This document shows, piece by piece, positions 1-64,000 of a stretch of DNA of 64,000 nt. Source of the DNA: Gammaproteobacteria bacterium. GTDB taxonomy: Bacteria; Pseudomonadota; Gammaproteobacteria; Eutrophobiales; Eutrophobiaceae. How positions within the stretch are numbered: position 1 is the first letter of the stretch; every line of letters starts with the position of its first letter. The stretch spans positions 1,601,288 to 1,665,287 of the forward strand of contig OZ241847.1 in NCBI GenBank assembly GCA_965202915.1. The letters run 5' to 3'. The position numbers and the translations under genes were made by a program. A model generated the notes under the pieces. That model did no database searches and was not told the DNA's origin. It was given only the letters and a program-made list of their open reading frames with translations.

Positions 1-2092
1 CGGTGTCCGTTTCGGCGGCACGCTAACCATAGAGGACGCATGGGAATTCGGTTTCGATCATATCGCCATCGCAACCGGGGCGGGGAAGCCGACTATTATC
101 GGCTTGAAAAATAATCTGATCCGCGGCATTCGTAAGGCCTCTGATTTTCTAATGGCCCTGCAATTAACCGGTGCGGCAAAGGAATCGTCCATCGCCAATT
201 TGCAGTTGCGTTTGCCCGCGGGTGTTATTGGCGGTGGCTTGACGGCACTGGATACCGCCACCGAGGTGATGGCCTATTATCCGACCCAGGTTGAAAAAAT
301 ATTAAAGCGCTATGAAAAACTCGCCGATAGATACGGTGAAGATCACGTCAGGGCGATGTACGACGAGGAGGAACTGTTTATCCTGGATGAATTTATCGAA
401 CACGCCAAAGCGGTCAGATCGGAACGTCGACGCGCCCAGGCAGAGCATGCAATCCCGGACTTTCGGCCCTTGATTGATCAATGGGGGGGAGTGACCGTAT
501 TTTACCGCAAGGGCATTAAGGATTCACCCGCCTACCGCCAGAATCATGAAGAGATTCACGCGGCAACCTGTGAAGGGGTCCAATTTGCCGAGGGCCTGAG
601 CCCGATTGAGGCGATTGAGGACCAATACGCGGCGCTGAGAGCGGTAAAATTCAACCGACTCAGGCAACTGGATCAAGGCAAATGGGTGGATAACGATGAT
701 CACGTCACCATCCCGCTGAAAAGTCTTTTTATTGCCGCCGGCACTTCCCCGAACACCATTTATGAACAGGAGCATCCCTATTCATTTCGTATGGATGAAA
801 AGTTTTTCAAACGCTATGAACCGAAATGGAATGAGGCGGACGCGCCCGAATTGGTGCCCATGGATGACGCGGCCCATCCAAAGCTGGGAAAGCCGGCGCC
901 GATGACTTCATACCATAAAAATGGCAAATTCATATCCTTCTACGGTGATAATCATCCGGTTTATGCGGGTAAAGTGGTCAATGCAATGGCAAGTGCGAGA
1001 GACGGTTATCCCTATATAACAAAATTGTTTGCCCATGATTTGGCGAAACTTGAGCCGTCGCGGCAGGATGAGCGTGATAATGCCTTGAGGAAGTTCTTTG
1101 CGGCACTGCATGAGCAATTGTCTGCAACGGTGGTCAAGGTCAACAGGCTCGCGCCGACGATTATAGAGGTGATCGTGCATGCGCCCCTGCAGGCGAATAA
1201 ATTTGAACCGGGACAATTTTATCGGGTACAAAATCTGGAAGCGCACGCGCTGGTTTATGACGACACCGTCCTGGTTGCGGAAGGTTTGGCATTGACCGGT
1301 GCCTGGGTGGATAAAGACAAAGGATTGATATCGCTGATCACGCTTGAAATGGGGAGTTCGTCCCGCTTATGCGCATTGTGGCGCCCCGGTGACAGCATAA
1401 TCGTCATGGGCGTGACCGGCGAAGCCACCCATATTCCACGCCACCAGACCGTGATGCTGGTTGGCGGCGGCCTGGGCAATGCCGTACAATTCTCGATAGG
1501 CAAGGCACTGCGCGCCGCGGGCAGTAAGGTCATTTACTTTGCCGGTTACAAAAAGCCGGAAGACGTTTTTAAGGTGAATGATATTGAGGCCGCGTCAGAT
1601 CTTATTGTGTGGGCGGTGGACTATGCCGATGATCGCAAACCGATACCGATCACCAGAAAACAGGACAAAAGCCACGTTGGTAATATATTGGATGCGATTG
1701 AGGCCTATGCCCGCGGAGCGCTGGGCGAAGGTGATATCGATCTAAAAGACGTCGATCATATGATCGTAATTGGTTCTGATCGGATGATGGCGGCCGTTAA
1801 ACAAGCACGGCATGATCGGCTTAAACCTTATCTGAGACAAAATCACACGGCAATAGGTTCCATCAATTCACCGATGCAATGCATGATGAAAGGCGTTTGT
1901 GCCCAATGTTTATGTAAGCACGTTTCGCCGGATACCGGGGAAGAATATTTTGTGTATTCCTGTTACAACCAGGACCAGGAGTTAGACCGGGTCGATTTCA
2001 ATCATTTGCATGCGCGATTGAGACAAAACAGTGTGCAGGAAAAACTATCTAATCTTTGGCTTGATTATTTGTTTGAGTCCAACTCTGCTTAA
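1..2092 (+). CDS. 5'-partial FAD/NAD(P)-binding oxidoreductase. The N-terminal part resembles a pyridine-nucleotide-disulfide oxidoreductase or glutamate synthase small subunit. It is fused to a PyrK-like ferredoxin-reductase domain with a C-terminal Cys cluster.
   Basis: The frame is open from the window edge, with no stop upstream of nt 104. There is a dinucleotide-binding motif 'AIATGAGKP' at the edge. An FNR-like module is present ('QFYRV', 'MLVGGGLGNAVQF'). The C-terminus carries a 'CMMKGVCAQCLCKH' Cys motif. Confidence 0.5.
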   Translation, partial: GVRFGGTLTIEDAWEFGFDHIAIATGAGKPTIIGLKNNLIRGIRKASDFLMALQLTGAAKESSIANLQLRLPAGVIGGGLTALDTATEVMAYYPTQVEKILKRYEKLADRYGEDHVRAMYDEEELFILDEFIEHAKAVRSERRRAQAEHAIPDFRPLIDQWGGVTVFYRKGIKDSPAYRQNHEEIHAATCEGVQFAEGLSPIEAIEDQYAALRAVKFNRLRQLDQGKWVDNDDHVTIPLKSLFIAAGTSPNTIYEQEHPYSFRMDEKFFKRYEPKWNEADAPELVPMDDAAHPKLGKPAPMTSYHKNGKFISFYGDNHPVYAGKVVNAMASARDGYPYITKLFAHDLAKLEPSRQDERDNALRKFFAALHEQLSATVVKVNRLAPTIIEVIVHAPLQANKFEPGQFYRVQNLEAHALVYDDTVLVAEGLALTGAWVDKDKGLISLITLEMGSSSRLCALWRPGDSIIVMGVTGEATHIPRHQTVMLVGGGLGNAVQFSIGKALRAAGSKVIYFAGYKKPEDVFKVNDIEAASDLIVWAVDYADDRKPIPITRKQDKSHVGNILDAIEAYARGALGEGDIDLKDVDHMIVIGSDRMMAAVKQARHDRLKPYLRQNHTAIGSINSPMQCMMKGVCAQCLCKHVSPDTGEEYFVYSCYNQDQELDRVDFNHLHARLRQNSVQEKLSNLWLDYLFESNSA

Positions 2093-2239
2093 GCCAATCG
2101 GCACTCTTCTCTTATTGAATGAGCCCTTAATGTGATATACTCGGAACTATAGTTTTTACTGCTTGGCCGCTGTTTTTCTTGTTGCCAGGCAAAAATTGGT
2201 GCCAAGCCTTTTCATATCCATTACAGTTGAGTAATACAT

Positions 2240-3091
2240 TTGACGCACGAAATATCTACTGAAGACATCTCAATGCCATTGGTGGTTATGAAAAAATCTA
2301 AATTTGCCACCAATCGATGCGCATTTCATGATGATAAAAAGGGGGGGTGGTTATACCAAGCAAACTGTTTGGAGTTTATGGATAAGCTGATAGAAATGTA
2401 TCCTTCGGGAAAATTTGACATGATTTTTGCTGATCCACCCTACTTTCTTTCAAATGGCGGGATTAGTTGTCATGCTGGCAAAATGGTCAAGGTGGATAAA
2501 GGGGATTGGGATAAATCTCGAGGGGCCAAATTGAATCATGAATTTAACTTGTCTTGGTTGTCAAGATGTCAAACACTACTCAACCCTCATGGAACCATCT
2601 GGGTGTCAGGCACACATCATGTTATTTATTCGATTGGCTATGCCATGCAACAGTTGAATATGAAAATACTAAATGATATTTCTTGGGAAAAACCCAACCC
2701 CCCACCTAATTTGTCCTGTAGATACTTTACCCACTCAACCGAAACTATTATTTGGGCTGCAAAAAATGAAAAGTCAAAACACACATTCAACTATCATGAT
2801 ATGAGAAGCAAGAATAATAAAAAGCAAATGAAAACTGTGTGGAAAATCAAGCCTCCCCAGAAAGAAGAAAAACTGTTTGGCAAACATCCCACGCAAAAGC
2901 CATTGCAACTTTTAGAACGGATAATTCTGGCAAGTACTGTCCCACAAAATTTAGTATTTGATCCATTTTCTGGTAGCTCAACAACCGGGGTAGCTGCCCT
3001 ATGCAATGGAAGAAAGTTTGTAGGTTGTGAATTAGAAAAAGATTTTATTTCTATATCCAAAAAACGCCTTCAAAAAATTATTAGTAAGTGA
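2240..3091 (+). CDS. Beta-class DNA methyltransferase (N6-adenine or N4-cytosine).
   Basis: Motif IV 'FADPPY' precedes C-terminal motif I 'DPFSGSSTTGVAA', a circularly permuted beta-class order. The coding sequence is AT-rich. The true start is probably the internal ATG at 2273 ('MPLVVMKK'). Confidence 0.85.
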   Translation: MTHEISTEDISMPLVVMKKSKFATNRCAFHDDKKGGWLYQANCLEFMDKLIEMYPSGKFDMIFADPPYFLSNGGISCHAGKMVKVDKGDWDKSRGAKLNHEFNLSWLSRCQTLLNPHGTIWVSGTHHVIYSIGYAMQQLNMKILNDISWEKPNPPPNLSCRYFTHSTETIIWAAKNEKSKHTFNYHDMRSKNNKKQMKTVWKIKPPQKEEKLFGKHPTQKPLQLLERIILASTVPQNLVFDPFSGSSTTGVAALCNGRKFVGCELEKDFISISKKRLQKIISK

Positions 3092-3127
3092 AGGCATAAC
3101 ATCGTTTAATATTTTAGGAACCATAAA

Positions 3128-3664
3128 ATGAAAGAGGGCGGCAAAGGCGGAGGAAGAACCATTACTGGTTTGAACTTTGAAGACAAAGTCGATTTCTTGA
3201 CTCTGATTAAAGATATACCTAATTACAGTATTAAAAACCCTCAAAAAAAAGTAGGATGTGAAATTTACTATCGTCATAAATTAGTTGCACGGAGCTTTAA
3301 GAAACATGATTTTTATAATTTTTTGACCGAGGAAAAAATAGAATGGAACACTCTAATATCTGCGAAACTCTTACCGGATGATGCTTTGCTTGTTATTGTT
3401 CGAGAAACTTTATTTATTATTGAAGTAAAGTATCAGAAGGTGTCCGGATCTGTAGATGAAAAATTACAAACTTGTGACTTTAAACGGAAGAAATATCAAA
3501 AATTAGTTTCTTCATTGAACTTGAAAGTAGAGTATGTGTATGTTTTAAATGATTGGTTTAAACAGCCGAAATATAAAGACGTTCTTGATTATGTACATAG
3601 CGTCAATTGTCACTATAAATTTAATGAACTGCCGTTAACATGGTTAGGGTTGCCTACAGATTAG
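3128..3664 (+). CDS. Putative type II restriction endonuclease (PD-(D/E)xK), partner of the upstream methyltransferase.
   Basis: It lies 37 nt downstream of the methyltransferase on the same strand, with an AGGAA ribosome-binding site. Candidate catalytic motif 'PDDALLVIVRETLFIIEVKYQK' (PD, then E-x-K). Low GC. Confidence 0.5.
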   Translation: MKEGGKGGGRTITGLNFEDKVDFLTLIKDIPNYSIKNPQKKVGCEIYYRHKLVARSFKKHDFYNFLTEEKIEWNTLISAKLLPDDALLVIVRETLFIIEVKYQKVSGSVDEKLQTCDFKRKKYQKLVSSLNLKVEYVYVLNDWFKQPKYKDVLDYVHSVNCHYKFNELPLTWLGLPTD

Positions 3665-3775
3665 TTCTAACAAGCCATCCTTGATGCACTGTATGGAGCA
3701 GTTGAGATTCTTATTACTGCTTTTTGTGTCCCTTAGAAAATAGAATCATATTTGTCATTGAAATAAAGCCTTCTC

Positions 3776-4687
3776 ATGCAGGCAATAGAAATTAAAAACC
3801 TGAAAAAAATTTACCGTAACGGCTATTGTGCGTTACATGGTATTGATTTAAGCGTTGAACAGGGTGATTTCTTCGCATTATTGGGCCCAAACGGCGCGGG
3901 CAAGTCCACCACCATAGGCATCATTTGCAGTCTGATCAATAAATCACAAGGCATCGTCAAAATATACGGGCATGATATCGATATGGAAAATGACGCCGCA
4001 AAATCGACCCTTGGTATCGTGCCTCAGGAGGTCAATTTCTCGCAATTTGAATCCTGTCTTGAAATCGTATTAAACCAGGGTGGCTACTATGGCGTCCCCA
4101 GAAAACTGGCCCACAAACGTGCGGCAAAGTATTTGACTCAGCTTGGATTATGGGAGAGGCGCAATGATCGTTCCGGGGACCTGTCGGGCGGGTTAAAACG
4201 CCGATTAATGATAGCGCGTGCTCTTATACATGAGCCTGCAATCCTGATTCTCGACGAACCGACCGCGGGTGTCGACGTGGAATTGCGCCGTTCCATGTGG
4301 GATTTTCTGATCGAGATAAATAATAACGGTACAACAATTTTACTTACCACTCATTACCTTGAAGAAGCGGAACGCTTATGCAAGAACGTTGCCATCATCG
4401 ACGCCGGCAGGATTATCAAAAACACCTCATTAAAAGAATTACTGCATACCCTTAATAAAGAAACCTATATGCTGGATCTGGCCGCGCCATTTGAACGTCT
4501 TCCGGCAGTCAATGATTATGAATTAACCCTGGTGGATAACTTTACCGTGGAAGTGGAAATAGAACGTGAAAAGACTCTTAATGCGTTGTTTGCCGAGTTG
4601 AACAGACATAATATTGTCGTCACCGGTATAAGAAGCAAATCAAACAGGCTTGAGGAATTGTTTTTGTCATTGGTTGATACTAAATAA
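3776..4687 (+). CDS. ABC transporter ATP-binding protein (ABC-2 / YadG-like).
   Basis: Walker A 'GPNGAGKST', ABC signature 'LSGGLKRRL' and Walker B 'ILILDEP'. Confidence 0.9.
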   Translation: MQAIEIKNLKKIYRNGYCALHGIDLSVEQGDFFALLGPNGAGKSTTIGIICSLINKSQGIVKIYGHDIDMENDAAKSTLGIVPQEVNFSQFESCLEIVLNQGGYYGVPRKLAHKRAAKYLTQLGLWERRNDRSGDLSGGLKRRLMIARALIHEPAILILDEPTAGVDVELRRSMWDFLIEINNNGTTILLTTHYLEEAERLCKNVAIIDAGRIIKNTSLKELLHTLNKETYMLDLAAPFERLPAVNDYELTLVDNFTVEVEIEREKTLNALFAELNRHNIVVTGIRSKSNRLEELFLSLVDTK

Positions 4688-4692
4688 AAGTC

Positions 4693-5469
4693 ATGCGGAT
4701 TAATTCAAGAATAATGGTCGCCTTTAATACAATAGTTATTAAGGAAATTACCAGGGTGCTGCGTATATGGGTACAAACCATAATCCCGCCGGCAATCAGT
4801 ATGTCTCTGTATTTTATTATTTTTGGCAATCTTATCGGTGCAAGAGTCGGCCCCATGAACGGCTTGAATTATATTGAATATATCGCCCCGGGCATTATCA
4901 TGATGGCCGTCATAAATAATTCTTACGCCAACGTCGTGTCGTCTTTTTTCAGTGCAAAATTTCAGAAGCATATTGAAGAGATGTTGATTGCACCGATCCC
5001 TAATATCGTGATCCTGCTGGGGTTTGTGGCCGGCGGAGTGGTACGGGGTTTGTTGGTCGGATTGATCGTTACCTTCATTGCGTTATTCTTTACCGACCTG
5101 AGCATTTATAATTTGCCCATAGTTTGCCTGGTGGTGCTGATGACCTCGATACTGTTTGCACTGGGAGGGTTCATCAATGCCATATTCGCAAACAGATTCG
5201 ATGATATTTCCATCATACCGACTTTTATTTTGACCCCGCTGATATATCTGGGCGGCGTTTTTTATACTATCAGCCTGTTGCCGGAAGTGTGGCAGACCAT
5301 ATCGCTGTTGAATCCAATTCTATACATGGTCAATACCTTCAGGTACGGCATGCTGGGTGTATCGGATATTGCCATCGTTGATGCCTTTATCATAATCAGC
5401 CTGTTTATTATCGTATTGACAACTGTTGCCCTGTATTTATTGAATAAGGGGGTCGGCATCAAAACCTGA
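4693..5469 (+). CDS. ABC-2 family transporter permease.
   Basis: Six-TM hydrophobic profile. It sits 6 nt downstream of the ATPase gene and is YadH-like. Confidence 0.85.
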   Translation: MRINSRIMVAFNTIVIKEITRVLRIWVQTIIPPAISMSLYFIIFGNLIGARVGPMNGLNYIEYIAPGIIMMAVINNSYANVVSSFFSAKFQKHIEEMLIAPIPNIVILLGFVAGGVVRGLLVGLIVTFIALFFTDLSIYNLPIVCLVVLMTSILFALGGFINAIFANRFDDISIIPTFILTPLIYLGGVFYTISLLPEVWQTISLLNPILYMVNTFRYGMLGVSDIAIVDAFIIISLFIIVLTTVALYLLNKGVGIKT

Positions 5470-5709
5470 CCGCGCCTGCCTTCCTTGAAGAGGAGGTGGT
5501 TTATGGGGACTATCCTTGAACTTCGGGACTTTTCATACGAAACGTGAATTGGAAAGGAACTGATCGAACCGGTCTCTCAGCCTGATTTTATTCGCGACAA
5601 GACCGCAGTCTTCCTGTTCCGCGATCCCCGCGACATTTCTGCACAATCTACGATCATTATTTTGTAAGTGTAAGAAGGAAACAAGCTGACATCCGGCCTT
5701 CCGTCAGCA

Positions 5710-6999
5710 CTACAGCATAAATGACAGTACGGTCGCCGTGCCGAGAAAGGCAAAGAATCCGGCTACATCGGTAACCGTTGTCAGTATAATCGATGCCGCA
5801 GTTGCAGGGTCCTGACCGAAACGAATTAAGAGAATCGGAACCAGGGCTCCCGCAATTCCCGCCGCTATCATTGACAGCACCATGGCGACCGCAATCACCA
5901 TGGCCAGACCTAAACTGCCACTCCATACAAAAACGCCCAAACCACAGGTAAATGCCAGTGCGATTCCATCGACCCCCCCGATGATGACTTCTTTGTTCAG
6001 TATGCGCTTCCAGTCTTTTATACTTATCTCTTTAAGGGCGATTCCCCGCATGGTGACGGCGAGTGCTTGAGAACCCGCATTCCCGGACTGACCGGCGACT
6101 ACCGGCAGTAATACGGCGAGTGCAGTGAACTGCGCGATCAGGCTTTCGAATAAACTGACCACCGCAGCGGCTGCAAACGCCGTCAAGAGATTTATATGTA
6201 ACCAGGGTAAGCGACGTTTGATGGCGAAAGAGGGCGGAGAGAGCGAGCGTTCATCGGCGCTACCCCCAACCATGCGCAGCAGGTCGGCTGAGGCATCGTC
6301 TTCGATGACTTCAAACAGTTCCTGATAGCGCACCACTCCTATGAGCCGTCCTTCAGAGTCCACAACCGGAACAGAATCCAGGCGAGTCTTATTCAGGAAT
6401 TCGACGATGTCATCTTTGTGCGCATTGGCTGTTACCGCAACTTTGGAATGGTGAAGAATCTTTTTTAATTCGTCCCCCGGTTCAACTAACGCCAATTCCT
6501 GCACGTTTAGGTGGCCAATCAATTTCTTTTGTTCATCTACAACATAAACGGACCTGGCGCTATGTACTTTGGACTCTCTTAGTCTGGTTCTGATTTCATC
6601 CAGGCTCATATTGACGTGAACTTCTATGGTCTTATCCATAAGCCGTCCGGCGGAATTTTCGGGATAGTTAAGAAAGCGTTCTATTTCAGTGCGCGTGACG
6701 CGGTCCAGAGAGTCGAGCAACTCAGTGTGTGCGTCTTCACTCAATTCAGATATCAATTGAACGCCCAATCGCGGCGAAGCCAGGCGTAGGACGGCTATTT
6801 TGTGGCTTTGATTCAATTGCTCAAATGTATGAGTCGCACGACTGGACGCAAGGCGGTCTAAAACTGCGACTATCGCTTGCGGCGACAGGGAATTAATTTC
6901 TCGCTCAAGTTCGGCGGCACCCATCCGTTCGACGCTCTCTGCCGCCCATCCCGGATGAGATTGGAAGTACATTTCCTTGAGCTCAAGCGCCAGACTCAT
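5710..6999 (-). CDS. mgtE: Magnesium transporter MgtE.
   Basis: MgtE N-domain, tandem CBS pair and a C-terminal five-TM MgtE channel domain ('GNAGSQALAVTMRGIAL'). Confidence 0.9.
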   Translation of the reverse strand: MSLALELKEMYFQSHPGWAAESVERMGAAELEREINSLSPQAIVAVLDRLASSRATHTFEQLNQSHKIAVLRLASPRLGVQLISELSEDAHTELLDSLDRVTRTEIERFLNYPENSAGRLMDKTIEVHVNMSLDEIRTRLRESKVHSARSVYVVDEQKKLIGHLNVQELALVEPGDELKKILHHSKVAVTANAHKDDIVEFLNKTRLDSVPVVDSEGRLIGVVRYQELFEVIEDDASADLLRMVGGSADERSLSPPSFAIKRRLPWLHINLLTAFAAAAVVSLFESLIAQFTALAVLLPVVAGQSGNAGSQALAVTMRGIALKEISIKDWKRILNKEVIIGGVDGIALAFTCGLGVFVWSGSLGLAMVIAVAMVLSMIAAGIAGALVPILLIRFGQDPATAASIILTTVTDVAGFFAFLGTATVLSFML

Positions 7000-7847
7000 G
7001 CCGAGTTGCCTTTTCCGGTAAAAGTGCCAAGTAACGCAGCCAACACGTTCAGGTAAAGTCGCAGCACTGTTTCGAGAAGGTCTTGAACTTTCTCTGCCTG
7101 CGGTTTCGTGTTTCCGGACGCATTTATAACGGCCTCTCTATCAACAACACCCAGAATGCGGTTTTCATGATCAACAACCGGGAGTATGGTGTTATTTCGC
7201 CACTGCTCCGCATCGAGAATTTCTGAAACTGGAGATTCGGCCGGCAATGGTTTCACATATTCTGAAAATTTCTCGAATTCTTCATTGGGGCCGCCTTCAA
7301 CGACACGCCGTGCGTTCATGACTCCCACGTATTGCCCGCCGGTTGATTCAAGCAATACCGGATTTCCCGGTGTGCTGTGTCTGATTAAAGTGAGTGCTGA
7401 CTCGGTATCGATATTTTGAGGCACAATTATCAGTTCGCTGGTAGCCAGTGTCCCAACACTATGGGTTGGATAATTCATAAAGCGTTGCAGGCTGCGGCGG
7501 CGGGGAGTGGCGGGAAGAGTTGCAAGCAATTCCCGACGCTTGCTCTGAGGAAGCCGGGCCAGTATAGCCCTGGCGTTTTCAAGCGGCCCTTTTTCGATGC
7601 ACTCGACAAATTTATCAAAAATTTCAACAACTATGGAATCGAGGGTCGTTGGAGAGAGTTGGGCAAGAACCGCCGAGCAGGAATCAATGGGTAAATCATT
7701 AAGTAGTGATGACGATTCACTTACAGAGGCTCGGTTTATAATGAATGCGAAATCCTTGGGGGCTTTGCCGGCGAAATCGCTCAGTAGCGTTGACTGATCA
7801 GTGCTCATCTTCGTATGCGTGTAATTTGGTTGCGATTGCTGAAACAA
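6996..7847 (-). CDS. Soluble protein with only the MgtE N-domain and a CBS pair (no channel domain).
   Basis: N-domain plus CBS architecture resembling the cytoplasmic part of MgtE, without TM segments. It overlaps the mgtE start by 4 nt. Confidence 0.55.
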   Translation of the reverse strand: MFQQSQPNYTHTKMSTDQSTLLSDFAGKAPKDFAFIINRASVSESSSLLNDLPIDSCSAVLAQLSPTTLDSIVVEIFDKFVECIEKGPLENARAILARLPQSKRRELLATLPATPRRRSLQRFMNYPTHSVGTLATSELIIVPQNIDTESALTLIRHSTPGNPVLLESTGGQYVGVMNARRVVEGGPNEEFEKFSEYVKPLPAESPVSEILDAEQWRNNTILPVVDHENRILGVVDREAVINASGNTKPQAEKVQDLLETVLRLYLNVLAALLGTFTGKGNSA

Positions 7848-8562
7848 ACAGTGAGCCCGGTACGTTGACTATGCCTTCCTCGGTGTCAACTCTTACGCCC
7901 GTTCTGGTGATCTCAACAATTTCACCTTCCACTTCACCCACGCGAATCCGATCCCCGATCCGATAATGTTCAAACTCGGAATGTGCTATAAGGTTTCCTA
8001 CGTAGTCTTTCGCGCCCAGTGAAACGGTCAATGAAAGCGCTCCTCCAACCAGAATTACTATCAACAGCAGTAACTGCGTGATAAAGGTGATATCGATCAA
8101 CATCTGCTGTAATCCCAGCACGATTGCTATCACCATTATCAAAAAGTGGATAAACCTGGGAGCCGGCGAGTCCGGCGTCATCGCTTCGCTCAGGTGTGAA
8201 ACCAGATAGCGTGAAACCACTCCAAGAACATTGCCAACGCCAATGATGACAAACCCGACCAGAATGCGGGGGATGAAGTCGAGAATGTTATTAAACCAGT
8301 TGGAGAACTGCCCTTCTCCCAACATGCTGATGGCAATTACCATTGAGAAGAGTGCAACCACCCAATAAGCGGCTGACTGTGAAAGGCGGATAAGATCGGG
8401 GGATATTACGGTGGCGTCACTGGTTGTATAGCGCGACGTCAATCGATCCAGCAGTGTCAAGATTCGCCCGGATTGATACTGGGTCAGTTTCGCCAGCGCA
8501 AATCCCAGAATCAGTACAACTACTGCTGCGATTTCGGGATGATTTTCAATAAGTTCCGCCAT
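7798..8562 (-). CDS. Mechanosensitive ion channel (MscS family).
   Basis: N-terminal TM helices followed by an MscS beta-domain ('RIGDRIRVGEVEGEIVEI'). Confidence 0.8.
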   Translation of the reverse strand: MAELIENHPEIAAVVVLILGFALAKLTQYQSGRILTLLDRLTSRYTTSDATVISPDLIRLSQSAAYWVVALFSMVIAISMLGEGQFSNWFNNILDFIPRILVGFVIIGVGNVLGVVSRYLVSHLSEAMTPDSPAPRFIHFLIMVIAIVLGLQQMLIDITFITQLLLLIVILVGGALSLTVSLGAKDYVGNLIAHSEFEHYRIGDRIRVGEVEGEIVEITRTGVRVDTEEGIVNVPGSLFVSAIATKLHAYEDEH

Positions 8563-8749
8563 TAATAGGATCCATGTTGAACGCGACCGATTACCACCCT
8601 CATTATTTTGTAGAAAGCAACTGTAGCTTTAAGCTACTTTGGCATTATAAACCGAATTCGGAAAATACGAAAGATTGTTCAGCCAGGGCCTGTTCATTCC
8701 AAATAGCATATCGATGATCAATGCGATAACGTGTGTGGAGGGAAAGTGG

Positions 8750-8880
8750 CGCCGCCTGCGCCGCTTCAACGACCTGGCCAAGGTCATTACGGGAATCACA
8801 TGCAAAGATGGAGTCGAGGTAATAGAATCAAGCCAGGTCGCCGCCTGCCTCAGGTGCTTAAACGCCACTTTTGACAATAG
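8750..8880 (+). repeat. Mobile-element-end-like repeat, copy 1 of 3. It translates as the C-terminal end of a protein ('RFNDLAKVITGITCKDGVEV..SQVAA').
   Basis: About 75-80% identical to 31065-31198 (same orientation) and to 32165-32235 (inverted). Confidence 0.6.
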
Positions 8881-8935
8881 CTCGCAGAATTTTATCAGGG
8901 CCGCGGCCGCGGCTAATAATTTTCAGTTGCCGTGT

Positions 8936-9692
8936 TCAAGCCATTTTTTTAGGCAGTGTTGTGTTAAAGCCGTCAATATGCTCTTGTAGATCTATATTAA
9001 TTTTAGCATACATTGCATCTAAAATAACTTCTATGCCCTCCATTCCAGCCAGTTTAGCAGCCGGGACAAAATCGCTATCACCAGAAATAAGGACAATTTT
9101 TTTAACTAATTTTTTATAGGCAAGTGAAGCAACGTCCAAACCTATTTTCATATCCACTGCTTTTTTGTATAGCGTGATAAACAATATCATTTTCATCTAA
9201 AGTTGTTTTGCTGGGATTGGCGATTAAAGTTCTTTGTTTTTCCGGGTTTTTGACTTTCCAGCGTGCGTTTTTTTCATCTAAGCGACCCAGCCTTAGGGTA
9301 ACATTGTGGGTTTGCTTCAGTAATGTATGTAAATTAAGCCTAAATTGCGCCAAATCGGTTTTAGACAAGTCAATTGCATCATTGGTAATAGGGTGTTTTA
9401 CCTTTTTTGTAAGCGGCGGACAATCGTAGAAAAAGATACGGTAAAGTCGCTCCTGCTCGCTTTTATTAATGTGTTTTAGGCAATGAGTGAGTAAGTCTTT
9501 AGTGATTTTTTGTGCCTCATTTTCCCTGCCAAAACGCCATTTGTAACATTTTAGATAAAAGCCACGATCTACCAATATCGCAACATCTCTCATAATATTC
9601 CTTATAAATATTGATTTATAAAAAAATCCAGAGGCTCGGCAAAAACCTAATTGTCGGTCTTGCTTACTGCTCTGGATTGTGTATGGTTGCAA
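8936..9692 (-). pseudogene. NYN/LabA-like domain protein (predicted PIN-like RNase), disrupted by a frameshift.
   Basis: Two overlapping ORFs (9114-9692 and 8936-9196) together give a complete NYN domain, including the 'LISGDSDF' motif. The frames join at a T6 run at 9161-9166 (A6 on the coding strand). One fewer A restores 'IQKAVDMKIGLD'. Confidence 0.55.
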
Positions 9693-9939
9693 TTATGCCC
9701 AATACAATGGCTCTTTCAAAAAAATATTATATTCATAGTTTCCGGGATACAACAATGGTATGCAATGACGCTCTATCCTGTTACTGTTCAACGATGTCAG
9801 AATTCCTTGTGCTCTTAAACAGCCATCTAACTTTCCATTAAATCGTCATGAGTGAACCAACCCCGAAGCCAAACGTATATGATTAGGCAACCCTACGACA
9901 CTGCTCGGTCCACCAGCAGTCAGCCGGCACCTCAGAAGC

Positions 9940-11637
9940 ATGACTGCATCAAGTAGGTACACCGAAGTAATTCCAGTTTCTCAGGTCGCTCTTAGGATAC
10001 CTGAAGGTGGCGATAATGATCGCTTCGATAAAATTGTGAAACAGATTCTGAGATGGATGGCCAAGCGGGCGGGCAAACCGCTTCCGGACCTTGCTTGGAA
10101 GGGTGAAACATTTGAAATTGAGGAGCCTGGTGCTCAAAGAGCCGCGGCAGTGCGAATGAATGATCCCCTTTATTGGACGGCAAGATTGGATGATGCAGAC
10201 AAAAACACACCCGGGCGTTCCTGGATTACAGAGGTCACAGTCGGCCGTAGCAAAGGTGGTGATGTACTCTTCGGCAGTAGGCTGATCTGCGCCTCAAGAG
10301 GCGAGCGGGAGCCTTTCACCCGTTCTATTCCTGGCTTCGTGCGCCAGGTGATCAGTAAGGGGGGCGTCTATTTAGATAACCGCCTGCTTACCGAGGAACC
10401 CTGGGTAGTAGGTGATGAAGATGGAGTAAAAAAGTTAGTGCAACTCCTCAAACTCTCCTCACGGCTTGCCGACGTCATCGTTGTATCTCTGCCCGAGAAA
10501 TCCGAGAATATTTCAGATGCGGCGATATCTGTGGAGAAATTGATTAAATCTGTCCTGGGTGGTGTTCATATTGCGGTGATCACTGGGCCAGCCGCTTATC
10601 ATTTAACACATTCCGTTGGTAAAGAATTTTCGGTTTTCCAAAAGTCCGTGAGAGTTTACCGGCCTGGCTTCGACCCCGAAAATGATGAAATATACATCCA
10701 TCCGCTGGGGTTGTGGCACCGAATAGAAACCTGGGACGAGCGGGGGCCATCAGCTTATCGGGAGTTTCTTGTCAATCGAACACTTGAACGCGGGCTTATC
10801 CGAAGGGATAGAAGGGATAGGGAAGATTACCTCCCTTCCTTTTTTGAAATCCGGAAAATGGCCGATGAGGACCGACTTAAGGCCGATGAGCGCCGACTTA
10901 AGGCCGATGAGCACCGACTTAAAGACACTAGAAGCTCAAGTATTTCTCTGTCTCTGTATAAGCGATTGGCTGAGGCTCGAGGGAAGATTATTGAGAAGCT
11001 CAAAAAAGATCGCATTAAAGAAAACAAAGACCGCGATGATCTTTACGAGTCTTGGTTGGAAAGCGAGGAACAGCAAAAAACCCAGGCCAAGGAGGAAAAT
11101 GCCGACCTAAAGCAACAGGTCAGGTCGCTCAAAGCCAGAGTAGATTACCAGCAAAGTGCCTTGCGGTCAGGAACTTATCGGGAAGATAATTTACCAGAGA
11201 ACTTTGATCAATTTGGCGAATGGTGTGAGAGGTATTTAGCCGGATCCGTCGTGGTCTTGAACCGGGTGTACGCGGAGTCAAGAGCAGCATATACGAGGAC
11301 AAGACGCTCATTTACAACGCACTCCTGCTTCTTCGCGATCACTATTTACCGTTTCGCCTGCAGAGAGGAAAGGATATCAAGAAAGGTTATGAAGAGGCAC
11401 GCACCGAATTAGAGCTTAAGGAAACCCGTACTATCACCAACCTTCGCGCCGGAGAGCAGCGAGAGGCTTACTTCGTGAAATTTGACGGCAAGAGACGCAA
11501 ATTGGAGCGGCACCTTAAGAAAGGGTCTGGCCGAGACCAGCGACATTGCTTTCGTCTCTACTTCTTCTATGATCAGGCAACGGAGCAAGTTGTCGTCGGC
11601 CACATGCCCGACCATCTGCCGACACGCGCCTCCTGAA
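9940..11637 (+). CDS. Hypothetical protein: a roughly 300-aa globular N-terminal region followed by a charged coiled-coil tail. It probably continues in another frame from about 11233 to 11637.
   Basis: Long ORF with 'RLKADE(R/H)RLKADE' repeats and a Lys/Glu-rich heptad region. The downstream frame from 11233 reads as plausible protein ('KTLIYNALLLLRDHYLPFRLQRGKDIKKGYEEARTELELKETRTITNLRAGEQREAYFVKFDG..') but has no start codon. No family was recognised. Confidence 0.45.
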
Positions 11638-11883
11638 ATTGGGAGTGTAAATATTTATTTTTTCAATTTTTTTGTCGGGAGCTCCTCGGTTCAACCTCAT
11701 GCTACCGGGTATATGATCTCCTGATCTATCTCATTGAGAAGTTTCATGTTGATATACCTGCGGGCTCGCGACGCGGTCGTGGACATGTGCCTTAATCTGG
11801 CCGCAACCAACATCAGAGCTGCGTTGCAATCCGGGAATACGCCCACAACTCTGGTTCTACCTGCCTGCCGGAAAAAGCAGCCA

Positions 11884-12200
11884 GGGCGCCTGTGCCTCCG
11901 CCGCTCGTGCCACCACCCAGGGCATTACCTTCCCATATCGCCGGCGGCGATACCGGACGTACCGCCAACGTGGACCCGCTCAACACTGCAAGCAAGCAAC
12001 CGGTGAAACCCTTCGCTAAAGTGTGTCTCTGTGCCAATGTGCCCAGTCACTGCCATACACTCTGAAATACGGCTCTCCATAGAATCCATCCGGCCTGATC
12101 GGTATGCATTTTCACATTCTTTTGACCACTATCAGCCGCTTTATGCCCCGATCATGATCTGCCTTCTTTGAAGAAAAGATGGTTTATAAGTACTATCCTT
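11884..12200. repeat. Island direct repeat, copy A (about 317 bp).
   Basis: About 80% identical to 14087-14385. Its 3' part ('gccccgatcatgatctgccttctttgaagaaaagatggtttataagtac') is also shared with 16365-16440. Confidence 0.8.
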
Positions 12201-12251
12201 TTCTTAACAACGGAATCTATTTGGTCTTAGACTAATATGAACCCTTACTAA

Positions 12252-13907
12252 ATGATGAAGATGGATAACTTGGAACAACGGGATCTATGTGGCAAAATTG
12301 AACCGCCCATAATCGCTATCGAGGAATCAGCGAATCGCCTGGGCGTCTCCACTGCGACAATTCGCAATTGGATAAAAACGAAATATTTGAAAAAGGCCGG
12401 AAAAGGAAAGATTACGCTGGAATCTTTGGAACAGTTTCAGTCTGATATTTCCGGAAGGGAAAAGTTGATTCAGCGGGCCAACAAGTCGCTTAAAGACTCG
12501 CATGATCACGAGGAAACTGTATCGGAGTTTCTCGGGCGCATTGCATCATCTGTCGAGTCGCCGGATGAGATTGGTATTGAATACGAATCGAGTTTATCAG
12601 ACTCCTATCGCAACAAAGAGGGAGTTTATTATACCCCTGACGACGTTGTTCGAGATTTATTTGCAATACCACACGTTGATATTCAAGATGCATCATTCTG
12701 TGATCCCTGTTGCGGTTCCGGGAACTTTGTTGTTCGCGCAATAGAGTTGGGGTTCGGACCGGAAAACATTTATGGGTATGACGTCGATCCGATTGCAGTC
12801 GAAATAACAAAGGCGAGAATTTATCAGGCCACCGGATACAAAAGTGAGAATATCAAGGTCGCCAATTTCTTAGACATAACATCCAGTCAAGAGACTCCAG
12901 GTTTTGATTACATATATACAAACCCACCGTGGGGCAAGAAGCTGGGGAAGGAAACACGAGAGCTAATCGGATTAAGGCTTGAGGCAGGAACCAGTATAGA
13001 CACTTGTTCGCTCTTCTTGTTTGCCTGTTTACAATGCCTTAAAGACAAAGGGATGCTTGGGTTACTTTTGCCTGAGTCTTTTTTCAATATTACTACTTTC
13101 CAGGATGCTCGGATTAAAGCTCTTCAGTTTTCCATTGAAAGACTGGTTGACTATGGAAAGGTATTTAAAGGTCTTGTAACAAAAGCACACGCAATAATTA
13201 TTAGAAAAGAAGTCGCTGATTCACATGCGAGAATCTTATGCGAGCTCACGGGCTCCATCCATAAGAGATCAATCGGATCATTTTTGTGCAATCCAAGGTC
13301 AATCCTGAATTTACATTGTAACGAAGAGAATGCGCTTACATTACAACATTTGATGTCAATCCCATTTATTACGCTAAAGGAGCAGGCGTCTTGGGGGCTG
13401 GGAATCGTTACAGGTAACAATAAAAAATTTATTAAAACTCTTCCTGAAAGCGGGTATATTCCCGTTCACAAAGGCGCTGATATTTCGAATGGAAGATTGA
13501 AAGAAGCCAGTAGCTTTATCCCATCGGATATGAATTTATATCAGCAGGTAGCACAACTTCGGCTATATAAAGCAAGGGAAAAACTGATCTATAAGTTTAT
13601 ATCCTCGAGACTTTGCTTTTTTTATGACGATCAGCAAAGGTTTGTTCTTAACAGTGCAAATATGCTGATTCCCGATGATGCCTTTCCGGTTTCCACTAAA
13701 GTTCTCGGTGAACTCTTGAGCAGTGATTTTATGAATTGGTTGTTTTCCGGCATTTTCAAAACACACAAAATACTAAGGGGCGATTTAGAGTCACTTCCGA
13801 TTCACAGTCAGTTCCTCAAAGATGTATCCGGCTTCGATGAGGAAAGCTACCTCCAACAACTTAACATAGAGAGAGGGGACAATGGAACTTACCGAATTAA
13901 GAGATAG
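12252..13907 (+). CDS. Gamma-class N6-adenine DNA methyltransferase with an N-terminal HTH domain and a C-terminal target-recognition region (Eco57I/TaqI-like N6_Mtase).
   Basis: HTH 'LGVSTATIRNWIK'. Motif I 'DPCCGSGNF'. Motif IV 'NPPWG'. An extra C-terminal region of about 200 aa. Confidence 0.85.
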   Translation: MMKMDNLEQRDLCGKIEPPIIAIEESANRLGVSTATIRNWIKTKYLKKAGKGKITLESLEQFQSDISGREKLIQRANKSLKDSHDHEETVSEFLGRIASSVESPDEIGIEYESSLSDSYRNKEGVYYTPDDVVRDLFAIPHVDIQDASFCDPCCGSGNFVVRAIELGFGPENIYGYDVDPIAVEITKARIYQATGYKSENIKVANFLDITSSQETPGFDYIYTNPPWGKKLGKETRELIGLRLEAGTSIDTCSLFLFACLQCLKDKGMLGLLLPESFFNITTFQDARIKALQFSIERLVDYGKVFKGLVTKAHAIIIRKEVADSHARILCELTGSIHKRSIGSFLCNPRSILNLHCNEENALTLQHLMSIPFITLKEQASWGLGIVTGNNKKFIKTLPESGYIPVHKGADISNGRLKEASSFIPSDMNLYQQVAQLRLYKAREKLIYKFISSRLCFFYDDQQRFVLNSANMLIPDDAFPVSTKVLGELLSSDFMNWLFSGIFKTHKILRGDLESLPIHSQFLKDVSGFDEESYLQQLNIERGDNGTYRIKR

Positions 13908-14086
13908 AATCATTGCCTCATTCACCGGATCGAAAAGTGATCTGGCAGATATTTTAGCGATGCCAGAGAGAGCTGGCCATATTTACGTTTAATGAATATG
14001 AGCACTGAGTCAGAGTATCCTTGATCTATTTCGGTTATTAGTTGTCCTTAGCTTACGTTGCCTTTTATCGCCCGCCTTGTTGCCCT

Positions 14087-14385
14087 GGCGCCCAGACCCA
14101 AGACACCAGCTTCCCATCCCGTCGTCGGCGATACTAGATGTACGGCCGGCATAGAACTGCTCAACATCTGCAAGGAAGCAACCGTTGAAACCCATCGATA
14201 ACGTGTCTCTCTGTGCCAACGCGATCAGTCACTATCAAACAATCTAAAATACTGCTCTCCAAAGCATCCATCCGGCCCAATCGGGACTCATTTTCACAGC
14301 CTTTTGAACATTATCAGCCGCTCTATGCCCCGATCATTATCCGCCTTCCTTGAAGAAAAGGTGGTTTATAAGTACCATTCTTGAA
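14087..14385. repeat. Island direct repeat, copy B (about 300 bp).
   Basis: Homologous to copy A and to copy C. Confidence 0.8.
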
Positions 14386-14428
14386 GGCGTTATGAGCAAA
14401 AAAGCAAAATCGCACATCGGAGTAGTTT

Positions 14429-15073
14429 TTGTGTATTTGTATAATGAAAGAATTAATAAAAAACATAGAAGCGTTAGCGGATACTTATTCTTTAAATCTT
14501 AAAACAAAGATTGAGGACAGGAAACGAGAAATGGAAGAGGATGATAATTCTCATTATTTGATTTATCGGGTTCTTGGAATAACAAATGAAGAGGGGAAAC
14601 TAATTGATTCATATCAAAATACAGGACGTTTTTTATATAAATACGCAGGCTCATTTTTAGAAGAAGCTGCAACGTATTGCTTTAAGTTTAAATATTCAGA
14701 AGGAGAAAAAAGAAAGATACCGAATACAGAAGGAGTCAGACCTAAAACATTTGAGATTGATTTTCTAAATGATACTGATGCCATTGAAATTAAATGGAGA
14801 GATGCAACAACCGATGGAGACCACATTACTAAAGAACATTCAAGGGTTCAAACAATAAAAGCGAAAGGATTCAAGCCTATTCGGGTTATGTTTTATTATC
14901 CGCAAAGAGCTCAAGCGATTAAAATACAGGACACCCTGAAAACCTTATATGCGGGAGTAGGCGGAGAATACTATGCTGGTAATAATGCATGGAATTTTGT
15001 TAAGGATTACACAGGTGTTGATCTGAAAGGTATTCTTATGAAAATTGCTGAGAAAAAGACTAAATCTGAATAA
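14429..15073 (+). CDS. Putative type II restriction endonuclease, partner of the downstream methyltransferase.
   Basis: Very AT-rich. Its stop overlaps the methyltransferase start (TAATG). Possible PD-(D/E)xK-like segment 'FEIDFLNDTDAIEIKW'. No family recognised. Confidence 0.45.
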   Translation: MCICIMKELIKNIEALADTYSLNLKTKIEDRKREMEEDDNSHYLIYRVLGITNEEGKLIDSYQNTGRFLYKYAGSFLEEAATYCFKFKYSEGEKRKIPNTEGVRPKTFEIDFLNDTDAIEIKWRDATTDGDHITKEHSRVQTIKAKGFKPIRVMFYYPQRAQAIKIQDTLKTLYAGVGGEYYAGNNAWNFVKDYTGVDLKGILMKIAEKKTKSE

Positions 15074-16302
15074 TGGAACTGAACAAAATATATAATGGCG
15101 ACTGTTGTGAGGTTTTAAAGGATTGTAATTCAGAGTCTGTAGATTTAGTATATCTTGACCCTCCTTTCTTTACACAAAGAGAACATTCTTTAAAAACAAG
15201 GGATAATTCCATAGAATACAAATTTGATGATAAATGGGATTCAATCAATAACTATATTAAGCTTATAAAAAGTGTTGTATCAGAATGTAAAAGGATTCTA
15301 AAACCTACAGGCTCAATATTTTTGCATTGTGATAAAATAGCTTCTCACTATATCCGTGTTGCGTTAGATGAAGTTTTCGGAATGAATAATTTTCAAAGCG
15401 AAATAATCTGGAATTATAAACGCTGGTCGAATTCAAAAAAAGGTCTATTAAACTCGCATCAAGTGATTTACTTTTATTCGAAGTCCAGCAAATTTAAGTT
15501 CAATCAATTATATACCGATTACTCTCCGACCACAAATATTGACCAAATATTACAAGAGCGTCAAAGAGATAAAAATGGTAAATCTGTTTATAAAAAAGAT
15601 GAAAAAGGAAATATGGTATTTGCAAAAGAAAAGAAAGGGGTACCGCTATCCGATGTTTGGGATATTCCATATTTGAACCCAAAAGCAAAAGAAAGGGTTG
15701 GTTACCCGACACAAAAACCAGTTTCATTGTTGCAGCAAATAATAAAAATTTCTACAGAAGAAAATGACCTGGTGATAGACCCATTTTGTGGTAGTGGAAC
15801 AGCTTGCGTTGCGGCTAAGACTTTAAATAGAAACTATTTAGGAATAGATAAATCAAAAAACGCTGTTGAGTTGGCAAACAAACGACTTGAAGAGCTGATT
15901 GTGACTGATTCAAACTTACTGAAAAAGGGTGCAGATAGTTATATAGCAAAATCCGATAAAGAATTAGGCTTATTAAAAGCAATTGGAGCAGTTCCCGTTC
16001 AAAGAAATGCCGGGATTGATGGATTTTTAAAAGAACAGATTAATGGAAAGCCTATTCCTGTTCGAATACAGAAGGATTTTGAGACGCTGGATGATACTAT
16101 TAGGGCATTGGACGGCTCAACACAGGCAAGGAAATCAGACGTGAAAATAATTATTCAAACAAATGACACTCGTGGATTATTCCAGTTAAATACGAATGCG
16201 GTTATTTTGCCTTCAAATGAATTGATTATTAAGGAAAAATTACAGCGCATAACAATGTATATAAATAATGGTGGTGATTTACAGAAGATTGGAAAATTGT
16301 AG
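15073..16302 (+). CDS. Beta-class DNA methyltransferase (N6A/N4C) with an extra C-terminal domain.
   Basis: Motif IV 'LDPPF', then motif I 'DPFCGSGTACVAA', plus about 150 additional C-terminal residues. Confidence 0.85.
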   Translation: MELNKIYNGDCCEVLKDCNSESVDLVYLDPPFFTQREHSLKTRDNSIEYKFDDKWDSINNYIKLIKSVVSECKRILKPTGSIFLHCDKIASHYIRVALDEVFGMNNFQSEIIWNYKRWSNSKKGLLNSHQVIYFYSKSSKFKFNQLYTDYSPTTNIDQILQERQRDKNGKSVYKKDEKGNMVFAKEKKGVPLSDVWDIPYLNPKAKERVGYPTQKPVSLLQQIIKISTEENDLVIDPFCGSGTACVAAKTLNRNYLGIDKSKNAVELANKRLEELIVTDSNLLKKGADSYIAKSDKELGLLKAIGAVPVQRNAGIDGFLKEQINGKPIPVRIQKDFETLDDTIRALDGSTQARKSDVKIIIQTNDTRGLFQLNTNAVILPSNELIIKEKLQRITMYINNGGDLQKIGKL

Positions 16303-16364
16303 TCCACATGAGAGTTATTGGTGTTTTGATAGTTATTTCCACGTAATCCACCGCTATCCATATA

Positions 16365-16440
16365 CTATCAGTTGCTCTCTGCCCCGATCATTACCTGCTC
16401 TCCTTGAAGAAAAGATAGTTTATAAGTACTATCCTTCGGC
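16365..16440. repeat. Island direct repeat, copy C (about 76 bp, 3' core only).
   Basis: 'ctgccccgatcattacctgctctccttgaagaaaagatagtttataagtactatcc' matches the 3' ends of copies A and B. Confidence 0.75.
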
Positions 16441-16513
16441 GTCGTGTGCTGGCCCTGCGCAGTTTTAAACAGCTTTAAGGTACTGGTGTTCTCGTTGTTT
16501 TTTTACTGCCAGT

Positions 16514-17491
16514 TCAACCAAATAAACTTGTTTGAATTGTGGCTTCGTTTTGGATGACTGGTTTCCTGGAAAGAATCTTTTTAACCATGCCGGACCGGTT
16601 TTTGCGTTCGATTATGGTTATGTCTTTTTGTTCTCTGATTAATTGTCTATTTAGGTCGTATTTTGGACTACCGGAATTTTTATTATTGTCATAAATAACT
16701 GCTCTTGGAATAGCGTAATTTAAAGCATATTCCATTGCCAACCTTGAACCGCTGTCATTTCCCCGGTCGTTTTTGGCATAGCTCGCTGAAAGGATAATAC
16801 AGTCACTAAAGAGGGCTTGTAATCTGTCACGTTCCTGGTATCTGCTACTTAATTCCATTTTTGATTTTGTTTCATCATAATACTCACTAATCAATAGTCC
16901 GTTTTTCTGAACTATTTCGTTTGCAAGTTCTTTGTTTGCTCCCGGCATAATGTTGTTTGAAGGACCTGGTAGAATTGCAATTGTTTTACCATTGGAATCC
17001 AACGTCTGCCTATGTGCAATTGTGTCGCAACCCAAGGCAAGACCACTGACAATAGTGGCACCATTTTTAACCAATTCATCTACAATTTCCCTTTCAATAA
17101 TTTCAGTGTCGGGGTCGGGATTAAGAAGTCCAATAACCGCTATGTTTTTACTTGAAGCCTTTAATAAACTCAGGTCGCCACAATAGAACAAAAAAACCGG
17201 CTGCTCACTGTTTTTAATGTTTCCCCTGTAAGGGGGAAAATTTGAATCACCAATGGCAATAAGCCCGTCTGTAAAACCATCTAAATTTTTCAAATTCTCT
17301 TGAAGTCTTGTTTTATCTCTTTCAAACCTTTCAAAGGTAATTGGATGATCTTCTTTTGAATCTTTGTTCAAAAGCGATACGATAGTATTAACACTTTCGT
17401 TTCCTTCCAGATTTTTGATTATCCAGGCCCTGCCAATACCTTTGTAGTTTTTGGCGGCAAGGACGTTTAGTGCGTTCTCTGTATAAATCAC
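16514..17491 (-). CDS. DprA/Smf-like DNA-processing protein paralog (SAM-like N-domain plus Rossmann domain, no C-terminal winged helix).
   Basis: 'GDSNFPPYRGNIKNSEQPVFLFYCGDL' resembles the DprA 'YP..L..PP.LF..G' segment. 'NIAVIGLLNPD..ATIVSGLALGCDTIAHRQTL..GKTIAILPGP' is the Rossmann-fold core. The gene is AT-rich and lies inside the island. Confidence 0.6.
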   Translation of the reverse strand: MIYTENALNVLAAKNYKGIGRAWIIKNLEGNESVNTIVSLLNKDSKEDHPITFERFERDKTRLQENLKNLDGFTDGLIAIGDSNFPPYRGNIKNSEQPVFLFYCGDLSLLKASSKNIAVIGLLNPDPDTEIIEREIVDELVKNGATIVSGLALGCDTIAHRQTLDSNGKTIAILPGPSNNIMPGANKELANEIVQKNGLLISEYYDETKSKMELSSRYQERDRLQALFSDCIILSASYAKNDRGNDSGSRLAMEYALNYAIPRAVIYDNNKNSGSPKYDLNRQLIREQKDITIIERKNRSGMVKKILSRKPVIQNEATIQTSLFG

Positions 17492-17657
17492 GTCTTTACT
17501 TTTTCTTGTTTAATATGGAGACCGACGAGTTTTACCAACTACAAAAAAAGAAACAGACCTTGCTCCATTTCCCATTGGATTCGATTGTAAATCTGTTCAT
17601 ATTTGCAGAGTAAATCCTCCGGGTGTGTCGGAATCAAAACCTGACCGCGCTGTATAT

Positions 17658-18014
17658 TCAGTCTCCCCGATATATACAGCCGGAGGTACAGGTTTCTTTG
17701 ATTATAATGGAAGATAACTGCGGTAAATCGGGTTTGAGGCGGGCCCAAATCCAAGCCGCTAAATTTTCACAGGTTGGATTTTCCAATCCCTCAATATCAT
17801 TTAAATAACGATGATCCAGCTGATCATGGATGGGCTTAAAATGTTGATCAAGCTCGGCGAAATCCATGATCCAGCCGGATGGTTTCCCCGGCTCATCGGT
17901 CACGTGAATCTCTATGCAGAATGAGTGGCCATGCAGGCGTCGGCATTTGTGATCTTCAGGCACGTTGGGCAGCATATGGGCCGCCTCTATGGTGAATATT
18001 TTGAATATTTCCAT
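17658..18014 (-). CDS. queD: 6-carboxy-5,6,7,8-tetrahydropterin synthase (QueD).
   Basis: '[13 protein letters not shown]' zinc/catalytic motifs and a length of about 118 aa, counted from the internal Met 'MEIFK'. Confidence 0.85.
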
Positions 18015-18024
18015 GGTATGGATT

Positions 18025-18864
18025 TTAGTCCTGACTTGATACCTTGTACTGCTGATATAGCTGGTTGACTTTCTCCCATAATGCTCCCGGCTTGCCGCTG
18101 TCACCGATCCGGTCGTCATCCAGTTGTACGACGGGTACGATCCCCCGTGTGGAGCTGGTCACCCAAATTTCATCCGCGTCCCTCAATTCCCGCTCCACTA
18201 TGTCGGTTTCTTCATATTTAATGCCGGCGGTATCCAGTAATTTCAATACTAAATCACGGGTTACGCCCGGCAGTACTCCGTTGGTTTTTTGCGGGGTCTT
18301 AACAAGATCATCGCACACTATAAAGACGTTACTTGCGGCGCCTTCCGACACTTTCCCAGCGCGCGTTAATATCGCCTCCTGGGCGCCTTTTAATTTCGCA
18401 CGATGACGCAATATGACGTTGGGCAATAAAGTGATGGCCTTGATGTTACAGTAATCCCATCTAATATCCTGATGGACGATTGCTTTAATCCCCTCCGCAT
18501 AATTCTTTTTCGAGACCGGAAAACACATTGCCAATACGGTGGGTCGTTCACATATATCAATGTCGTAATCGCGTTTGGAAATACCGCGACTGATCTGTAC
18601 GTAAATGGTTTGTTGCCCGTCTTTGTCTTTTACCAGGGTATGAAAAATCTTTTCCCACTGCCGGTGATTTAACGGGTTATCGATATAAATATTGCGAAGA
18701 CTGTTGTCCAGTCGCCGTAAATGTTCTTTCAGTCCGAGTATTTTTTTATCAAAAACGGGGATGATTTCATAGACGCCGTCGGCAAACATAAATCCTCTAT
18801 CCATTACGTTGATATTAGCCTGCTCCGGCGGCACGTACTCGCCGTTCAAATATACGGTTGACAT
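18025..18864 (-). CDS. Class IV aminotransferase (D-amino-acid aminotransferase or aminodeoxychorismate-lyase family).
   Basis: Fold-type IV PLP-enzyme length and motifs. It lies in the cell-wall gene cluster. Confidence 0.7.
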
Positions 18865-18872
18865 TGCGGCGC

Positions 18873-20012
18873 TTAATCAAATAATAAACGCAGCTGATCC
18901 GACAGCCGGCGAAAAAAACTGCCTCTGGCTACGGAATGCAATGCAATGACCGGCGCCGATATGACCGGGTCTCCGGCCAATTGAATATTAAGCACGCCTA
19001 TTTCATCTCCTTTATCGATGGGCGCAATGATACGCCCTAAGTCGACCGTGGCTTCTAATTTTTCATACTGCCCCTTTGGAATGGTGATATATAGTTCTTG
19101 TGTTATGCCCAGGTCAATTGTTTCCTTTTTGCCCTTCCATACTTTGGCGGTGTCAATCGATTCGCCACCGTCGTATAATTTATGGGTTTCATAGAAACGA
19201 AATCCATAATCCAGCAACAACTGACTTTCCCTGTTTCTGGCGTCCGGGCTGCCCGTGCCCATCACCACCGAGATTAAACGCATACCATTTTCAATCGCGG
19301 ACGCGACAAGACAATAGCCCGCGTCTTCGGTGTGCCCGGTCTTTATTCCATCCACTGAATGCTTGTCCCACAATAATTTGTTTCTGTTGTATTGTTTTAT
19401 ATCGTTAAAGGTGAATTCGCGTATTGCATGCCAGGAATAAATCCTGGGAAAATCATTAATTAATGCGCCGGACAAGGTTGCCAGGTCCCTGACGGTGGTG
19501 TAATGCTCCGGTTCCGGCAAACCGGTGCTATTTAAATAATGGGTATTTTGCAGCCCCAATGTTTGGGCGTGTCGGTTCATTACATTGGCGAATACCTCTT
19601 CACTGCCTGATATGAATTCGGCCACCGCGACGCTGGCGTCATTGCCGGATTGTATGATTATGCCTTTTAACAGGTCCTCAACGGTAACTTTTTTACCCAC
19701 TTCAATAAACATTCTTGAGCCGGTCATGCGCCAGGCTTTTTCACTAATGAGGACCTCATCATCAAGCCGTATCCCACCACTTCTGAGAACGTCCGCGGCC
19801 ACGTACACCGTCATTATCTTGGTCAGGCTGGCGGAGGGTAATTTTTTGTCTATGTCACGTTCGACAATCACCTTGCCGCTGTGATGATCGACCAATATAT
19901 ATGATGATGCATTCAATTGTGGCGGAGCCGGGATGATTGTTTGAGCAACGGCCGCGCCACCAAGAGCGATTTGCATCAATACTATAAAACTATAAAGAAA
20001 GAATCTGAGCAT
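18873..20012 (-). CDS. dacA: D-alanyl-D-alanine carboxypeptidase (PBP5/6 family).
   Basis: Signal peptide, 'SLTKIMT' (SxxK), 'SGN' motif and 'KTG' motif. Confidence 0.9.
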   Translation of the reverse strand: MLRFFLYSFIVLMQIALGGAAVAQTIIPAPPQLNASSYILVDHHSGKVIVERDIDKKLPSASLTKIMTVYVAADVLRSGGIRLDDEVLISEKAWRMTGSRMFIEVGKKVTVEDLLKGIIIQSGNDASVAVAEFISGSEEVFANVMNRHAQTLGLQNTHYLNSTGLPEPEHYTTVRDLATLSGALINDFPRIYSWHAIREFTFNDIKQYNRNKLLWDKHSVDGIKTGHTEDAGYCLVASAIENGMRLISVVMGTGSPDARNRESQLLLDYGFRFYETHKLYDGGESIDTAKVWKGKKETIDLGITQELYITIPKGQYEKLEATVDLGRIIAPIDKGDEIGVLNIQLAGDPVISAPVIALHSVARGSFFRRLSDQLRLLFD

Positions 20013-20062
20013 ACTGGTATTTGTTTGGAAAATTAATCGTTATACCACTCAAGTGAAACCAG

Positions 20063-20917
20063 TTACTCGACAACGATGCGGTGTTCAAGCAGGTTCAAAT
20101 TTGTGAGCTGATAGACGATGAAGTCGGCCACGTCAATATTGTTAAGCGGCCCTATCCGTACACGATAAAAAGTATTCCCTTCAACAACGGCCGGGGCTAT
20201 TTTGACAAGGCGGTCGTCAATGGTATCCAATTGCCTGCGCATGTTTTCCGCATTATCCGGGTTGGAAAACGAACCAACCTGAATGTAAAAGCCCCGATCG
20301 CCATTGCCGGTGGATGCCTTTCTGACGGGTGTGGGCCGGGGTTCCGCTTTCTTGCCCGCCGTTTGCCGTACCGATTCTATGACGTTGATCTGAACCAGTC
20401 CCGTGCCACTGCCAACGATATCGAGTTTTGTGGCGGCGGCGTGAGACAGATCGATGATCCTGTTTTCATGAAAAGGTCCTCTGTCATTGACTCTGACTAT
20501 GGCCTTTTTGCCATTTTTTAAATTGGTTACTTCAACGTAGGTGGGCAGAGGCAAGGTTTTATGGGCGGCGGTCATGGCGTGCATATCATAGGTTTCCCCG
20601 CTTGACGTGCGCTTACCGTGAAATTTTTTTCCGTACCATGAAGCGATACCCCGCTCAACAAATCCCTTGGAATCGTTCATTACATAATAACGCTTGCCAA
20701 ACACTTCATATGATTTGGGATTTCCATAACGGCTTTTGGGTTCGGCCTTTGGCGTGGCATCCGGAATGGAAGAGGGATCCGTCGTGCCGGTCGGGGCCGC
20801 ATCCTGTTTTTTGTTGACGTTAAAACTGCAGGAACATGCGAGCGAAATGATTAATACAAACGGAAATAACCGAATAATACGCAGCCGGCCGGCTGACTTA
20901 AATGTACTATTAAACAC
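20063..20917 (-). CDS. rlpA: Septal ring lytic transglycosylase RlpA (DPBB domain plus SPOR domain).
   Basis: Lipoprotein signal sequence, DPBB core ('GIASWYG','HKTLPLP') and a C-terminal SPOR domain. Confidence 0.85.
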   Translation of the reverse strand: MFNSTFKSAGRLRIIRLFPFVLIISLACSCSFNVNKKQDAAPTGTTDPSSIPDATPKAEPKSRYGNPKSYEVFGKRYYVMNDSKGFVERGIASWYGKKFHGKRTSSGETYDMHAMTAAHKTLPLPTYVEVTNLKNGKKAIVRVNDRGPFHENRIIDLSHAAATKLDIVGSGTGLVQINVIESVRQTAGKKAEPRPTPVRKASTGNGDRGFYIQVGSFSNPDNAENMRRQLDTIDDRLVKIAPAVVEGNTFYRVRIGPLNNIDVADFIVYQLTNLNLLEHRIVVE

Positions 20918-20945
20918 CTTATTTACCCAAAGTTATCGATTTGAT

Positions 20946-21971
20946 TTACTGTTGCGAAGCCATATATGCGGCCTTTATTTTGGCGGATAGTTGATACACC
21001 GCCATGGCATAAAGAGCGCTGTGATTATATCGGGTTATAACGTAAAAATTGTGCAGCCCCAGCCATAATTCCACGCCATCCGCCAATTCCAATTCTATTA
21101 AGGTGACTTTTTCATTATTTGCTATTTTATCCGCACTTCTAATACCGGCCGCGACCAATTCCGAATAAACCAGCGCGGGTTTCAGATCTGTACTGATAAC
21201 CTTGTGATACTGATCATTTATCGCGGTCGCCTTTACCGTAACCGGGCCTCCCGGAAGCCAGTTGTGCAATTTAAAATAATTGGCCACGCTCCCTATGGCG
21301 TCGTATGGGTTATTCCATATATCGATATGACCATCATTATCAAAATCAATCGCGTAATGGCGGTAGCTGCTTGAAATAAATTGGGGAATACCCATTGCCC
21401 CGGCATAGGAGCCTTTGAGGGTGAGCGGATCAACATTCTGCTCCCGCGTCAATAATAAGTACTGTTCCAGCTCGGAACGAAAAAATTTGCTTCTTTTGGG
21501 ATAATCGAAAGCAAGCGTGGACAATGCATCCAATACTCGATAGCCGCCCTTTTGTTTGCCATAGAAGGTTTCCACGCCGATGATCGCGACCATGATCTCT
21601 TGCGGCACGCCAAATTCCCGCTCCGCTCTGGCCAGGATATTTTTATGTCGCCGCCAGAATTCCACGCCCCGCTGAACTCTGTCCTGTTGGACGAAGTAGG
21701 AGCGATATTTGTACCAGGCCAGCTTTTCCGCCGGGCGTGAAATTGCCTGCAGGATCGAGTCGGAAATCTTTACCCGGCTGAACAGTTTATACAACCGTTG
21801 TTGGGGAAAACCATGCGCGTCCTGCATTTCCGTTAAAAATGCCCGTACATCATTCCGATGGGTGATATTCTCCATCGAACTGGAGGTTAATAAAAACTGA
21901 GCAATGAGTGCGAGTGCTATTTTATGCATGATTGCTAATTTAAAAGGCCGGGAACCTGCGGTGCATGCCAA
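20946..21971 (-). CDS. mltB: Lytic murein transglycosylase B.
   Basis: MltB/Slt35-family length and motifs ('GAMGIPQF'), with a signal peptide. Confidence 0.85.
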   Translation of the reverse strand: MACTAGSRPFKLAIMHKIALALIAQFLLTSSSMENITHRNDVRAFLTEMQDAHGFPQQRLYKLFSRVKISDSILQAISRPAEKLAWYKYRSYFVQQDRVQRGVEFWRRHKNILARAEREFGVPQEIMVAIIGVETFYGKQKGGYRVLDALSTLAFDYPKRSKFFRSELEQYLLLTREQNVDPLTLKGSYAGAMGIPQFISSSYRHYAIDFDNDGHIDIWNNPYDAIGSVANYFKLHNWLPGGPVTVKATAINDQYHKVISTDLKPALVYSELVAAGIRSADKIANNEKVTLIELELADGVELWLGLHNFYVITRYNHSALYAMAVYQLSAKIKAAYMASQQ

Positions 21972-23031
21972 TGGCCATCAGTATTCCAAAACCGACTATT
22001 ATTGTTACCATGGAGGTGCCTCCCAGGCTGATCAGGGGCAGTGGCACACCGACAATGGGCAACTGACCGGTTACCATACCTATATTGACAAAAATATAAA
22101 CAAAAAAAGTTAATATCAGTCCGCTGGCCAACAGTTTGCAAAATATATCCTGTGTGTTCATCGCGATATAAAGTCCCCGTGCAATGATGAATAAATAGAC
22201 GCACAGCAATAGTGATACCCCAATCAAACCAAATTCCTCGCAAAAAACCGCAAATATAAAATCAGTGGACCGCTCGGGCAAAAATTCCAGGTGTGATTGT
22301 GTGCCGTTAAGCCAACCTTTTCCGTATAATCCACCGGAGCCAACTGCGATCTTGGATTGAATCATATGATACCCGGCACCGAGCGGATCCTGCTCCGGGT
22401 GTAAAAACGTAATGACTCTCTGGCGTTGATAATCATGCATGAAATGCCATAATACCGGCGTACAGGCGGCCACGGCCACACTTATGGAAAACAATAATTT
22501 CCATGATATTCCGGCTATGAATAAAACCGAAAAGCCGGCGGTGGCGACCAACAGCGCGGTCCCCAAATCGGGCTGTCGGGCGATTAACAACACCGGTATG
22601 ATAATCAATACGCCGGCGACGCACAAGTGCCCGGGGTTCGGAGGTAACGGCTTATTATATAAATACCACGCAATCATCATCGGCACCGAAATCTTTACCA
22701 GCTCCGATGGTTGAAAACGAAATATCTTTAAATCAAGCCATCGCTGTGCGCCTTTGCCCACGTCGCCGGCAAATATCACCGCAACCAGCAATAGCAGGCC
22801 GAACGTATATAAGGCCGGCGCCCATCGCGCAATTTGTTTGGGAGGGCATTGTGCGATTAAACACATGCCACTTATCGCAATCAGTATTTTTACAAATTGT
22901 CTATATACGATCCCGATCTCCTGTCCGGAAGCACTGTATAAAACCGCCAGGCCTATGCCGCATAATATGCAAATACCGCATAGCAACGGAATATCAATAT
23001 GCAACCGCTGAGGGAGTATGCGCCATTCCAT
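21940..23031 (-). CDS. rodA: Peptidoglycan glycosyltransferase RodA (SEDS family).
   Basis: Ten-TM protein of the FtsW/RodA family, located next to mrdA. Confidence 0.9.
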   Translation of the reverse strand: MEWRILPQRLHIDIPLLCGICILCGIGLAVLYSASGQEIGIVYRQFVKILIAISGMCLIAQCPPKQIARWAPALYTFGLLLLVAVIFAGDVGKGAQRWLDLKIFRFQPSELVKISVPMMIAWYLYNKPLPPNPGHLCVAGVLIIIPVLLIARQPDLGTALLVATAGFSVLFIAGISWKLLFSISVAVAACTPVLWHFMHDYQRQRVITFLHPEQDPLGAGYHMIQSKIAVGSGGLYGKGWLNGTQSHLEFLPERSTDFIFAVFCEEFGLIGVSLLLCVYLFIIARGLYIAMNTQDIFCKLLASGLILTFFVYIFVNIGMVTGQLPIVGVPLPLISLGGTSMVTIIVGFGILMAIGMHRRFPAF

Positions 23032-23059
23032 TTAAAACCGCTCCATATGTTTGCCTGGT

Positions 23060-24901
23060 TTATTCATCACCCAATAAATAATTATCGAATAATTTCCTGG
23101 CGATTGGAGCGGCGGTTCTTGCACCGCTCCCGCCATTCTCCACAATGATCGCAACCGCAATTTTGGGTTGTTCCACCGGGGCATATGCGATAAACAACGC
23201 ATGATCCTGCAACTCCACCGGGATCACGTCTTCATCGTACTCTTGATCCTGATCCAAACCAATTACCTGCGTCGTGCCGGTCTTGCCGGCAAATTCGTAT
23301 CCGGCTTCAAGGCCGCTGCGCCAGGCCGTGCCCCCGGCGCCGTGTACCACGTCGCGCATCGCGTGCGTCACGCTTGTCCAATTATCCGGATTATCGATTG
23401 CGACGTTATTTTCGATGACCGGTTCCAATATCCGGGTCGCGTCGCTGATTGGGTTACTGATTTTTGACACCAATCTCGGTTTAATCAACGCGCCGCCATT
23501 GGCAAGTGCGGCGGTGGCTCTGGCCAACTGTATTGGCGTGACCAGCATATATCCTTGGCCTATGCCCAGGATCAGGGTTTCCCCCGGATACCAGCTTTCG
23601 CCCAGCGCCTTCTGCTTCCACTCCCGAGAGGGTATCAAACCTTTGGATTCACCACTGATATCGATCTGAGTCGCCTTACCAAAGCCGAATTGTTGCAAGG
23701 CTCCATGGATACGTTCAATGCCAAGATCGTGGGCCAGGGCATAAAAATAAACGTCGCAGGACTGGGTAACGGCCTTATTGAAATCAGTCGCACTATGACC
23801 CTGTTTTTTCCAGTCGCGATAACGGTGATTATGGCCTTTTAATGAGTACCAGCCGGGACACCATGTCTCATCAGTGTGATCACGCACACCTGCTTCGAGT
23901 GCCGCAAATCCTATAAATGGTTTTATTGTCGAACCGGGGGAATATTGCCCTTGAATAGCCCGGTTGATCAACGGGGTTTGTTTGGATTGCAACAGCGCCT
24001 GATAAGCGGCCAAATCAATGCCGTTTACAAACAGGTTGGGATCATATCCCGGAGAGCTCACCGATGCCAGTACGTCGCCTGTATTTGGGTCGAGCGCAAC
24101 TATTGCGCCTTTTCTTCCCGCCAGGGATGCAAACGCAGTGCGTTGCAACGCCACGTTCAGGGTCAAATGTACATTGTCCCCGGACTTGGGCGAAGTACGC
24201 TCCAAAACCCTGATAATGCGGCCCTCGGCGTTCACTTCCACCTGCCGGTAGCCGACTGTGCCATGCAACATTTTTTCATAGGCCTTTTCAATGCCCAGCT
24301 TACCGGTATGGGTTGTGCCCCTGTAATTGACGTCGTCCAAATGCTTAATATCGTCCTCATCAATTTCGGCGACGTAGCCGATAATATGGGCAAATTCTTC
24401 AGCTATCGGATAATATCGGTGCAACCGCGCAATAATATCCACGCCACTATGGCGATGGCGGCTAATGGCAAATGCGGAGACTTCATTTTCATTCAAGTCA
24501 AACCGTAGCGGGATACTTTCATATCGCTTTTTTTGCTTCAGCAGGAAGTTAAACTGCTCTACGTCAAAATCGGTAATTCTGATAATTTTACGCAGTTCAA
24601 ATATAGTGGCGTCAACGTCGTCAACATTCTCCGGAGTAATTTCCAGGCTGAATGACGGTCTGTTTTTGGCCAGCATCACGCCGTCTTTACTGAAAATCGA
24701 TCCTCTGATCGGTGGAATCGGCAGCACTTTTATGCGATTATGCTGAGAGAGGGTGGTAAAATGCTCATGCTTCACCACCTGCAGATACACTAATTGCGCC
24801 CCCAATACCAGCACCAACAGCAGCATGATCACCGCAGACAGCACAATCCGCCGATTGGGCAATTGTATCTCCTGATCGGTGTCCCTTAACGTAAACTCCA
24901 C
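23060..24901 (-). CDS. mrdA: Penicillin-binding protein 2 (peptidoglycan D,D-transpeptidase).
   Basis: N-terminal TM segment, PBP dimerisation domain, and transpeptidase motifs 'STIKP','SCD','KTGT'. Confidence 0.9.
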   Translation of the reverse strand: MEFTLRDTDQEIQLPNRRIVLSAVIMLLLVLVLGAQLVYLQVVKHEHFTTLSQHNRIKVLPIPPIRGSIFSKDGVMLAKNRPSFSLEITPENVDDVDATIFELRKIIRITDFDVEQFNFLLKQKKRYESIPLRFDLNENEVSAFAISRHRHSGVDIIARLHRYYPIAEEFAHIIGYVAEIDEDDIKHLDDVNYRGTTHTGKLGIEKAYEKMLHGTVGYRQVEVNAEGRIIRVLERTSPKSGDNVHLTLNVALQRTAFASLAGRKGAIVALDPNTGDVLASVSSPGYDPNLFVNGIDLAAYQALLQSKQTPLINRAIQGQYSPGSTIKPFIGFAALEAGVRDHTDETWCPGWYSLKGHNHRYRDWKKQGHSATDFNKAVTQSCDVYFYALAHDLGIERIHGALQQFGFGKATQIDISGESKGLIPSREWKQKALGESWYPGETLILGIGQGYMLVTPIQLARATAALANGGALIKPRLVSKISNPISDATRILEPVIENNVAIDNPDNWTSVTHAMRDVVHGAGGTAWRSGLEAGYEFAGKTGTTQVIGLDQDQEYDEDVIPVELQDHALFIAYAPVEQPKIAVAIIVENGGSGARTAAPIARKLFDNYLLGDE

Positions 24902-24909
24902 GGGTATTT

Positions 24910-25407
24910 TTACGCCGAATCGGCAATAATATATTTACGTCGGGTATCCCTGAGAATAATAAACACCCAGGGCCAGATAAGCATGCTGGTCAGTGCGGGC
25001 ATCCAGTAAGTCCAGCTTTGCGGAGGCACCCCGATAATGATTCTTATCATCAGCACTATAAACTCATACACCAGCAAATAGCAGCATATCATTATGGCTT
25101 GCCTCGGCAACGGGGCAATACGCATGCGCTGATATGATTTTAAGGTAATATATGCAAGCATTGTAAAACCCATCGCGTTGAGGCCAAGGACGGTTCCTTG
25201 CTGCACGTCCAGCAACATGCCCACCAGCCAACCAACGCCGATCCCGATTCTTTCCGGCATCGCCATGCACCAATAAATCAGCACCAATGCCAGCCAGGCG
25301 GGACGCCAGCTAATCGACCAATCAGGCATCGGTATCACCATTAGCATCATCGCGATGATGAAACTCAGGAAAATTATCCAACTGCCTTTCAGCGGCGCCT
25401 CAATCAT
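24910..25407 (-). CDS. mreD: Rod shape-determining protein MreD.
   Basis: Small polytopic membrane protein lying after mreC. Confidence 0.8.
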   Translation of the reverse strand: MIEAPLKGSWIIFLSFIIAMMLMVIPMPDWSISWRPAWLALVLIYWCMAMPERIGIGVGWLVGMLLDVQQGTVLGLNAMGFTMLAYITLKSYQRMRIAPLPRQAIMICCYLLVYEFIVLMIRIIIGVPPQSWTYWMPALTSMLIWPWVFIILRDTRRKYIIADSA

Positions 25408-26282
25408 TGCAAAGCATAGTCCTCAAGTTGACGCTCCCGCGATGTATGTTCATTCGGCCATATCATTAATACCTCGCGACTTTGACCCAGTTGTGCACTC
25501 GCCTTAACGACGATTTTTGCAAATGATTCACCGGGCTCAAGAGTAATTTTTGTCACCACGCCAACCGGATAACCCCTGGGGAAACGCTGACCAAGCCCCG
25601 ATGAAATGACCAGATCACCCTGTCTTACGTCGGCGTTAGTGGGCAGATGGTCGAGATGCAGATATTCCTTATCCCCCATGCCCGTGGCTATTGCCCTGAG
25701 ACCATTGCGGTCGATCTGCACCGGCAGGGCATGGGAGAGATCGGTGACCAATAACACCGTGCTCGAGAATGGGCCGACGTCCACTATTTGCCCCATAATG
25801 CCGGAGGCATCCACTATCGGTTGACCATTATAAGCCCCTTGCTTTTCGCCTTTATTGATCACAATTTGCTGACGAAACGGCTGCATATTGACAGCGAGCA
25901 ATTCCGCGAGTAATACCCGATCATTGATTTGAAACGACGATTCAAGCAATTCTTTTAATCGCTTATTCTCTTCTTCAAGGATGGTAAAGCGTTGCAGCTT
26001 GGCATTTAATAACAGGTGTTCTTCCTTGAGATTTCGGTTCTCCCGTATCAGGCTGTTACGGGTGATCATATATGCGGTTATCGAGTCGACCAGGTCAACC
26101 GAGAGACTGGACACGAACTGCAGGGGATATACCATGGTGCCAAACACGGAGCGAACAAATTTCAGGTGATCATGTCTATGATCCAACGCCATGAACAATA
26201 TGGAGAGTAATATAAAAAATATAACGCGTACGTTAGCCGATAGACCCTTAATAAACGGAGTATTAATAGAAGGACTGCGCAA
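25404..26282 (-). CDS. mreC: Rod shape-determining protein MreC.
   Basis: N-terminal TM segment, coiled coil, then beta-domain. Positioned between mreB and mreD. Confidence 0.85.
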   Translation of the reverse strand: MRSPSINTPFIKGLSANVRVIFFILLSILFMALDHRHDHLKFVRSVFGTMVYPLQFVSSLSVDLVDSITAYMITRNSLIRENRNLKEEHLLLNAKLQRFTILEEENKRLKELLESSFQINDRVLLAELLAVNMQPFRQQIVINKGEKQGAYNGQPIVDASGIMGQIVDVGPFSSTVLLVTDLSHALPVQIDRNGLRAIATGMGDKEYLHLDHLPTNADVRQGDLVISSGLGQRFPRGYPVGVVTKITLEPGESFAKIVVKASAQLGQSREVLMIWPNEHTSRERQLEDYALQ

Positions 26283-26296
26283 TTTCAGCCGGCCAT

Positions 26297-27343
26297 TTAT
26301 TCTGTTACTAAAATATCGCTACCATACTGATCGATCATTTCCAAATAACAACCGCCCCCGCGGACAACGCAGGTTAACGGGTCCTCGGCAATAATAACGG
26401 GCAAACTGGTTTCCTCCATTAACAGGCGGTCCAGATTTTTTAATAAAGCGCCGCCACCGGTTAATACCAGCCCGCGTTCGGCAACGTCCGCGCCCAGTTC
26501 CGGAGGGGTTTTTTCCAGTGCTTTTTTGACGGCATCGACAACTCCCGACAACGGTTCCTGTAATGCTTCAAGAATTTCATTACTGTTCAGCGTCAGATTG
26601 CGCGGAATACCTTCGGCAAGGTTGCGTCCACGCACTTCCATTTCCATCACCTGCTTGCTCGGATAAGCACAGCCGATCTCAAGTTTAATTTCCTCCGCCG
26701 TCGCATCCCCGATTAAACTGCCGTATTTGCGTCGTATATAACTGATGATGGCTTCGTCAAAACGATCACCGCCTATCCTGACGGAATCCGAATAAACAAT
26801 GCCATTTAATGAAATTACCGCGACCTCGGTGGTGCCGCCGCCGATATCCAATACCATCGAACCGCGTGCGTCACTTACCGGCATGCCGGCACCAATTGCC
26901 GCCGCCATCGGCTCCTCAATAAGATACACCGATCTGGCGCCCGCGCCATTGGCCGATTCCCGAATTGCCCGACGTTCGACTTGGGTGGAACCGCATGGCA
27001 CACAGATCAATACTCTGGGGCTTGGCTTAAACAGGGTGGCACCATGGACGCTGTTAATGAAATATTGCAACATCTTCTCGGTGACGGTGAAATCGGCAAT
27101 CACACCGTCTTTTAACGGACGAATGGCGTGGATATGGCCGGGAGTGCGACCCAGCATGCGTTTTGCCGCCGTGCCGATTGCGCGGATGGATTTGGTGTTG
27201 AGCGTCCCGCCATTCTTGCGGATTGCAACCACCGACGGTTCATCCAGAATAATCCCTTTGCCCCGCACGTAAATCAACGTATTTGCGGTGCCAAGGTCTA
27301 TCGATAAATCGTTGGAGAAAAATCCTCTTAATCGTCGCAACAT
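26297..27343 (-). CDS. mreB: Rod shape-determining protein MreB (actin homologue).
   Basis: '[11 protein letters not shown]' phosphate-1 motif and '[10 protein letters not shown]' phosphate-2 motif. Confidence 0.95.
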
Positions 27344-27590
27344 GAGGTCTGTATCAACTCAGAAATGGTTGCAAACTAAATTATTTGCGCACAAGCTTAC
27401 AATAAGCATAATATCATCCGACGGATGCATTCAACGATGCCCGGAGGCAAATTTCACCAACGGTCTAAAATTCCTCATGATTTTTTAATTGTATAAGGTG
27501 TCACTGTAGCAACAGAACCTAAGTCAGGCAAGTAGATTTATATAATAATTATATCAAAATCAATGAATCACAATCGGACCTTTATGTCAC

Positions 27591-27878
27591 ATGTCATTTG
27601 ATAAATCAAATTTGGCAAAAATAGCCCGTCTGGCCAGGCTCAATATCGCGGCGGATGACCTGAATAGTTACACCCAGGATATAAACAATATTCTCGACCT
27701 GGTGGACGCGATGAACAGCGTCAACACCGATGGTATTGCGCCGTTGGCCCACCCTCTGGAAATATCGGCACGATTACGAGCGGATGAGGTCACTGAAACC
27801 GATCAGCGAGCGCATTTCCAACAACAGGCCCCTGTGATTGCCGATGGTTACTATATTGTGTCCAAAGTTATCGAATAA
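27591..27878 (+). CDS. gatC: Asp-tRNA(Asn)/Glu-tRNA(Gln) amidotransferase subunit C.
   Basis: 95 aa, with 'LARLNI..DDL' and 'ILDLVDAMNSV'. Confidence 0.9.
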   Translation: MSFDKSNLAKIARLARLNIAADDLNSYTQDINNILDLVDAMNSVNTDGIAPLAHPLEISARLRADEVTETDQRAHFQQQAPVIADGYYIVSKVIE

Positions 27879-27908
27879 TCATGCGTACCGTTTACCTGTA
27901 ATTTCTTC

Positions 27909-29363
27909 ATGCATGACAAAACGCTGTTGCAACTGTCCCATGCCTTAAAATCGAAGGCGATCAGCAGTGAAGAACTAACCCTGCTTTTTCTTGACCGCTG
28001 TCATTCTCTTAATGCAGCCCTGAATTGTTTTATTACCATCAACGATGAGCAGGCGTTGCGGCAGGCAAGAAACGCCGACAAAGAAATTCAACAAGGCGAC
28101 CCTTCACCCCTTGCCGGCGTCCCGTTGGCACATAAGGATATCTTTTGCACCGCCGGGGTAAAAACCAGTTGTGCATCCGGGATGTTGGATAATTTCCATG
28201 CCCCTTATGATGCAACGGTAGTGGAGAAACTGAATCAAGCGGGCATGGTGACCCTGGGTAAAACCAATATGGATGAGTTTGCAATGGGCTCGTCGACTGA
28301 AACCAGCTATTATGGGCCCGTTGCCAACCCGTGGAATAAAGACCATGTTCCGGGCGGTTCATCCGGTGGTTCCGCCGCCGCGGTTGCCGCATGTATGGTG
28401 CCGGCCGCCACCGCTACCGACACCGGCGGCTCAATTCGTCAACCTGCGTCATTCTGCGGCGTCACCGGCCTTAAACCGACCTATGGACTGGTTTCCCGTT
28501 ATGGAATGATCGCATTTGCCTCCAGTCTTGATCAAGCGGGGCCGATGACGCGCACCGCACAGGATGCCGCTTTATTACTCAATCATATGGCGGGATTTGA
28601 CCAACGTGATTCAACCTCCATGCAACAACGGCCCGGCGATTACACGGCCAGCCTGGGCAATCCAATCGAGGGCTTAAAAATAGGCGTGCCTAAGGAATAC
28701 TTTGGCGCGGAGCTGGATGGCGGCGTGGCAACGCTGATACAGGATGGGCTCAAACAATTTGAGCGGCAGGGCGCGATCATTCAAGACGTACAATTACTCA
28801 ATACCCATCTTGCCATCCCGGCGTATTACGTTGTTGCTTCGGCCGAATGTTCATCCAACCTGGCGCGCTACGACGGCGTGCGCTTCGGCCATCGCTGTAA
28901 AAATCCAAAAGATTTAATGGACCTGTTTTGCCGCTCACGCGGAGAGGGTTTTGGCAGCGAGGTCAAACGCAGAATCATGATAGGCACTTATGCATTGTCC
29001 GCCGGGTACTACGATGCTTATTACATCAAGGCCCAACAGATTCGTCGTTTAATCAAACAGGATTTTGAAGGCGCCTTCAAAGACGTCGATCTGATACTGA
29101 GTCCCACCACCCCCGGCACCGCGTTTAAGAAAAAAGAGCGCATGGATGATCCGGTTACCATGTATCTGTCGGACCGCTATACCGTGGCCGTCAACCTTGC
29201 CGGATTACCGGCCATATCCATCCCGGTGGGATTCAAAAATGAATTACCGGTCGGTATGCAGTTGATTGGCCCCTACTTTCGGGAAGCACTGCTATTAAAT
29301 GCAGCCCATCAGTATCAACTTAATACCGACTGGCACCTGCAAGTACCGGGGGCATTTCAATAA
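27909..29363 (+). CDS. gatA: Glutamyl-tRNA(Gln) amidotransferase subunit A.
   Basis: Amidase signature '[13 protein letters not shown]'. Confidence 0.95.
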
Positions 29364-30811
29364 TGGCGTGGGAAGCGGTTATCGGACTCGAAATCCATTG
29401 TCAACTGGCCACCCGGAGTAAAATCTTTTCCGGCGCGGCCACCCGATATGGCGCCGATCCCAATACCCAGGCCTGTGCCGTTGATTTGGGTTTGCCCGGC
29501 GTCTTGCCGGTATTGAACCGGCGGGTGGTGGAAATGGCCATTCGCTTTGGTCTTGCGATAAATGCGGAGATTGCCAACGCCTCGGTATTTACCAGAAAAA
29601 ACTATTTTTACCCCGATCTGCCCAAGGGTTACCAGATCAGCCAATATGAACGTCCGGTTGTGGGCAAGGGACAGATCATGATTGAACTGGAAAATGGCGG
29701 CAGTAAAACCATAGGCATTACCCGTGCGCATTTGGAAGAAGATACCGGCAAGAGCGACCATGACAGCTTTGGCGGTCTTAGCGGTATAGACCTGAACCGA
29801 GCCGGAACGCCACTGATTGAGATCGTCTCCGAGCCGGATATGCGCAATGCCCGGGAGGCCGTTGCCTACATGAAGAAAATTCACAGCCTGGTGCGCTGCC
29901 TGGGAATTTCAGACGGCAATATGCAGGAAGGATCGTTTCGTTGCGACGCCAACGTATCAGTACGCACGCGGGGCGAAAAAAAACTGGGTACGCGGACAGA
30001 ATTAAAAAACATCAATTCCTTCCGTTTTGTCGAACAGGCGATCAATTATGAAATAGAGAGACAGATAGCAGTCCTTGAAGAGGACGGCGAGATCATGCAG
30101 GAAACCCGCCTGTATGATCCGGCCAGGCATGTAACCCGCCCCATGCGCACCAAGGAAGAGGCCAATGATTATCGCTACTTCCCGGATCCGGACCTGTTAC
30201 CGGTCACCATTGATCCCGAATTCATAGAACAAATCCGCAGTGAATTACCGGAACTGCCGGACGCCAAAAAACAACGCTTTATAACCGTATTCAAGCTATC
30301 TGAATACGACGGCATCGCGTTAAGCTCGCAAAAAGAGATGGCTGATTATTTTGAAGCCTGCGTAAAAGCGGCGGATGGTGAAGCCAAACTCAGTGCCAAT
30401 TGGATCTTGGGAGGGCTGTCGGCCTTATTAAACAGAGAAGACAAAGACATCACCGAGAGTCCGGTGAGTGCGCAAATGTTGGGCGGCATGATCAGGCGCA
30501 TCAAAGATAACACCCTTTCCGACACGATGGCGAAACAAGTCTTTGAGGCCATGTGGCAGGGTGAAGGCACGGCCGACCAGATCATTGAAACCAGGGGTTT
30601 AAAACAAATGTCTGATCCCGGAGAATTGGAAAGACTGGTGCAACAAGTCATAGCCAATCATCCGGCTCAGGTTGAACAATACCGCGGCAGCCCGGCGGAC
30701 AAACAAAAGAAATTGATCGGCTTCTTTGTCGGTCAAATAATGAAAGCCACCAGTGGCAAGGCCAACCCGCGACAAGTGAACCGGCTATTGCATGACAATT
30801 TGACAAAATAA
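29363..30811 (+). CDS. gatB: Asp-tRNA(Asn)/Glu-tRNA(Gln) amidotransferase subunit B.
   Basis: GatB motifs at the N-terminus ('[13 protein letters not shown]'). Confidence 0.95.
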
Positions 30812-31064
30812 TCCGGTCCGGCGGATAAAAAAATTAATTTTGGCCGGCGAAGTCGTAACTTGTTATTGTGGGCGAACACATGATTAACCGACGTCTGGCC
30901 TTTTACCATTTCCCGGCCCAGCACTGGCAGAGATCAGGACCAGCAATCGGATTAAATCGACCTTCGGGATGATTCGGCATCGCACGAAGCGCTCGAAGGG
31001 CTGTTTGACGTGCGATTAGGATGCTGCACATGCTGTTCAAACTGGGGACGTGTGCGGAGAAAGC

Positions 31065-31198
31065 GGGCGACGACAGCGAGGTTTCAACTACCTGGCGAAA
31101 GTCATCACGGGAGTGAAATTCAAAGAGGGAATCGAGGTACCCAAATCAAACCAGGTCGCCGCCTGACTCAGATATTTAAACACCACTTTTGACAATAA
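31065..31198 (+). repeat. Mobile-element-end-like repeat, copy 2. It forms the left inverted repeat of a 1 kb cargo unit.
   Basis: Translates as '..RGFNYLAKVITGVKFKEGIEVPKSNQVAA*'. About 75-80% identical to 8750-8880. Confidence 0.6.
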
Positions 31199-31287
31199 CT
31201 CAAGGATGTGTTCCCATCAATATTAGCAAAGTAAACAGGTGTTGCGAATAGCTGTTTCGTGCACAAGTTTTCTTCTCGGAGATATAA

Positions 31288-32145
31288 ATGAGATTAATCG
31301 TTCTTACACTATTTCTGCTTTCAGCTTCACTCAGCTGGTCCAGCGAAATTTCACTAGGCGGAGTTTCATTGGAAATTCCCAACCCCACAGGATTCAGTGC
31401 TGTCACGCAAAAAATGACACTACTATATGAATATCTGAAATAATTTGTGCACCCAGGGAATGAAGAGTTTATCACTTTCATTCCGGATGCCGATGTAGCG
31501 GCTGTTCTGAAAGATGAAATACCAGATATGCCTCGACGCTTTGCGGTTCAAGCCGCCAAAAGTTCAATAGAAGTATCGTTAACCAGCTCAGATTTTGCGA
31601 CCTTTAAAAAAATCGTCAGATCCCAAAACACGGAGTTAATAAAAAAGGTCGAAGCTCAATTACCTGAGTTGATGGGCAAAGTGAATGAAGGAATAAAAGA
31701 GAAATTCGATGTCGAGATCGCTCTTTCAGTTTTTCAAGTGGTACCGCTGCCTGTACATGAAGAGACTGAACGTACACTAGCTTATTCTTCACTAGTAAAA
31801 TATGACATGAAAGATGAAATGGGTAATCCTACTGCCTTTGTGGGTGTTAGCACCGCTACATTCGTGCACGTCAAAGGGAAAGTATTGTTTCTATACTCAT
31901 ACGCTGAAGAGTCCGGTCTAGAGTGGAGCCAGCAAGCTTCACATAAATGGGCTAGCGATGTCGTTACTTCTAATCCATCGGCTTTCCAAGCAATGCTTAA
32001 GGAGACAATTCCATCCAGCGTTTTGGGATTTGATTGGGGTAAGATTGCAGAAAATGTCGTAATAGGCGCAATTATGGGTCTAGTTATTGTTTTACTTGGT
32101 TGTTTTTTCAAGTCCTCAAACCGGATGAACGATAAGCGTAATTAG
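31288..32145 (+). pseudogene. Secreted or membrane-anchored hypothetical protein (signal peptide plus C-terminal TM anchor) interrupted by an in-frame TAA at 31441-31443.
   Basis: 31288-31440 encodes 'MRLIVLTLFLLSASLSWSS..'. This is in the same frame as the 232-aa ORF at 31447-32145, which uses a GTG start. A single stop codon separates the two. Confidence 0.45.
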
Positions 32146-32165
32146 ATGAACGATAAGCGTAATTA
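32123..32165. repeat. Perfect 21-bp tandem duplication 'gatgaacgataagcgtaatta' repeated twice.
   Basis: Visible in the sequence. It spans the stop codon of the preceding ORF and abuts the inverted repeat copy. Confidence 0.8.
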
Positions 32166-32235
32166 ATTGTCAAAAGTGGTGTTCAGGAACCTCAATTAGG
32201 CGGCGACCTGGTTTGATTCGGTTACCTCGATTTCC
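32165..32235 (-). repeat. Mobile-element-end-like repeat, copy 3, inverted. It forms the right inverted repeat of the 1 kb cargo unit.
   Basis: Its reverse complement matches 31120-31198. Confidence 0.6.
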
Positions 32236-32330
32236 AAACCATATAACATAACCACTTATAATCAATTCTCATACAAAACTCAATTACCGCAGGGAATGTC
32301 GCTAACTGGCGTGTTATGTGCGGTTATTTT

Positions 32331-32775
32331 TCAGTTGTTATAACCATACTTTTTATCTCTATTAATATTGAAGACACGCTTCAGGTACGACGTCCAAGTC
32401 ATGGACACCCTACGCTCAACCGGCGTTGGCGGCTCATCGGCTACCCAGGCCTTGTTACCCTTGCCCTGCTTTGCCGGTCTGCACAACGCCCGGTGCCAGC
32501 TGTTCAGCGCAAACACCCCGTGGAAACCGATGAGATTGACTCTGGGCCTGGGGATCAGAGCGACCAGCCGGGCAATGAAATCCAGCGGCTCGAAGATGAC
32601 ATGCGTGGTGCCGTCCCGATACGGGGGCTTGACCGGTGGACGTTGCCACCGGGCGTTAGTGACGGGTGCTTTTCCGACACCGCCGGGCGACTGATGTAAC
32701 GGCACAGTCGTTCGAGCTTCTTACGTTCATCGGCCTTGGCCACCACCGATTTTGGTATCATCAATTTACCCATGC
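32331..32775 (-). mobile_element. IS91-family (rolling-circle HUH) transposase remnant. It is truncated at the N-terminus, frameshifted, and truncated at the C-terminus.
   Basis: 'LERLCRYISRPAVSEK..' and 'YRDGTTHVIFEPLDFIARLVALIPRPRVNLIGFHGVFALNS..LKRVFNI' resemble IS91/IS801/ISCR transposase C-terminal regions. The reading is split across two frames and overlaps spurious high-GC ORFs. Confidence 0.5.
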
Positions 32776-32814
32776 CGTATTACTTTGGGTTTGAAATAAT
32801 GACATTTCAAATCT

Positions 32815-33564
32815 TCATGTTTGCTTTGGTTTTTCTATTCCGGAATTAAACTGAACCAGCTGATCCCAATCAATCTCTCCATTATTTTTGCAAAATATAT
32901 CCGCAAATTCTCTGGTAAATTTATTAATCATCCGTGAATATGATATTAAAAAGTCATCGTTTCTCTCTTTGGCTTGATAACCAAGCGGCTCAATAATTTT
33001 CGTAAACAGATCACCATCACCTGAAATAAACTCCCAAAATTGTTGGCCGCAGTACTTGAAATAATCACCCTTATCAGGGTTGCGGTCTTTGCCATAGCAG
33101 CAACCATTTACAGCAATGATATTTAGTTGGGAATTGCCGGTTCTCAATGTTCTTTTTGCCGTTGTGAAATCTGTTTTCATCTTGGTTATTTGGGAACTAT
33201 TACCCCAGTTGGGTCCGGACTTAATGTTTACAATGTATCTCTTGTTACCAGTGTCGAATTCAAGATCAACGCCGGTGATACCGGATTTACGACCACCATA
33301 AACTTTACCGTTAATGAAAATAGCGAGACCTTCCAGCCAATCTCCAAAAATCGTTTCTTCATTTGATGATATATGGGCATCGACCAGACCGTTTATGATT
33401 TGTTCAGCGGTTAGAACATATTTAGCCTTGAACAGGTATGGGTTTTTTCGCTTGAGAACATTCGATAACCTTAATGCATCAAGGCATTGAATGCGTTTCT
33501 GATGAAACCCCCCTATATTTTTCTCAACATAAAGTAATACATCTCTAGGGTTTAATGGCTTCAT
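32815..33564 (-). CDS. Putative type II restriction endonuclease, downstream of and overlapping the methyltransferase gene.
   Basis: AT-rich. A 20-nt overlap with the upstream methyltransferase suggests an operon. No family recognised. Confidence 0.45.
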   Translation of the reverse strand: MKPLNPRDVLLYVEKNIGGFHQKRIQCLDALRLSNVLKRKNPYLFKAKYVLTAEQIINGLVDAHISSNEETIFGDWLEGLAIFINGKVYGGRKSGITGVDLEFDTGNKRYIVNIKSGPNWGNSSQITKMKTDFTTAKRTLRTGNSQLNIIAVNGCCYGKDRNPDKGDYFKYCGQQFWEFISGDGDLFTKIIEPLGYQAKERNDDFLISYSRMINKFTREFADIFCKNNGEIDWDQLVQFNSGIEKPKQT

Positions 33565-34402
33565 ATTTTGCCTTCGATTCGAGTAGGTATGTCTCGACCG
33601 GGTTTAATCGTTTTCTTACCATCTCACAATACTCTGAAACAATGTCGATACCTACTGAGTTGCGCCTCATCCTGTTGGCGATAATCAATGTTGTCCCTGA
33701 TCCCATAAATGGATCAAGCACCGTATCTTTTTCTTTCGTGAACAATTTTATAAACCATTCAGGTAATGCCATGGGAAACGTTGCACTATGATTTTTATTG
33801 GCGCACTCGGTAGCCAAATGTAAAACATTGGTTGGATATGCCTTATCTCTATCAAGCCAATTTGAAATATTTTTACCAAATCCGCTTCCCACTTTTGAAT
33901 TATCACGAGTTTTATCTATTTCGGAAAGATTTTTTAATCTTGAATTTGCCCACTCGCCCATTGGCACCATAACCGCCTCTTGATACATATTGAATTTGCG
34001 GTTTTTATTAAACTGAAGCAATCTCTCCCACGCGTCTCGAAATCTGTTCGGCCATTTACCCGGATAGCAATTTTTTTTATGCCAAATAAACTCTTCAGTC
34101 CATAACCACCCCTGCCTGCGCATTGCTAAAATGAGCTCCATTACATAAGTACTGCGCTCTCCCTGAATGACTTTTTCTTTAATGTTTAAGACAAAGGTCC
34201 CGGTTGGTTTAAGGACGCGCAAAAGTTGCTCTGAAGCAGGTAAGAACCAATCAACGTATTTATTCGGATGAATACCGCCATAGACGTCCTTTCGTTGGTC
34301 CGCATAAGGAGGTGATGTAATGATGAGATCAATAGAATCATCCGGGAGCAGTTTTAATTGCTCTTTACTGTCTCCGATGTATATATCTGTCGTGATTTTC
34401 AT
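33545..34402 (-). CDS. Beta-class DNA methyltransferase (N6A/N4C).
   Basis: 'ITSPPY' motif IV, then 'DPFMGSGTTLIIA' motif I. Confidence 0.85.
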   Translation of the reverse strand: MKITTDIYIGDSKEQLKLLPDDSIDLIITSPPYADQRKDVYGGIHPNKYVDWFLPASEQLLRVLKPTGTFVLNIKEKVIQGERSTYVMELILAMRRQGWLWTEEFIWHKKNCYPGKWPNRFRDAWERLLQFNKNRKFNMYQEAVMVPMGEWANSRLKNLSEIDKTRDNSKVGSGFGKNISNWLDRDKAYPTNVLHLATECANKNHSATFPMALPEWFIKLFTKEKDTVLDPFMGSGTTLIIANRMRRNSVGIDIVSEYCEMVRKRLNPVETYLLESKAKYEAIKP

Positions 34403-34533
34403 TTAATACGTTTATTGTAGGAAAGATTTTATCGATATTGGGTTATGCTACTTAACCGGTTATAACAATACAAGTAAGACACCATTAGAAAATAGCGGCT
34501 TCCAATAATAGAAAAAATTCGATTTCATAATAA

Positions 34534-35517
34534 TCATAATAGTATTGTTTGCTTGTCACTGACTGCGTCATCCAATTTTACCTTTGTCTGCTCATTCAGC
34601 GTATTACGCTCCCAAAATATACCCTCAGCATATCCTTGAATTGCCCGGTCTGCAGTCGCATTCAGCAATCGCTTCTGAGCCCAGCAACAATACTCGGCGT
34701 TTATCTCAACAGCGGTAAATTTGCGATGTAATTTCTTTGCCACCACCGCCGTAGTCCCGCTACCCAGGAACGGATCAAGAATAAAATCGCCTTCTTTACT
34801 GCTTGCCAACACGAGCTTGGCAATGAGCTTCTCCGGTTTTTGCGTTGGATGATCGGTATTTTCAGGCATGGACCAAAATGGAATGGATATATCCGTCCAG
34901 ACATTTGCCGGACAGGTCAGCCTGTAGTTGCCGTTTCTCTCTTCTTTCCAATCTTTGGGATCACCGCATGCAGTCCGGTACGGAGCCATAACTTTGCGTT
35001 TCACTTTTACCGAATCAATATCAAAATAATATTCTTTGGATAAGGTACAAAACCATATATCCTCAGTATTATTCTTCCAATTGAATTTTGCCCCCCTGCC
35101 CTTGTCCCTTTCCCACGTTATCCTGTTCCGAATATAAAAAAATTCCTCAAGGATGGGAGATATAACTACCGACGTTTTCCAATCTGAACAAACGTATATC
35201 GTAGCCGACGGCTTGAGCGTATGCGTTACTGATCCCAGCATCTCTCTAAACCACAGGGCATACTGACGTTTTTCTTTTTGTTTGAACGGACGGCCGTTAT
35301 AATCTTTTGACAGATTATAGGGCGGGTCCAGTATGAGAAGGTCCACACAAGCACTGGGCAAATAATCGACGGCCTGAAAAACGTCCTGATTAATTATTTT
35401 CCCTTCAATGGCCTGAGCCTCTACGCGATGATTCAACATTACCAAATGCTTTGACAATCGTTGAATTTCTTCGTTGGTACACGTTAATGTTCTATTCCTC
35501 GGCGCCCTGCTTTTCAA
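34534..35517 (-). CDS. Beta-class DNA methyltransferase (N6A/N4C), the second methyltransferase of this module.
   Basis: 'ILDPPYN' motif IV, then 'DPFLGSGTTAVVA' motif I. Confidence 0.85.
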   Translation of the reverse strand: MKSRAPRNRTLTCTNEEIQRLSKHLVMLNHRVEAQAIEGKIINQDVFQAVDYLPSACVDLLILDPPYNLSKDYNGRPFKQKEKRQYALWFREMLGSVTHTLKPSATIYVCSDWKTSVVISPILEEFFYIRNRITWERDKGRGAKFNWKNNTEDIWFCTLSKEYYFDIDSVKVKRKVMAPYRTACGDPKDWKEERNGNYRLTCPANVWTDISIPFWSMPENTDHPTQKPEKLIAKLVLASSKEGDFILDPFLGSGTTAVVAKKLHRKFTAVEINAEYCCWAQKRLLNATADRAIQGYAEGIFWERNTLNEQTKVKLDDAVSDKQTILL

Positions 35518-35640
35518 GTTACCGCCTCTCTCTTTTTACCGTTCGCTTAGACACGGGGTTATTGTAGTCACTTTTTGTGTTGGCCGTTAAATTTATTGAC
35601 TTTTGCCCCCCGGGATAAATGCCGGGACTCAGGTCCCAAT

Positions 35641-36807
35641 TTACCGGACCATATTATCCGCACGGCACCATTGAATTGGGTCCACCGGATTACCGTCTTT
35701 GCGGATCTCGAAATACAGTCCGGGCTGAGTCTGTCCGCCGCTGTCTCCGAGGGTGGCGATGATCTCACCGGCCCGCACCCAATCGCCCGCCTTTTTCAGC
35801 AGATTCTGATTATGCCCATACAGGCTCATATAATCATTGCCATGATCGATGATGAGCAGTAAGCCCAGGTTTCTAAACCAATCGGCAAATACCACTTTGC
35901 CGGCACTGATGGTGCGTATATCGGTGCCGGACTCGGCGTCGATTACCACGCCCTGCCATTTCAGATCGCCACTGCGTTTGGGTGAGCCAAAATGGTTGAT
36001 CAATTTTCCCTCGACCGGCCACGCCAGGTTTCCCTTGAGACTGCCAAACGGCGACGTATCGGCAAAAATTTCGGTGGTGGTGGTGGGTTCTTCCGTGCTT
36101 AATTGCTTGAGCAACGCGGCCAGTTCCCGTTCATTTTCCCGCAATGTCCGCAATTCTCCATCCTGTTGGTCTATATATTCCCGCATGCGCTGAATGATCT
36201 CGGTTCGCGAATCTCTGAATGAAGAATATTGCGCAATTTCTTTCTCATGTTGCGACTGTAATCGTTCCAGTGCGTGCGTTTGTCGTTTAATAGATCGTTC
36301 AATGTCAGCGAGGTCTTGCAGTTGTTTGGCGACGCCGTTGATCCGGGTGACTCGAGCGCGGTTATGATAATTATGATAGGCGAGCACGCGGCCGACCAGG
36401 GCAGGATCTTCCTGGTTAAGGATGAGTTTAACGTAATCATTGCGTCCTATTTTATAGGCCACTCTGAGTTGCTCGGCCAGACTCTGTTTTTTGGCGGTCA
36501 GTTCTTTTTGATAGTGCGATTTTTGCCGCACCAGGCCGGCTATGCTTACATTCTGTTCCTCGATTTGGTTTTTGACGTTGTGCAGATTTGTCAACGCCCC
36601 GGCCGCGGCAATTTCACTCTCCATCAATTCTTGCCTTAATTGCCCGGTTTCAACGCGTGCCTGATCAATTTGTTTTTGTACGTCTTTTATCTTGGAGCGA
36701 ACCCGCTCCAATTCTATTTCAGTTTTCTCCTCGGCCACCGCGGCGTGATGAACGCACGCGCCCAACAGGACTGCAAAGAGGTAATGAACAAAACGGACGC
36801 TTGACAC
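35641..36807 (-). CDS. envC: Murein hydrolase activator EnvC (coiled coil plus LytM/M23 domain).
   Basis: Signal peptide, long coiled coil and a C-terminal M23 domain ('HGNDYMSLYGHN'). Confidence 0.85.
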   Translation of the reverse strand: MSSVRFVHYLFAVLLGACVHHAAVAEEKTEIELERVRSKIKDVQKQIDQARVETGQLRQELMESEIAAAGALTNLHNVKNQIEEQNVSIAGLVRQKSHYQKELTAKKQSLAEQLRVAYKIGRNDYVKLILNQEDPALVGRVLAYHNYHNRARVTRINGVAKQLQDLADIERSIKRQTHALERLQSQHEKEIAQYSSFRDSRTEIIQRMREYIDQQDGELRTLRENERELAALLKQLSTEEPTTTTEIFADTSPFGSLKGNLAWPVEGKLINHFGSPKRSGDLKWQGVVIDAESGTDIRTISAGKVVFADWFRNLGLLLIIDHGNDYMSLYGHNQNLLKKAGDWVRAGEIIATLGDSGGQTQPGLYFEIRKDGNPVDPIQWCRADNMVR

Positions 36808-38396
36808 TATTTACCGATGACCTCTCTGGATTTGAAATCCCGCAGTTTAACCAGGCAATGACCGGTCATTTCCTCAGGCGGAGATACCCCCATGATATGC
36901 AACATGGTGGGGGCGATATCGGCCAGGGTGCTGGCATATGAGCAGATAGTCGCCGGGCGGCCGATATATATGAATGGCACCGGATTATCGGTATGGGCCG
37001 TATGGGGTTGGGACTTTATTTTTTCCGTTGTGTAGGTTTTTAATTGCTCAGCATTACCGTGGTCGGCCGTGATCAGTATTTCGCCGCCCACCTTATCCGC
37101 CGTCTCTATTATTTTACCCAGGCATTTGTCTATGGTTTCTATTGCCTTAATGGTGGCGTTGAAATTGCCGGTGTGACCCACCATATCGGCGTTGGCAAAA
37201 TTGCAGATGATCACGTCATACTTGCGGCTGTTGATCGCCTCAATCATGTGATCGGTGACTGCAAAAGCGCTCATTTCCGGCCGCTTGTCATAAGTGCGCA
37301 CGCGCGGCGAGGGGATTAAAATACGATCTTCACCGTCGAAGACCCGCTCTTCACCGCCATTAAAGAAAAAAGTCACGTGGGCATATTTTTCGGTCTCCGC
37401 AATACGCAGTTGCCTCAGTCCCAGATTGGCAATATATTCACCGAATACATTGCTGACGCGGGCCGGCGGAAACGCCACCGGAAACTCAAAATTGGCCTTA
37501 TAAGAAGTCAGGCTGATGAATGAAGCGAGTCTGGGGGTGCGCTCTCGTTCAAAATTTTTAAACTTGGGACTGGTAAACGCCCGGGCAAGTTGGCGCGCCC
37601 GGTCGGCGCGATAATTGGCAAAAATGATCACGTCTCCATCCTCAACCGTAACCGGCGGTTGACTGCCATGAGTGATCGCCGTTGGGCTGACAAATTCATC
37701 GGTTTCACCGCGTGCATAGGCCATATCCAACGCAATGAAGGGATCGATGGACCAGAACTCCGATTTGCCCTGACTGATCAGATCATAAGCCTGCTGAGTA
37801 CGGTCCCAATGCCGGTTGCGGTCCATTGCGTAGTGACGGCCGATAATGGAGGCAAAACGACCCCTGCCAAGCCGGGTAATTTTCTGATGCGCCTTATATA
37901 TGGATTCAGCCGCACTCATCGGCGGAGTATCGCGACCATCAAGAAACGCATGCAGATATAAATTATCAACGTTTCTGTCGGTGGCCAACTGCATCAGTGC
38001 ATGGATATGATCCTCATGGCTGTGGACCCCGCCCGGCGACAACAGGCCGAGAATATGCACGGCCTTATTATTTGCCACCGATTTATCCATGGCCTCGGCA
38101 ATGATCGAATTTTCAAAAAAATCGCCGGCCTGGATTGATTTGCCAATACGGGTGCATTCCTGAGCGGTCACTCGACCGGCGCCTATGGTGATGTGACCCA
38201 CCTCGGAGTTGCCCATTTGCCCCGATGGTAAGCCGACGTCCAGCCCGGACGTGCTCAATAGCGTATGCGGATATTCATTCCAGATATTGTCCCATACCGG
38301 CGTATGAGCGCTATGGATGGCGTTATAGACGGTGTTATCGCTATAACCCCAACCGTCAAGAATCAGCAAAATGATCGGTTTATGGATAAGTTGCAT
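36807..38396 (-). CDS. gpmI: 2,3-bisphosphoglycerate-independent phosphoglycerate mutase.
   Basis: 'LLILDGWG' at the N-terminus and a metalloenzyme domain. Length 529 aa. Confidence 0.95.
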   Translation of the reverse strand: MQLIHKPIILLILDGWGYSDNTVYNAIHSAHTPVWDNIWNEYPHTLLSTSGLDVGLPSGQMGNSEVGHITIGAGRVTAQECTRIGKSIQAGDFFENSIIAEAMDKSVANNKAVHILGLLSPGGVHSHEDHIHALMQLATDRNVDNLYLHAFLDGRDTPPMSAAESIYKAHQKITRLGRGRFASIIGRHYAMDRNRHWDRTQQAYDLISQGKSEFWSIDPFIALDMAYARGETDEFVSPTAITHGSQPPVTVEDGDVIIFANYRADRARQLARAFTSPKFKNFERERTPRLASFISLTSYKANFEFPVAFPPARVSNVFGEYIANLGLRQLRIAETEKYAHVTFFFNGGEERVFDGEDRILIPSPRVRTYDKRPEMSAFAVTDHMIEAINSRKYDVIICNFANADMVGHTGNFNATIKAIETIDKCLGKIIETADKVGGEILITADHGNAEQLKTYTTEKIKSQPHTAHTDNPVPFIYIGRPATICSYASTLADIAPTMLHIMGVSPPEEMTGHCLVKLRDFKSREVIGK

Positions 38397-38664
38397 TTAT
38401 TTCATAAAGCCTTTAGTCTGGGGACGGTGGCCCAATGCAATAGTCGCGTTGCCATCATTCCCGGCGGTGCTCAAGGAAATTATGTTCGTCATAAGGGATA
38501 TCGGTATTTAATATTAATGATTATTGTTATCCTAGCATGAATGCAATCAATACGTGTAGCATAAGCCGGCCGGCGCGAAACTTCTTCGGCAATATTACAG
38601 TTTTAACGGCTCCCGATATCGAGTATCATTTCGTGCTCAATTATTCCCACTCTATGGATACATA

Positions 38665-39093
38665 ATGGAACGACTTCCCGAATTTATAGGTAATCATGCT
38701 TTTCTGGTGTCACTGTTTGTCGTGATCATCAGTTTATTGATATGGGATATATGCAGGAACACGCTCTCGGGTATAAAATCGCTAAGCCCGCCTGAAGTCA
38801 CCCGCTTGATCAATCATGAAAATGCCGCGTTGGTGGACGTGCGCTCACACCCGGATTTTGAGGGCGGACATATTATCAATGCCAGGAATATTCCCGCCAC
38901 CGAGTTGGCCGCCAACCCGGACACACTTAGCCAATACAAGCACCAGGCTGTTATCATTTATTGCGATAATGGGGTGCAATCATCCGCGCAGGCCAAAGTC
39001 TTGCTGAAGCAGGGGTTTGCACAAGTGTATTATATGAAAGGGGGGTTGGTTGAATGGAAAAACGGCCAGCTTCCGTTAACGCGCAAGGTGTGA
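38665..39093 (+). CDS. Rhodanese-domain inner-membrane protein (YibN-like).
   Basis: N-terminal TM helix, rhodanese fold with active-site 'YCDNG', located upstream of secB. Confidence 0.8.
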   Translation: MERLPEFIGNHAFLVSLFVVIISLLIWDICRNTLSGIKSLSPPEVTRLINHENAALVDVRSHPDFEGGHIINARNIPATELAANPDTLSQYKHQAVIIYCDNGVQSSAQAKVLLKQGFAQVYYMKGGLVEWKNGQLPLTRKV

Positions 39094-39096
39094 CCG

Positions 39097-39597
39097 ATGG
39101 CGGTAAAAAATGACTCGGAAGAAAAGCGAACGGCGCAACCGGACGCGACCCCCAAACAAGGCCAGTTTGCAGTACAAAAAATTTATATCAAGGATATCTC
39201 CTTTGAGGCGCCGAACTCCCCCGCAATATTTAAAAAAGATTGGACGCCGGTGGTGGATATGGACGTCTCCAGCGATGCAGCCCCCATCGGCGGCGATTTA
39301 TTCGATGCGGTATTAACGGTCACGGTCACGCTCAAAATAGAGCAGACGACGGTTTATCTGGTCGAGGTTCACCAGGCCGGAATATTCTTAATAAAGAATA
39401 TATCCGATGAGCTTATAAAGCGTATGCTGATGACGACCTGTGCCAACATCCTGTTTCCCTTTGCCCGTGAAGTCATTGCCGATTTGATAACCCGGGGCGG
39501 CTTCCCGCAGTTTTTACTGCAACCGATCAATTTCGATGCCTTGTATATGCAACGGCGGGCCGATATGGAAAAGGCCGCCGTTACAGCCAAAAACTAG
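39097..39597 (+). CDS. secB: Protein-export chaperone SecB.
   Basis: Length about 160 aa, SecB family motifs, and yibN-secB-gpsA synteny. Confidence 0.9.
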   Translation: MAVKNDSEEKRTAQPDATPKQGQFAVQKIYIKDISFEAPNSPAIFKKDWTPVVDMDVSSDAAPIGGDLFDAVLTVTVTLKIEQTTVYLVEVHQAGIFLIKNISDELIKRMLMTTCANILFPFAREVIADLITRGGFPQFLLQPINFDALYMQRRADMEKAAVTAKN

Positions 39598-39648
39598 GCG
39601 CCCTTTTGCCCTCTGAAAAGGAAAATTAATAGCCAAAAACACGTTCCG

Positions 39649-40626
39649 GTGCTGGTGCTTGGCGCCGGTTCCTGGGGTACCGCGCTGGCGGTGCAGTTGA
39701 CAAGCAACGGTCATAGCACCTACCTGTGGGATATTGACGCCGGGCATATTGAAAGCCTGATCGCCCATCGTCGCAATCAACGCCACCTGCCTGAGGTATC
39801 ATTTGCCGACGCGCTGATCCCGGTGGCCAATATTGGAGACGCACCCAATGACGTCAAGAACGTGGTGGTCGCGGTTCCCTGTCATGCACTGCGGAGCACA
39901 CTGGAACGAATAAAATGTATAAAAACGGCCAATGTATGCCTCGCGTGCAAGGGCATCCAACCCGGCCCGCACTGCCTGAATTATGATATTGCCACCGCCA
40001 TTTTACCTGAGGCAACCGTATCGATATTATCCGGCCCGTCCTTTGCCGGAGAAGTGGCACGGGGAACACCCACGGCCGTCACCATCGCCGCCGCCACGAT
40101 AACCCGGGCGGCCCATTTTTCCGCACTGTTCCACAGTAAAACATTTCGCGCTTACACGCATGATGATTTGGTCGGAGTGCAGGTGGGCGGGGCGGTAAAA
40201 AACGTAATGGCCATTGCCGCCGGGATAGCCGATGGTTTGGGTTATGGGGCCAATACCCGCGCCGCGTTGATCACCCGCGGTTTAAATGAGATCCGCCAGC
40301 TAGGCATTGCCCTGGGCGCAAGACCGGAAACATTTATGGGCCTGGCCGGCCTGGGCGACCTGGTCTTGACCTGCACCGATGATCAGTCACGCAACCGCCG
40401 TTTTGGCATAGCCCTGGCGGAGGGTAAGTCACAGGCTCAGGCCAGGGATGAAATTGGCCAGGCGATAGAAGGCGCGCAGACCGCAATCGAGGTCTATCAG
40501 CTTGCATTAAAATACCAGGTGGAAATGCCCATCACTGAGCAGGTGGTCACTGTTCTCGAACAAAAACACTCTCCGAGTGAGGCGGTACAGATACTGCTGT
40601 CGCGTGAGCCCAGATCCGAATCCTGA
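39649..40626 (+). CDS. gpsA: NAD(P)H-dependent glycerol-3-phosphate dehydrogenase.
   Basis: 'VLGAGSWGTALA' Rossmann motif. GTG start as called by the ORF track. Confidence 0.95.
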   Translation: MLVLGAGSWGTALAVQLTSNGHSTYLWDIDAGHIESLIAHRRNQRHLPEVSFADALIPVANIGDAPNDVKNVVVAVPCHALRSTLERIKCIKTANVCLACKGIQPGPHCLNYDIATAILPEATVSILSGPSFAGEVARGTPTAVTIAAATITRAAHFSALFHSKTFRAYTHDDLVGVQVGGAVKNVMAIAAGIADGLGYGANTRAALITRGLNEIRQLGIALGARPETFMGLAGLGDLVLTCTDDQSRNRRFGIALAEGKSQAQARDEIGQAIEGAQTAIEVYQLALKYQVEMPITEQVVTVLEQKHSPSEAVQILLSREPRSES

Positions 40627-40656
40627 GTAGCAGCCCGGCCAAACAGACCGGCCGCG

Positions 40657-41109
40657 TCAACCCATGGCCGCCTTGTGTTTCGCCCTGATGTAATCGGAAT
40701 GCGAAACATATAACAGATCGGCGATTTTTCTCACGTAGTATTCCTCATATTTATCGATATTTTGATCGACCATCGCCACCCGCCATAAATGCTGCACAAT
40801 CTGAGCCCGCTCCTTTCTGTCCAATTGTTCATTCAACAGCCGGATAAACTCGTGCAGTGACACCGCATTATTCACCTCCCGTCTGGCGGCGGCAACCAAT
40901 TGTTGCGTCTCGGTTTGATCCAGGCCGAATAATTCAATGATCAGTTTTTCTATGGTTTGAATCTCCTCGACCTGAATGGTGGAATCGGCAAGACTGATCT
41001 CGATCAGCAATACCGCGGTGGCCAGTTCGATGGTATGCGTTTGAGCCGGCACTTCTTTACCCGGGGCGGGCAATAGTTTATCGATATATCCCTGGATTTT
41101 AGACAGCAT
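40657..41109 (-). CDS. TerB-like (DjlA N-terminal-like) family protein.
   Basis: Helical protein of about 150 aa with a TerB-like charge pattern. Assignment is tentative. Confidence 0.5.
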   Translation of the reverse strand: MLSKIQGYIDKLLPAPGKEVPAQTHTIELATAVLLIEISLADSTIQVEEIQTIEKLIIELFGLDQTETQQLVAAARREVNNAVSLHEFIRLLNEQLDRKERAQIVQHLWRVAMVDQNIDKYEEYYVRKIADLLYVSHSDYIRAKHKAAMG

Positions 41110-41112
41110 CGA

Positions 41113-41430
41113 TTAGGTGCGGAAATATTTATGCTGATAGACGCCATCCTTGAAATCGACAAAGAAAACCTCCAGCATCGGATGAGTAATCGGTTTGGTC
41201 ACGCCGGATTGTTCCAGATTGCTTTCCGCCACGTAGGTTTCATGCAGCGCGTTATCCACCAGCACCCGGTACCAGGGCTGGTTTTTCGGTGGCCGTGACC
41301 GCGCAACCTGTTCATACCATTCATCGGTTCCCTGATAATATGGATCAACGTCGGCTATCACCCCGCGGTAATCAAATAATTTGTGGTCAACGATCTGACC
41401 GATTGAAAATTTTGCCCTATCCACGCTCAC
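41113..41430 (-). CDS. hspQ: Heat shock protein HspQ (YccV-like hemimethylated-DNA-binding domain).
   Basis: 'KFSIGQIVDHKLFDYRGVIADVDP' matches the HspQ N-terminus. Confidence 0.8.
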   Translation of the reverse strand: MSVDRAKFSIGQIVDHKLFDYRGVIADVDPYYQGTDEWYEQVARSRPPKNQPWYRVLVDNALHETYVAESNLEQSGVTKPITHPMLEVFFVDFKDGVYQHKYFRT

Positions 41431-41453
41431 ACTCGTTTGTTCAGCCAGCGGCC

Positions 41454-41870
41454 TCAGGATTGCTCCCAGGGGAGATTATGGAAACGCCACCCATTAATGG
41501 TATTTCTATGATTCTTTTCATCCCGCTCACCTTCAAAGCCCTCTATGATATTATAGACCTCATAAAACCCGTCTTTGGTCAGCAGTTCGGCGGCCAGCGC
41601 CGAGCGTTTGCCGCTCCTGCAAATTGCCAATATGGGTAACTCTTCCAACGCACCGGATGGTCTGCTCTTGCCCGCCAGCAGCGTGCGCACGATCTCAGTA
41701 AAGCGCGGGTTTAATTGCCAGCCCGGCGGTTCCTGCAATGGGATATGCACCGCCCCGGCGGGATGACCGACGTATTGGTATTCCATCGTACTTCTGACGT
41801 CCAGCAACACCGCTTCGGGCCGGTTCTCGAGAAAATCCCAGGCCTGCAACGGCGTCAGTTCTTTTACCAT
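41454..41870 (-). CDS. Single-domain rhodanese sulfurtransferase.
   Basis: Active-site loop 'CRSGKRS'. Confidence 0.75.
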   Translation of the reverse strand: MVKELTPLQAWDFLENRPEAVLLDVRSTMEYQYVGHPAGAVHIPLQEPPGWQLNPRFTEIVRTLLAGKSRPSGALEELPILAICRSGKRSALAAELLTKDGFYEVYNIIEGFEGERDEKNHRNTINGWRFHNLPWEQS

Positions 41871-42053
41871 AACGATTCCGACCCCGCCGGCGGGCGCGGA
41901 TCATAAAATGAAACATTGATCGATACTGATAAGATATTTAACATGCGGATATTATAGCGGAATAGTCCCCTAAGGTCTGTTTATTATTATTCCCGCGTAT
42001 TCCTTGGTACTATCTTTAATCTACAAATCCGGAGAAAAAAAGAGAAAAATAAT

Positions 42054-43004
42054 ATGTCTATGGCTAATACGTCTATGGCGGATCGTGATGGGGTGATCTG
42101 GTTTGACGGTGAGATGATCCCCTGGCGCGAAGCAAACGTGCACGTCCTAACCCATACCCTCCACTATGGAATGGGGGTATTTGAGGGGATCCGTGCCTAT
42201 CAGGCGGACGCGGGGACGATGATTTTTCGCCTGCCGGAACATATCGACCGCCTGTTCAGATCGGCGCATATCCTGTGCATGGATATGCCCTATGATAAAC
42301 CCACCATTACCCGGGCCTGCATCGACGCGGTTCAGCAAAACCGGCTGGACGACGCCTATATCAGGCCGATGTGTTTCTACGGAGCCGAAGGCATGGGGCT
42401 GGCCGCGAATAATCTGCGGGTGCATGTGATCATCGCCGCCTGGTCCTGGGGGACTTATCTGGGAGGAGAGGCATTGCAGCAGGGGATCAGAGTAAAAACC
42501 TCTTCCCACACCCGCCACGCCGGCGTCACCACCTATAAAGCCAAGGCCAACGGTAACTATATAAACTCCATGCTGGCCCTGCAGGAAGCGCTGGCCTGTG
42601 GATATGATGAAGCCCTGCTGCTCGACAGCGACGGCCACGTTGTCGAGGGCAGTGGTGAGAACATTTTTCTGGTGCGCGACGGCACGCTGATAACGCCGGA
42701 TCTGAGCGCGGCGCTGGAGGGGATCACACGCGACACGATCATGCAGTTGGCCGAAGATTGCCGGCTGCCGGTGCTGGAAAAGCGCATCACACGCGATGAA
42801 ATCTACGTCGCGGATGAGGCTTTTTTTACCGGCACGGCGGCTGAGGTTACGCCAATACGGGAGTTGGACGGCAGGCTGATAGGCGGCGGCGCCAGGGGCC
42901 CCGTTACCGAAAAACTACAGGGTTTATATTTTCAGTCCGTGCGGGGAGAACGTCCGCAACACCGGGCCTGGCTCACCCACCTCAACGGCGGCAGTCAAAA
43001 ATGA
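42054..43004 (+). CDS. ilvE: Branched-chain amino acid aminotransferase.
   Basis: Class IV aminotransferase with a typical IlvE N-terminus ('IWFDGEMIPW..GVFEGIRAY'). Confidence 0.9.
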   Translation: MSMANTSMADRDGVIWFDGEMIPWREANVHVLTHTLHYGMGVFEGIRAYQADAGTMIFRLPEHIDRLFRSAHILCMDMPYDKPTITRACIDAVQQNRLDDAYIRPMCFYGAEGMGLAANNLRVHVIIAAWSWGTYLGGEALQQGIRVKTSSHTRHAGVTTYKAKANGNYINSMLALQEALACGYDEALLLDSDGHVVEGSGENIFLVRDGTLITPDLSAALEGITRDTIMQLAEDCRLPVLEKRITRDEIYVADEAFFTGTAAEVTPIRELDGRLIGGGARGPVTEKLQGLYFQSVRGERPQHRAWLTHLNGGSQK

Positions 43005-43219
43005 CCGGCGAAAATCATAATCCCGCCGATCCGAAGCCGTCGAGATCACCGTCAATCTGCACCGTTACCAGAGAAATGTTGCCATTACATTGCCCGACGC
43101 CGGCAATGAGCCTGTGGGATTCCCACCCGCGGGTTTTCCTGCCGATAGAAGAAACCGGCCGGGTCGCCTGTCCATATTGCGGCACACAATTTGTGTTGCG
43201 GGATGAAGACCCACGGTAG
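43001..43219 (+). CDS. Small zinc-ribbon protein.
   Basis: 'CPTP..CPYCG' four-Cys arrangement. It overlaps the ilvE stop. Confidence 0.45.
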   Translation: MTGENHNPADPKPSRSPSICTVTREMLPLHCPTPAMSLWDSHPRVFLPIEETGRVACPYCGTQFVLRDEDPR

Positions 43220-43293
43220 CACGGACTGATATATCTGGCAGTATGTGGATATATCGGCTATGATGGAAGCGTATTGATGATTGGAGAAAAACC

Positions 43294-43521
43294 ATGCCTG
43301 GAATAACGGAACTGCTGGTTATCCTGCTCATCGTGGCCCTGCTGTTTGGCACTAAAAAACTCCGCAGCATGGGCGGCGATCTTGGCAATGCGTTAAAGAG
43401 TTTTCGCAGCGCCATTAAGGATGAAGAGCCGCAGGCGATCCCGAAATCGCCGCCACCGGAAAGCGAGCAGATCATTGAAGGACGGGTTGAATCGGAAGGC
43501 AAATCTTCCGCCGATTCCTGA
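43294..43521 (+). CDS. tatA: Twin-arginine translocase subunit TatA.
   Basis: '[18 protein letters not shown]' TM helix plus amphipathic helix. Confidence 0.9.
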
Positions 43522-43547
43522 GCGCGCCCTGAGCCTCGGTTGTATCG

Positions 43548-43817
43548 ATGTTTGATATCGGTTTCTGGGAATTAATTCTAATCGCGGTCATTGCCCTGCT
43601 GGTCGTCGGGCCGGAACGCATCCCGGCGGTGGCGGTGGAAACCGGCAAATGGATCATAAAAATAAAAAAAATGATCCATGCGTTTCGCAGCGGACTTGAA
43701 AAAGAAATGCATTTCCTGGGAGAAGGGAAAAATCTTTCCAAACAAATCAATGATTTGGACCAACTCATGCAAAACGCCCCCGATAAAAAATCCCCCGACC
43801 ATAAGGAATCAGGGTAA
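43548..43817 (+). CDS. tatB: Twin-arginine translocase subunit TatB.
   Basis: 'MFDIGFWELILIAVIALLVVGPERIP'. Confidence 0.85.
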   Translation: MFDIGFWELILIAVIALLVVGPERIPAVAVETGKWIIKIKKMIHAFRSGLEKEMHFLGEGKNLSKQINDLDQLMQNAPDKKSPDHKESG

Positions 43818-43844
43818 CCATTACAGCCCGACCGGCGCTTCAGC

Positions 43845-44603
43845 ATGAACGACGATATTGAAGGGCATGAACAAACACTGATCGCGCACCTGAAAGAGCT
43901 TCGACTCTGCCTGATGCGGGCGATGGTGGCGGTGCTGATCATCTTTTTGGGCCTGCTCTATTTTGCCGGCGACATTTATCATTTGATCGCGCTGCCGCTG
44001 ATCGACAAACTGCCGGAAGGCGGCAGTATGATTGCCACCGAAGTCGCCTCGCCTTTCTTTACGCCGCTCAAACTCACTTTCTTTACGGCCGTTTATATTG
44101 CGATGCCGTTTATTCTGTATCAGGCATGGAGTTTTATCTCTCCGGGGTTGTATAACAATGAACGCCGGGTCGCATTGCCGATCATTCTAAGCGGTGCGAT
44201 GCTGTTTTATGCCGGCACCGGATTTGCCTATTACGTCGTATTTCCGCTGGTATTTGGCTTCCTGACCGCGATCCCCCCCACGGGCGTAAAAATTATGACC
44301 GATATACAGCATTATCTGGACTTCATCATCAAGCTGTTTTTTGCCTTCGGTCTTGCCTTTGAGATACCGATAGCAACCTTCATGCTGGTTCGCGGGGAAT
44401 TCATATCCGTGTCCGGCCTGCGCCGGAATCGTCCATACGTGATCATCATGGCCTTCGTGCTGGGCATGTTGCTGACGCCGCCGGATATCGTATCGCAGAT
44501 CCTGTTGGCGGTGCCGGTCTGGCTGCTGTTTGAGATCGGCTTAATGATCAGTGCATACGCGCAAAATGAAGATTCCGGGGCGGAAACCTCCGATCAATCC
44601 TAA
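43845..44603 (+). CDS. tatC: Twin-arginine translocase subunit TatC.
   Basis: Six-TM TatC-family protein beginning 'LIAHLKELR'. Confidence 0.95.
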   Translation: MNDDIEGHEQTLIAHLKELRLCLMRAMVAVLIIFLGLLYFAGDIYHLIALPLIDKLPEGGSMIATEVASPFFTPLKLTFFTAVYIAMPFILYQAWSFISPGLYNNERRVALPIILSGAMLFYAGTGFAYYVVFPLVFGFLTAIPPTGVKIMTDIQHYLDFIIKLFFAFGLAFEIPIATFMLVRGEFISVSGLRRNRPYVIIMAFVLGMLLTPPDIVSQILLAVPVWLLFEIGLMISAYAQNEDSGAETSDQS

Positions 44604-44665
44604 CCCGCCTGGCGGCCACTGCAAGCGCCTGTTCAGGTTATTCAGGTTATTCAGGGGGGGGGAGG

Positions 44666-45694
44666 TCAGTTAAACTGCTTTAAGAAACGCAAATCATTAT
44701 CAAAAAACAGCCGTATATCATCAACATTGTAATACAGCATCGTCAGCCGCTCAACCCCCATGCCGAATGCCAGCCCCATATATCGCTCCGGATCGATATC
44801 AACATTCTTGAGCACGTTGGGGTGGACCATGCCACAACCTAAAACCTCAAGCCAGCCGTTTTCGCCCATGATGTCGACCTCCGCCGACGGTTCGGTGAAT
44901 GGGAAGTAGGAGGGCCTGAACCGGATCCGCAGTTCACGTTCAAAAAAATTCTCCAGAAAATCGATCAACAAACCTTTTAATTCGGCAAAAGTGACGGCCA
45001 CGTCGACCACCAGACCTTCAACCTGATGAAACATCGGAGTATGGGTCATATCGGAATCACATCTATAAACGCGGCCGGGTGAGATGAACCGAAACGGCGG
45101 CTCACTTTTTTGCATTATCCTGATTTGCACCGACGAAGTATGGGTACGCAGCAAACGTCCGTCGGCGAAATAAAACGTATCGTGCATCGCCCGCGCCGGA
45201 TGCTTTTCCGGAATATTGAGGGCCTCAAAATTATGGTATTTATCCTCAATCTCCGGGCCTTCGAGCACCTCAAAACCAATCCGCTCCAACAGCGTTTCTA
45301 TGCGGTGTAAAGTGCGGGTTATCGGATGCAAATGGCCGGCGGCCAGACCTCTTCCCGGCAGCGTCACGTCGAGTCCGGGGCGGTCAATTTTTTCGTCGAG
45401 GCGGGTCTCTTCCAGGGCCTTTTTTTTGGCCTCTATCGCGGCCAGTATTTCAGCTTTGGCCTGATTCACGACCCGCCCGGCGGCGGGCCGGTCCTGAGCG
45501 GACAAACCGCCCAGCCGCTTTAAGAATTGGGTCAGCTCACCCTTCCGACCCAGCGCCGCAACCCGCAGCGTATCCAGATCGGCCAGATTGGACGCATTTT
45601 CTATGCCGGCCAGAGACTCCCGCAGCAAATGGGTGATCCGCTGAGCATCATAATTAGCCAAGGATGTTAGCAGGCCCTCTCTAAAGCAAGGCAA
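44666..45694 (-). CDS. pheS: Phenylalanine--tRNA ligase alpha subunit.
   Basis: Class II aminoacyl-tRNA synthetase motifs, downstream of rplT. Confidence 0.95.
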
Positions 45695-45728
45695 AGGAGG
45701 ATATAAAACAACCGCATTTCAGAGTATT

Positions 45729-46094
45729 TCAAGAACGCCCATCGAGCCCCAGTTTCGCCCGATTCGCCAACTCGGCAAATGCCGCTTTATCGAGCACGCT
45801 GATATCGGCCAGCACTTTTCGGTCCAACTCTATCGCGGCTCGTTTCAGGCCATCGATAAACCGGCTGTAAGACAAACCGTGCTCGCGGGCGGCGGCATTA
45901 ATTCGGGTGATCCACAGTGCCCGCATCTCAGATTTACGCCGGCGCCGGTCGCGATAGGCGTATTGGCCGGCTCTGGTGACCGCCTGTTTGGCGACTCTCA
46001 GCACGTTCTTTCTGCGGCCGCGATAGCCTTTCGCCCGTGCGATTATCTTTTTATGTCTGGCATGAGCGGTGGTCCCGCGTTTTACTCTGGGCAT
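45729..46094 (-). CDS. rplT: 50S ribosomal protein L20.
   Basis: Strong identity to L20 ('[11 protein letters not shown]','RINAAAR'). Confidence 0.95.
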
Positions 46095-46109
46095 ATCAGT
46101 TTCGCTCCT

Positions 46110-46307
46110 TTATAGGTATGGCACCATGCGCGCAACCGCCTGCCGGTCATGATCATGGATTGCGATCATGCTGCGGAGCTTGCGCTTGCGATTGGCGCTC
46201 TTCTTGGTCAGGATATGACTACGGTGTGATTGACGGTGTTTAAATCCACCTGAGGCGGTTCGGGAAAACCGTTTTGCCGCGCCTCGATTTGTCTTCATTT
46301 TTGGCAT
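46110..46307 (-). CDS. rpmI: 50S ribosomal protein L35.
   Basis: '[20 protein letters not shown]'. Confidence 0.95.
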
Positions 46308-46326
46308 TTCTATTTACTCCGGGCCA

Positions 46327-46852
46327 TTATCTTTTCGGTGCCAGCACCATCGCCATCTGCCGACCCTCCAGTTTCGGAAGCTGTTCCACCACCCCATGTT
46401 CCTGCAAATCGTTCTCGATTCTATCCAGCATTTTGGGGCCCAATTCCTGATGGGCCATTTCACGTCCGCGAAATCTAAGCGTTACTTTCACTTTGTCACC
46501 TTTGGTTAAAAACCGGATTAAATTCTTTAATTTCACTTGATAGTCCCCCTCCTCGGTACCGGGCCTGAATTTTATTTCCTTAACCTGGATATGTTTTTGC
46601 TTTCTTTTTGAAGCATGTTTCTTTTTATTCAGATTAAACAAATATTTGCCATAATTCATGATCCGGCAAACGGGCGGCTCAGCATTGGGGACGATTTCCA
46701 CCAGATCCAGATTGGCCTGCTCCGCTATCTTATTCGCTTGTTCCAATGCGACGATCCCTATTTGTTCTCCGTCGGCGTCAATTAATCGCACCTCCGCCAC
46801 GGTGATCTGTTCATTCAGGCGTGTCTGTTTATCCGCTGTAATACTCTATATC
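46327..46852 (-). CDS. infC: Translation initiation factor IF-3, probably using an AUU start.
   Basis: IF-3 identity throughout. Upstream of the track's GTG start the frame stays open back to an in-frame ATT at 46850-46852, directly after a TAG. Translation from it gives '[20 protein letters not shown]', matching the E. coli-type IF-3 N-terminus. Confidence 0.85.
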
Positions 46853-48784
46853 CTCCAAAAAATTGCGACCATAATGCGTTACCGCAGCATCCAGATGCCG
46901 TCTAAAACCATCCACAGACATCGCACCCATGCTCTTACCCTCATCCCGCGCACGCACCGCCACAGTGTTATTTTCCACTTCCCGCGCCCCAATCACCAGT
47001 TGGTAAGGAACACGTTGCATTGCATGTTCACGAATTTTAAGCCCAATGGTTTCATTTCTCAAGTCAGTTTCCACCCTGAATCCGTGTTTTTTCAAGGTTT
47101 CCGCGACTTTTTTTGCCGCTTCCGCCTGGGCCGCCGCCAGCGAGATCACAACCGCCTGCACCGGTGCCAGCCAGACCGGCAACGCGCCGGCGTAATGCTC
47201 GATCAATATTCCGATAAAGCGCTCAATGGAACCGACAACCGCCCTATGCAGCATCACCGGCACCTGTTTGCGACTGTGTTCATCAATAAACCGCGCGCCG
47301 AGGCGGTCCGGCATCGCAAAATCCACCTGAATGGTGCCGCACTGCCAGACGCGGCCAATACAATCCTTTAATGAAAACTCGATCTTTGGGCCATAAAACG
47401 CACCCTCACCGGGTTGCAACTCCCAATCCAGTTTTTTGGTATTCAGCGCCAGTTCCAGTGCCTGCTCAGCCTTGTCCCAGACAAAATCCTCGCCCACCCG
47501 GTTTTGCGGGCGGGTCGACAGCTTGATGATCACGTCGTCGAAACCAAAATCCGCATACACCTCAAACAGCATATCGATAAAATTTGAGACCTCCGACTGC
47601 AACTGCTCCTCCGTGCAGAAAATATGCGCGTCATCCTGGGTAAAATTTCTGGCACGCATCAGGCCATGCAAAGTACCCGAAGCTTCATTGCGGTGACATA
47701 CGCCAAACTCCGCAAGCCGAACAGGCAAATCATGATAACTTTTCAAACCCTGATTAAAAACCTGAACATGACACGGGCAATTCATCGGTTTGATCGCATA
47801 ATCCCGATTCTCGGAACTGGTGGTGAACATATCCCGCCTGAATTTATCCCAGTGGCCGGACCTCTCCCACAGCGAGCGGTCGGCAAGCTGCGGCGTATTG
47901 ATCTCCCGGTAACCATGCCGAAGCATCCTTGCCCGCATATATTGCTTGACAACCTGATAAACAGTCCAGCCCCTGGGATGCCAGAATACCATCCCCGGCG
48001 ACTCTTTTTGAAAGTGAAACAAATCCTGTTTTTTCGCCAACTTGCGATGATCGCGCTTTTCCGCCTCTTGCAGGCGGTGCAGATAATCCTTGAGGGATTT
48101 TTTATCCGGCCACGCGGTGCCATAAATACGCTGCAACATTTCATTTTTGGAATCGCCGCGCCAATAAGCCCCGGCCAGCTTGGTCAACTTGAAGGCCTTT
48201 AATTTGCCCGTGTTCGGGACGTGCGGCCCCCGGCACAGATCGGTGAATCCCTCCTGGGAATAGAGAGACAACTGTTCATCCTCCGGGATGGATTCTATAA
48301 TCCTGGCCTTGTATTCTTCACCGATATTACGAAAAAATTGAATCGCCTCATCCCTGGGCATAAGCGAACGACTTATGGCAATATTCGCATTCGCCAATTC
48401 CGTCATTTTGCTTTCTATCGCCTCTATATCCTCCGGGGTGAATGATCGGCTATAGGCAAAGTCATAATAAAATCCATCCGCAATCACCGGGCCGATAGTG
48501 ACCTGGGCCTCGGGAAACAACTCTTTAACCGCCTGCGCCATCAGATGGGCGCAGGAATGGCGGATAATTTCCAGCCCTTCCGGGTCTTTACCGGTAATGA
48601 TTCTCAACTGGCTGTCGGCGTCTATCTTAAAACCGGTATCCACCAGTTTATCGTTGACCACGCCGGCCAGCGCCTGTTTCGCAAGCCGCGGGCTGATATC
48701 GGCGGCGACATCGATCACCGCAACCGGACTCGGATACACCCGCCGGCTTTGATCAGGCAGAACTATTTGCGGCATCGCCGCCAC
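46829..48784 (-). CDS. thrS: Threonine--tRNA ligase.
   Basis: TGS domain, editing domain, class II core and anticodon-binding domain. Length 651 aa. Confidence 0.95.
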
Positions 48785-48914
48785 CTGCCCAGGCCGTACC
48801 CCCCGCCAACCGGGCGGGCGGCCGCAACCGGCGTCACACCGGCCACGTTCATCGAATAAAAAGAGTTAAAATTGTTCATAACAGGAATCGCCGTGATGAT
48901 ACCAGTAAATTATG

Positions 48915-49215
48915 TTTGACGCCATTAAAGGAGGGTGGGTTTCCAAACCCGCCTAAAAATGTGTTTTATTACGGACGGGTTGAAAACCCGTCCTCCTCTT
49001 GTTTTATTATATTTAAAAGCCCCGATGCAGTCCGGAAATCCCGGTCGCTCAGAAAATCCGGCGTGCCGGGTGTGTGTTTTAAACAGGAGGGTGGGTTTCC
49101 AAACCCGCCTACGGGTTGAAAACCCGTCCTCCTTTTGTTTAATTATATTTAAAAGCCCCGATAGAAAATCCGGCGTGCCGGGTGTGTGTTTTATCGGGGT
49201 CGGGAGACCCCGACT
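48915..49215. repeat. REP/BIME-like mosaic of palindromic units.
   Basis: Hairpin units 'ggagggtgggtttccaaacccgcct', 'ggacgggttgaaaacccgtcc' and 'gtcgggagaccccgac', plus the shared block 'gcagtccggaaatcccggtcgctcagaaaatccggcgtgccgggtgtgtgtt'. The same units recur at five other sites. Confidence 0.8.
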
Positions 49216-49220
49216 CCTGT

Positions 49221-50672
49221 CTATTCAGTAAACACCTCCAGGGTCGCCTCTGTCACTCCCAGCGCCCGCCGCAGGGCCGGGCTGGCACTCAGCTCATCCC
49301 CAAACCGCAGGACATAGTACAGCAGTCGCCAGTCATTTTGGTCCAGGCCATCCACCTCGTCCAGGCTGTCCAGGTCTGCGTTCGTCAAGGCCGCGGCGCC
49401 GGTTTCCAGTGCGGCAATATTTTCGGCGTTCCCCAGCAGTGTGCTCAGCAGGTTGTCGGGCCGGGGCGTCAGCGAGAGATAATACAGGATCTGGGCATCC
49501 TGTGCGCTGACGGTCTGGTCCTGATTCAGGTCCAGCAGAATGGCGGCGTCGATTTGTGCGGTGGTGATCCGCAGGCAGTCGTCCGCACCGGCGGTGTCGG
49601 CTACAATGGCGTCGGCATCCACCCGCGAGCAGACAAAATGGGCGTCGCGGACGGTATCGTCAACACGGAACGCCACGTCTATGCGGCCGAGGGTGTCCAG
49701 CACGTCGTCAAACACATCGACGGGCAGCGTGATGAAGTCGTTGTCACGCAAATCCAGGGTCGCAAGCGCGGCCAGGCCGTCAAAGATACCGGCGGGCAGC
49801 GTGGTGAGGACATTGGTACTCAAATCCAGGGTCGCAAGCGCCGCCAGGTTGTCAAAGACACCGGCGGGCAGCGTGGTTAAGGCGTTATCATCCAACAGCA
49901 GGGTCGCAAGCGCCGGCATGCCCGTGAAATCACCACTTGCCAGGGAGGTGATACCGCCATCGCTCAAATCGAGAGTGGTTATCGCGGCCAGGTCGGCCTC
50001 CACCACGGACTCACAGGCGGGGGTTGGAGTGATCGCCGCAACAATAGCCGCCTCGACCTGCGGGGTGCGGTCGCAGATATCTACAGTCGGGGGAGGGGGG
50101 CCGTAAAGGAAATTTGCGCCGTTAATGTCATCCTGCTGAAGGGTATCGAGATTGCTGGTCCTGGCCTGCATGATCGCGGGGAGAGTCGGCTCGTGCCTAA
50201 GACCAATGGTATGGCCGAACTCATGCAGGGCAACCCGTTCGAAATCCACCGTTGCGCCCACGGGACCATTGTAGATATCGAAGTTGGTATTGCTATTGAA
50301 GATAATATCGGCTTCGATAATGAATCCACGAGAGACAGTGAAGAGAGCTATGCCGGCGACGTTCCGACCGAACGCTTCGCCACAAACCGTATTGCCGAAG
50401 TCGACACTGTTGGTGGACTCGTCCTCTGCATTGTTGCCACAGGGGTCGATATATCCATCCACCGCGACGAACTGAAACCCGGTCGCAACAGACCAGGCAT
50501 CCATGGCTCGTATGAGCGCGGCTCTCCAGGTTCCACCCATCGGTGACGTACCGGGAATATTGATGTAAAAGCCGGCTGTGGATTCTTCCCACCGGGGTTC
50601 TCCCTCGAAGAGTACAAAGGCAAGACCCGGAGTCGCGAGCGTCGCCGCCAGTAACAAAACCACCAAGCGCAT
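49221..50672 (-). CDS. Secreted multidomain protein: signal peptide, M10-like metzincin protease, leucine-rich repeats, and a C-terminal dockerin-like domain.
   Basis: Signal peptide 'MRLVVLLLAATLATPGLA'. Zinc motif 'HEFGHTIGLRHE' with a downstream 'AIM' Met-turn. About five LRRs ('LPAGVFDNLAALATLDLSTNVLTTLPAGIFDGL'). Two dockerin-like Ca-binding segments ('DLNQDQTVSAQDAQILYYL','DEVDGLDQNDWRLLYYVL'). Confidence 0.7.
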   Translation of the reverse strand: MRLVVLLLAATLATPGLAFVLFEGEPRWEESTAGFYINIPGTSPMGGTWRAALIRAMDAWSVATGFQFVAVDGYIDPCGNNAEDESTNSVDFGNTVCGEAFGRNVAGIALFTVSRGFIIEADIIFNSNTNFDIYNGPVGATVDFERVALHEFGHTIGLRHEPTLPAIMQARTSNLDTLQQDDINGANFLYGPPPPTVDICDRTPQVEAAIVAAITPTPACESVVEADLAAITTLDLSDGGITSLASGDFTGMPALATLLLDDNALTTLPAGVFDNLAALATLDLSTNVLTTLPAGIFDGLAALATLDLRDNDFITLPVDVFDDVLDTLGRIDVAFRVDDTVRDAHFVCSRVDADAIVADTAGADDCLRITTAQIDAAILLDLNQDQTVSAQDAQILYYLSLTPRPDNLLSTLLGNAENIAALETGAAALTNADLDSLDEVDGLDQNDWRLLYYVLRFGDELSASPALRRALGVTEATLEVFTE

Positions 50673-50676
50673 CCGT

Positions 50677-51303
50677 TCAGTTTTCCGCTATAATATTCAG
50701 AATACTGGTTTTGAATTCTTCCACGGTGAGGGCGCTGTCCATGGTGACCGGGCTGGTATCCGTCATCACTCCGGCGGCGACCTCGCCGTTGCCCTCGATC
50801 AGCCGCTGTGATCGCTTGATTGCGGGGGAGATTGAGGAGGGCGATTGAATCCGGGTAACCGGCCGGTCATCAACGGTACTGATGCGCCGCTCGCCGCCGG
50901 TTTCGATGATCAGGAAATGACCCTGTGACCAGCCCAGCAGGGGATTCAGCAAATTGCGGCGGGCGGATTCGACAAAATAAATCCCCTGTTCGCCGGTTTT
51001 GGGAATGATCAGGCCGCCGACTGCAACCCTCCGACCGTTAAAGGTGCCACCCGTGAATTTAAGTTCTATGGAATCGGCATTTAAATCGCCTTTCAGCACG
51101 TCCAGTACGGAAAAGGTGACGTAAGTGCTGATGATTTTGGTGTCGGCGTCTTCCCCGGTCTGATGCCGGATAACCCGCCCTTCAAAGATCAGTTCGGCGT
51201 CCCCGGCCACCTGATCGATATCCATACCCAGGATGGTGGCGGCGTCCGGCCGCCCGACCGCAAGCACGGTCAGGAAAATCAGTGCGGCGCTTTTGTTCAT
51301 TAA
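50677..51303 (-). CDS. Secreted hypothetical protein, probably cotranscribed with the metzincin gene.
   Basis: The likely start is the internal Met of 'MNKSAALIFLTVLAVGRPDAA' (signal peptide). The longer ORF upstream of that runs into a REP element. The stop lies 5 nt from the start of the next gene. Confidence 0.5.
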   Translation of the reverse strand, partial: LMNKSAALIFLTVLAVGRPDAATILGMDIDQVAGDAELIFEGRVIRHQTGEDADTKIISTYVTFSVLDVLKGDLNADSIELKFTGGTFNGRRVAVGGLIIPKTGEQGIYFVESARRNLLNPLLGWSQGHFLIIETGGERRISTVDDRPVTRIQSPSSISPAIKRSQRLIEGNGEVAAGVMTDTSPVTMDSALTVEEFKTSILNIIAEN

Positions 51304-51334
51304 GTCATATGCCTTGTTGTGAACATTTCTTTCC

Positions 51335-51385
51335 AGTATAGTATAAACGACGGAGGGCGGGTTTTCCAACCCGTCTTTATAATTA
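51335..51385. repeat. REP-like hairpin unit.
   Basis: 'cgacggagggcgggttttccaacccgtc' belongs to the same family as the units at 48915-49215. Confidence 0.6.
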
Positions 51386-51402
51386 AACAAAATATTTTTA
51401 TT

Positions 51403-52701
51403 ATCATGTCCACTCAGTTTGCCCAACCCGTTCCGCATTTGACCACGGCTCTTAAAGGGCCGTTTAATACGGTCGAAGCGCATATACTCGATCATCAGCC
51501 GCAGATAGAATCCTGGTTCAGGGGGCAATGGCGGAAGACCCCGGTGCCTTTTTATGCGTCGGTGGATATACGCAACGCCGGCTTCAAAATGGCCCCGGTG
51601 GATACCAATCTGTTTCCCGCCGGCTTTAATAATTTAAATCCGGCCTTTGAATATCTGTGCGTACAGGCGATACAGTTTGCGTTTGAACAGGTGCCGGAGG
51701 CGGTCGACCGGGTGCTGATCATTCCCGAAGATCATTCCCGCAATCAATTCTATCTGGAAAACCTGGCAATATTGAAATTAATGATCGAAAAGGCCGGCTT
51801 TGCCACCAGAATAGGCTCCATCGATCCGGACCTGCAAGAACCGGTGATACTTGAGACCGCATCCGGGCGCACGGTTCATATCGAACCGCTTTCCAGGAAC
51901 GGCGACCGGGTGAGTGTCGCCGATTTCAGCCCGGATTTGATCCTGCTGAATAACGATCTATCGGCGGGCGGCCCGCAAATTCTGCGGGGACTGCGTCAGC
52001 CGGTTACGCCGGCACTCGAATTAGGCTGGGCTACGCGGCTTAAATCCGAGCATTTTACCCATTATCAGCGCATAGTCCGGGACTTTGCCGCCCGAATAAA
52101 CATCGACCCGTGGCTGCTTGAACCGATGTTCCGTAATTGCGGCGAGGTCAATTTCATGCAGCGCGAGGGCATCGATTGTTTATCCAAAAACATCGAGGCC
52201 CTGCTCGCCGAGATAAACCGGAAATATCAGCAGTACCAGGTTAATTGTAAGCCGTTTGTGATCGTAAAGGCCGATGCCGGCACCTACGGCATGGGCGTGA
52301 TGACCATCCATGATGCGGATGAAATCGGCGTGCTCAACCGCAAACAAAGAACCCGCATGTCAAAAACCAAGGCCGGGCATGAGGTAACCAAGGTGATCAT
52401 TCAGGAGGGCGTATATACCGATGAAACCTGGGGCGAGGAAGACACCGTCGCCGAGCCGGTGGTATATATGATCGATCATCACGTCGTCGGCGGGTTTTAT
52501 CGGGTGCATTCAAAACGCGCCAGCAATGAGAATCTGAATGCGCCGGGCATGCGTTTTGAACGCCTTGCCTTTGAAAACTGCTGCATATCGCCGCCCCACG
52601 ATCAAACCCAAGACCACCACACCAACCGCTTTTACACCTACGGCGTTATTGCCCGACTCGCCCTGCTGGCCGCCGCCCATGAGATGACCGCACTGGGCTG
52701 A
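51403..52701 (+). CDS. Putative glutamate--cysteine ligase of the proteobacterial/plant type (ATP-dependent carboxylate-amine ligase).
   Basis: The start at 'MSTQFAQPVPHLTTALKGP' and the overall length recall proteobacterial/plant-type glutamate--cysteine ligase. 'KPFVIVKADAGTYGMGVM' is an ATP-grasp-like segment. The assignment rests on memory of the family, not on a computed match. Confidence 0.45.
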   Translation: MMSTQFAQPVPHLTTALKGPFNTVEAHILDHQPQIESWFRGQWRKTPVPFYASVDIRNAGFKMAPVDTNLFPAGFNNLNPAFEYLCVQAIQFAFEQVPEAVDRVLIIPEDHSRNQFYLENLAILKLMIEKAGFATRIGSIDPDLQEPVILETASGRTVHIEPLSRNGDRVSVADFSPDLILLNNDLSAGGPQILRGLRQPVTPALELGWATRLKSEHFTHYQRIVRDFAARINIDPWLLEPMFRNCGEVNFMQREGIDCLSKNIEALLAEINRKYQQYQVNCKPFVIVKADAGTYGMGVMTIHDADEIGVLNRKQRTRMSKTKAGHEVTKVIIQEGVYTDETWGEEDTVAEPVVYMIDHHVVGGFYRVHSKRASNENLNAPGMRFERLAFENCCISPPHDQTQDHHTNRFYTYGVIARLALLAAAHEMTALG

Positions 52702-52702
52702 G

Positions 52703-53443
52703 CTACCGGCTCATGGTTTTCAGGCGTTGCCTGAGCTCGGCCAGGTGGCGGCGACTCACCCGTATGCGGGCGGCCATCCCGTGCAGGCATATTTCATACC
52801 CCCCGCCGGCGGATAGTCGCAGTTGATGGATGCGTCTTACCGCAACCAGGGCGTTTCTATGGACGCGGATAAAGACCCCGGGAAATTCATTTTCCAGCGA
52901 TTTTAATGATTCATCGATCAGCAGTTCCCCCGCCGGAAATACCACCGAGACGTATTTTTGCTCGGCCTTTAAGTAATAAATATCGCCGATGGGTATTAAC
53001 TGCATGCGCCCCTGGGAAAACGCACTCAGATGAGTTCGTTTGCCGTCGTCATTCAGCGACCTTTTAAGCCCGGCTATGCGGGCACGGCTGAGCAATGCGG
53101 CTTTACCGAGGGCGGTTTGCAGGCGCTCCCTGCGTATCGGTTTCAACAAATAATCGATTGCGTTCAACTGGAACGCCGACAGCGCGTGCTCCTGATAGGC
53201 GGTGGTAAAAATAATCGCGGGCGGAGTTTCCAGTTTGGCAATATGTTGAGCCGCCTCCAGGCCGGTCATCACCGGCATTCTTATATCCAACAGCACCACG
53301 TCGGGGGGGGTGTTTTGAATCCACTCCAGCGCGCGCAGGCCATTCTCGGCCTGGCCGATGCCGGCGTCGGGCCGCAATTCAGCAATCATCGCCTGCAGTC
53401 GTTCGCGTGCCAACACCTCGTCGTCAACGATTAAAATCTTCAT
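52703..53443 (-). CDS. algR: LytTR-family two-component response regulator (AlgR-like).
   Basis: Receiver domain 'MKILIVDDE' with 'LLDIRMP', plus a C-terminal LytTR DNA-binding domain. The start is at the internal Met. The longer ORF runs into the histidine kinase gene. Confidence 0.8.
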   Translation of the reverse strand: MKILIVDDEVLARERLQAMIAELRPDAGIGQAENGLRALEWIQNTPPDVVLLDIRMPVMTGLEAAQHIAKLETPPAIIFTTAYQEHALSAFQLNAIDYLLKPIRRERLQTALGKAALLSRARIAGLKRSLNDDGKRTHLSAFSQGRMQLIPIGDIYYLKAEQKYVSVVFPAGELLIDESLKSLENEFPGVFIRVHRNALVAVRRIHQLRLSAGGGYEICLHGMAARIRVSRRHLAELRQRLKTMSR

Positions 53444-54494
53444 CGATCCGGTAAGGAAAGCACAGGGTGACAGAATACCGATCCTGATCGATCTCGGTGA
53501 TGAGTTTGCCGTCGTCGCCATATACCGCCTGCAGCCGCTGTCGGATATTCTCCCGGGCAACCTGATGACCGGCCACCGCATCGTGGGCATAATCACTGGC
53601 CAGGGGGTTGGAAATCTGAATGCGTACAGACTTTTTGTTGCGCTCGCCGCGGATACGGATGGTGCCGCCGGATTCAATCAACTCTATGCCGTGATGAATC
53701 GCATTCTCCAGTAACGGCTGTATGGTGAGCGGAGGCAGCAGGGCCTCATCGACAAGCGGATCGATACGCCAGTCTATATTCAGCCTGTCGGCCAGACGAT
53801 AGCCCTCCATATTCAGATACTGGCGGCATAAATGCAATTCATCCTTTAACAGCGATAAACGCGCGGGATCGGTCAGGCAGGCTCGAAACAGATCGGCGAG
53901 GTCCTCTATCGCACGTTCGGCGGCCTCAGGCCGTTGACGCATAAGGCCGGCGATGGTATTCATGCAGTTAAATAAAAAATGCGGTCTGATTCGGGCCTGC
54001 AACGCCTGAAAACGCGAATGGGCGGCGGTTTCTATATTGCGCCGCCATTGATGCTGGACGTAGAGATAGCGTAGTATAATGGTGGCAATGATGGCGGTAA
54101 TGCCCAGGGACTGCACCAGCAGGCGCGCATGCGCCGGCGAAATATAGTCGATATTCAGCGGCAACACGTAGATAAACAGCCAGGCGAGTTCGGTGATAAT
54201 AAATGCCACCAGCAAGATCAGACAATAGGCAATGATCAGGGTATGTTTATCGCTCAGGCGCCACATGACTCGTTTCAGCAGGCACAAAAGCCCGGCACTG
54301 GTCAGCGCAATCCACTGTATGAACAACGACTTCAAGGCCAGACTGAAGATCAAATCCTGGTATGACGTCATTTGCCCCAGAGTCAGCATGATAGCCAGTA
54401 ACTCCGCTATCAACACCACCAGAAACAGGGTGCGGATATTGCAGAAATCCGGCAGCAAACCGCCGGTCGAGGGAGTCATTGATTGTGATGCCAT
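53424..54494 (-). CDS. algZ: Sensor histidine kinase of the LytS/AlgZ/FimS type (no canonical HATPase G-box).
   Basis: N-terminal multi-TM region and a His-kinase internal region ('HFLFNCMNTI'). It overlaps algR by about 20 nt. argH is divergently adjacent, as in Pseudomonas. Confidence 0.75.
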   Translation of the reverse strand: MASQSMTPSTGGLLPDFCNIRTLFLVVLIAELLAIMLTLGQMTSYQDLIFSLALKSLFIQWIALTSAGLLCLLKRVMWRLSDKHTLIIAYCLILLVAFIITELAWLFIYVLPLNIDYISPAHARLLVQSLGITAIIATIILRYLYVQHQWRRNIETAAHSRFQALQARIRPHFLFNCMNTIAGLMRQRPEAAERAIEDLADLFRACLTDPARLSLLKDELHLCRQYLNMEGYRLADRLNIDWRIDPLVDEALLPPLTIQPLLENAIHHGIELIESGGTIRIRGERNKKSVRIQISNPLASDYAHDAVAGHQVARENIRQRLQAVYGDDGKLITEIDQDRYSVTLCFPYRIDEDFNR

Positions 54495-54573
54495 ATGCTA
54501 ATTTAACCCAGGTTGCCGCAATACATGCGTTATACTGTCGGTGATTATGAATTGAATATAAAGTGATTGCACC

Positions 54574-55995
54574 ATGAGTTTTAACAATGCCAAACCCTGG
54601 GGCGGGCGATTTACCGCAAACACCGATGAATTTGTCGAGATTTTCACCGAATCGGTGTCCTGCGATCAACGTCTTTACCCCTACGATATCATCGGCTCCG
54701 TCGCGCATGTAAAGATGCTGGCGAAAGTCGGAGTGCTGACGCAGCCGGAGAGTGATCAGATCACCGCCGCGCTCCATGCCATCAAGGCCGACATGGACGC
54801 CGGCAGATTTAACTGGTCGGTCGCGCTGGAAGACGTGCATATGAATATCGAAACCGAGCTCATCAACCGTATCGGCGAGACCGGTAAAAAGCTACACACC
54901 GGCCGCTCCCGCAACGATCAGGTGGCCACCGATATGCGGCTGTATCTTATCGATGAAACCCAACAGATACAGGCACTGATTGCCGGAGTGCTGGGGGCGC
55001 TGGTCGATATCGCCGAAATTCACAGTGCCACCATCATGCCCGGTTTTACCCATATGCAGGTGGCGCAACCGGTTACCTTCGGCCATCATCTGCTGGCCTG
55101 GTGCGAGATGCTGTTGCGCGACCGTGAACGGCTGCGCGATTGTGGCCGGCGTTTGAACGTATCGCCGTTGGGCTCGGCGGCGCTGGCCGGCACCGGTTTT
55201 CCGATAGACCGCCGGCAGACCGCCGAAGAGCTCGGATTCTCCGACGTCATCCACAACTCCATGGATGGCGTCAGTGACCGCGATTTTGTGATTGAATTTA
55301 TTGCCGCCTGTAGCCTGATCATGATGCACTTGTCGCGCTGGTCGGAGGAGATCATATTATGGACCTCGCCGGCGTTTGAATTTATTGAACTCGGCGACGC
55401 CTGGTGTACCGGATCGTCGATCATGCCGCAAAAGAAAAATCCGGATATTCCCGAACTGGTGCGCGGCAAAACCGCCAGAGTATATGGCGCCTTAATGACC
55501 ATGCTGAGCCTGATGAAGGCCCAACCCCTGGCCTATAATCGTGATAATCAGGAAGATAAACGGGCCGTGTTTGACACCGTCGATACGGTAAAAATGTGTT
55601 TGACGGCCTATGCCGGCATGGTGCCCACCATCACCGTCAACAGCGCCGGAATGTACGCCATGGCCGCCGACGGCTACAGTACCGCCACCGATCTGGCCGA
55701 TTATCTGGCGGCCAAAGGCGTGCCCTTTCGCGAGGCGCATTCCATAGTCGGGGAGATCGTGGGCCATGCGATCCGCGAGAAAAACACCCTGGAGCAGCTT
55801 TCATTGCAGGAACTGCGCAGTTTTTCCGATAAAATAGAACAGGATATCTACGCCTGTCTCAGCCTCGAAGGTTCGGTGCGGCACAGAAACCACGTCGGCG
55901 GCACCGCACCCCGGCAGGTTGCGATGGCGGTGACCCGAATCAGACAACAACTGCATGCAACAAAGGAGAGCCGTACCGATGAACACCGCGATTAA
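54574..55995 (+). CDS. argH: Argininosuccinate lyase.
   Basis: Fumarate-lyase signature '[12 protein letters not shown]'. Confidence 0.95.
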
Positions 55996-58900
55996 AGTAT
56001 TGATTGCATTGATGGTTATCGTGGCGGTGGTGATCGGCACGCTGATCATTATCACCGCCCGCCTGGATTTGAATGATTACCGGGACGAGATCACCGATTT
56101 TCTGCAAAAATCAACCGGCCGCAGCGTTGTGCTGGCAGGCGAACTTTCCCACACCCTCTACCCCTGGCTGAGCCTGGAGACCGGCGGCATCATCGTCGGC
56201 AATCCCTCCGGCTTTGATGACGGCGCCTTTCTCAGCCTGGAGGGCTTGAAGATCCGGGTCAAGACCCTACCGCTGTTGCGTAATGTATTGAAGATCGATA
56301 CCCTGAAAATACAGGGTATGCGCCTGCATCTGGTCAAAAACGGGGATGGGCGCGGTAATTGGGATGATTTGATGGAACCGACCGTAACCCCGCGGGAAAA
56401 GGCGGCGGCACCGCTGGCGGCACTGTTACTCGGAGGCATCGATATACGGGACGCCGCATTGACCTGGACCGATCATCACGAAAACAGGACCGCCACCATC
56501 ACCGACGCCGATCTGCAAACCGGTGAACTGGTCGTCGGACAGCCGGTTGAATTGCGCGCATCCATGCGGCTGGCGGCCGACCGCCCCGATATCAAAGCGG
56601 CGATCAATCTGAACGGTACGATAGTGTATCAACAACGCGGCGATCAACTCACCATCCGCCCGTTGGCGATGGAAGCCGACCTGGAGGGTAAAAATATTCC
56701 CACGGGACAAAACCGGCTGATCTTGACCACCGCGATGGAACTGAATCGGGATGCAGGCACCGCCGAACTGTCCGATATTAATATCAAGCTGCTGGCAAGC
56801 ACCGCAACCGGCGGCCTGCGTATCGAACAACTGGACACCCCCTCACCCTCATTTGCGGCGACGCTGGCCGTCCGGGGCGAAGATATATCGGCCCTGTTCA
56901 AGGCGGCGGAAGTGGAACCGCTGGCGAGTCAATTAAGCGGATTATCCGATAGAAGTTTTGATATTAAAACCGCTATCGACGCCGACGCCGCCGGCGGGGA
57001 TATTAACATCAGCCTGTTCAATGCACACATATTGGGCGCCAATATTCAGGCGGAGGCGCACGCCCGCAACCGTTTTTCCGGCACGCCGGCGGTGCGGGCG
57101 CGGATTGACGCACAGGGTCCCGATCTGCCGGCCCTGTTCGGGATCGCCGGTGCATTGGATGCAAGGCTGGCGAGGGTCGCGCAACAACTGCGGGCGGTTA
57201 AGGATAAATCGTTTCATATTAAAACCGACTTTGACGCCGATCTGAAAAGCGGGCGGATAGACCTGACCACTCTGGATATAAACGCCGCGGATTTAATCCT
57301 GAGCGGAGACCTGCAAACGCAACGGCTGCGATCACTAACGCCGGCGTTAAAAGGCCGCATCGATGCTCAGGGCAGCGATCTGCCGACCCTGATGGCGGCT
57401 ATCGGCGTGTTTTTGGAACCGGACAATGCGCTTTCCGTCCATGCCGGCAAATTGGCCGCACTCCGACAAAAATCGTTCATGCTGGCAAGCCGGTTTGACG
57501 CCGATCTGCAAACCGGCACGCTCAGTCTGCCGACCCTGGAGGCCCGGGCATTGGGGTTTGAACTCGCCGCTGAATTGGCCGGTGATAATATCCATCGGCC
57601 CAAGGGCGTCTTAAAGGGCGACTTAAACGGCGGCTTAAACGGCAAACTGCGGCTGAGCCATCCCAACCCGGCGCCGATTTTAAGCGCACTCGATCAGGCC
57701 GGCCTGGCGCAAACCCTGCAATCGTTTGTCGTCAATACCGATATATCCGGCAATCCGGCACGGCTTAGCCTGCAACCCCTGACGTTAAAGGCCGTGCTTG
57801 CCGGCGACCGGATCGCCGATGGCCGGGCTGAACTGACCGTCAACGCCGACACCCTGTTGGATCTCAGGACACAGGACCTGAATATCAACCGGTTTTCAAT
57901 CTCAGGTCTGGGCCTGGATATCCACGGCCGGCTCAGCGCCCAGCAATATCTCAGCGATCCGGTATTTGGCGGCGAATTATCGGTGGCGCCGTTTAATCTA
58001 AAAACACTGATGCGGCGATTGAACCAGACACCGCCGGAGACCGCCGACAGCGGCGCCTTCAATACCGTGGCGATCACCGACACCGCCTTTACCGGCAGCC
58101 AAAAGGGTCTGGAGGTCTCCCAATTCAAGGCCACGCTGGATGATTCCAATATACAGGGTTCCTTCAGCGCCAGAGTGCCTGAGCAGACCGAATACCAGTT
58201 TGGCATTGCGATAGACCGGATCGATGCCGACCGCTATCTGCCGCCGGCGGGTGCAGATTCCCCTCCCGTCACCCCGGAAACGGCCGCGGCCGCGGCCGCC
58301 GGCAAATTACCCCTGGAAACTCTGCGCGCCCTTAACCTCAAGGGGGATCTGGCTATCGGGGAATTGATGATCTCCGGCGCAACGCTGACTCAGGCACGCC
58401 TCAGCATGAACGCCAAAGACGGCCTCATCACCCTGGCGCCGGTCACGGCCATGCTCTATGACGGCAGTTACAGCGGCGGGATCACCCTCGACGCCAAAGG
58501 CGATGAACCACTCCTGAGCATGAAAACCGATTTCGCCAATATCAACCTCCAACCCCTGCTGACCGATCTCGCCGACGGTGCCAACCTGCACGGCACAGGC
58601 AATATTTCTCTGGCCGTAAATTCCAGAGGCGGTGACGTGCATACACTCAAGCGCCATTTGTCCGGGAATGGCCGTATCGATCTTCGCGCCGGAGTATTAA
58701 AAGGCATGGATATCCCCGGCGTCTTGCGGCAGATCGAAGTGCTGTATGAATCCAAACGCATAGGCAGGGTCGATAAAGGCGAACAAACACGGTTTGATTC
58801 ACTCACCGGCAGCCTGAATATCGAAAATGGCGTGGTGGCCAATGACGACTTATTGATGACCGCTCCGGGGTTCACCGTGAACGGCAAGGGCACCTTACTG

Positions 58901-59266
58901 GACCTGAATGACGCAAGCTGGAAATATAAATTCATCGTCAGCGTCGATGACGCTCAGGCAACCCTGGGTGAACAACGCTACAACCTGGGAGGCTACAGCC
59001 TGGGGATAAACTGTGGCGGCAGGCTGATAGAGAAAAAATGCACCCCGGACGTTAAAACCATCCTGCAGGCCCTGCTCAAGGGCAAGCTCAAGGATAAAGT
59101 CAAGGATAAAGTCAAGCACATCATCGGCGATAAACTGCCCATCAGGATACCGGGGCTGAGTACCGAGCCGGCACCTGAGCCGGCGGAATCGAACGCCCCA
59201 CCGCAGACCCGGCCTGAGGATGCGGCCGAGAAGGCGGTCAAGAAACTGCTGGATAAGATATTCTGA
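55979..59266 (+). CDS. AsmA-family outer-membrane assembly protein (large, periplasm-spanning).
   Basis: N-terminal anchor '[20 protein letters not shown]' and a long repetitive beta-rich body. Length about 1100 aa. Confidence 0.8.
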
Positions 59267-60390
59267 TGCCGGCCGGGGGGGATGATTTGGCCCCGGACGG
59301 GCATGGTTTTGCCGACCATGGTTTTGCAGATTTACTACGGGCGTGGTATCGGCGCCATGGCCGGCATGATCTGCCCTGGCAGCGAAACCGCGATCCCTAT
59401 TGCATCTGGATTTCTGAGATCATGCTGCAACAAACACGGGTGCACACCGTGATCCCGTATTTCTCCCGGTTCATCCACAGATTCCCAAACCCGGCGTCAT
59501 TGGCCGCGGCCGGGCTGGATGAAGTGCTGCACCTTTGGAGCGGTTTGGGATACTACGCTCGCGCCCGTGCGCTGCATCGCTGTGCGCGCATGATCTGCAA
59601 TGATCATGCCGGCGAGTTCCCCACCGATATTGATGTATTGCTGAAATTACCCGGAATAGGCCGCTCCACCGCCGGCGCGATATTGTCCCTGTCCCTGGGC
59701 CGGCGGCAGCCGATACTGGATGGCAACGTCAAACGGGTATTGACCCGTTACCGGGCGATCCGGGGCTGGCCGGGAACAAGGCAAATCCAAACCCGGCTCT
59801 GGGCGCTGGCGGAGCAGTTGACCCCGGAAGATCACGTTGCCGAATACAATCAGGCGATCATGGATCTGGGGGCGACGGTCTGCGTGCGCCGCTCCCCCGA
59901 CTGCACCGGCTGTCCATTGACCAACACCTGCCGGGCAAACCGCCTGGGGGTGCAGCATGATCTGCCGTCTCCGAAACCGAAACCAAACCGGCCGCTGAAA
60001 ACGACCCGATTTATAATGCTGGAAAATCACCGGGGCGAAGTATTCCTGCAGCAAAGACCGCCGACCGGGGTCTGGGGCGGCCTCTGGAGTTTCCCCGAAT
60101 GCGCCGCCGAAACCGACCTGCAACAATGGATCTATGATACACTCGGCTATAAGGTGTTGGGATGTACCGAAAAGCGAACGATCAGGCATACTTTCAGTCA
60201 TTTTCACCTGGATATCACGCCGGTTCATGTACGGGTTAAACCCTTGCCGGCAATGCCCCCTGGAATGCCCCCCGGAATACTCAGGGAAACCGCACCGCAT
60301 TACTGGTATTCTGCTAAGGAGCCACCGCGCCTGGGCCTGCCGGCGCCGGTAAAGCGACTTCTTAAATTATCCTTTGGAGACATGAAATGA
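59266..60390 (+). CDS. mutY: A/G-specific adenine DNA glycosylase.
   Basis: '[28 protein letters not shown]' HhH-GPD N-terminus, 4Fe-4S Cys cluster '[14 protein letters not shown]', and a NUDIX-like C-terminus. Confidence 0.9.
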
Positions 60391-60656
60391 GCCGTATGGT
60401 TGAATGCGTAAAACTGCAAAAGCAAGCCGAGGGGCTAAAGACCGCGCCCTATCCCGGTGATCTGGGGCGGCGTATTTTTGAGCGGGTATCACAGCAGGCA
60501 TGGCAAATGTGGTTATCCCATCAGACCATGCTGATCAATGAATATCGCCTGACCCCGATGGAACCCAAAGCGAGGCAGTTTCTGGAGCAGGAGATGGAGA
60601 AATTCTTTTTTGGCGGGGGGTCTGAGCGGCCTGAGGAATATACGCCGCCGGTTTGA
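60387..60656 (+). CDS. yggX: Fe(2+)-trafficking / oxidative-damage protection protein YggX.
   Basis: '[51 protein letters not shown]' matches YggX. Confidence 0.9.
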
Positions 60657-60682
60657 ATATAATAAAACAACGCACGACGCCT

Positions 60683-60712
60683 AACTCCCCCCCTGATAAG
60701 GGGGGGTTGGGG
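60683..60712 (+). terminator. Candidate GC hairpin ('ctcccccctgataaggggggg'), possibly a terminator after yggX or part of a REP element.
   Basis: 7-bp G/C stem with a 6-nt loop. It is followed by only a short T stretch. Confidence 0.3.
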
Positions 60713-60900
60713 GGGGTTCCAAACCCGTCTTTCTTTGCAGTCCGGAAATCCGGGTCGCTCAGAAAATTCGGCGTGCCGAGTGTGTGTTGTATCGGGGTCA
60801 GGAGACCCCGACTCCTATAAAAAAACAACACATTTAAATATAATTAAACAAAAGGAGGACGGGTTTTCAACCCGTCCTTAATAAAACATTAACCTGGAGG
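60700..60900. repeat. REP/BIME-like mosaic repeat block.
   Basis: Same units as at 48915-49215 ('gcagtccggaaatccgggtcgctcagaaaattcggcgtgccgagtgtgtgtt','ggtcaggagaccccgactcc','ggacgggttttcaacccgtcc'). Confidence 0.8.
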
Positions 60901-61012
60901 CCGCGGCGGCGCCGGCGACGGATACTCCAAAAAGAAAATTGACCAAGCGGGATCTGGAACGGCAAGCACGTCCGGGTGAGACCTGGGAGGATGTACGAGA
61001 GAGGTTAAAGTT

Positions 61013-61243
61013 ATGAGTATGATCAATGCGGAAGTGCGACGGGCTTTCATAGAGGCCGGCGTCAGTGAGGAAACTGCCGAGGCCGCGGCGAGCTCGGTCG
61101 GGGATATAAACCATCTGGTTACGAAGGCTGATTTGAAAGACTTTGAGATCAAATTAGTGAACTGGATGGTTGGGGCAATGATTGCACAAGCTGGCCTGGT
61201 CGTTGCTCTGATTTTAGGATTGCTACCGATGTTGTTGCGGTAG
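61013..61243 (+). CDS. Small DUF1640-like protein with a C-terminal membrane anchor.
   Basis: 'LVTKADLKDFEIKLVNWMVGAMIAQAGLVVALI' matches the C-terminal half of the two larger paralogs downstream. Confidence 0.5.
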   Translation: MSMINAEVRRAFIEAGVSEETAEAAASSVGDINHLVTKADLKDFEIKLVNWMVGAMIAQAGLVVALILGLLPMLLR

Positions 61244-61254
61244 ATTAATACCGT

Positions 61255-61515
61255 CTTGCACCGGTATAAATGCCGGCAATTTCTGGAGTCGGGGTCTCCT
61301 GACCCCGATACAACACACACTCGGCACGCCGGATTTTCTGAGCGACCCGGATTTCCGGACTGCATCGGGGCTTTTAAATATAATTAAACAAAAGGAGGAC
61401 GGGTTTTCAACCCGTAGGCGGGTTTGGAAACCCACCCTCCTGTTTAAAACCCACACTCGACACGCCGGATTCCCCGAGCAACCCGGATTTCCGAACTGCA
61501 TCGGGACTTTGCTCG
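61255..61515. repeat. REP/BIME-like mosaic repeat block, inverted relative to 60700-60900.
   Basis: Reverse complements of the 'gcagtccggaaatcc...' block and of the hairpin units. Confidence 0.8.
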
Positions 61516-61519
61516 AACT

Positions 61520-61850
61520 GGGCTGTGAGGGGGGATGAGTTGTGGGGTTGACGGTATTGTTGATTGTTTTACCCGCAACGGGAGTTACGGGCTCCTGTGA
61601 CGGCGGTGCTGCATCGGGATTTTGCTTGGACTGGGCTGTGGGGGGAGCTGAGTTGTGGGGTTGATGATGTTGTTGGTTTTTCTATACCCGCAACGGGAGT
61701 TACGGGCTCCTGTAACGGTGGTGCTGCACCGGGATTTTGCCTGGATTGGACTGTGAGGGGGCTGAGTTGGGGGGTTGACGGTATTGTTGATTGTTTTACC
61801 CGCGACGGGAGTCACGGGCTCCTGTAATGAGCAGTGCAGGCCCCTGCTGA
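61520..61850 (+). repeat. Tandem array of about 2.7 copies of a roughly 120-bp unit, upstream of a DUF1640 gene.
   Basis: Unit 'gggattttgcttggactgggctgtggggggagctgagttgtggggttgacggtattgttgattgttttacccgcaacgggagttacgggctcctgtgacggcggtgctgcatc', with variants. Confidence 0.8.
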
Positions 61851-61978
61851 ACAATTTTATTTGATAACCGCGTGACGTAGGTCTATACTGGCTATATGAG
61901 AGATATGAGCATACCGGTAACACCCTGTGGCAAGCGGAAGACCCCTGCCATACCGATAAAATTATCCGGTACCTGAAT

Positions 61979-62401
61979 ATGGAAGCCATCGCATTTGATA
62001 CGCATAAATTCGTCAAGCACCTGACTGAATCGGGTTTCACCGAAACGCAGGCGGAAGCCCTGGCCGGTGAGCAGGTCGATATGATTAACAGCAATCTGGC
62101 CACCAGGGCGGATATTGTCGAGGTGAAAGCGGACATCGAGAAACTACGCCTGGCCACCCAGTCAGACATAGCCGAGGTGAAAGCGGACATCGAGAAACTG
62201 CGCCTGGCCACCCAGGCGGACATAGAGAAACTGCGCGCGGACACCAAGGCCGACATTGCCGAGGTGAAGGCGGACATCGAGAAGCTGCGCCTCGCCACCC
62301 AGGCGGACATTGCTAATACCGAATCAAGACTGACGCGCTGGATCGTTGGTGCGATGATTGCACAGATCGGCGTGGTTGTCGGGTTGATTAAATTGAGTTG
62401 A
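61979..62401 (+). CDS. DUF1640-family protein, short variant (about 5 repeat units).
   Basis: N-terminus 'MEAIAFDTHKFVKHLTESGFTETQAEALA'. Repeats '(A/S)DIAEVKADIEKLRLATQ'. C-terminal anchor 'RWIVGAMIAQIGVVVGLIKLS'. Confidence 0.65.
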   Translation: MEAIAFDTHKFVKHLTESGFTETQAEALAGEQVDMINSNLATRADIVEVKADIEKLRLATQSDIAEVKADIEKLRLATQADIEKLRADTKADIAEVKADIEKLRLATQADIANTESRLTRWIVGAMIAQIGVVVGLIKLS

Positions 62402-62404
62402 CAG

Positions 62405-62640
62405 GAGTCGGGGTCTCCCGACCCCGATACAACCCACACCCGACACGCCGGATTCTCTGAGCGACCGGGATTTCCGGACTGCATCGGGGCTTTTAAATAT
62501 AAAAAAACAACACATTATTGGAGGACGGGTTTTCAACCCGTAGGCGGGTTTGGAAACCCACCCTCCTGTTTAAAACCCACACTCGGCACGCCGGATTCCC
62601 CGAGCAACCCGGATTTCCGAACTGCATCGGGACTTTGCTC
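62405..62640. repeat. REP/BIME-like mosaic repeat block.
   Basis: Near-identical to 61255-61515. Confidence 0.8.
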
Positions 62641-62644
62641 GAAC

Positions 62645-62980
62645 TGGGCTGTGAGGGGGGATGAGTTGTGGGGTTGACGGTATTGTTGATTGTTTTACCC
62701 GCAACGGGAGTTACGGGCTCCTGTGACGGCGGTGCTGCATCGGGATTTTGCTTGGACTGGGCTGTGGGGGGAGCTGAGTTGTGGGGTTGATGATGTTGTT
62801 GGTTTTTCTATACCCGCAACGGGAGTTACGGGCTCCTGTAACGGTGGTGCTGCACCGGGATTTTGCCTGGATTGGACTGTGAGGGGGCTGAGTTGGGGGG
62901 TTGACGGTATTGTTGATTGTTTTACCCGCGACGGGAGTCACGGGCTCCTGTAATGAGCAGTGCAGGCCCCTGCTGAACAA
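62645..62980 (+). repeat. Second copy of the 120-bp tandem array.
   Basis: Near-identical to 61520-61850. Confidence 0.8.
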
Positions 62981-63104
62981 TTTTATTTGATAACCGCGTG
63001 ACGTAGGTCTATACTGGCTATATGAGAGATATGAGCATACCGGTAACACCCTGTGGCAAGCGGAAGACCCCTGCCATACCGATAAAATTATCCGGTACCT
63101 GAAT

Positions 63105-63950
63105 ATGGAAGCCATCGCATTTGATACGCATAAATTCGTCAAGCACCTGACTGAATCGGGTTTCACCGAAACGCAGGCGGAAGCCCTGGCCGGTGAGCAG
63201 GTCGATATGATTAACAGCAATCTGGCCACCAGGGAGGACATAGAGAAACTACGCCTGACTACCAGCGAGAACATGGAGAAACTACGCTTGGCCACCCAGT
63301 CAGACATTGCCGAGGTGAAGGCGGACATAGAGAAACTGCGCCTGGCCACCAGCGAGGACATGGAGAAACTGCGCCTGGCCACCCAGTCCGACATTGTCGA
63401 GGTGAAAGCGGACATCGAGAAACTGCGCCTGGCCACCCAGGCGGACATTGCCGAGGTGAAGGCGGACATAGAGAAACTGCGCCTGGCCACCCAGTCCGAC
63501 ATTGCCGAGGTGAGGGCGGACATAGAGAAACTGCGCGCGGACACCCAGGCGGATATTGCCGAGGTGAAGGCGGACATAGAGAAACTGCGCGCGGACACCA
63601 AGACCGACATTGCCGAGGTGAAGGCGGACATAGAGAAACTGCGCGCGGACACCAAGACCGACATTGCCGAGGTGAAGGCGGACATAGAGAAACTGCGCGC
63701 GGACACCAAGACCGACATTGCCGAGGTGAAGGCGGACATAGAGAAACTGCGCCTGGCCACCCAGGCGGACATAGAGAAACTGCGCGCGGACACCAAGGCC
63801 GACATTGCCGAGGTGAAGGCGGACATCGAGAAGCTGCGCCTCGCCACCCAGGCGGACATTGCTAATACCGAATCAAGACTGACGCGCTGGATCGTTGGTG
63901 CGATGATTGCACAGATCGGCGTGGTTGTCGGGTTGATTAAATTGAGTTGA
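63105..63950 (+). CDS. DUF1640-family protein, long variant (about 13 tandem 18-aa / 54-bp units).
   Basis: Same N- and C-termini as the gene at 61979-62401, with an expanded 'DIAEVKADIEKLR(L/A)(A/D)T(Q/K)' repeat array. Confidence 0.65.
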   Translation: MEAIAFDTHKFVKHLTESGFTETQAEALAGEQVDMINSNLATREDIEKLRLTTSENMEKLRLATQSDIAEVKADIEKLRLATSEDMEKLRLATQSDIVEVKADIEKLRLATQADIAEVKADIEKLRLATQSDIAEVRADIEKLRADTQADIAEVKADIEKLRADTKTDIAEVKADIEKLRADTKTDIAEVKADIEKLRADTKTDIAEVKADIEKLRLATQADIEKLRADTKADIAEVKADIEKLRLATQADIANTESRLTRWIVGAMIAQIGVVVGLIKLS

Positions 63951-64000
63951 CAGGAGTCGGGGTCTCCCGACCCCGATACAACCCACACCCGACACGCCGG

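What the first reader, a model, noticed from the sequence alone, without database searches (positions are those of the whole stretch)
8600..17550. Low-GC modular island between mscS and queD carrying methyltransferase/R-M modules, a DprA-like gene and two frameshifted genes
Conserved core genes (mscS at 7.8-8.6 kb, queD at 17.7-18.0 kb) flank about 9 kb of AT-rich DNA.

The island contains:
- a mobile-element-end repeat,
- an NYN-domain gene with a homopolymer frameshift,
- a 490-aa coiled-coil protein of unknown function, also frameshifted,
- an HTH-fused gamma-class N6A methyltransferase,
- a candidate restriction endonuclease plus a beta-class methyltransferase,
- a diverged DprA-like gene.

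Three diverged direct repeats separate the modules. The overall layout is a defence-island or cassette-array architecture in which unrecognised components, namely the 490-aa protein and the DprA-like protein, may belong to an undescribed system.
Basis: partly seen in the sequence, partly recalled or inferred. Interest (0 to 1): 0.7.

Follow-up and report, generated by a model that had tools for sequence, protein, structure and literature searches.

The report
Decaying defence island with orphaned antidotes
This 9-kb stretch collects five already described anti-phage modules; in four the harmful gene is broken or deleted, two of them keep an intact protective partner, and only one restriction-modification pair is complete, so it is a tidy example of defence-gene decay and not a new system.

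Summary

The two "unrecognised" proteins belong to described systems and are unrelated to each other:
- The 490-aa protein is HEC-07, a phage-tested single-gene RelE-type defence. A 1-nt deletion has made it a pseudogene, and sibling strains have largely deleted it.
- The DprA-like protein is a ShosA antitoxin of a Shosta (ShosTA) system. Its toxin gene has been deleted internally, leaving about 9 N-terminal and 19 C-terminal codons.

The HTH-gamma methyltransferase is what remains of a second type II R-M system; its endonuclease gene is cut to about 42 codons. The NYN gene is frameshifted in a T6 run. Only the ApaLI-like R-M pair is intact. An IS256-family transposase fragment marks the left side.

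Harmful genes were lost and protective genes kept. The two orphans show purifying selection (pN/pS 0.065 and 0.24).

Only about 6.5 kb is AT-rich. HEC-07 and the repeats have host-like GC.

The repeats (about 310, 310 and 73 nt, with a partial fourth copy outside the island) are non-coding and unstructured, were found in no other sequence searched, and share one sharp right edge. They are best read as long target duplications left by R-M cassette insertions, but that mechanism is not proven.

Interest is modest.

The parts
8675..8879 (+). 3'-terminal fragment of an IS256-family transposase gene plus the IS end. The strain-polymorphic junction at 8752 lies inside it.
   Evidence: It is 79-83% identical to window 31048-31201, and a shorter stretch matches 32166-32230 in inverted orientation. 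In-frame translation gives ...WRRLRRFNDLAKVITG...VEV...QVAA. The sister-copy peptide hits annotated IS256-family transposases at 60% identity, E 3e-20. Pfam and NCBIfam gave no hit.
8936..9593 (-). NYN (PIN-like RNase) gene, now a pseudogene through a +1 frameshift in the T6/A6 run at 9161-9166.
   Evidence: Pfam NYN at 2.4e-10 on the C-terminal ORF. There are 581 homologues at E<=0.001, typically 230-245 aa. tblastn shows the frame switch at 9159-9166. Deleting one base gives a 218-aa ORF. The same split appears in Logan contig L001/L005. GC3 is 0.30-0.35.
9940..11636 (+). HEC-07 defence gene, with an AdoMetDC-like domain, a thioredoxin-like domain and a C-terminal RelE-like RNase. A 1-nt deletion near 11264-11278 makes it a pseudogene and puts the RNase domain out of frame.
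   Evidence: PADLOC PDLC04161 gives 1.8e-120 for profile positions 17-437 and 1.3e-22 for 502-553. tblastn with intact 552-562-aa homologues shows one frame switch at 11271/11274. Inserting one base restores 565 aa. The domain description and phage tests come from the preprint. GC is host-like.
8753..11317 (.). A 2,565-bp segment present in this strain and absent from sibling strains. It holds the right part of the IS fragment, the NYN gene and the 5' 1.38 kb of HEC-07.
   Evidence: L010/L008 (SRR23871865) join window 8752 directly to 11318 at 98.6-99% flank identity. L009 (SRR23871859) has the same junction, and contigs L002 and L003 break at 8752. The 3' stump of HEC-07 survives in those strains, so the event was a deletion. 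The junction has only about 3-4 nt of microhomology.
10860..10922 (+). Three in-frame 21-nt tandem repeats (ADEDRLK/ADERRLK/ADEHRLK) in the coiled-coil linker of HEC-07.
   Evidence: Family D4, the translation, and a gap in homologues at this point.
11891..12200 (+). Repeat T1, about 310 nt, non-coding and host-like in GC. Its last 73 nt form the core shared by all three island copies.
   Evidence: nhmmer 5.6e-109. Mismatches show no codon periodicity and every frame contains stops. GC is 0.51. Folding is not significant, z -0.5.
12252..13907 (+). HTH-fused gamma-class N6-adenine DNA methyltransferase ('M551'), intact and now an orphan.
   Evidence: Pfam HTH_17, N6_Mtase, Eco57I and TaqI_C. 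PADLOC MTase_II PDLC03356 at 9.2e-195 over its full length. Homologues at 60-77% identity occur across phyla. pN/pS against strain B is 0.065.
13882..14005 (+). Stump of the cognate type II restriction endonuclease gene: about 42 codons, with an internal frameshift.
   Evidence: In Nitrospirota contig L040 the 76%-identical methyltransferase is followed, with overlap, by a 241-aa protein that matches PADLOC REase_II PDLC03414 at 2.5e-137. tblastn of that protein hits window 13882-13986 at 71% identity (E 1.6e-10) and 13976-14005 in another frame. The stump is identical in strain B.
14073..14382 (+). Repeat T2, about 310 nt.
   Evidence: It is 84% identical to T1 over 215 nt and 71% over the leftmost 82 nt. 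nhmmer gives 4.1e-109. GC is 0.49. In strain B a central patch carries T1-like bases, which indicates gene conversion.
14444..15073 (+). ApaLI-like type II restriction endonuclease, intact. An alternative TTG start lies at 14429.
   Evidence: Pfam RE_ApaLI at 3.6e-88, covering 4-188 of 189 positions. PADLOC REase_II PDLC03586 at 4.1e-83. It is intact in strain B, with one difference. GC3 is 0.24.
15073..16302 (+). Beta-class (N6A/N4C-type) DNA methyltransferase, partner of the ApaLI-like endonuclease, intact.
   Evidence: Pfam N6_N4_Mtase at 4.4e-59. PADLOC MTase_II PDLC03339 at 1.5e-175, covering 2-393 of 399 positions. Its start overlaps the endonuclease stop. GC3 is 0.28.
16364..16436 (+). 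Repeat T3, consisting of the 73-nt core only.
   Evidence: It matches T1 at 63/73 and T2 at 61/73 positions. The right edge...ACTATCCTT, is the same as in T1 and T2.
16514..17491 (-). ShosA-like DprA-superfamily protein, the antitoxin of a Shosta (ShosTA) system. It is intact and now an orphan.
   Evidence: PADLOC ShosA PDLC03961 at 3.5e-47, covering 19-287 of 303 positions. It scores below the TIGR00732 dprA cut-off, 108 against 191 bits. It is about equally distant from solved DprA and ShosA structures. Homologues at 65-77% identity occur across phyla, always downstream of HAD and ShosT-like PRTase genes. pN/pS against strain B is 0.24.
17509..17600 (-). Scar of the ShosT (PRTase toxin) gene. 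The start codon plus 8 codons (MNRFTIESN, 17600-17574) are joined out of frame to the last ~19 codons (NGARSVSFFVVGKTRRSPY*, 17569-17509).
   Evidence: tblastn of ShosT-like proteins from L021, L022, L019 and L012 was used. The C-terminal match has E 0.022 against the whole window and is the best hit. The N-terminal match is 8/9 identical to MNTFTIESN. A profile HMM of four ShosT sequences searched against all 3,310 six-frame peptides ranks this fragment first (E 0.023). Position, strand and order are exactly as expected, just upstream of ShosA. The scar is shared by strain B.
17627..17650 (+). A 24-nt copy of the 3' end of the ABC-2 permease gene (last codons, stop and 6 nt). It forms a direct repeat with 5452-5475.
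   Evidence: 23/24 identical, blastn-short E 8e-6. The two copies bracket 5476-17626.
5476..5517 (+). T4, a fourth and partial copy of the repeat core, lying outside the reported island directly after the ABC-2 permease stop. It has the same right edge as the others.
   Evidence: nhmmer E 8.6e-6. A 33-nt degenerate pattern matches 4 times in the window, all on the + strand, against 0 in shuffles. Another strain-polymorphic junction lies at 5554.

Best explanation
The locus is a defence island in an advanced state of decay, built from already described systems. From left to right it holds:
- an IS256-family fragment;
- a stand-alone NYN RNase gene, frameshifted;
- HEC-07, a single-gene RelE-type RNase defence, frameshifted here and largely deleted in sibling strains;
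- a type II R-M system whose endonuclease is cut to a 42-codon stump, leaving an intact HTH-fused gamma N6A methyltransferase;
- an intact ApaLI-like R-M pair;
- a Shosta (ShosTA) toxin-antitoxin defence whose PRTase toxin gene was deleted internally, leaving the intact DprA-like antitoxin ShosA.

**Shown here.** The identity of each part, each inactivating lesion, the strain polymorphism, and purifying selection on the two orphans.

**Inferred.** These are addictive or self-toxic modules, so they can be lost safely only toxin first. The antidote halves then persist. The methyltransferase keeps methylating its site, and ShosA keeps binding ssDNA and RecA as published for ShosA. Either may protect against re-invasion by the same module, or may have been co-opted for another role.

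**Inferred more weakly.** The direct repeats T1-T3 are resident, host-GC intergenic DNA that once lay between the convergent HEC-07 and ShosA genes. It was duplicated each time an R-M cassette inserted at one and the same point, the right edge of the 73-nt core. This is the 'insertion with long target duplication' described for R-M units. The copies later diverged and underwent gene conversion.
For: **Component identities.**
- PADLOC, Pfam and NCBIfam results.
- HEC-07 homologue family of 540-570 aa, with its published description and phage tests.
- ShosA neighbourhoods in 4 of 4 independent contexts: HAD, then ShosT-like PRTase, then ShosA.
- E. coli ShosT is itself a fusion of a HAD-type pyrophosphatase and a PRTase, so the two upstream genes amount to a split ShosT (PMC11961720).
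- ShosA acts as antitoxin through ssDNA and RecA binding (PMC12961424).

**Lesions.**
- NYN T6-run frameshift.
- HEC-07 1-nt deletion.
- Endonuclease stump, 71% identical, E 1.6e-10.
- ShosT N- and C-terminal scar.

**Population data.**
- A 2,565-bp deletion of NYN plus the HEC-07 5' part in L010 and L009.
- Both remnants are shared by strain B.

**Selection on the orphans.** pN/pS is 0.065 for the methyltransferase and 0.24 for ShosA, against 0.03 for Dat.

**Repeats.**
- Non-coding, with no Rfam hit and no significant fold.
- GC of 0.49-0.51, like the host, while the cassettes between them have GC3 of 0.24-0.43.
- Identical right edge in four copies.
- They meet three criteria of Furuta et al. 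2010: R and M genes in the insert, insert under 20 kb, repeat over 30 bp (PMC2853133).
- No integrase or transposase domain in the island proteins scanned with Pfam.
Against: **Against the repeat mechanism.**
- No empty site, meaning a relative with a single T and no cassette, was found, so target duplication is not demonstrated.
- The repeats are 11-29% diverged from each other while the strains differ by 1-2%. Either the duplications are old or T2 arrived with its cassette from a diverged donor.
- The endonuclease stump ends only about 70 nt before T2. That fits an insertion that truncated the gene at least as well as a later deletion.
- T4 and the 24-nt repeat (5452-5475 / 17627-17650) show that the locus history is more complex than two insertions.

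**Weaknesses in other evidence.**
- The ShosT scar rests on short matches (E about 0.02 each) and gains its weight from position.
- pN/pS values rest on 17-21 substitutions between only two strains.
- The ApaLI site GTGCAC is not avoided in the window (6 observed, 7.9 expected), so neither activity nor specificity of the intact R-M is supported by composition.
Confidence: 0.8

Rival explanations
1. The middle repeat T2 was not duplicated in place. It arrived together with the ApaLI-like R-M cassette from a diverged relative. The right end recombined homologously (core, ShosA, queD) and the left end joined illegitimately inside the resident endonuclease gene, truncating it. This would be homology-facilitated illegitimate recombination.
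For: T1 and T2 are 16-29% diverged, far more than the strains are. The endonuclease stump ends at about 14005 and T2 begins at about 14073. The ApaLI-like cassette plus T3 is nearly identical between strains, with 2 differences across the R.ApaLI, M409 and IG+T3 segments (2,071 nt). T1 and the HEC-07 stump differ by about 9% between strains, so the locus is a recombination mosaic. The cassette has very low GC3, 0.24-0.28.
Against: No donor-type locus (T'-R-M-t') was found in any collection searched. The model still needs a 73-nt duplication flanking the cassette in the donor. T2 has host-like GC, so the donor would have to be a close relative.
Confidence: 0.25
2. The repeats are attachment sites of a site-specific recombination system. 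The two methylase cassettes would be tandemly accreted small integrative elements, or integron-like cassettes, and the shared right edge would be the crossover point.
For: Four copies share the same orientation and the same sharp edge. Each lies at the 3' side of a + strand gene block. The pattern DR-cassette-DR-cassette-DR is that of tandem accretion. Strain-polymorphic junctions lie near the copies.
Against: None of the island proteins scanned with Pfam matches a recombinase, integrase or transposase family. The only mobile-element trace is a dead IS256 fragment. The copies lack attC-like hairpins, with folding z-scores between -2.0 and +0.4. The duplicated lengths differ, about 310 nt against 73 nt, which a fixed att core does not predict. 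No match to the core was found in 185,579 species genomes, JGI metagenomes or viral contigs.
Confidence: 0.12
3. The 490-aa protein and the DprA-like protein are parts of one undescribed multi-gene defence system.
For: Both lie in one island, and neither has a Pfam family that explains its function.
Against: Each matches a different described system almost end to end. Each has its own conserved context elsewhere: HEC-07 as a tested single gene, ShosA with HAD and PRTase genes. They lie 5 kb apart on opposite strands with different GC. HEC-07 is deleted in sibling strains that keep ShosA.
Confidence: 0.03
4. The frameshifts are not decay. They are phase-variable or programmed switches, or assembly errors, and the NYN and HEC-07 genes are functional.
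For: The NYN lesion sits in a homopolymer (T6/A6). Each gene has only a single lesion and no further stops.
Against: The same lesions appear in independent assemblies from other runs. A 6-nt run is short for phase variation. The HEC-07 lesion is not in a homopolymer. Sibling strains have deleted both genes outright, which argues against selection to keep them.
Confidence: 0.05

Closest known systems
HEC-07 (Hma-embedded candidate 7; Payne et al., bioRxiv 2024.01.29.577857; PADLOC PDLC04158-04161)
   Same: There is a full-length profile match. The restored ORF is 565 aa, against 540-570 aa for homologues. The RelE-like C-terminal segment ends ...VVVGHMPDHL.
   Different: Here it is a pseudogene, with a 1-nt deletion upstream of the RNase domain. 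It is not embedded in an Hma system. It carries an extra 3 x 7-aa repeat in the linker. Sibling strains have deleted its 5' 1.38 kb.
Shosta / ShosTA type IV toxin-antitoxin defence (Millman et al. 2022; PMC11961720; PMC12961424)
   Same: The gene encodes a DprA-like antitoxin matching the PADLOC ShosA model. Its close homologues sit directly downstream of a ShosT-like PRTase gene.
   Different: In this subfamily the HAD-type hydrolase and the PRTase are two separate genes, whereas E. coli ShosT is a fusion. In the window both are gone apart from a ~90-nt scar of the PRTase gene, so only the antitoxin is left. By sequence the protein is as far from crystallised ShosA (E 9e-14) as from H. pylori DprA (E 1.5e-16).
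Orphan DNA methyltransferases derived from decayed type II R-M systems
   Same: An intact methyltransferase under purifying selection lies next to a stump of its cognate endonuclease gene.
   Different: The N-terminal HTH fusion is retained. The specificity is unknown.
ApaLI-type type II R-M system (Pfam RE_ApaLI)
   Same: The endonuclease matches the whole family model, and an overlapping beta-class methyltransferase follows it.
   Different: Specificity was not determined. GTGCAC is not under-represented in the 64-kb window.
R-M gene units inserted with long target duplication (Nobusato et al. 2000, cited from memory; Furuta, Abe & Kobayashi 2010, PMC2853133)
   Same: R-M cassettes under 20 kb are flanked by direct repeats over 30 bp, with no associated mobility gene. 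The repeats have host composition and the inserts have foreign composition.
   Different: Two cassettes sit in tandem and share one insertion edge, with duplications of different length (about 310 and 73 nt). The repeats are 11-29% diverged. The published cases examined are near-identical repeats of tens of bp: 46-47 bp at 43-47 matches in the Table 2 rows read. No empty site is available here.

Membership tests
HEC-07 | Sequence match to the HEC-07 profile over the whole protein, including the C-terminal RelE-like segment | tested here: met
   PDLC04161 at 1.8e-120 (profile positions 17-437) and 1.3e-22 (502-553). There are 111 homologues, mostly 540-570 aa.
HEC-07 | One uninterrupted ORF encoding all three domains | tested here: not met
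   There is a single frame switch at 11271/11274. A 565-aa ORF appears only after inserting one base.
HEC-07 | Protection against phage that depends on the conserved RelE-type histidine | not testable with these tools
   This was reported for the tested homologue.
Shosta (ShosTA) | DprA-like antitoxin ShosA | tested here: met
   PDLC03961 at 3.5e-47, covering 19-287 of 303 positions. The ORF is intact, with pN/pS 0.24.
Shosta (ShosTA) | Adjacent PRTase toxin ShosT, with a HAD-type hydrolase domain or gene | tested here: not met
   Only a ~90-nt scar of the PRTase gene remains and no HAD remnant was found. Homologous loci do carry both genes.
Canonical DprA (natural transformation) | Score above the TIGR00732 equivalog cut-off | tested here: not met
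   108.2 bits against a cut-off of 191.15. PRK10736 gives 91 bits against 495.
Type II R-M, ApaLI-like | Endonuclease of the RE_ApaLI family with an adjacent DNA methyltransferase, both intact | tested here: met
   Both are intact in strain B as well.
Type II R-M, ApaLI-like | Recognition of GTGCAC with matching methylation | tested here: inconclusive
   GTGCAC occurs 6 times against 7.9 expected, so there is no avoidance. No methylome data are available.
Type II R-M #1 (PDLC03356 methyltransferase / PDLC03414 endonuclease) | Cognate endonuclease gene present and intact | tested here: not met
   Only codons 1 to about 42 remain, and they carry a frameshift.
Integron cassette array | attC sites, meaning imperfect palindromes that fold as hairpins, at cassette 3' ends | tested here: not met
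   Folding z-scores for the three cores range from -2.0 to +0.4 on both strands. The conservation is in sequence, not structure.
Integron cassette array | Adjacent IntI tyrosine recombinase | tested here: not met
   None of the island proteins scanned with Pfam matches a recombinase family. The rest of the genome was not available.
R-M insertion with long target duplication (Furuta et al. 2010 criteria) | R and M homologues in the insert, insert under 20 kb, flanking direct repeat over 30 bp | tested here: met
   The inserts are about 1.9 and 2.0 kb, and the repeats about 310 and 73 nt. The criteria are quoted.
R-M insertion with long target duplication (Furuta et al. 2010 criteria) | A related genome with the uninterrupted single-copy target (empty site) | not testable with these tools
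   All strain-level relatives carry both cassettes. The nearest other species lacks the locus. Pattern scans found no other T copy.
IS256 family insertion sequence | Similarity to IS256-family transposase | tested here: met
   tblastn against annotated plasmids gives 60% identity and E 3e-20. The element is only a ~200-nt 3' fragment and is not functional.

The most novel reading that the evidence does not exclude
The right edge of the 73-nt core (...GTTTATAAGTACTATCCTT|) may be a lineage-specific, integrase-free insertion point. R-M cassettes would use it repeatedly, each entry duplicating a variable length of the resident sequence. That would make this locus a natural tandem record of self-mobilising R-M units, with a fixed nick on one side and a variable one on the other.
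Probability: 0.15. Interest if true: 0.6.

Novelty: new member of a known kind. Interest (0 to 1): 0.3.

Why it matters
The finding removes two supposed unknowns by assigning them to HEC-07 and ShosA. It also gives a compact natural example of how addictive defence modules decay. In one 9-kb locus the nuclease or toxin genes of four modules are broken or deleted. Two antidote genes, a methyltransferase and an antitoxin, stay intact and under purifying selection, and the deletion of HEC-07 is still polymorphic in the population. Such orphan antidotes are the raw material for anti-addiction or regulatory functions. The tandem repeat-cassette-repeat layout also adds a case to the poorly understood 'long target duplication' route of R-M mobility. 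Nothing here calls for a new kind of system.

Tried and rejected
- **Rfam.** A permissive scan of 8000-18500 gave only a chance lncRNA hit at E 0.96. No tRNA or tmRNA is present in the window, so there is no tRNA-type att site.
- **Repeats as coding remnants.** Rejected. Mismatches show no codon periodicity, every frame has stops, and Pfam finds nothing on the ORFs inside them.
- **Repeats as structured DNA or RNA.** Rejected.
- **Repeats as promoters.** TTGAAG-17-TACTAT in the core falls below the scanner's threshold, and promoter-like sites in the island are no more frequent than in shuffles (14 against 19.9). This was not pursued.
- **Repeat core in public collections.** Zero hits in GTDB species genomes, JGI metagenomes (two patterns) and viral contigs. 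The metagenome negative is weak, because that collection misses a JGI scaffold (L007) known to contain the pattern.
- **Orthologous junction.** Only one more distant genome was recovered (L004, MscS 74% identical). Only the MscS-MgtE_N-MgtE block is shared; its neighbour is an M28-type peptidase and not HEC-07. The insertion could therefore not be delimited phylogenetically.
- **Exact-sequence look-ups.** QueD (two start choices) and ShosA were not on record.
- **Viral contigs.** No relatives of the methyltransferase were found, and only distant (29-42%) phage DprA-like proteins for ShosA.
- **Plasmid tblastn for the methyltransferase.** Only distant hits.
- **Pfam and NCBIfam on the IS fragment peptides.** No hit. 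The assignment rests on tblastn to annotated plasmids.
- **L004 563-aa ORF.** A first guess that it was an intact HEC-07 was wrong.

Full report
**1. Observation**

The interval between an MscS-like gene (7798-8562, minus strand) and queD (17658-18014, minus strand; passes the TIGR03367 cut-off) is 9.1 kb.

Composition is mosaic, not uniformly AT-rich.

| Segment | GC3 or GC |
|---|---|
| NYN | GC3 0.30-0.35 |
| Gamma methyltransferase (M551) | GC3 0.43 |
| ApaLI-like endonuclease and its methyltransferase | GC3 0.24-0.28 |
| DprA-like gene (ShosA) | GC3 0.34 |
| HEC-07 | GC3 0.49-0.60 |
| Direct repeats | GC 0.49-0.51 |
| Neighbouring core genes | GC3 0.47-0.56 |

The three direct repeats are real. 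T1 (11891-12200) and T2 (14073-14382) are about 310 nt and 71-84% identical. T3 (16364-16436) is only the last 73 nt. The pairwise core identities are 61-65 of 73. A 50-nt degenerate pattern hits exactly these three sites and none in 100 shuffles.

**2. The two frameshifted genes**

*NYN gene.* Homologues (581 at E<=0.001, typically 230-245 aa) align to two frames that switch inside the T6/A6 run at 9161-9166. Removing one base gives a 218-aa NYN protein starting at about 9593.

*The 490-aa ORF.* This protein is not unknown. It matches the PADLOC HEC-07 profile at 1.8e-120, and the 53-aa ORF downstream matches the last 52 profile positions at 1.3e-22. tblastn with intact 552-562-aa homologues shows a single frame switch at 11271/11274. 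Inserting one base restores a 565-aa ORF.

HEC-07 was described as a single-gene system with AdoMetDC-like, thioredoxin-like and C-terminal RelE-like RNase domains, and it reduced plaquing of phages in E. coli (bioRxiv 10.1101/2024.01.29.577857). Here the RNase domain is out of frame.

Both lesions recur in independent assemblies of other runs.

**3. Population evidence**

Exact-protein look-ups recovered sibling strains.

- In Logan contig SRR23871865_7200 (L008/L010), window 5554-8752 is joined directly to 11318-23907 at 98.6-99% identity. That strain therefore lacks 8753-11317, which holds NYN and the 5' 1.38 kb of HEC-07.
- The same junction occurs in L009, and two other contigs break at 8752.
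- Because the 3' stump of HEC-07 survives in those strains, the event was a deletion of a gene that is frameshifted in the window strain.
- A JGI scaffold (L007) has the same methylase, R-M, DprA-like and queD order, but with N gaps.
- The only more distant genome found (L004, MscS 74% identical) shares just the MscS-MgtE_N-MgtE block and has other neighbours.

**4. The DprA-like gene**

- It scores below the dprA equivalog cut-off (108 against 191 bits). It matches PADLOC ShosA nearly end to end (3.5e-47).
- It has thousands of homologues. Full-length proteins 65-77% identical occur in Patescibacteria, Clostridiales and Sphingobacterium.
- In four independent contexts (L011-L018, L019, L021, L022) the homologue is the third gene of an operon: HAD-family hydrolase, then a 200-240-aa protein matching PADLOC ShosT and weakly Pfam Pribosyltran, then ShosA.
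- E. coli ShosT is a fusion of a HAD-type pyrophosphatase domain and a PRTase domain (PMC11961720). These loci are therefore Shosta systems with a split toxin.
- In the window, the 166 nt between ShosA and queD contain, on the ShosA strand and in the right order, MNRFTIESN and NGARSVSFFVVGKT. The first is 8/9 identical to the ShosT start MNTFTIESN. The second matches the ShosT C-terminus in all four homologues.
- The C-terminal match is the best tblastn hit in the whole window. It is also the top hit of a ShosT profile against all 3,310 six-frame peptides.
- The toxin gene was thus deleted internally and the antitoxin kept. No HAD remnant was found.

**5. The HTH-gamma methyltransferase**

Its 76%-identical homologue in a Nitrospirota contig is followed, with overlap, by a 241-aa protein that matches a PADLOC type II endonuclease model at 2.5e-137. 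The window retains the first ~42 codons of that endonuclease gene at 13882-14005. They are 71% identical (E 1.6e-10) and carry a frameshift, and nothing more of the gene remains. The methyltransferase is therefore the orphan survivor of a second type II R-M system.

**6. The intact module**

The RE_ApaLI-family endonuclease (3.6e-88, full model) and the overlapping beta-class methyltransferase (PDLC03339, 1.5e-175) are intact in both strains, with 2 substitutions in 1.86 kb. GTGCAC is not avoided in the window (6 against 7.9 expected). Specificity and activity remain untested.

**7. Pattern and inferred logic**

Four modules have lost the harmful gene: the NYN RNase, the HEC-07 RNase domain, the endonuclease and the ShosT toxin. 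Two partner genes remain intact: the M551 methyltransferase and the ShosA antitoxin.

Between the window strain and strain B the orphans show purifying selection. pN/pS is 0.065 for the methyltransferase and 0.24 for ShosA, against 0.03 for Dat. Both remnants are shared by the two strains, so the losses predate their split.

This is the expected toxin-first decay of addictive modules. That reading is an inference from established toxin-antitoxin and R-M biology and was not tested here. Published work shows that ShosA neutralises ShosT indirectly, by ssDNA binding, dimerisation and RecA interaction (PMC12961424). Nothing in that mechanism prevents it from remaining active without its toxin.

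**8. The repeats**

- They are non-coding, have no Rfam match and show no significant fold.
- The core was not found in 185,579 species genomes, JGI metagenomes or viral contigs. The metagenome collection does miss a scaffold known to carry it.
- All copies share the same right edge (...ACTATCCTT), after which the sequences are unrelated.
- They bracket the two methylase cassettes as T1-[M551 + endonuclease stump]-T2-[ApaLI-like R-M]-T3.
- Host-like GC in the repeats, foreign GC in the inserts, absence of any recombinase, and repeat lengths far above 30 bp fit 'insertion with long target duplication' as defined for R-M units (PMC2853133).
- Under that reading T was the intergenic DNA between the convergent HEC-07 and ShosA genes.

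Several points weigh against a simple version of this reading.
- The copies are 11-29% diverged.
- The endonuclease stump ends about 70 nt before T2.
- The ApaLI-like cassette is almost identical between strains, while T1 and the HEC-07 stump differ by about 9%.

An alternative fits these points at least as well. T2 may have arrived with the ApaLI-like cassette from a diverged relative, with an illegitimate left junction inside the endonuclease gene.

In strain B a central patch of T2 carries T1-like bases, which shows gene conversion between copies.

A classical att or integron reading is disfavoured. There is no recombinase, there are no hairpins, and the duplicated lengths are unequal.

**9. 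Edges of the island**

*Left edge.* Window ~8675-8879 is a 3' fragment of an IS256-family transposase gene plus its end, and the 8752 deletion junction lies inside it. Sister copies lie at 31048-31201 and, inverted, at 32166-32230. The sister-copy peptide is 60% identical (E 3e-20) to annotated IS256-family transposases on plasmids.

*Right edge.* Next to the queD stop, 17627-17650 repeats 23/24 nt of the last codons, stop and 6 nt of the ABC-2 permease gene at 5452-5475. At that left site the 24-mer is followed immediately by a fourth partial T core (5476-5517) and by another strain-polymorphic junction at 5554.

The history of the wider 5.4-17.7-kb interval is thus more complex than I could resolve. 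One possibility is that ABC-2 and queD were once convergent neighbours.

**10. Verdict**

The proposal of an undescribed system is not supported.

The locus is a decayed island made of HEC-07, a NYN gene, two type II R-M systems and a split-toxin Shosta. Only one R-M pair is intact and two antidote genes are orphaned.

It is a new member of known kinds and its interest is modest. The only element that might prove unusual is the shared insertion edge of the repeat-bracketed R-M cassettes.

Noticed in passing
window 2083-3775: A low-GC (0.33-0.38) cassette holds a type II methyltransferase (2240-3091; PADLOC MTase_II PDLC03371 at 1.2e-93) and a 178-aa ORF with a weak PD-(D/E)XK hit (3128-3664). 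The whole 1.7 kb is absent from JGI scaffold L007, so it is another strain-variable R-M-like insertion.
   Followed up: partly
window 31048-35517: This is a second defence patch. Two IS256-family transposase 3' fragments lie in inverted orientation (31048-31201 and 32166-32230) with their ends facing a 232-aa ORF that has no Pfam hit (31447-32145). They are followed by an EcoO109I-like endonuclease (32815-33564, 1.1e-90) and two N6_N4 methyltransferases (33545-34402, 34534-35517) in low-GC DNA.
   Followed up: partly
window 5452-5554 and 17627-17650: A 24-nt direct repeat (23/24 identical), equal to the 3' end of the ABC-2 permease gene, brackets the 12.2 kb from the fourth T-core copy (5476-5517) to the ShosT scar. 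Strains L010 and L003 diverge from the window to the left of 5554. ABC-2 and queD may once have been convergent neighbours.
   Followed up: partly
whole window: Palindrome statistics: CGATCG occurs once against 20.8 expected, and GTATAC 0 times against 5.7 expected. Both are strongly avoided, whereas the ApaLI site GTGCAC is not (6 against 7.9). This hints at a long-resident R-M of PvuI-like specificity somewhere in the genome.
   Followed up: no
L011-L018, L019, L021, L022 (ShosA homologue loci): A Shosta variant encodes the toxin as two genes (a HAD-family hydrolase and a ShosT-like PRTase) upstream of ShosA. The ShosA proteins are 65-77% identical across Patescibacteria, Bacteroidota, Clostridiales and this proteobacterium, which implies recent wide horizontal spread. 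In L019 it sits beside SIR2 and AbiC-like genes, in L021 beside HisKin-conflict/iREC genes, and in L022 beside NERD-helicase and SACS/NOV_C genes.
   Followed up: partly
window 10860-10922: Three in-frame 21-nt tandem repeats (7 aa each) lie in the coiled-coil linker of HEC-07. Homologues lack them.
   Followed up: no
window 14073-14382 versus L010 6005-6314: T2 differs at 18 of 310 positions between two strains, while the flanking endonuclease stump and ApaLI-like cassette are 99.8-100% identical. Ten of the 18 strain-B bases equal T1, which indicates gene conversion between repeat copies. T1 in the window also has an extra indel of roughly 26-36 nt between two CCAGGGC motifs.
   Followed up: partly
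tool behaviour (metagenome contigs): The metagenome pattern scans returned nothing, although JGI scaffold 3300000051|Botbay15_c000258 (L007) contains two exact matches to the first pattern scanned. Negatives from that collection are therefore incomplete.
   Followed up: yes

Follow-up and report, generated by a model that had tools for sequence, protein, structure and literature searches.

Four direct repeats with a shared palindromic end at the module boundaries of a gammaproteobacterial defence island

Introduction

In integron arrays, an attI site is followed by cassettes that each end in attC, with its 60-140-nt hairpin, and in sedentary chromosomal integrons these sites are more host-like in G+C than the cargo. 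Xer-dependent elements, such as the IMEX arrays at dif, the pdif modules of Acinetobacter plasmids and the cer/psi sites, rely on a host enzyme acting at their core sites; the sites that bound pdif modules are inverted, and cer/psi consist of a ~30-bp core plus about 180 bp of one-sided accessory sequence. Composite SCC arrays are found at rlmH/orfX in staphylococci. Tandem accretion of integrative elements and CIMEs at a gene 3' end is known from the ICESt1/ICESt3 type (PMC5704250), and tandem ssrA islands are among the matters described for Dehalococcoides (PMC3146451). R-M units, in turn, can insert with long target duplication (Nobusato 2000; Furuta 2010, PMC2853133).

Here we analyse a 64,000-nt stretch of a gammaproteobacterial genome (contig OZ241847.1, hereafter the window), in which a sequence-only reading had pointed out three diverged direct repeats resembling cassette boundaries around a methyltransferase and an R-M module. 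We tentatively interpret these repeats, together with a fourth, as att-like sites at which modules accrete through a recombinase encoded elsewhere, and assign this interpretation a probability of roughly 0.45.

Results

A repeat search and blastn recovered all three repeats, A, B and C, at boundaries within 2-4 bp of those first proposed; blastn also recovered a fourth copy, D, that had been overlooked. Copy A (11884-12200, ~300-317 bp) and copy B (14085-14382, 298 bp) are full units, copy C (16364-16436, 73 bp) corresponds to the final 73 bp of A and B, and copy D (5476-5517) to the right-hand 42 bp of the repeat; all four are direct repeats on the + strand. The similarity holds on pairwise alignment. 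Aligning A (11915-12200) with B (14096-14382) gives 81.2% identity over 287 bp (E = 6e-75), and weaker homology extends leftward as far as roughly 11884/11904 (A) and 14085 (B). For C, identity over 71-73 bp amounts to 86% with A and 84.5% with B (blastn E = 1e-19 and 6e-17), and D matches the final 42 bp of A, B and C at 33-35 of 42 positions (nhmmer E = 2e-19; also detected by blastn). This divergence of 11-19% excludes a recent in-situ duplication, as the sequence-only reading had argued, and its 49-nt core pattern matches three times in the window and not once in 100 shuffles. Since the repeats recur in independent assemblies (JGI Botbay15, Logan SRR23871865 and Logan SRR23871863), they are not an assembly artefact. 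Identity between A and B is 0.9 on the right and drops to about 0.5-0.65 on the left, where the limit is fuzzy. A also contains two internal direct repeats, R1 (12124-12137) and R2 (12150-12163), and the left end of C is exactly the R1 motif ACTATCAG.

The right end of the unit is sharp and common to all copies (...ACYATYCTT). It consists of an imperfect palindrome of 26 bp, made of a 9-bp arm, an 8-bp spacer and a second 9-bp arm, with ~16 more conserved bases, including TTGAAG, to its left. Left arm, spacer and right arm occupy 12175-12183, 12184-12191 (TTATAAGT) and 12192-12200 in A, 14357-14365, 14366-14373 and 14374-14382 (ACCATTCTT) in B, 16411-16419, 16420-16427 and 16428-16436 in C, and 5492-5500, 5501-5508 (TTATGGGG) and 5509-5517 in D. 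Homology stops in all pairs at the final base of the right arm, and the 25 nt that follow are unrelated among A, B, C, D and Dx, the version of D found in strain L014. Five unrelated right-hand modules therefore start with the right arm, as ACTATCCTT, ACCATTCTT or ACTATCATT, which bears out the proposal that the repeats lie at module boundaries. The peak of identity at the palindrome and its leftward decay fit constraint or exchange centred on the palindrome.

In favour of an att-like site, the six inner bases of one arm pair with those of the other in every copy (+ strand, G-T counted; the third stem pair being G-T, G-C, A-T and G-T across copies). Two properties of the palindrome count against reading it as part of an att site. 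Classical tyrosine recombinases require identical spacers in partner sites, and the spacer is TTATAAGT in A, B and C, TTATGGGG in D and TTATGGAT in Dx. Moreover, the stability of the hairpin does not exceed that of shuffled sequence (z between -1.7 and +0.4).

The ~270 bp to the left of the core in A and B are non-coding. Both copies contain minus-strand ORFs beginning 'MAQR..' (11813-12037 and 14010-14219), which had been judged probably not coding, rightly so given that they have no Pfam match and that A-B mismatches are evenly spread over codon positions (20/20/18). The search for RNA folds that had been suggested reveals no conserved structure in this region: the repeat unit has no Rfam match even at E <= 5, the A+B consensus fold differs from column shuffles by no more than about 1.5 sd, and the numbers of compensatory pairs (3 and 2) do not exceed those in the shuffles (3.8 and 4.1).

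All four copies belong to a single insertion of 12,151 bp (5476-17626), which the sequence-only reading had overlooked while correctly placing the repeats at module boundaries. The insertion lies between the convergent ABC-2 permease and PTPS genes, whose stop codons are 12.2 kb apart in the window. At its left junction lies one copy of a 24-bp direct repeat, O (5452-5475, + strand, GTCGGCATCAAAACCTGACCGCGC), which coincides with the 3' end of the permease gene, stop codon included (5467-5469); the other copy (17627-17650, + strand, GTCGGAATCAAAACCTGACCGCGC), with one mismatch, lies at a distance of 7 nt from the stop codon of PTPS (17658-17660). The island opens with copy D, which makes up exactly its first 42 bp, directly after the left O. 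The relative L008 (72-78% nucleotide identity) has an empty site, with ABC-2 and PTPS stops about 14 nt apart, an alignment ending at 5472 and no copy of the repeat, and in four more distant relatives (L021, L022, L026 and L041; ABC-2 protein identity 69-72%) PTPS is found 27-210 nt downstream of the ABC-2 gene. The island is thus inserted at the 3' end of the permease gene, with duplication of 24 bp of this gene. Its right-end arm (17574-17626, + strand) is ~91% identical in the relative L007, which carries other cargo inboard of it.

The island is ordered D - E1 - A - methyltransferase - B - ApaLI R-M - C - ShosA. Module E1 (5518-11883) carries on the minus strand mgtE (5710-6999), an mgtE-like gene (6996-7847), an mscS-like gene (7798-8562) and a frameshifted NYN gene (8936-9692), all identified with Pfam, on the plus strand a frameshifted HEC-07 defence-candidate gene (9940-11636; PADLOC HEC-07, 1.8e-120), and two IS256-family remnants detected by tblastn/blastn, an end remnant (8729-8883) and a 3' remnant (11636-11857, - strand). 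With its 6.4 kb, host-like G+C and minus-strand housekeeping-type genes, E1 is not cassette-like, a character that counts against att-like sites. Module E2 is a stand-alone type II N6-adenine DNA methyltransferase (12252-13907, + strand; Pfam TaqI_C, Eco57I, N6_Mtase and N-terminal HTH_17; PADLOC MTase_II, 9e-195), and E3 (14429-16302, + strand) an ApaLI-like R-M unit with a restriction endonuclease (14429-15073; Pfam RE_ApaLI, 3.6e-88) and an N4/N6 methyltransferase (15073-16302; Pfam N6_N4_Mtase, 4.4e-59). Module E4 is a DprA-like ShosA homologue (16514-17491, - strand; Pfam DNA_processg_A; PADLOC ShosA, 3.5e-47) of low G+C and without ShosT partner, whose homologues (about 65-77% identical) are named from Patescibacteria, Clostridiales and Sphingobacterium. 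The G+C of A and B is host-like (0.49-0.53) versus 0.34-0.42 in the methyltransferase, R-M and ShosA modules, and neither the repeat nor its left ~270 bp has a homologue in any collection searched; these results do not support the idea that a repeat was acquired with each module.

No copy was detected in the remaining 52 kb of the window, not even next to its two other R-M islands, so that the site is confined to the island and is not a common dispersed intergenic repeat. Exact-pattern scans of genome, metagenome and viral collections retrieved no other copy of the core or full unit, blastn against 72,556 plasmids and 50,697 phage genomes gave no match to the unit, and it is absent from 750 kb of relatives' ABC-2 loci. 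This absence of copies elsewhere counts against the att-like interpretation. Among the scanned ORFs of the window there is no recombinase of any kind, consistent with the earlier remark that an integron integrase is missing and with an enzyme acting in trans.

Strain comparison places a breakpoint within the palindrome. The ~99%-identical strain L014, with a 99.3% identical flank, shares the first 31 bp of D and departs from it after ...TTATGG, inside the 8-bp spacer; the next 11 bp contain 3 mismatches, with the right arm kept at 8/9 (a match with a chance of ~1e-4 by our own calculation), and unrelated AT-rich DNA follows. This breakpoint may have been made by a site-specific recombinase. 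A contig from another sample (L013) ends exactly at ...GGTTTATGG, its assembly breaking off within the spacer. On its right side, the extra DNA of the L014/L002 strain joins window position 5557 without any core, so that this variant has 5508-5556 replaced and does not represent a clean insertion of a cassette; the core-less junction counts against site-specific insertion at att-like sites. At A, B and C, no strain has the methyltransferase or R-M module missing, added or reordered, and the module order is the same in all assemblies spanning them, an invariance that likewise counts against that interpretation. At another R-M island of the window (2083-3775), the DNA between conserved flanks has simply been substituted, without repeats, from which it follows that flank-mediated exchange operates in the source organism.

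Discussion

The island resembles integron arrays in having a single entry site at its left end, here D, successive modules that each end in a related but diverged site, all sites co-oriented, a + strand gene ending 6-250 nt before every site, and sites nearer the host G+C than the methyltransferase, R-M and ShosA cargo. It differs from them in the lack of IntI or another recombinase in the window, in the absence of the attC R''/R' consensus pair (RYYYAAC...GTTRRRY), in a site built as a 9-8-9 palindrome plus an arm of up to 270 bp on one side, instead of a 60-140-nt hairpin, and in a first module of 6.4 kb with genes on the other strand. Having neither IntI nor the attC consensus, the island is not an integron, and the attC analogy drawn in the sequence-only reading extends to the layout and no further; the shufflon analogy is poor, the copies being all direct, not inverted. 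As in Xer-dependent elements, modules without their own recombinase are bounded by short palindromic core sites and, as in cer/psi, the core adjoins a long one-sided accessory arm. However, the core is not like the gammaproteobacterial dif consensus (compared by eye), and pdif sites are inverted whereas those of the island are direct.

The repeats might instead be inert relics, an unlikely explanation in which they represent end regions (attP- or attL-type) of several related integrative elements that accumulated at a hotspot through ordinary accretion, with subsequent loss of their integrases and of most of each element. The palindrome would be a conserved integrase-binding arm, not the crossover point, and D and Dx the left ends of allelic islands. 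The 24-bp duplication and the empty site in relatives are hallmarks of integration at a gene 3' end, the same right-end arm with other cargo in L007 makes the site a hotspot used by related elements, D abuts the duplicated core directly like a P' arm, and accretion of decayed elements (CIMEs) is well documented (PMC5704250). The island shares with such accretions its location at a conserved gene 3' end between duplicated gene ends, the lack of an integrase, internal direct repeats delimiting sub-elements, and different cargo at the same site in relatives. There, however, the internal repeats are the target gene end, and accretion at one attB should put the target-gene core at every internal junction, whereas A, B and C have no 24-bp core (of the 24 nt preceding CTGCC, only about 8 agree with it). 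Because they share a sequence other than the target core, two nested kinds of junction are present. In addition, the left part of A and B is not similar to the right-end arm of the island by blastn, and D and Dx, identical over 31 bp and then different at 3 of 11 positions, look like a junction and not like diverged alleles.

It is rather improbable that the repeats acted as portable homology, in RecA-type gain, loss or exchange of modules after DNA uptake, or arose as a long target duplication at R-M insertion, of the kind that Nobusato, Furuta and Kobayashi reported for R-M systems. R-M units with 46-423 bp direct repeats and no mobility gene are a described class (PMC2853133), which the R-M and methyltransferase units of the island resemble in that they lie between direct repeats measuring tens to hundreds of bp and adjoin no mobility gene, and the repeat-less substitution at 2083-3775 attests to flank-mediated exchange in this organism. 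Nevertheless, the published duplications are 93-100% identical, with an empty site that has one copy (PMC2853133), whereas identity is 81-89% here, no such one-copy site was found, the only available empty site (L008) is devoid of the repeat, and the palindromic end and the fourth copy at the island border are further differences. Homologous recombination would also leave unexplained the sharp common right end at the palindrome arm and the cognate arm that starts the unrelated L014 module.

We regard as improbable that the repeats are IS or MITE remnants, truncated ends left at the borders of modules assembled with IS help. The IS256-family 3' remnant at 11636-11857 is about 27 bp from the left end of A and oriented to be the tail of the same element, a second IS256 end family occurs at 8729-8883, 31048-31201 and 32166-32235, and a common outer end with varied inner cut points is typical of IS relics. 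Yet the outer end of the unit forms no significant terminal inverted repeat with the IS256 end (20-24 versus 18.6 +/- 3.1 in shuffles), the unit is not significantly similar to N-terminal parts of IS256 transposases (best E about 1-2 in a tiny database), a homologous remnant in L101-L103 (74%, 222 bp) lacks an adjoining unit, and the blank plasmid and phage searches and the confinement of the unit to the island argue in the same direction.

Four duplicated regulatory regions, whose right end would be an outward promoter and/or operator driving the downstream modules, are very improbable, although such a function could coexist with a recombination site. The putative promoter would be TTGAAG, 17 nt, TACTAT, its -10 spanning the final base of the spacer and five bases at the start of the right arm, and the palindrome could be an operator for the HTH domain of the methyltransferase. 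TTGAAG is invariant in all five versions, with TAYYAT or GACTAT exactly 17 nt on, the distance from the end of the copy to the start of the gene downstream is 52 nt for A (methyltransferase) and 47-63 nt for B (ApaLI), and the methyltransferase does carry an N-terminal HTH_17. But the promoter match of 7-8/12 is under the threshold of the scan, which finds no promoter there, the 3' ends of convergent genes lie downstream of C and D, so that two of the four copies would drive antisense transcription, and the spacer breakpoint between strains is left unexplained. Finally, although the unit is discrete (~300 nt), 81% conserved, and includes a 54-codon + strand frame common to A (12007-12168) and B (14189-14350) that stops at the TGA within TTGAAG, it hardly encodes a structured non-coding RNA, given the Rfam and shuffle results above, or a small protein, since 59% amino-acid identity at about 84% nucleotide identity is the neutral expectation, codon periodicity is absent and the sole match among 1.84 billion representative proteins is a repetitive protein.

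Of the recombination-site idea put forward in the sequence-only reading, the 9-8-9 palindrome, the right arms and the L014 switch in the spacer are supportive; the enzyme itself is hypothetical, which counts against that idea. If the repeats are att-like sites, the four co-oriented copies would divide the island into modules, and a recombinase encoded elsewhere would bind both arms and exchange strands in the spacer, splicing a circular module with one site into a resident site. The module's own left-hand sequence, up to ~270 bp of non-coding arm with the arm-like direct repeats R1 and R2, would end at its right border, and the left half of the resident site would stay at its left border. If D, the leftmost site, received one insertion after another, the observed order of modules would result; we infer this order of events, and the long left part would be an accessory or arm region. 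The island is a modular anti-phage (defence) island that, without a recombinase or integrase gene, may have grown by accretion of modules at such sites.

Four related repeats at the module borders of a defence island

The three repeats that the sequence-only reading had claimed are real, since both a repeat search of the window and pairwise blastn recovered them. The former gave a 215-nt family (11986-12200 and 14168-14382, 84% identical), an 82-nt family just upstream of it (11904-11985 and 14085-14166, 71%), and a three-copy 73-nt family (12128-12200, 14310-14382, and 16364-16436; 86-89%). By blastn, copy A (about 11884-12200) and copy B (14085-14382) are 81.2% identical over 287 bp (E = 6e-75), A and copy C (16364-16436) 86.3% over 73 bp (E = 1e-19), and B and C 84.5% over 71 bp; the core pattern put forward by that reading matches three times in the window versus zero times in 100 shuffles. 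The count of three, however, overlooked a fourth copy, D (5476-5517), detected on the same strand by blastn and nhmmer (E = 2e-19), which matches the last 42 bp of the others (33-35/42 identical positions to A, B, and C), so that there are four. The right end is sharp in all four, with the 25 nt beyond it unrelated in each, and the similarity fades out gradually towards the left: measured in 30-nt windows, A and B go from ~0.9 identity beside the right end to 0.5-0.65 at 11894-11910.

The copies belong to an island (5476-17626) inserted between the convergent genes of an ABC-2 permease and a PTPS, whose stop codons are 12.2 kb apart in the window. The same two genes are convergent in the relative L008 (72-78% nucleotide identity), with stops ~14 nt apart, and in four other relatives (L021, L022, L026, and L041; ABC-2 protein 69-72% identical) PTPS lies 27-210 nt downstream of ABC-2. 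A 24-bp direct repeat, GTCGG(C/A)ATCAAAACCTGACCGCGC, flanks the insert (5452-5475 and 17627-17650, one mismatch); its left copy coincides with the 3' terminus of the permease gene, stop codon included, and the island opens with D, which makes up precisely its first 42 bp. Judged from the sequence, such a duplication together with an insert is the usual signature of an element that would have integrated at a gene's 3' end. The relative L007 (91% identical) has the last ~50 bp of the right end of the island in common with the window and then different cargo (L007 1823-2230), so the site is a hotspot. The nearest named homologues of a neighbouring D-amino-acid aminotransferase come from uncultured Gammaproteobacteria, and no close relative was found among the GTDB species genomes (best MgtE match 35% identical).

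The segment before A (E1, 5518-11883) contains the defence candidate HEC-07 (9940-11636, PADLOC 1.8e-120), frameshifted near 11318, and a NYN-domain gene (8936-9692) frameshifted near 9114. The interval between A and B contains a solitary type II methyltransferase (12252-13907) whose N-terminus carries an HTH domain, that between B and C contains an ApaLI-like endonuclease followed by an N4/N6 methyltransferase (together 14429-16302), and a DprA-like gene identified by PADLOC as ShosA (16514-17491, 3.5e-47) follows C on the opposite (minus) strand. This ShosA (DprA-like antitoxin) homologue is alone, without its ShosT partner, and its own homologues (~65-77% identical) are named from Patescibacteria, Clostridiales, and Sphingobacterium, suggesting a wide horizontal spread. 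The same-species contig L002 lacks 8753-11317, a deletion that begins inside an IS256 remnant; together with the frameshifts, it indicates that several cargo genes of the island are decaying. The G+C content of A (0.53) and B (0.49) resembles that of the host (0.48-0.49), and that of the cargo is 0.42 (methyltransferase), 0.34 (R-M), and 0.38 (ShosA). All four sites come after the end of a plus-strand gene, which for D is the ABC-2 permease; the exceptions to co-orientation are E1, with its minus-strand genes, and ShosA on the minus strand after C. No recombinase was detected in the scanned ORFs of the island or of the rest of the window, nor in the gene tables of contigs L001 and L002.

Anatomy of the unit

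In the shared 42-bp right end, CTGCCTTCYTTGAAGA..AG.T.GT / TTAT.... / ACYATYCTT, two 9-bp arms enclose an 8-bp spacer; the right arm is the imperfect complement of the left one, and a conserved TTGAAG lies further left of these palindrome arms. Core sites of tyrosine recombinases generically consist of inverted 7-13-bp binding arms around a 6-8-bp overlap where exchange occurs. The 9-8-9 architecture is found in all five versions of the site (the four copies and the form of D present in strain L014), and a natural breakpoint falls within the 8-bp spacer; the spacers are unequal between sites (TTATAAGT versus TTATGGGG or TTATGGAT). On direct reading of the plus strand, with G-T allowed, the inner six arm pairs can form in every copy, the third being G-T, G-C, A-T, and G-T across them. 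The stability of the core hairpin is no greater than that of shuffled sequence (z of -1.7 to +0.4 for single-sequence folds), and we therefore give it no weight as evidence. Upstream of this end, copies A, B, and C also have in common two direct repeats, R1 (GAYCAYTATCAGCC, 12124-12137) and R2 (GATCATNATCYGCC, 12150-12163). R1 includes the right-arm motif ACTATC, and copy C starts exactly at R1.

A natural breakpoint within the spacer

Same-species contigs from several runs were gathered by lookup of the window's own proteins. The order D-E1-A-methyltransferase-B-R-M-C-ShosA is kept in the assemblies that span the region, among which no polymorphism occurs at A, B, or C, and short contigs break within the repeats, as expected for repeated DNA. 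In L014 (run SRR23871865), the flank is 99.3% identical to the window, 24-bp repeat included, and D agrees with that of the window at every one of its first 31 bp. Past ...GGTTTATGG, the window continues with GGACTATCCTT GAAC... and L014 with ATACTATCATT CAAT..., followed by unrelated AT-rich DNA, which places the switch within the spacer. The foreign DNA opens with a cognate right arm (8/9), and the L013 contig, from another run, ends at the same base. We read this breakpoint as the probable footprint of an exchange at the site, because no matching arm would come with illegitimate joining, and a homologous exchange would require homologous sequence on the right-hand side of the switch. The proposal that the repeats are a recombination site or landing pad is thus partly supported by the spacer breakpoint and the shared arm-bounded end.

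The other end of the variant region, in L002 (same run as L014), joins the window at 5557 without any core, so the variant replaces 5508-5556 and is not a clean insertion. A small hypervariable patch (5545-5560) lies 30-40 nt to the right of D; it exists in three versions among ~99%-identical strains (the window and L019; L001, L015, and L020; L002), and L002 joins unrelated DNA there.

Comparison with known systems and alternative explanations

The layout resembles that of an integron array, with an entry site followed by modules that each end in a related site. By contrast, an IntI gene next to attI is absent from the scanned ORFs of the window, and a regex scan covering both strands of 5301-17800 yielded 0 complementary R'' (RYYYAAC) / R' (GTTRRRY) pairs 40-150 nt apart; the core reads GGTTTATAAGTAC, to be compared with the attC consensus. 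A canonical integron attC was accordingly rejected for its missing complementary box pair, and the analogy drawn earlier with integrons or shufflons finds no support. Long one-sided accessory arms beside a short core are known from Xer sites of the cer/psi type, of which our unit is reminiscent. Its core bears no resemblance to dif (11-6-11 core, XerC/D) in a by-eye comparison with the gammaproteobacterial consensus; the window includes neither the dif site of the host nor its Xer proteins.

The outer island corresponds to the definition of a decayed integrated element at a gene 3' end, as in CIME-type accretion (PMC5704250): its outer borders are the duplicated end of the target gene and L008 has the empty site. 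Tandem accretion at one attB, however, is expected to leave the target-gene core at the internal junctions, and A, B, and C are without it, having ...GCCCCGATCATNAT where D has the 24-bp core (~8/24 positions match). The inner sites are thus unlike the outer repeat and not what such accretion produces. The same observation bears on the possibility that the repeats are inert relics, namely end regions of related integrative elements that ordinary accretion had stacked, which fits the hotspot but should have left the 24-bp target core at internal junctions; we consider this reading rather improbable, although it is the best placed of the alternatives. The locus is filed as a composite island that site-specific accretion would have built, with an unfamiliar site.

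Homologous-recombination anchors, or a long target duplication of the kind known for R-M units, are unlikely. In the published R-M cases the repeats are 93-100% identical (PMC2853133), and the identities found here (81% A-B, 86% A-C, and 84.5% B-C) are too low. Moreover, the empty site of L008 and the corresponding loci of L021, L022, L026, and L041 have no copy at all, no strain with a solo copy was found among those compared, and the palindromic common end would be left unexplained. A flank-mediated route does exist in this organism, exemplified by a second R-M island of low G+C (2083-3775) made up of an N4/N6 methyltransferase (2240-3091) and a PD-(D/E)XK protein (3128-3664). It replaces a ~100-nt intergenic spacer present in L013, L014, and L008 and, as it has no flanking repeats, represents a plain substitution between conserved genes.

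Somewhat less likely still, the copies might be remnants of insertion sequences, since ~27 bp separate A from an IS256-family tail (11636-11857) and IS256 ends of another family occur at 8729-8883, 31048-31201, and 32166-32235. The unit nevertheless has no significant inverted repeat and no transposase similarity, and is absent beside the homologous remnant in contigs L101-L103. An insertion sequence or MITE is also at odds with the lack of dispersed copies outside the island (none in the rest of the window by blastn and nhmmer) and of any match of copy A to plasmids and phages (blastn). An exact core pattern fitting the four copies had 0 matches in genome, metagenome, and viral contig collections, and a second, left-core pattern had 0 in viral contigs; nhmmer searches with profiles for the core and the full unit were likewise negative, both in 80 metagenome loci that encode ABC-2 homologues (750 kb) and around the homologous IS256 remnant. 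We rejected the unit as the 5' part of the adjacent remnant (no inverted repeat, no significant N-terminal similarity, unit absent beside the homologous remnant), and the peptide left of A as an integrase C-terminus, tblastn pointing to the C-terminus of an IS256-family transposase. The tail near A, on the minus strand, is the 3' remnant of an IS256-family element (last ~48 codons and end) that adjoins the stop codon of HEC-07 and shares 74% identity over 222 bp with the remnants of L101-L103, unrelated metagenome contigs where they sit beside a CRISPR-Cas locus. The members of the second family (8729-8883; 31048-31201, plus strand; 32166-32235, minus strand) are 79-84% identical and are C-terminal/terminal remnants of IS256-family transposases.

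A copied promoter or operator, which could coexist with recombination at the site, is improbable as the sole explanation: a TTGAAG-17-TACTAT element straddles the junction, but its match (7-8/12) is under the scan threshold, and what lies downstream of two of the four copies is the 3' ends of convergent genes. By the scan criteria, neither a sigma-70 promoter nor an intrinsic terminator was reported at the core of A, B, or C, and D shows only a weak terminator-like stem, within the left part.

The remaining ~230 bp of A and B are non-coding by every test applied. Their mismatches are spread over codon positions as 20/20/18, without codon periodicity, and no frame has a Pfam match, including the minus-strand 'MAQR' ORFs and a plus-strand frame of 54 codons. 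The latter has 59% protein identity at ~84% nucleotide identity, the neutral expectation, and a search of 1.84 billion representative proteins returned no homologue for it. Neither the gathering thresholds nor a cutoff of E <= 5 gave an Rfam match, tRNA and tmRNA genes were absent, and the alifold consensus of A and B exceeded column shuffles neither in stability nor in covariation on either strand, a comparison of low power as only two full copies exist. A structured RNA or small protein is very improbable. A decayed 3' end of another host's ABC-2 gene was also discarded for the left part (nothing by tblastn), as was further homology in the left flanks of A and B, where local alignment did no better than shuffles.

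Other loci in the window

The two IS256 copies near 31-32 kb lie in inverted orientation on either side of a ~1-kb segment, which contains an unannotated ORF of 232 aa (31447-32145), and adjoin a third R-M locus of low G+C (32815-35517, minus strand), which encodes an EcoO109I-like endonuclease and two N4/N6 methyltransferases and has no adjoining repeat copy. Two neighbouring minus-strand genes without Pfam match (61585-62484 and 62711-63988) each open with a 115-nt tandem array (85% matches; 61496-61827 and 62622-62953) and contain 33-, 54-, and 87-nt in-frame tandem repeats (62096-62310 and 63236-63859), so that they look like paralogous repeat proteins. In the product of another minus-strand gene (49221-50672), leucine-rich repeats accompany a matrixin-type metalloprotease domain, a combination that is unusual in bacteria.

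A model of module accretion

Starting from the observed anatomy, island, empty site, and breakpoint, we tentatively propose (probability about 0.45) that the four repeats are att-like junction sites for module accretion by a recombinase encoded elsewhere. A module circle carrying one site would recombine with the resident site inside the spacer; the resident left half would remain to the left of the inserted module, and the left-hand sequence that the module brought with it (R1, R2, and up to ~270 bp) would land at its right border. Three such insertions at the leftmost site would yield exactly the observed module order. The model would account for three observations: homology always stops at the right arm, left-hand homology varies in length (~300, 298, 73, and 0 bp beyond the core), and the permease-side site has none. 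What we infer here is the enzyme, the succession of insertions, and what the long arm does. The weak points of the model are its hypothetical recombinase, the unequal spacers, the lack of polymorphism at A, B, and C, the fact that E1 is not cassette-like, and the absence of further copies from the collections searched. The case is currently built on one natural breakpoint and the anatomy; the earlier idea that a repeat was acquired with each module is not supported.

More speculatively, and with doubtful odds, the locus might be an integron-like but non-integron cassette platform. Its fixed entry site would be the end of the island in the ABC-2 permease 3' end, where circular defence modules (methyltransferase, R-M, HEC-07, and ShosA) would be inserted one by one. 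An unlinked recombinase would read the 9-8-9 core and, on one side of it, an accessory arm that is up to 270 bp long and bears two extra arm-like repeats, and every insertion would set the TTGAAG-17-TACTAT promoter before the next module.

Defence islands are known mosaics, and the addition of single systems without an integrase is mostly unexplained. Sequence-defined junctions with a breakpoint in a small palindrome offer a concrete site at which module exchange by a trans-acting recombinase can be tested. Without confirmation, the locus is a decayed composite island of the ordinary kind; if true, it would represent a second, integron-independent way of stockpiling defence cassettes, and the core and arm would provide a search pattern for such platforms in uncultured Gammaproteobacteria.

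Follow-up and report, generated by a model that had tools for sequence, protein, structure and literature searches.

A recombination-prone locus encoding C-terminally anchored coiled-coil proteins with stalks of variable module number in an uncultured gammaproteobacterium

At one end of a 64,000-nucleotide stretch of gammaproteobacterial DNA (the window), an earlier note had described three related genes set among repeat arrays. This raises the question of whether such a locus varies an exposed protein, holds a protein at a set distance from a membrane, or simply drifts in length. With moderate confidence, we assign its three genes to a multi-copy, lineage-specific family of coiled-coil proteins that are anchored at the C-terminus and have a head-neck-stalk-anchor architecture; they would act as tethers or spacers. 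Of the three, two are DUF1640/CCDC90-like, and the third is a minimal relative that has a different head. All three open reading frames claimed by the earlier note are present, as follows.

61013 to 61243, plus strand: small relative gene, 76 aa (ORF list; BLASTP).
61979 to 62401, plus strand: gene 2, 140-aa DUF1640/CCDC90-like protein (ORF list; Pfam; module parse; AF2; hydropathy).
63105 to 63950, plus strand: gene 3, 281-aa DUF1640/CCDC90-like protein with 13 modules, and head and anchor as in gene 2 (ORF list; Pfam; module parse).

We do not regard the long antisense ORFs (299 and 425 aa) as coding: they mirror the repeat array, and it is the sense frame that has the anchor, the conserved start and the Pfam match. 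We also rejected the in-frame upstream extension (MGLYWLYE...) proposed by some gene callers, because the window offers no start codon for it and it runs into the -10 hexamer.

Performing a Pfam search, we find that the suspected DUF1640 homology holds for the two large proteins only. Against PF07798 (gathering cut-off 33.5), the 140-aa and the 281-aa proteins scored 56.2 and 73.4 bits, respectively. The 76-aa ORF had no Pfam match and is therefore not counted as a member. In bacteria, proteins of the DUF1640 type are widespread, with 3212 cluster representatives at E ≤ 1e-3. The gene 2 protein consists of a head (residues 1-39), modules of 18-18-11-18 residues followed by a terminal module, and an anchor (residues 122-140). 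The neck motif occurs as LATRAD and LATRED and occupies residues 40-45; in alignment A1, L40 and T42 are invariant, A41 and D45 are at least 90% conserved, and the FDTH/GF/QAE columns of the head are invariant or nearly so. A profile of homologues (n=94) matched the human CCDC90B head 6H9M (E 2.9e-5, residues 6-76, FDTH..GF..QAE) and the stalk of Kcr-0859, 6H9L, with its 11-aa ATKEDIEALRK repeats (E 1e-15). The pN/pS ratio of 0.18 for head and anchor indicates that purifying selection acts on both.

The hydrophobic anchor said to be common to all three products was recovered at the extreme C-terminus in 3/3 cases, the best 19-aa hydropathy window being residues 57-75 in the 76-aa protein and residues 122-140 and 263-281 (KD 2.03) in the 140-aa and 281-aa proteins, respectively. 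The same 19-aa windows gave no N-terminal hydrophobic segment or signal peptide in the large proteins. Because the anchor is C-terminal and a signal peptide is absent, the head and stalk probably face the cytoplasm. A single-chain AF2 model (pLDDT 92.6) shows a short head helix and then one long helix to the C-terminus, although a monomer run cannot show trimer features. Searching this monomer model against the PDB by Foldseek returned no significant match, as expected for a single long helix. NCBIfam gave sub-threshold coiled-coil matches only, and the PADLOC defence models gave only weak coiled-coil matches (LeoC, E 3e-6 and 9e-4). These data support the earlier description of the products as length-variable, membrane-anchored coiled-coil proteins.

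The 76-aa protein represents the minimal form of this architecture: its head is of a second type, its neck motif reads LVTKAD, and it ends in a transmembrane segment. Its neck-to-anchor portion aligns with the 140-aa protein (BLASTP, E 6e-11), and the small family to which it belongs has 9 proteins. The 451-bp cassette that carries the small gene has a 99.8% identical copy at another locus.

We then parsed the stalks of the two large proteins into modules, which form two in-frame arrays.

62096 to 62290, plus strand: gene 2 array of three 54-bp modules and one 33-bp module (TRF; module parse).
63222 to 63839, plus strand: gene 3 array of nine 54-bp and four 33-bp modules (TRF; module parse).

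The arrays had been taken for repeats of a single 54-bp unit. They are instead mosaics of 33-bp (11-aa) and 54-bp (18-aa) modules. Genes 2 and 3 indeed differ only in their repeat units, and the proposed counts of about 5 and about 13 are refined to 4 and 13 full modules, respectively, plus one terminal module common to both. Modules 9-11 of gene 3 are identical at the DNA level. Every stalk module opens with the family neck motif, L-A-T-x-x-D. The 18-aa module equals the 11-aa module plus one heptad, and therefore all module lengths are 7n+4. Across 120 homologues, successive neck-like motifs were spaced by 11 residues in 94 cases and by 18 in 63 cases; taken modulo 7, 160 of the 212 spacings gave 4, and 11 of the 212 gave 2 or 6.

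Periodicities of 7+4 = 11/3 and 7+7+4 = 18/5 are described for coiled coils, and an [aliphatic]-A-T-K-[polar]-[DE] motif is located at the start of the DUF1640 stalk (PMC4786415). The 11/3 and 18/5 periodicities keep an alpha-helical bundle nearly straight. For alpha/beta coiled coils, the motif spacing is 6 or 9 + 7n, that is, 2 or 6 mod 7 (Hartmann et al. 2016); the modules of 11 and 18 residues fall outside these classes, and the motif nonetheless stands in every one of them. Judged from sequence, the two lines of evidence point in opposite directions. A beta-layer would accommodate the conserved leucine in module position 1 and the T-x-x-D capping box better than would a continuous hendecad helix, whereas the 7n+4 spacing is better suited to the helix. 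The restriction of module lengths to 7n+4 across the family shows structural selection for the stalk as such, but not for how long it is.

The large genes lie within a tandem duplication, and the previously suggested segmental duplication of about 1.1-1.5 kb is borne out by units of 1126 bp and ~1549 bp, which begin at 61394 and 62520. Their flanks are nearly identical: 714/715 positions agree on the 5′ side (61394-62108 against 62520-63234) and 250/250 on the 3′ side (62201-62450 against 63750-64000). Each large-gene cassette opens with REP-like hairpins, followed by a 115-bp repeat in zero to three copies, a sigma-70-like promoter of its own, a leader of ~90 nt, the gene and a REP hairpin. 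The non-coding features are given below.

60676 to 60878, no strand assigned: REP-like block of hairpin modules, missing from the syntenic contig L001; it holds an inverted copy (60736-60815) of the REP at 61285-61364.
61285 to 61495, plus strand: REP-like modules that separate the small gene from array 1 (repeat comparison).
61496 to 61827, plus strand: 115-bp tandem array 1, 2.9 units, with a 9-bp-stem hairpin in each unit (TRF).
61861 to 61889, plus strand: sigma-70-like promoter of gene 2, TTGATA-17-TATACT, hexamers invariant across cassettes.
62404 to 62621, plus strand: REP-like block 3′ of gene 2 (repeat comparison).
62622 to 62953, plus strand: 115-bp array 2, 2.9 units, identical to array 1 (TRF).
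62987 to 63015, plus strand: sigma-70-like promoter of gene 3 (cassette comparison).
63953 to 64000, plus strand: REP hairpin 3′ of gene 3, interrupted by the window end; its continuation is visible in L001.

The proposed cassette make-up thus stands for the REP hairpins and the gene, but the array given as ~2.7 copies of 120 bp measures 2.9 copies of 115 bp by TRF. The claim that the upstream arrays differ in copy number fails inside the window, where both have 2.9 units, and holds among cassettes elsewhere (~0.3-2.9 units). REP-like hairpin modules flank both duplication copies and recur at 48975-49217 and 60676-60880. Among seven cassette copies, the promoter hexamers are invariant and the spacer is variable. 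The 115-bp array precedes the -35 hexamer and does not fall within the hexamer spacer, and a small conserved hairpin with a T-rich tract lies just 5′ of the gene 2 promoter. Folding of the ~100-nt leader gave no sign of structure (z -0.7). Folding the 115-bp array yielded nothing but hairpins (z -2.4 for the plus and -4.3 for the minus strand), which is consistent with REP-like palindromes; a defined RNA is not favoured. An Rfam scan of 60300-64000 gave no match above threshold, the sole match being RydC (E 0.88), far under its threshold.

To see how the locus varies, we turned to an independent contig, L001, from a strain ~98% identical. It carries the same three genes, coding for 76, 162 and 281 aa, and then transketolase. 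The arrangement is therefore no assembly artefact. The earlier note had also supposed that more copies might follow the window end; in L001, gene 3 is followed by REP repeats and then by tkt-gap-pgk-fba, with no additional copies beyond gene 3. The expectation of a recombination-prone locus was supported. The gene 2 product is 140 aa in the window and 162 aa in L001, gene 3 of L001 still has 13 modules in a rearranged order, and the 115-bp array ahead of gene 3 is shorter in L001 than in the window. Three adjacent 54-bp modules are identical in the window against two in L001. Module content thus changes between strains. The 5′ end of copy 2 is only 93.6% identical between the window and L001, against 714/715 between the window's own copies, which speaks for gene conversion. 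A polishing artefact could also, in principle, account for the near-perfect flank identity of the two copies.

The source contig of 2.49 Mb holds at least seven further paralogs (126-203 aa) with the same ends, and all copies seen, at least 12, are intact ORFs. Family lengths span 90 to ~255 aa, and in the closest sequenced relative there is just one copy, of 81 aa, which lacks any extra module. At least four unrelated loci carry cassettes that share the REP ends. Several cassettes adjoin giant FG-GAP/cadherin adhesin genes. Scans of genome and metagenome contigs found no close relatives (best identity 61%), and proteins 52-61% identical occur in other phyla (Limisphaerales, Binatia and Nitrospirales). 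Clustering the neighbours of 152 loci revealed no conserved gene that could name a partner. A porin adjoins the gene in 16 of the 152 loci, which we tentatively read as common ancestry of those 16 loci. Family members are also found in phages (PHROG 17872 and 9415), and the family resembles a tail-fibre N-terminus (9CUY).

In our preferred reading of anchored tethers or spacers, unequal recombination or slippage between the 33-bp and 54-bp modules would alter stalk length while the frame is kept, and gene conversion between cassettes would homogenise their ends. The products would be trimers in the inner membrane whose head and stalk extend into the cytoplasm. At ~0.15 nm per residue, one conserved head would be held ~12 nm (140 aa) or ~33 nm (281 aa) from the membrane, where the proteins may tether or space a partner. 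A molecular-ruler role, also raised by the earlier note, is the most reasonable functional guess. A bolder version seems unlikely to us: that eight or more concertedly evolving cassettes, derived from one tail-anchored DUF1640 gene, form a programmable "ruler set" of graded spacers (~10-33 nm) with the same head, which would set where a cytoplasmic partner lies with respect to the inner membrane. Module recombination and the variable 115-bp arrays would then re-assort stalk length and expression, possibly in connection with the FG-GAP/cadherin genes.

The variation could also be neutral, a possibility that we regard as doubtful yet worth serious weight. Here the DUF1640 genes are functional, any coiled coil suffices as stalk, module number drifts by slippage or recombination, and the paralogs are by-products of REP-mediated duplication. 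The differences in module order and number between strains 2% apart, in which we discern no pattern, agree with this, as do the spread of family lengths and the 81-aa single copy, which implies that a long stalk is dispensable in principle. Drift does not sit well, however, with frames intact in all copies, with ends as strongly conserved as the pN/pS value indicates, with module lengths confined to 7n+4 across the family, or with the retention of at least eight intact paralogs, each with its own conserved promoter, in a 2.5-Mb genome.

It is very improbable that the locus is a mobile or selfish cassette, a REP-bounded unit of promoter and gene that is prophage-derived or moved and copied by a REP-associated transposase, with the DUF1640 gene as cargo. 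The shared REP ends at unrelated loci, the near-identical second copy of the small-gene cassette, the REP insertion polymorphism between strains and the similar proteins in other phyla would suit such a unit, but no transposase or phage genes adjoin the cassettes at the loci inspected or appear among 10 small window ORFs scanned with Pfam, and homologous recombination between dispersed REPs accounts equally well for the pattern. A contingency or surface-variation locus, which the earlier note had raised as a possible role, is about as improbable. Repeat changes would vary an exposed protein, for phage or grazer evasion, or switch it on and off; rapid repeat turnover, multiple paralogs, the phage and tail-fibre relatives and a variable array upstream of the promoter that could modulate expression lend it some appeal. 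Against it, the large proteins have no signal peptide and only a C-terminal anchor, the stalk varies while the head, the likely interaction surface, is nearly invariant, and there is no PADLOC match of note. As all module lengths in bp are divisible by 3 and no copy is out of frame, there is no on/off switching by frameshift, and the 115-bp array lies outside the hexamer spacer.

Among known proteins, CCDC90B and MCUR1 (PF07798, CCDC90-like, formerly DUF1640; 6H9M) share the head FDTHxxVxxLxxxGFxxxQAE, the neck motif at the stalk start, the coiled-coil stalk and the single C-terminal transmembrane anchor. Unlike the proteins described here, they are mitochondrial with a presequence, have heptad stalks without tandem modules and do not occur as multi-copy cassettes. 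For the partners described for them (MCU; proline and nitrogen metabolism), no bacterial counterpart is evident here. In the mitochondrial homologues, the C-terminal-anchor topology reportedly leaves head and stalk on the matrix side, and the matrix corresponds to the bacterial cytoplasm. Kcr-0859 of Korarchaeum (PDB 6H9L), reportedly described by Adlakha et al. 2019, has the same overall architecture, and its tandem 11-residue ATKEDIEALRK repeats align with the LATQADIEKLR modules of the window, although it has another head type and far fewer modules. The alpha/beta coiled coil Tcar0761/DUF3782 (5APZ; PMC4786415) carries many tandem [aliphatic]-A-T-K-[polar]-[DE] motifs and matches weakly in sequence. 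It repeats in nonads (9 residues, 2 mod 7), a spacing that forces beta-layers (PMC4786415), whereas modules of 11 and 18 residues (4 mod 7) belong to a stutter class compatible with continuous helices. REP/BIME repeats of Gammaproteobacteria are likewise short, GC-rich hairpin modules in intergenic mosaics, dispersed and strain-polymorphic, but the REPs of the window bound a repeated gene cassette and grade into the 115-bp array upstream of the promoter. ElaB/YqjD/YgaM (DUF883) are C-tail-anchored inner-membrane proteins, and Braun's lipoprotein Lpp is a length-setting coiled coil. They offer a functional analogy, a small coiled coil with one membrane attachment that tethers a partner or sets a distance, although we detected no homology. 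To our knowledge, neither repeat-number variation nor paralog families are known for these proteins, and no 18-residue variant, paralog family or length polymorphism has been reported for Kcr-0859.

The protein family and its architecture are already known, and the genomics is moderately interesting. We know of no function for bacterial DUF1640 proteins, while the mitochondrial homologues MCUR1 and CCDC90B are under active study. What is otherwise ordinary tandem-repeat-driven length variation in a coiled-coil protein provides a natural series in which head and anchor are identical, the stalk ranges from 4 to 13 modules and the modules change from strain to strain. This series could be used to ask if stalk length matters, and its strict 7n+4 modules, each bearing a beta-layer-like motif, could help settle how this motif behaves inside long coiled coils.

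The locus is real and well-defined. ORF calling found three ORFs on one common strand, and Tandem Repeats Finder placed a 115-bp array upstream of each of the two larger ones.

Genes and upstream repeat arrays (window coordinates)
61013-61243, plus strand: 76-aa ORF, the small gene (ORF calling)
61496-61827: 115-bp repeat, 2.9 copies, upstream of gene 2 (Tandem Repeats Finder)
61979-62401, plus strand: 140-aa ORF, gene 2 (ORF calling; PF07798, 56.2 bits)
62622-62953: 115-bp repeat, 2.9 copies, upstream of gene 3 (Tandem Repeats Finder)
63105-63950, plus strand: 281-aa ORF, gene 3 (ORF calling; PF07798, 73.4 bits)

Both large ORFs score above the gathering score (33.5) of Pfam PF07798 (CCDC90-like, formerly DUF1640), confirming the DUF1640 homology claimed in the earlier note; the Pfam scan gave no match for the 76-aa ORF. 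The proposed tandem segmental duplication of the two larger genes was also borne out. The stretches 61394-62108 and 62520-63234, which take in a REP hairpin, 115-bp array and leader together with the first 43 codons, are identical at 714/715 positions, and 62201-62450 matches 63750-64000 completely over the final 250 bases compared. The duplication units measure 1126 and ~1549 bp, a difference of 423 bp or exactly 141 extra codons. Thus the earlier anatomy was mostly right, but the upstream period is 115 bp instead of 120 bp, the upstream arrays within the window do not differ in copy number, and the 54-bp in-frame units inside both large genes are accompanied by a second size of 33 bp. Minus-strand ORFs of 299 aa (61585-62484) and 425 aa (62711-63988) cross the module arrays and the 115-bp arrays, and comparable antisense ORFs are present in 80 of the related loci. 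We took the 299- and 425-aa ORFs as a by-product of repeat codon composition rather than as genes, though they may turn up in the output of gene callers.

With every x-A/D-T-x-x-D motif taken as a boundary, the modules measured 18-18-11-18 residues for the 140-aa protein and 11-11-18-11-18-18-18-18-18-18-18-11-18 for the 281-aa protein, both arrays ending in a common terminal module that leads into the anchor. One added heptad turns the 11-aa module (LATQADI-EKLR) into the 18-aa module (LATQSDI-AEVKADI-EKLR), and both lengths equal 7n+4. A stutter gives 7+4=11 residues per 3 turns, or 7+7+4=18 per 5 turns, and these 11/3 and 18/5 periodicities come close to the value for a straight helix, 3.63 residues per turn (PMC4786415). 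Among 120 homologues, the motif-to-motif spacing was 11 in 94 cases and 18 in 63; 160/212 spacings were 4 mod 7, and only 11/212 fell into the beta-layer-forcing classes, 2 or 6 mod 7. On these counts, the 7n+4 rule holds family-wide. The consensus [aliphatic]-A-T-K-[polar]-[DE] heads each module, and Hartmann et al. recognised it as the beta-layer with which the DUF1640 stalk starts (PMC4786415). The motif therefore resembles a beta-layer while the spacing resembles a stutter, and the two point opposite ways. The conserved Leu and T-x-x-D capping box fit a helix break. AF2 modelled the single chain as one continuous helix (pLDDT 92.6), a monomer model that cannot display trimer features.

We compared the window with L001, an independent syntenic contig (ENA ERZ25068762) with 97.7% identity across AsmA-MutY-YggX. 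All three genes are present there at the corresponding position, and behind them come REP repeats and the genes tkt-gap-pgk-fba. Thus the two-gene arrangement is not the assembly artefact that the earlier note had allowed for, and the further copies it considered possible are absent from that strain beyond the point where the window ends. The predicted length variability was confirmed by repeat counts across the two strains: gene 2 in L001 encodes 162 aa (vs 140 aa) with two additional 11-aa modules, and gene 3, again 281 aa and 13 modules, has a changed module order with two identical ADTKT modules against three in the window. Ahead of gene 3, L001 has ~0.9 units of the 115-bp array vs 2.9 in the window, and the REP block at 60676-60878 is missing from L001. 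The 5′ parts of the two genes are identical in the window but diverge from one another in L001 (head 93% identical), and the 5′ part of copy 2 is only 93.6% identical between the strains. The best explanation of this pattern is gene conversion within the window's lineage, with copy 1 as donor; over-polishing of a repeat could also have made the window's two 5′ parts identical. In L001, the interval from the second DUF1640 gene to transketolase contains 3.4 tandem copies (97% identity) of a 150-bp composite REP unit (8050-8552); the window stops short of the equivalent region.

A protein search found at least seven more paralogs on the 2,489,980-bp source contig (126, 140, 151, 162, 188 and 203 aa, and an identical 140-aa protein), with near-identical heads and anchors and varying mixes of 11- and 18-aa modules. 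That contig was recognised as the window's source through ThrRS, which shows 100% identity to a protein encoded on it. The complete cassette, from REP-like hairpins to terminal REP hairpin, also occurs at other loci on related contigs of the same metagenome (L083; L084 and L085; L003), partly as tandem pairs. Across seven aligned cassettes, the 115-bp array spans ~0.3 to 2.9 units and the ~90-nt leader is well conserved. The hexamers TTGATA and TATACT are invariant, whereas the 17-bp spacer between them varies, the pattern expected of a working promoter. Directly upstream of each -35 hexamer (61835-61860 and 62961-62986) lies a GCAGG-CC-CCTGC hairpin followed by TGAACAATTTTATTT, which together may insulate the gene against read-through; L001 copy 2 keeps the stem with another loop (CACA). 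For eight gene copies, pN/pS was 0.18 over head and anchor and every copy is intact, indicating functional genes instead of decaying repeats. In the species collection, the nearest genome is a Gammaproteobacteria MAG (ThrRS 79% identical) with a single 81-aa DUF1640 gene without an extra module; the gain of copies and of longer stalks is therefore confined to the window's lineage.

At three other loci, DUF1640 cassettes lie directly upstream of giant FG-GAP/Cadherin_3 proteins of 1291 to >3500 aa (L003 10882-14757; L083 from 10678, L084 from 9404 and L085 from 2943 onward), and L003 has a cassette downstream of the giant gene too. The association may reflect co-duplication or a functional link. 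No such gene is present at the window's locus. Low-complexity ORFs of 129-133 aa sit right before the giant adhesin ORFs (L083 10112-10501, terminating in a poly-glycine run; L084 8830-9231) and may be adhesin N-termini split by a homopolymer frameshift of long-read assembly.

The small gene had been counted as a third paralog with the common C-terminal anchor. It does resemble the larger proteins in its neck (LVTKAD), short stalk and anchor (BLASTP E 6e-11), but its head is unlike theirs; it belongs to a small family of 75-98 aa, with a further 87-aa member on the source contig. Two 80-nt REP copies, 99% complementary and 469 nt apart, are inverted around it (60736-60815, within the block missing from L001, and 61285-61364). 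Recombination between them could flip the gene; L001 and L003 showed no flipped form. Perfect 43-nt direct repeats (60833-60875 and 61373-61415) bracket the cassette. This unit measures 451 bp (60834-61284) and shows 99.8% identity to L003 9822-10272, a copy at an unrelated site on a 389-kb contig (downstream of metF), against only 97.2% to the syntenic L001 copy.

The REP-like hairpin modules GGAGGACGGGTTTTCAACCCGT, GGAGGGTGGGTTTCCAAACCCGCC and GGAGTCGGGGTCTCCCGACCCCGA recur as a second mosaic at 48975-49217 (minus strand), between two convergent genes, and are thus a dispersed family. A Pfam scan of 10 small window ORFs turned up no REP-associated transposase. After yggX, a G/C-homopolymer palindrome, CCCCCCCTGATAAGGGGGGG then TTGGGGGGGGTTCC (60688-60720), represents another repeat type of the genome, also present in upstream regions of L001 and L084.

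A profile of 94 homologues aligned the head to human CCDC90B (6H9M, E 2.9e-5) via FDTHxxVxxLxxxGFxxxQAE and the stalk to archaeal Kcr-0859 (6H9L, E 1.1e-15), whose sequence holds tandem ATKEDIEALRK units. The 2019 study of both structures by Adlakha et al. reportedly defined "head-neck-stalk-anchor" trimeric membrane-anchored coiled coils, and the mitochondrial homologues are said there to turn head and stalk to the matrix. By hydropathy, the final 19 residues are the sole strongly hydrophobic segment and no N-terminal signal-like segment is present, which leaves the C-terminus as the only anchor. The mitochondrial homologues suggest, by analogy, that head and stalk lie on the cytoplasmic side. 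Among the 150 best cluster representatives, single-domain members span 77-255 aa, bar one 304-aa protein (25% identity), placing the 281-aa protein at the family's long extreme. In other taxa, Limisphaerales included, 12/84 loci have 2-3 DUF1640 genes within 4 kb; two Limisphaerales loci (L004, L006) hold three paralogs inside 3 kb. Proteins from Limisphaerales (L004), Binatia (L005) and Nitrospirales (L007) are, over their full length, 52-61% identical to the 140-aa protein and also carry LATKADIExLR modules. Such similarity hints at horizontal spread of the family across phyla.

No conserved gene neighbour emerged from 152 loci, PADLOC and NCBIfam scans gave nothing above threshold, PHROGs returned two matching families, both of unknown function, and the few papers that touch on bacterial DUF1640 propose no role for it. 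A structural reading is best supported: predicted trimeric, tail-anchored inner-membrane proteins in which module number sets the distance of a conserved 39-residue head. At ~0.15 nm per residue, the reach would be ~12 nm for the 140-aa and ~33 nm for the 281-aa protein. The contingency or surface-variation role suggested in the earlier note is unlikely, since the repeats do not shift frame, the stalk varies and the head does not, and the predicted topology conceals the protein from outside. The main rival is that stalk length simply drifts, neutrally.

On the structural reading, stalk length would alter through recombination or slippage between modules, and the 7n+4 rule would leave the bundle in register after module gain or loss. 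The family and its architecture are already known; what is unusual is that this lineage has multiplied the gene as recombining, REP-bounded cassettes, one of them encoding an exceptionally long stalk. Cells may exploit the different stalk lengths as a ruler set.
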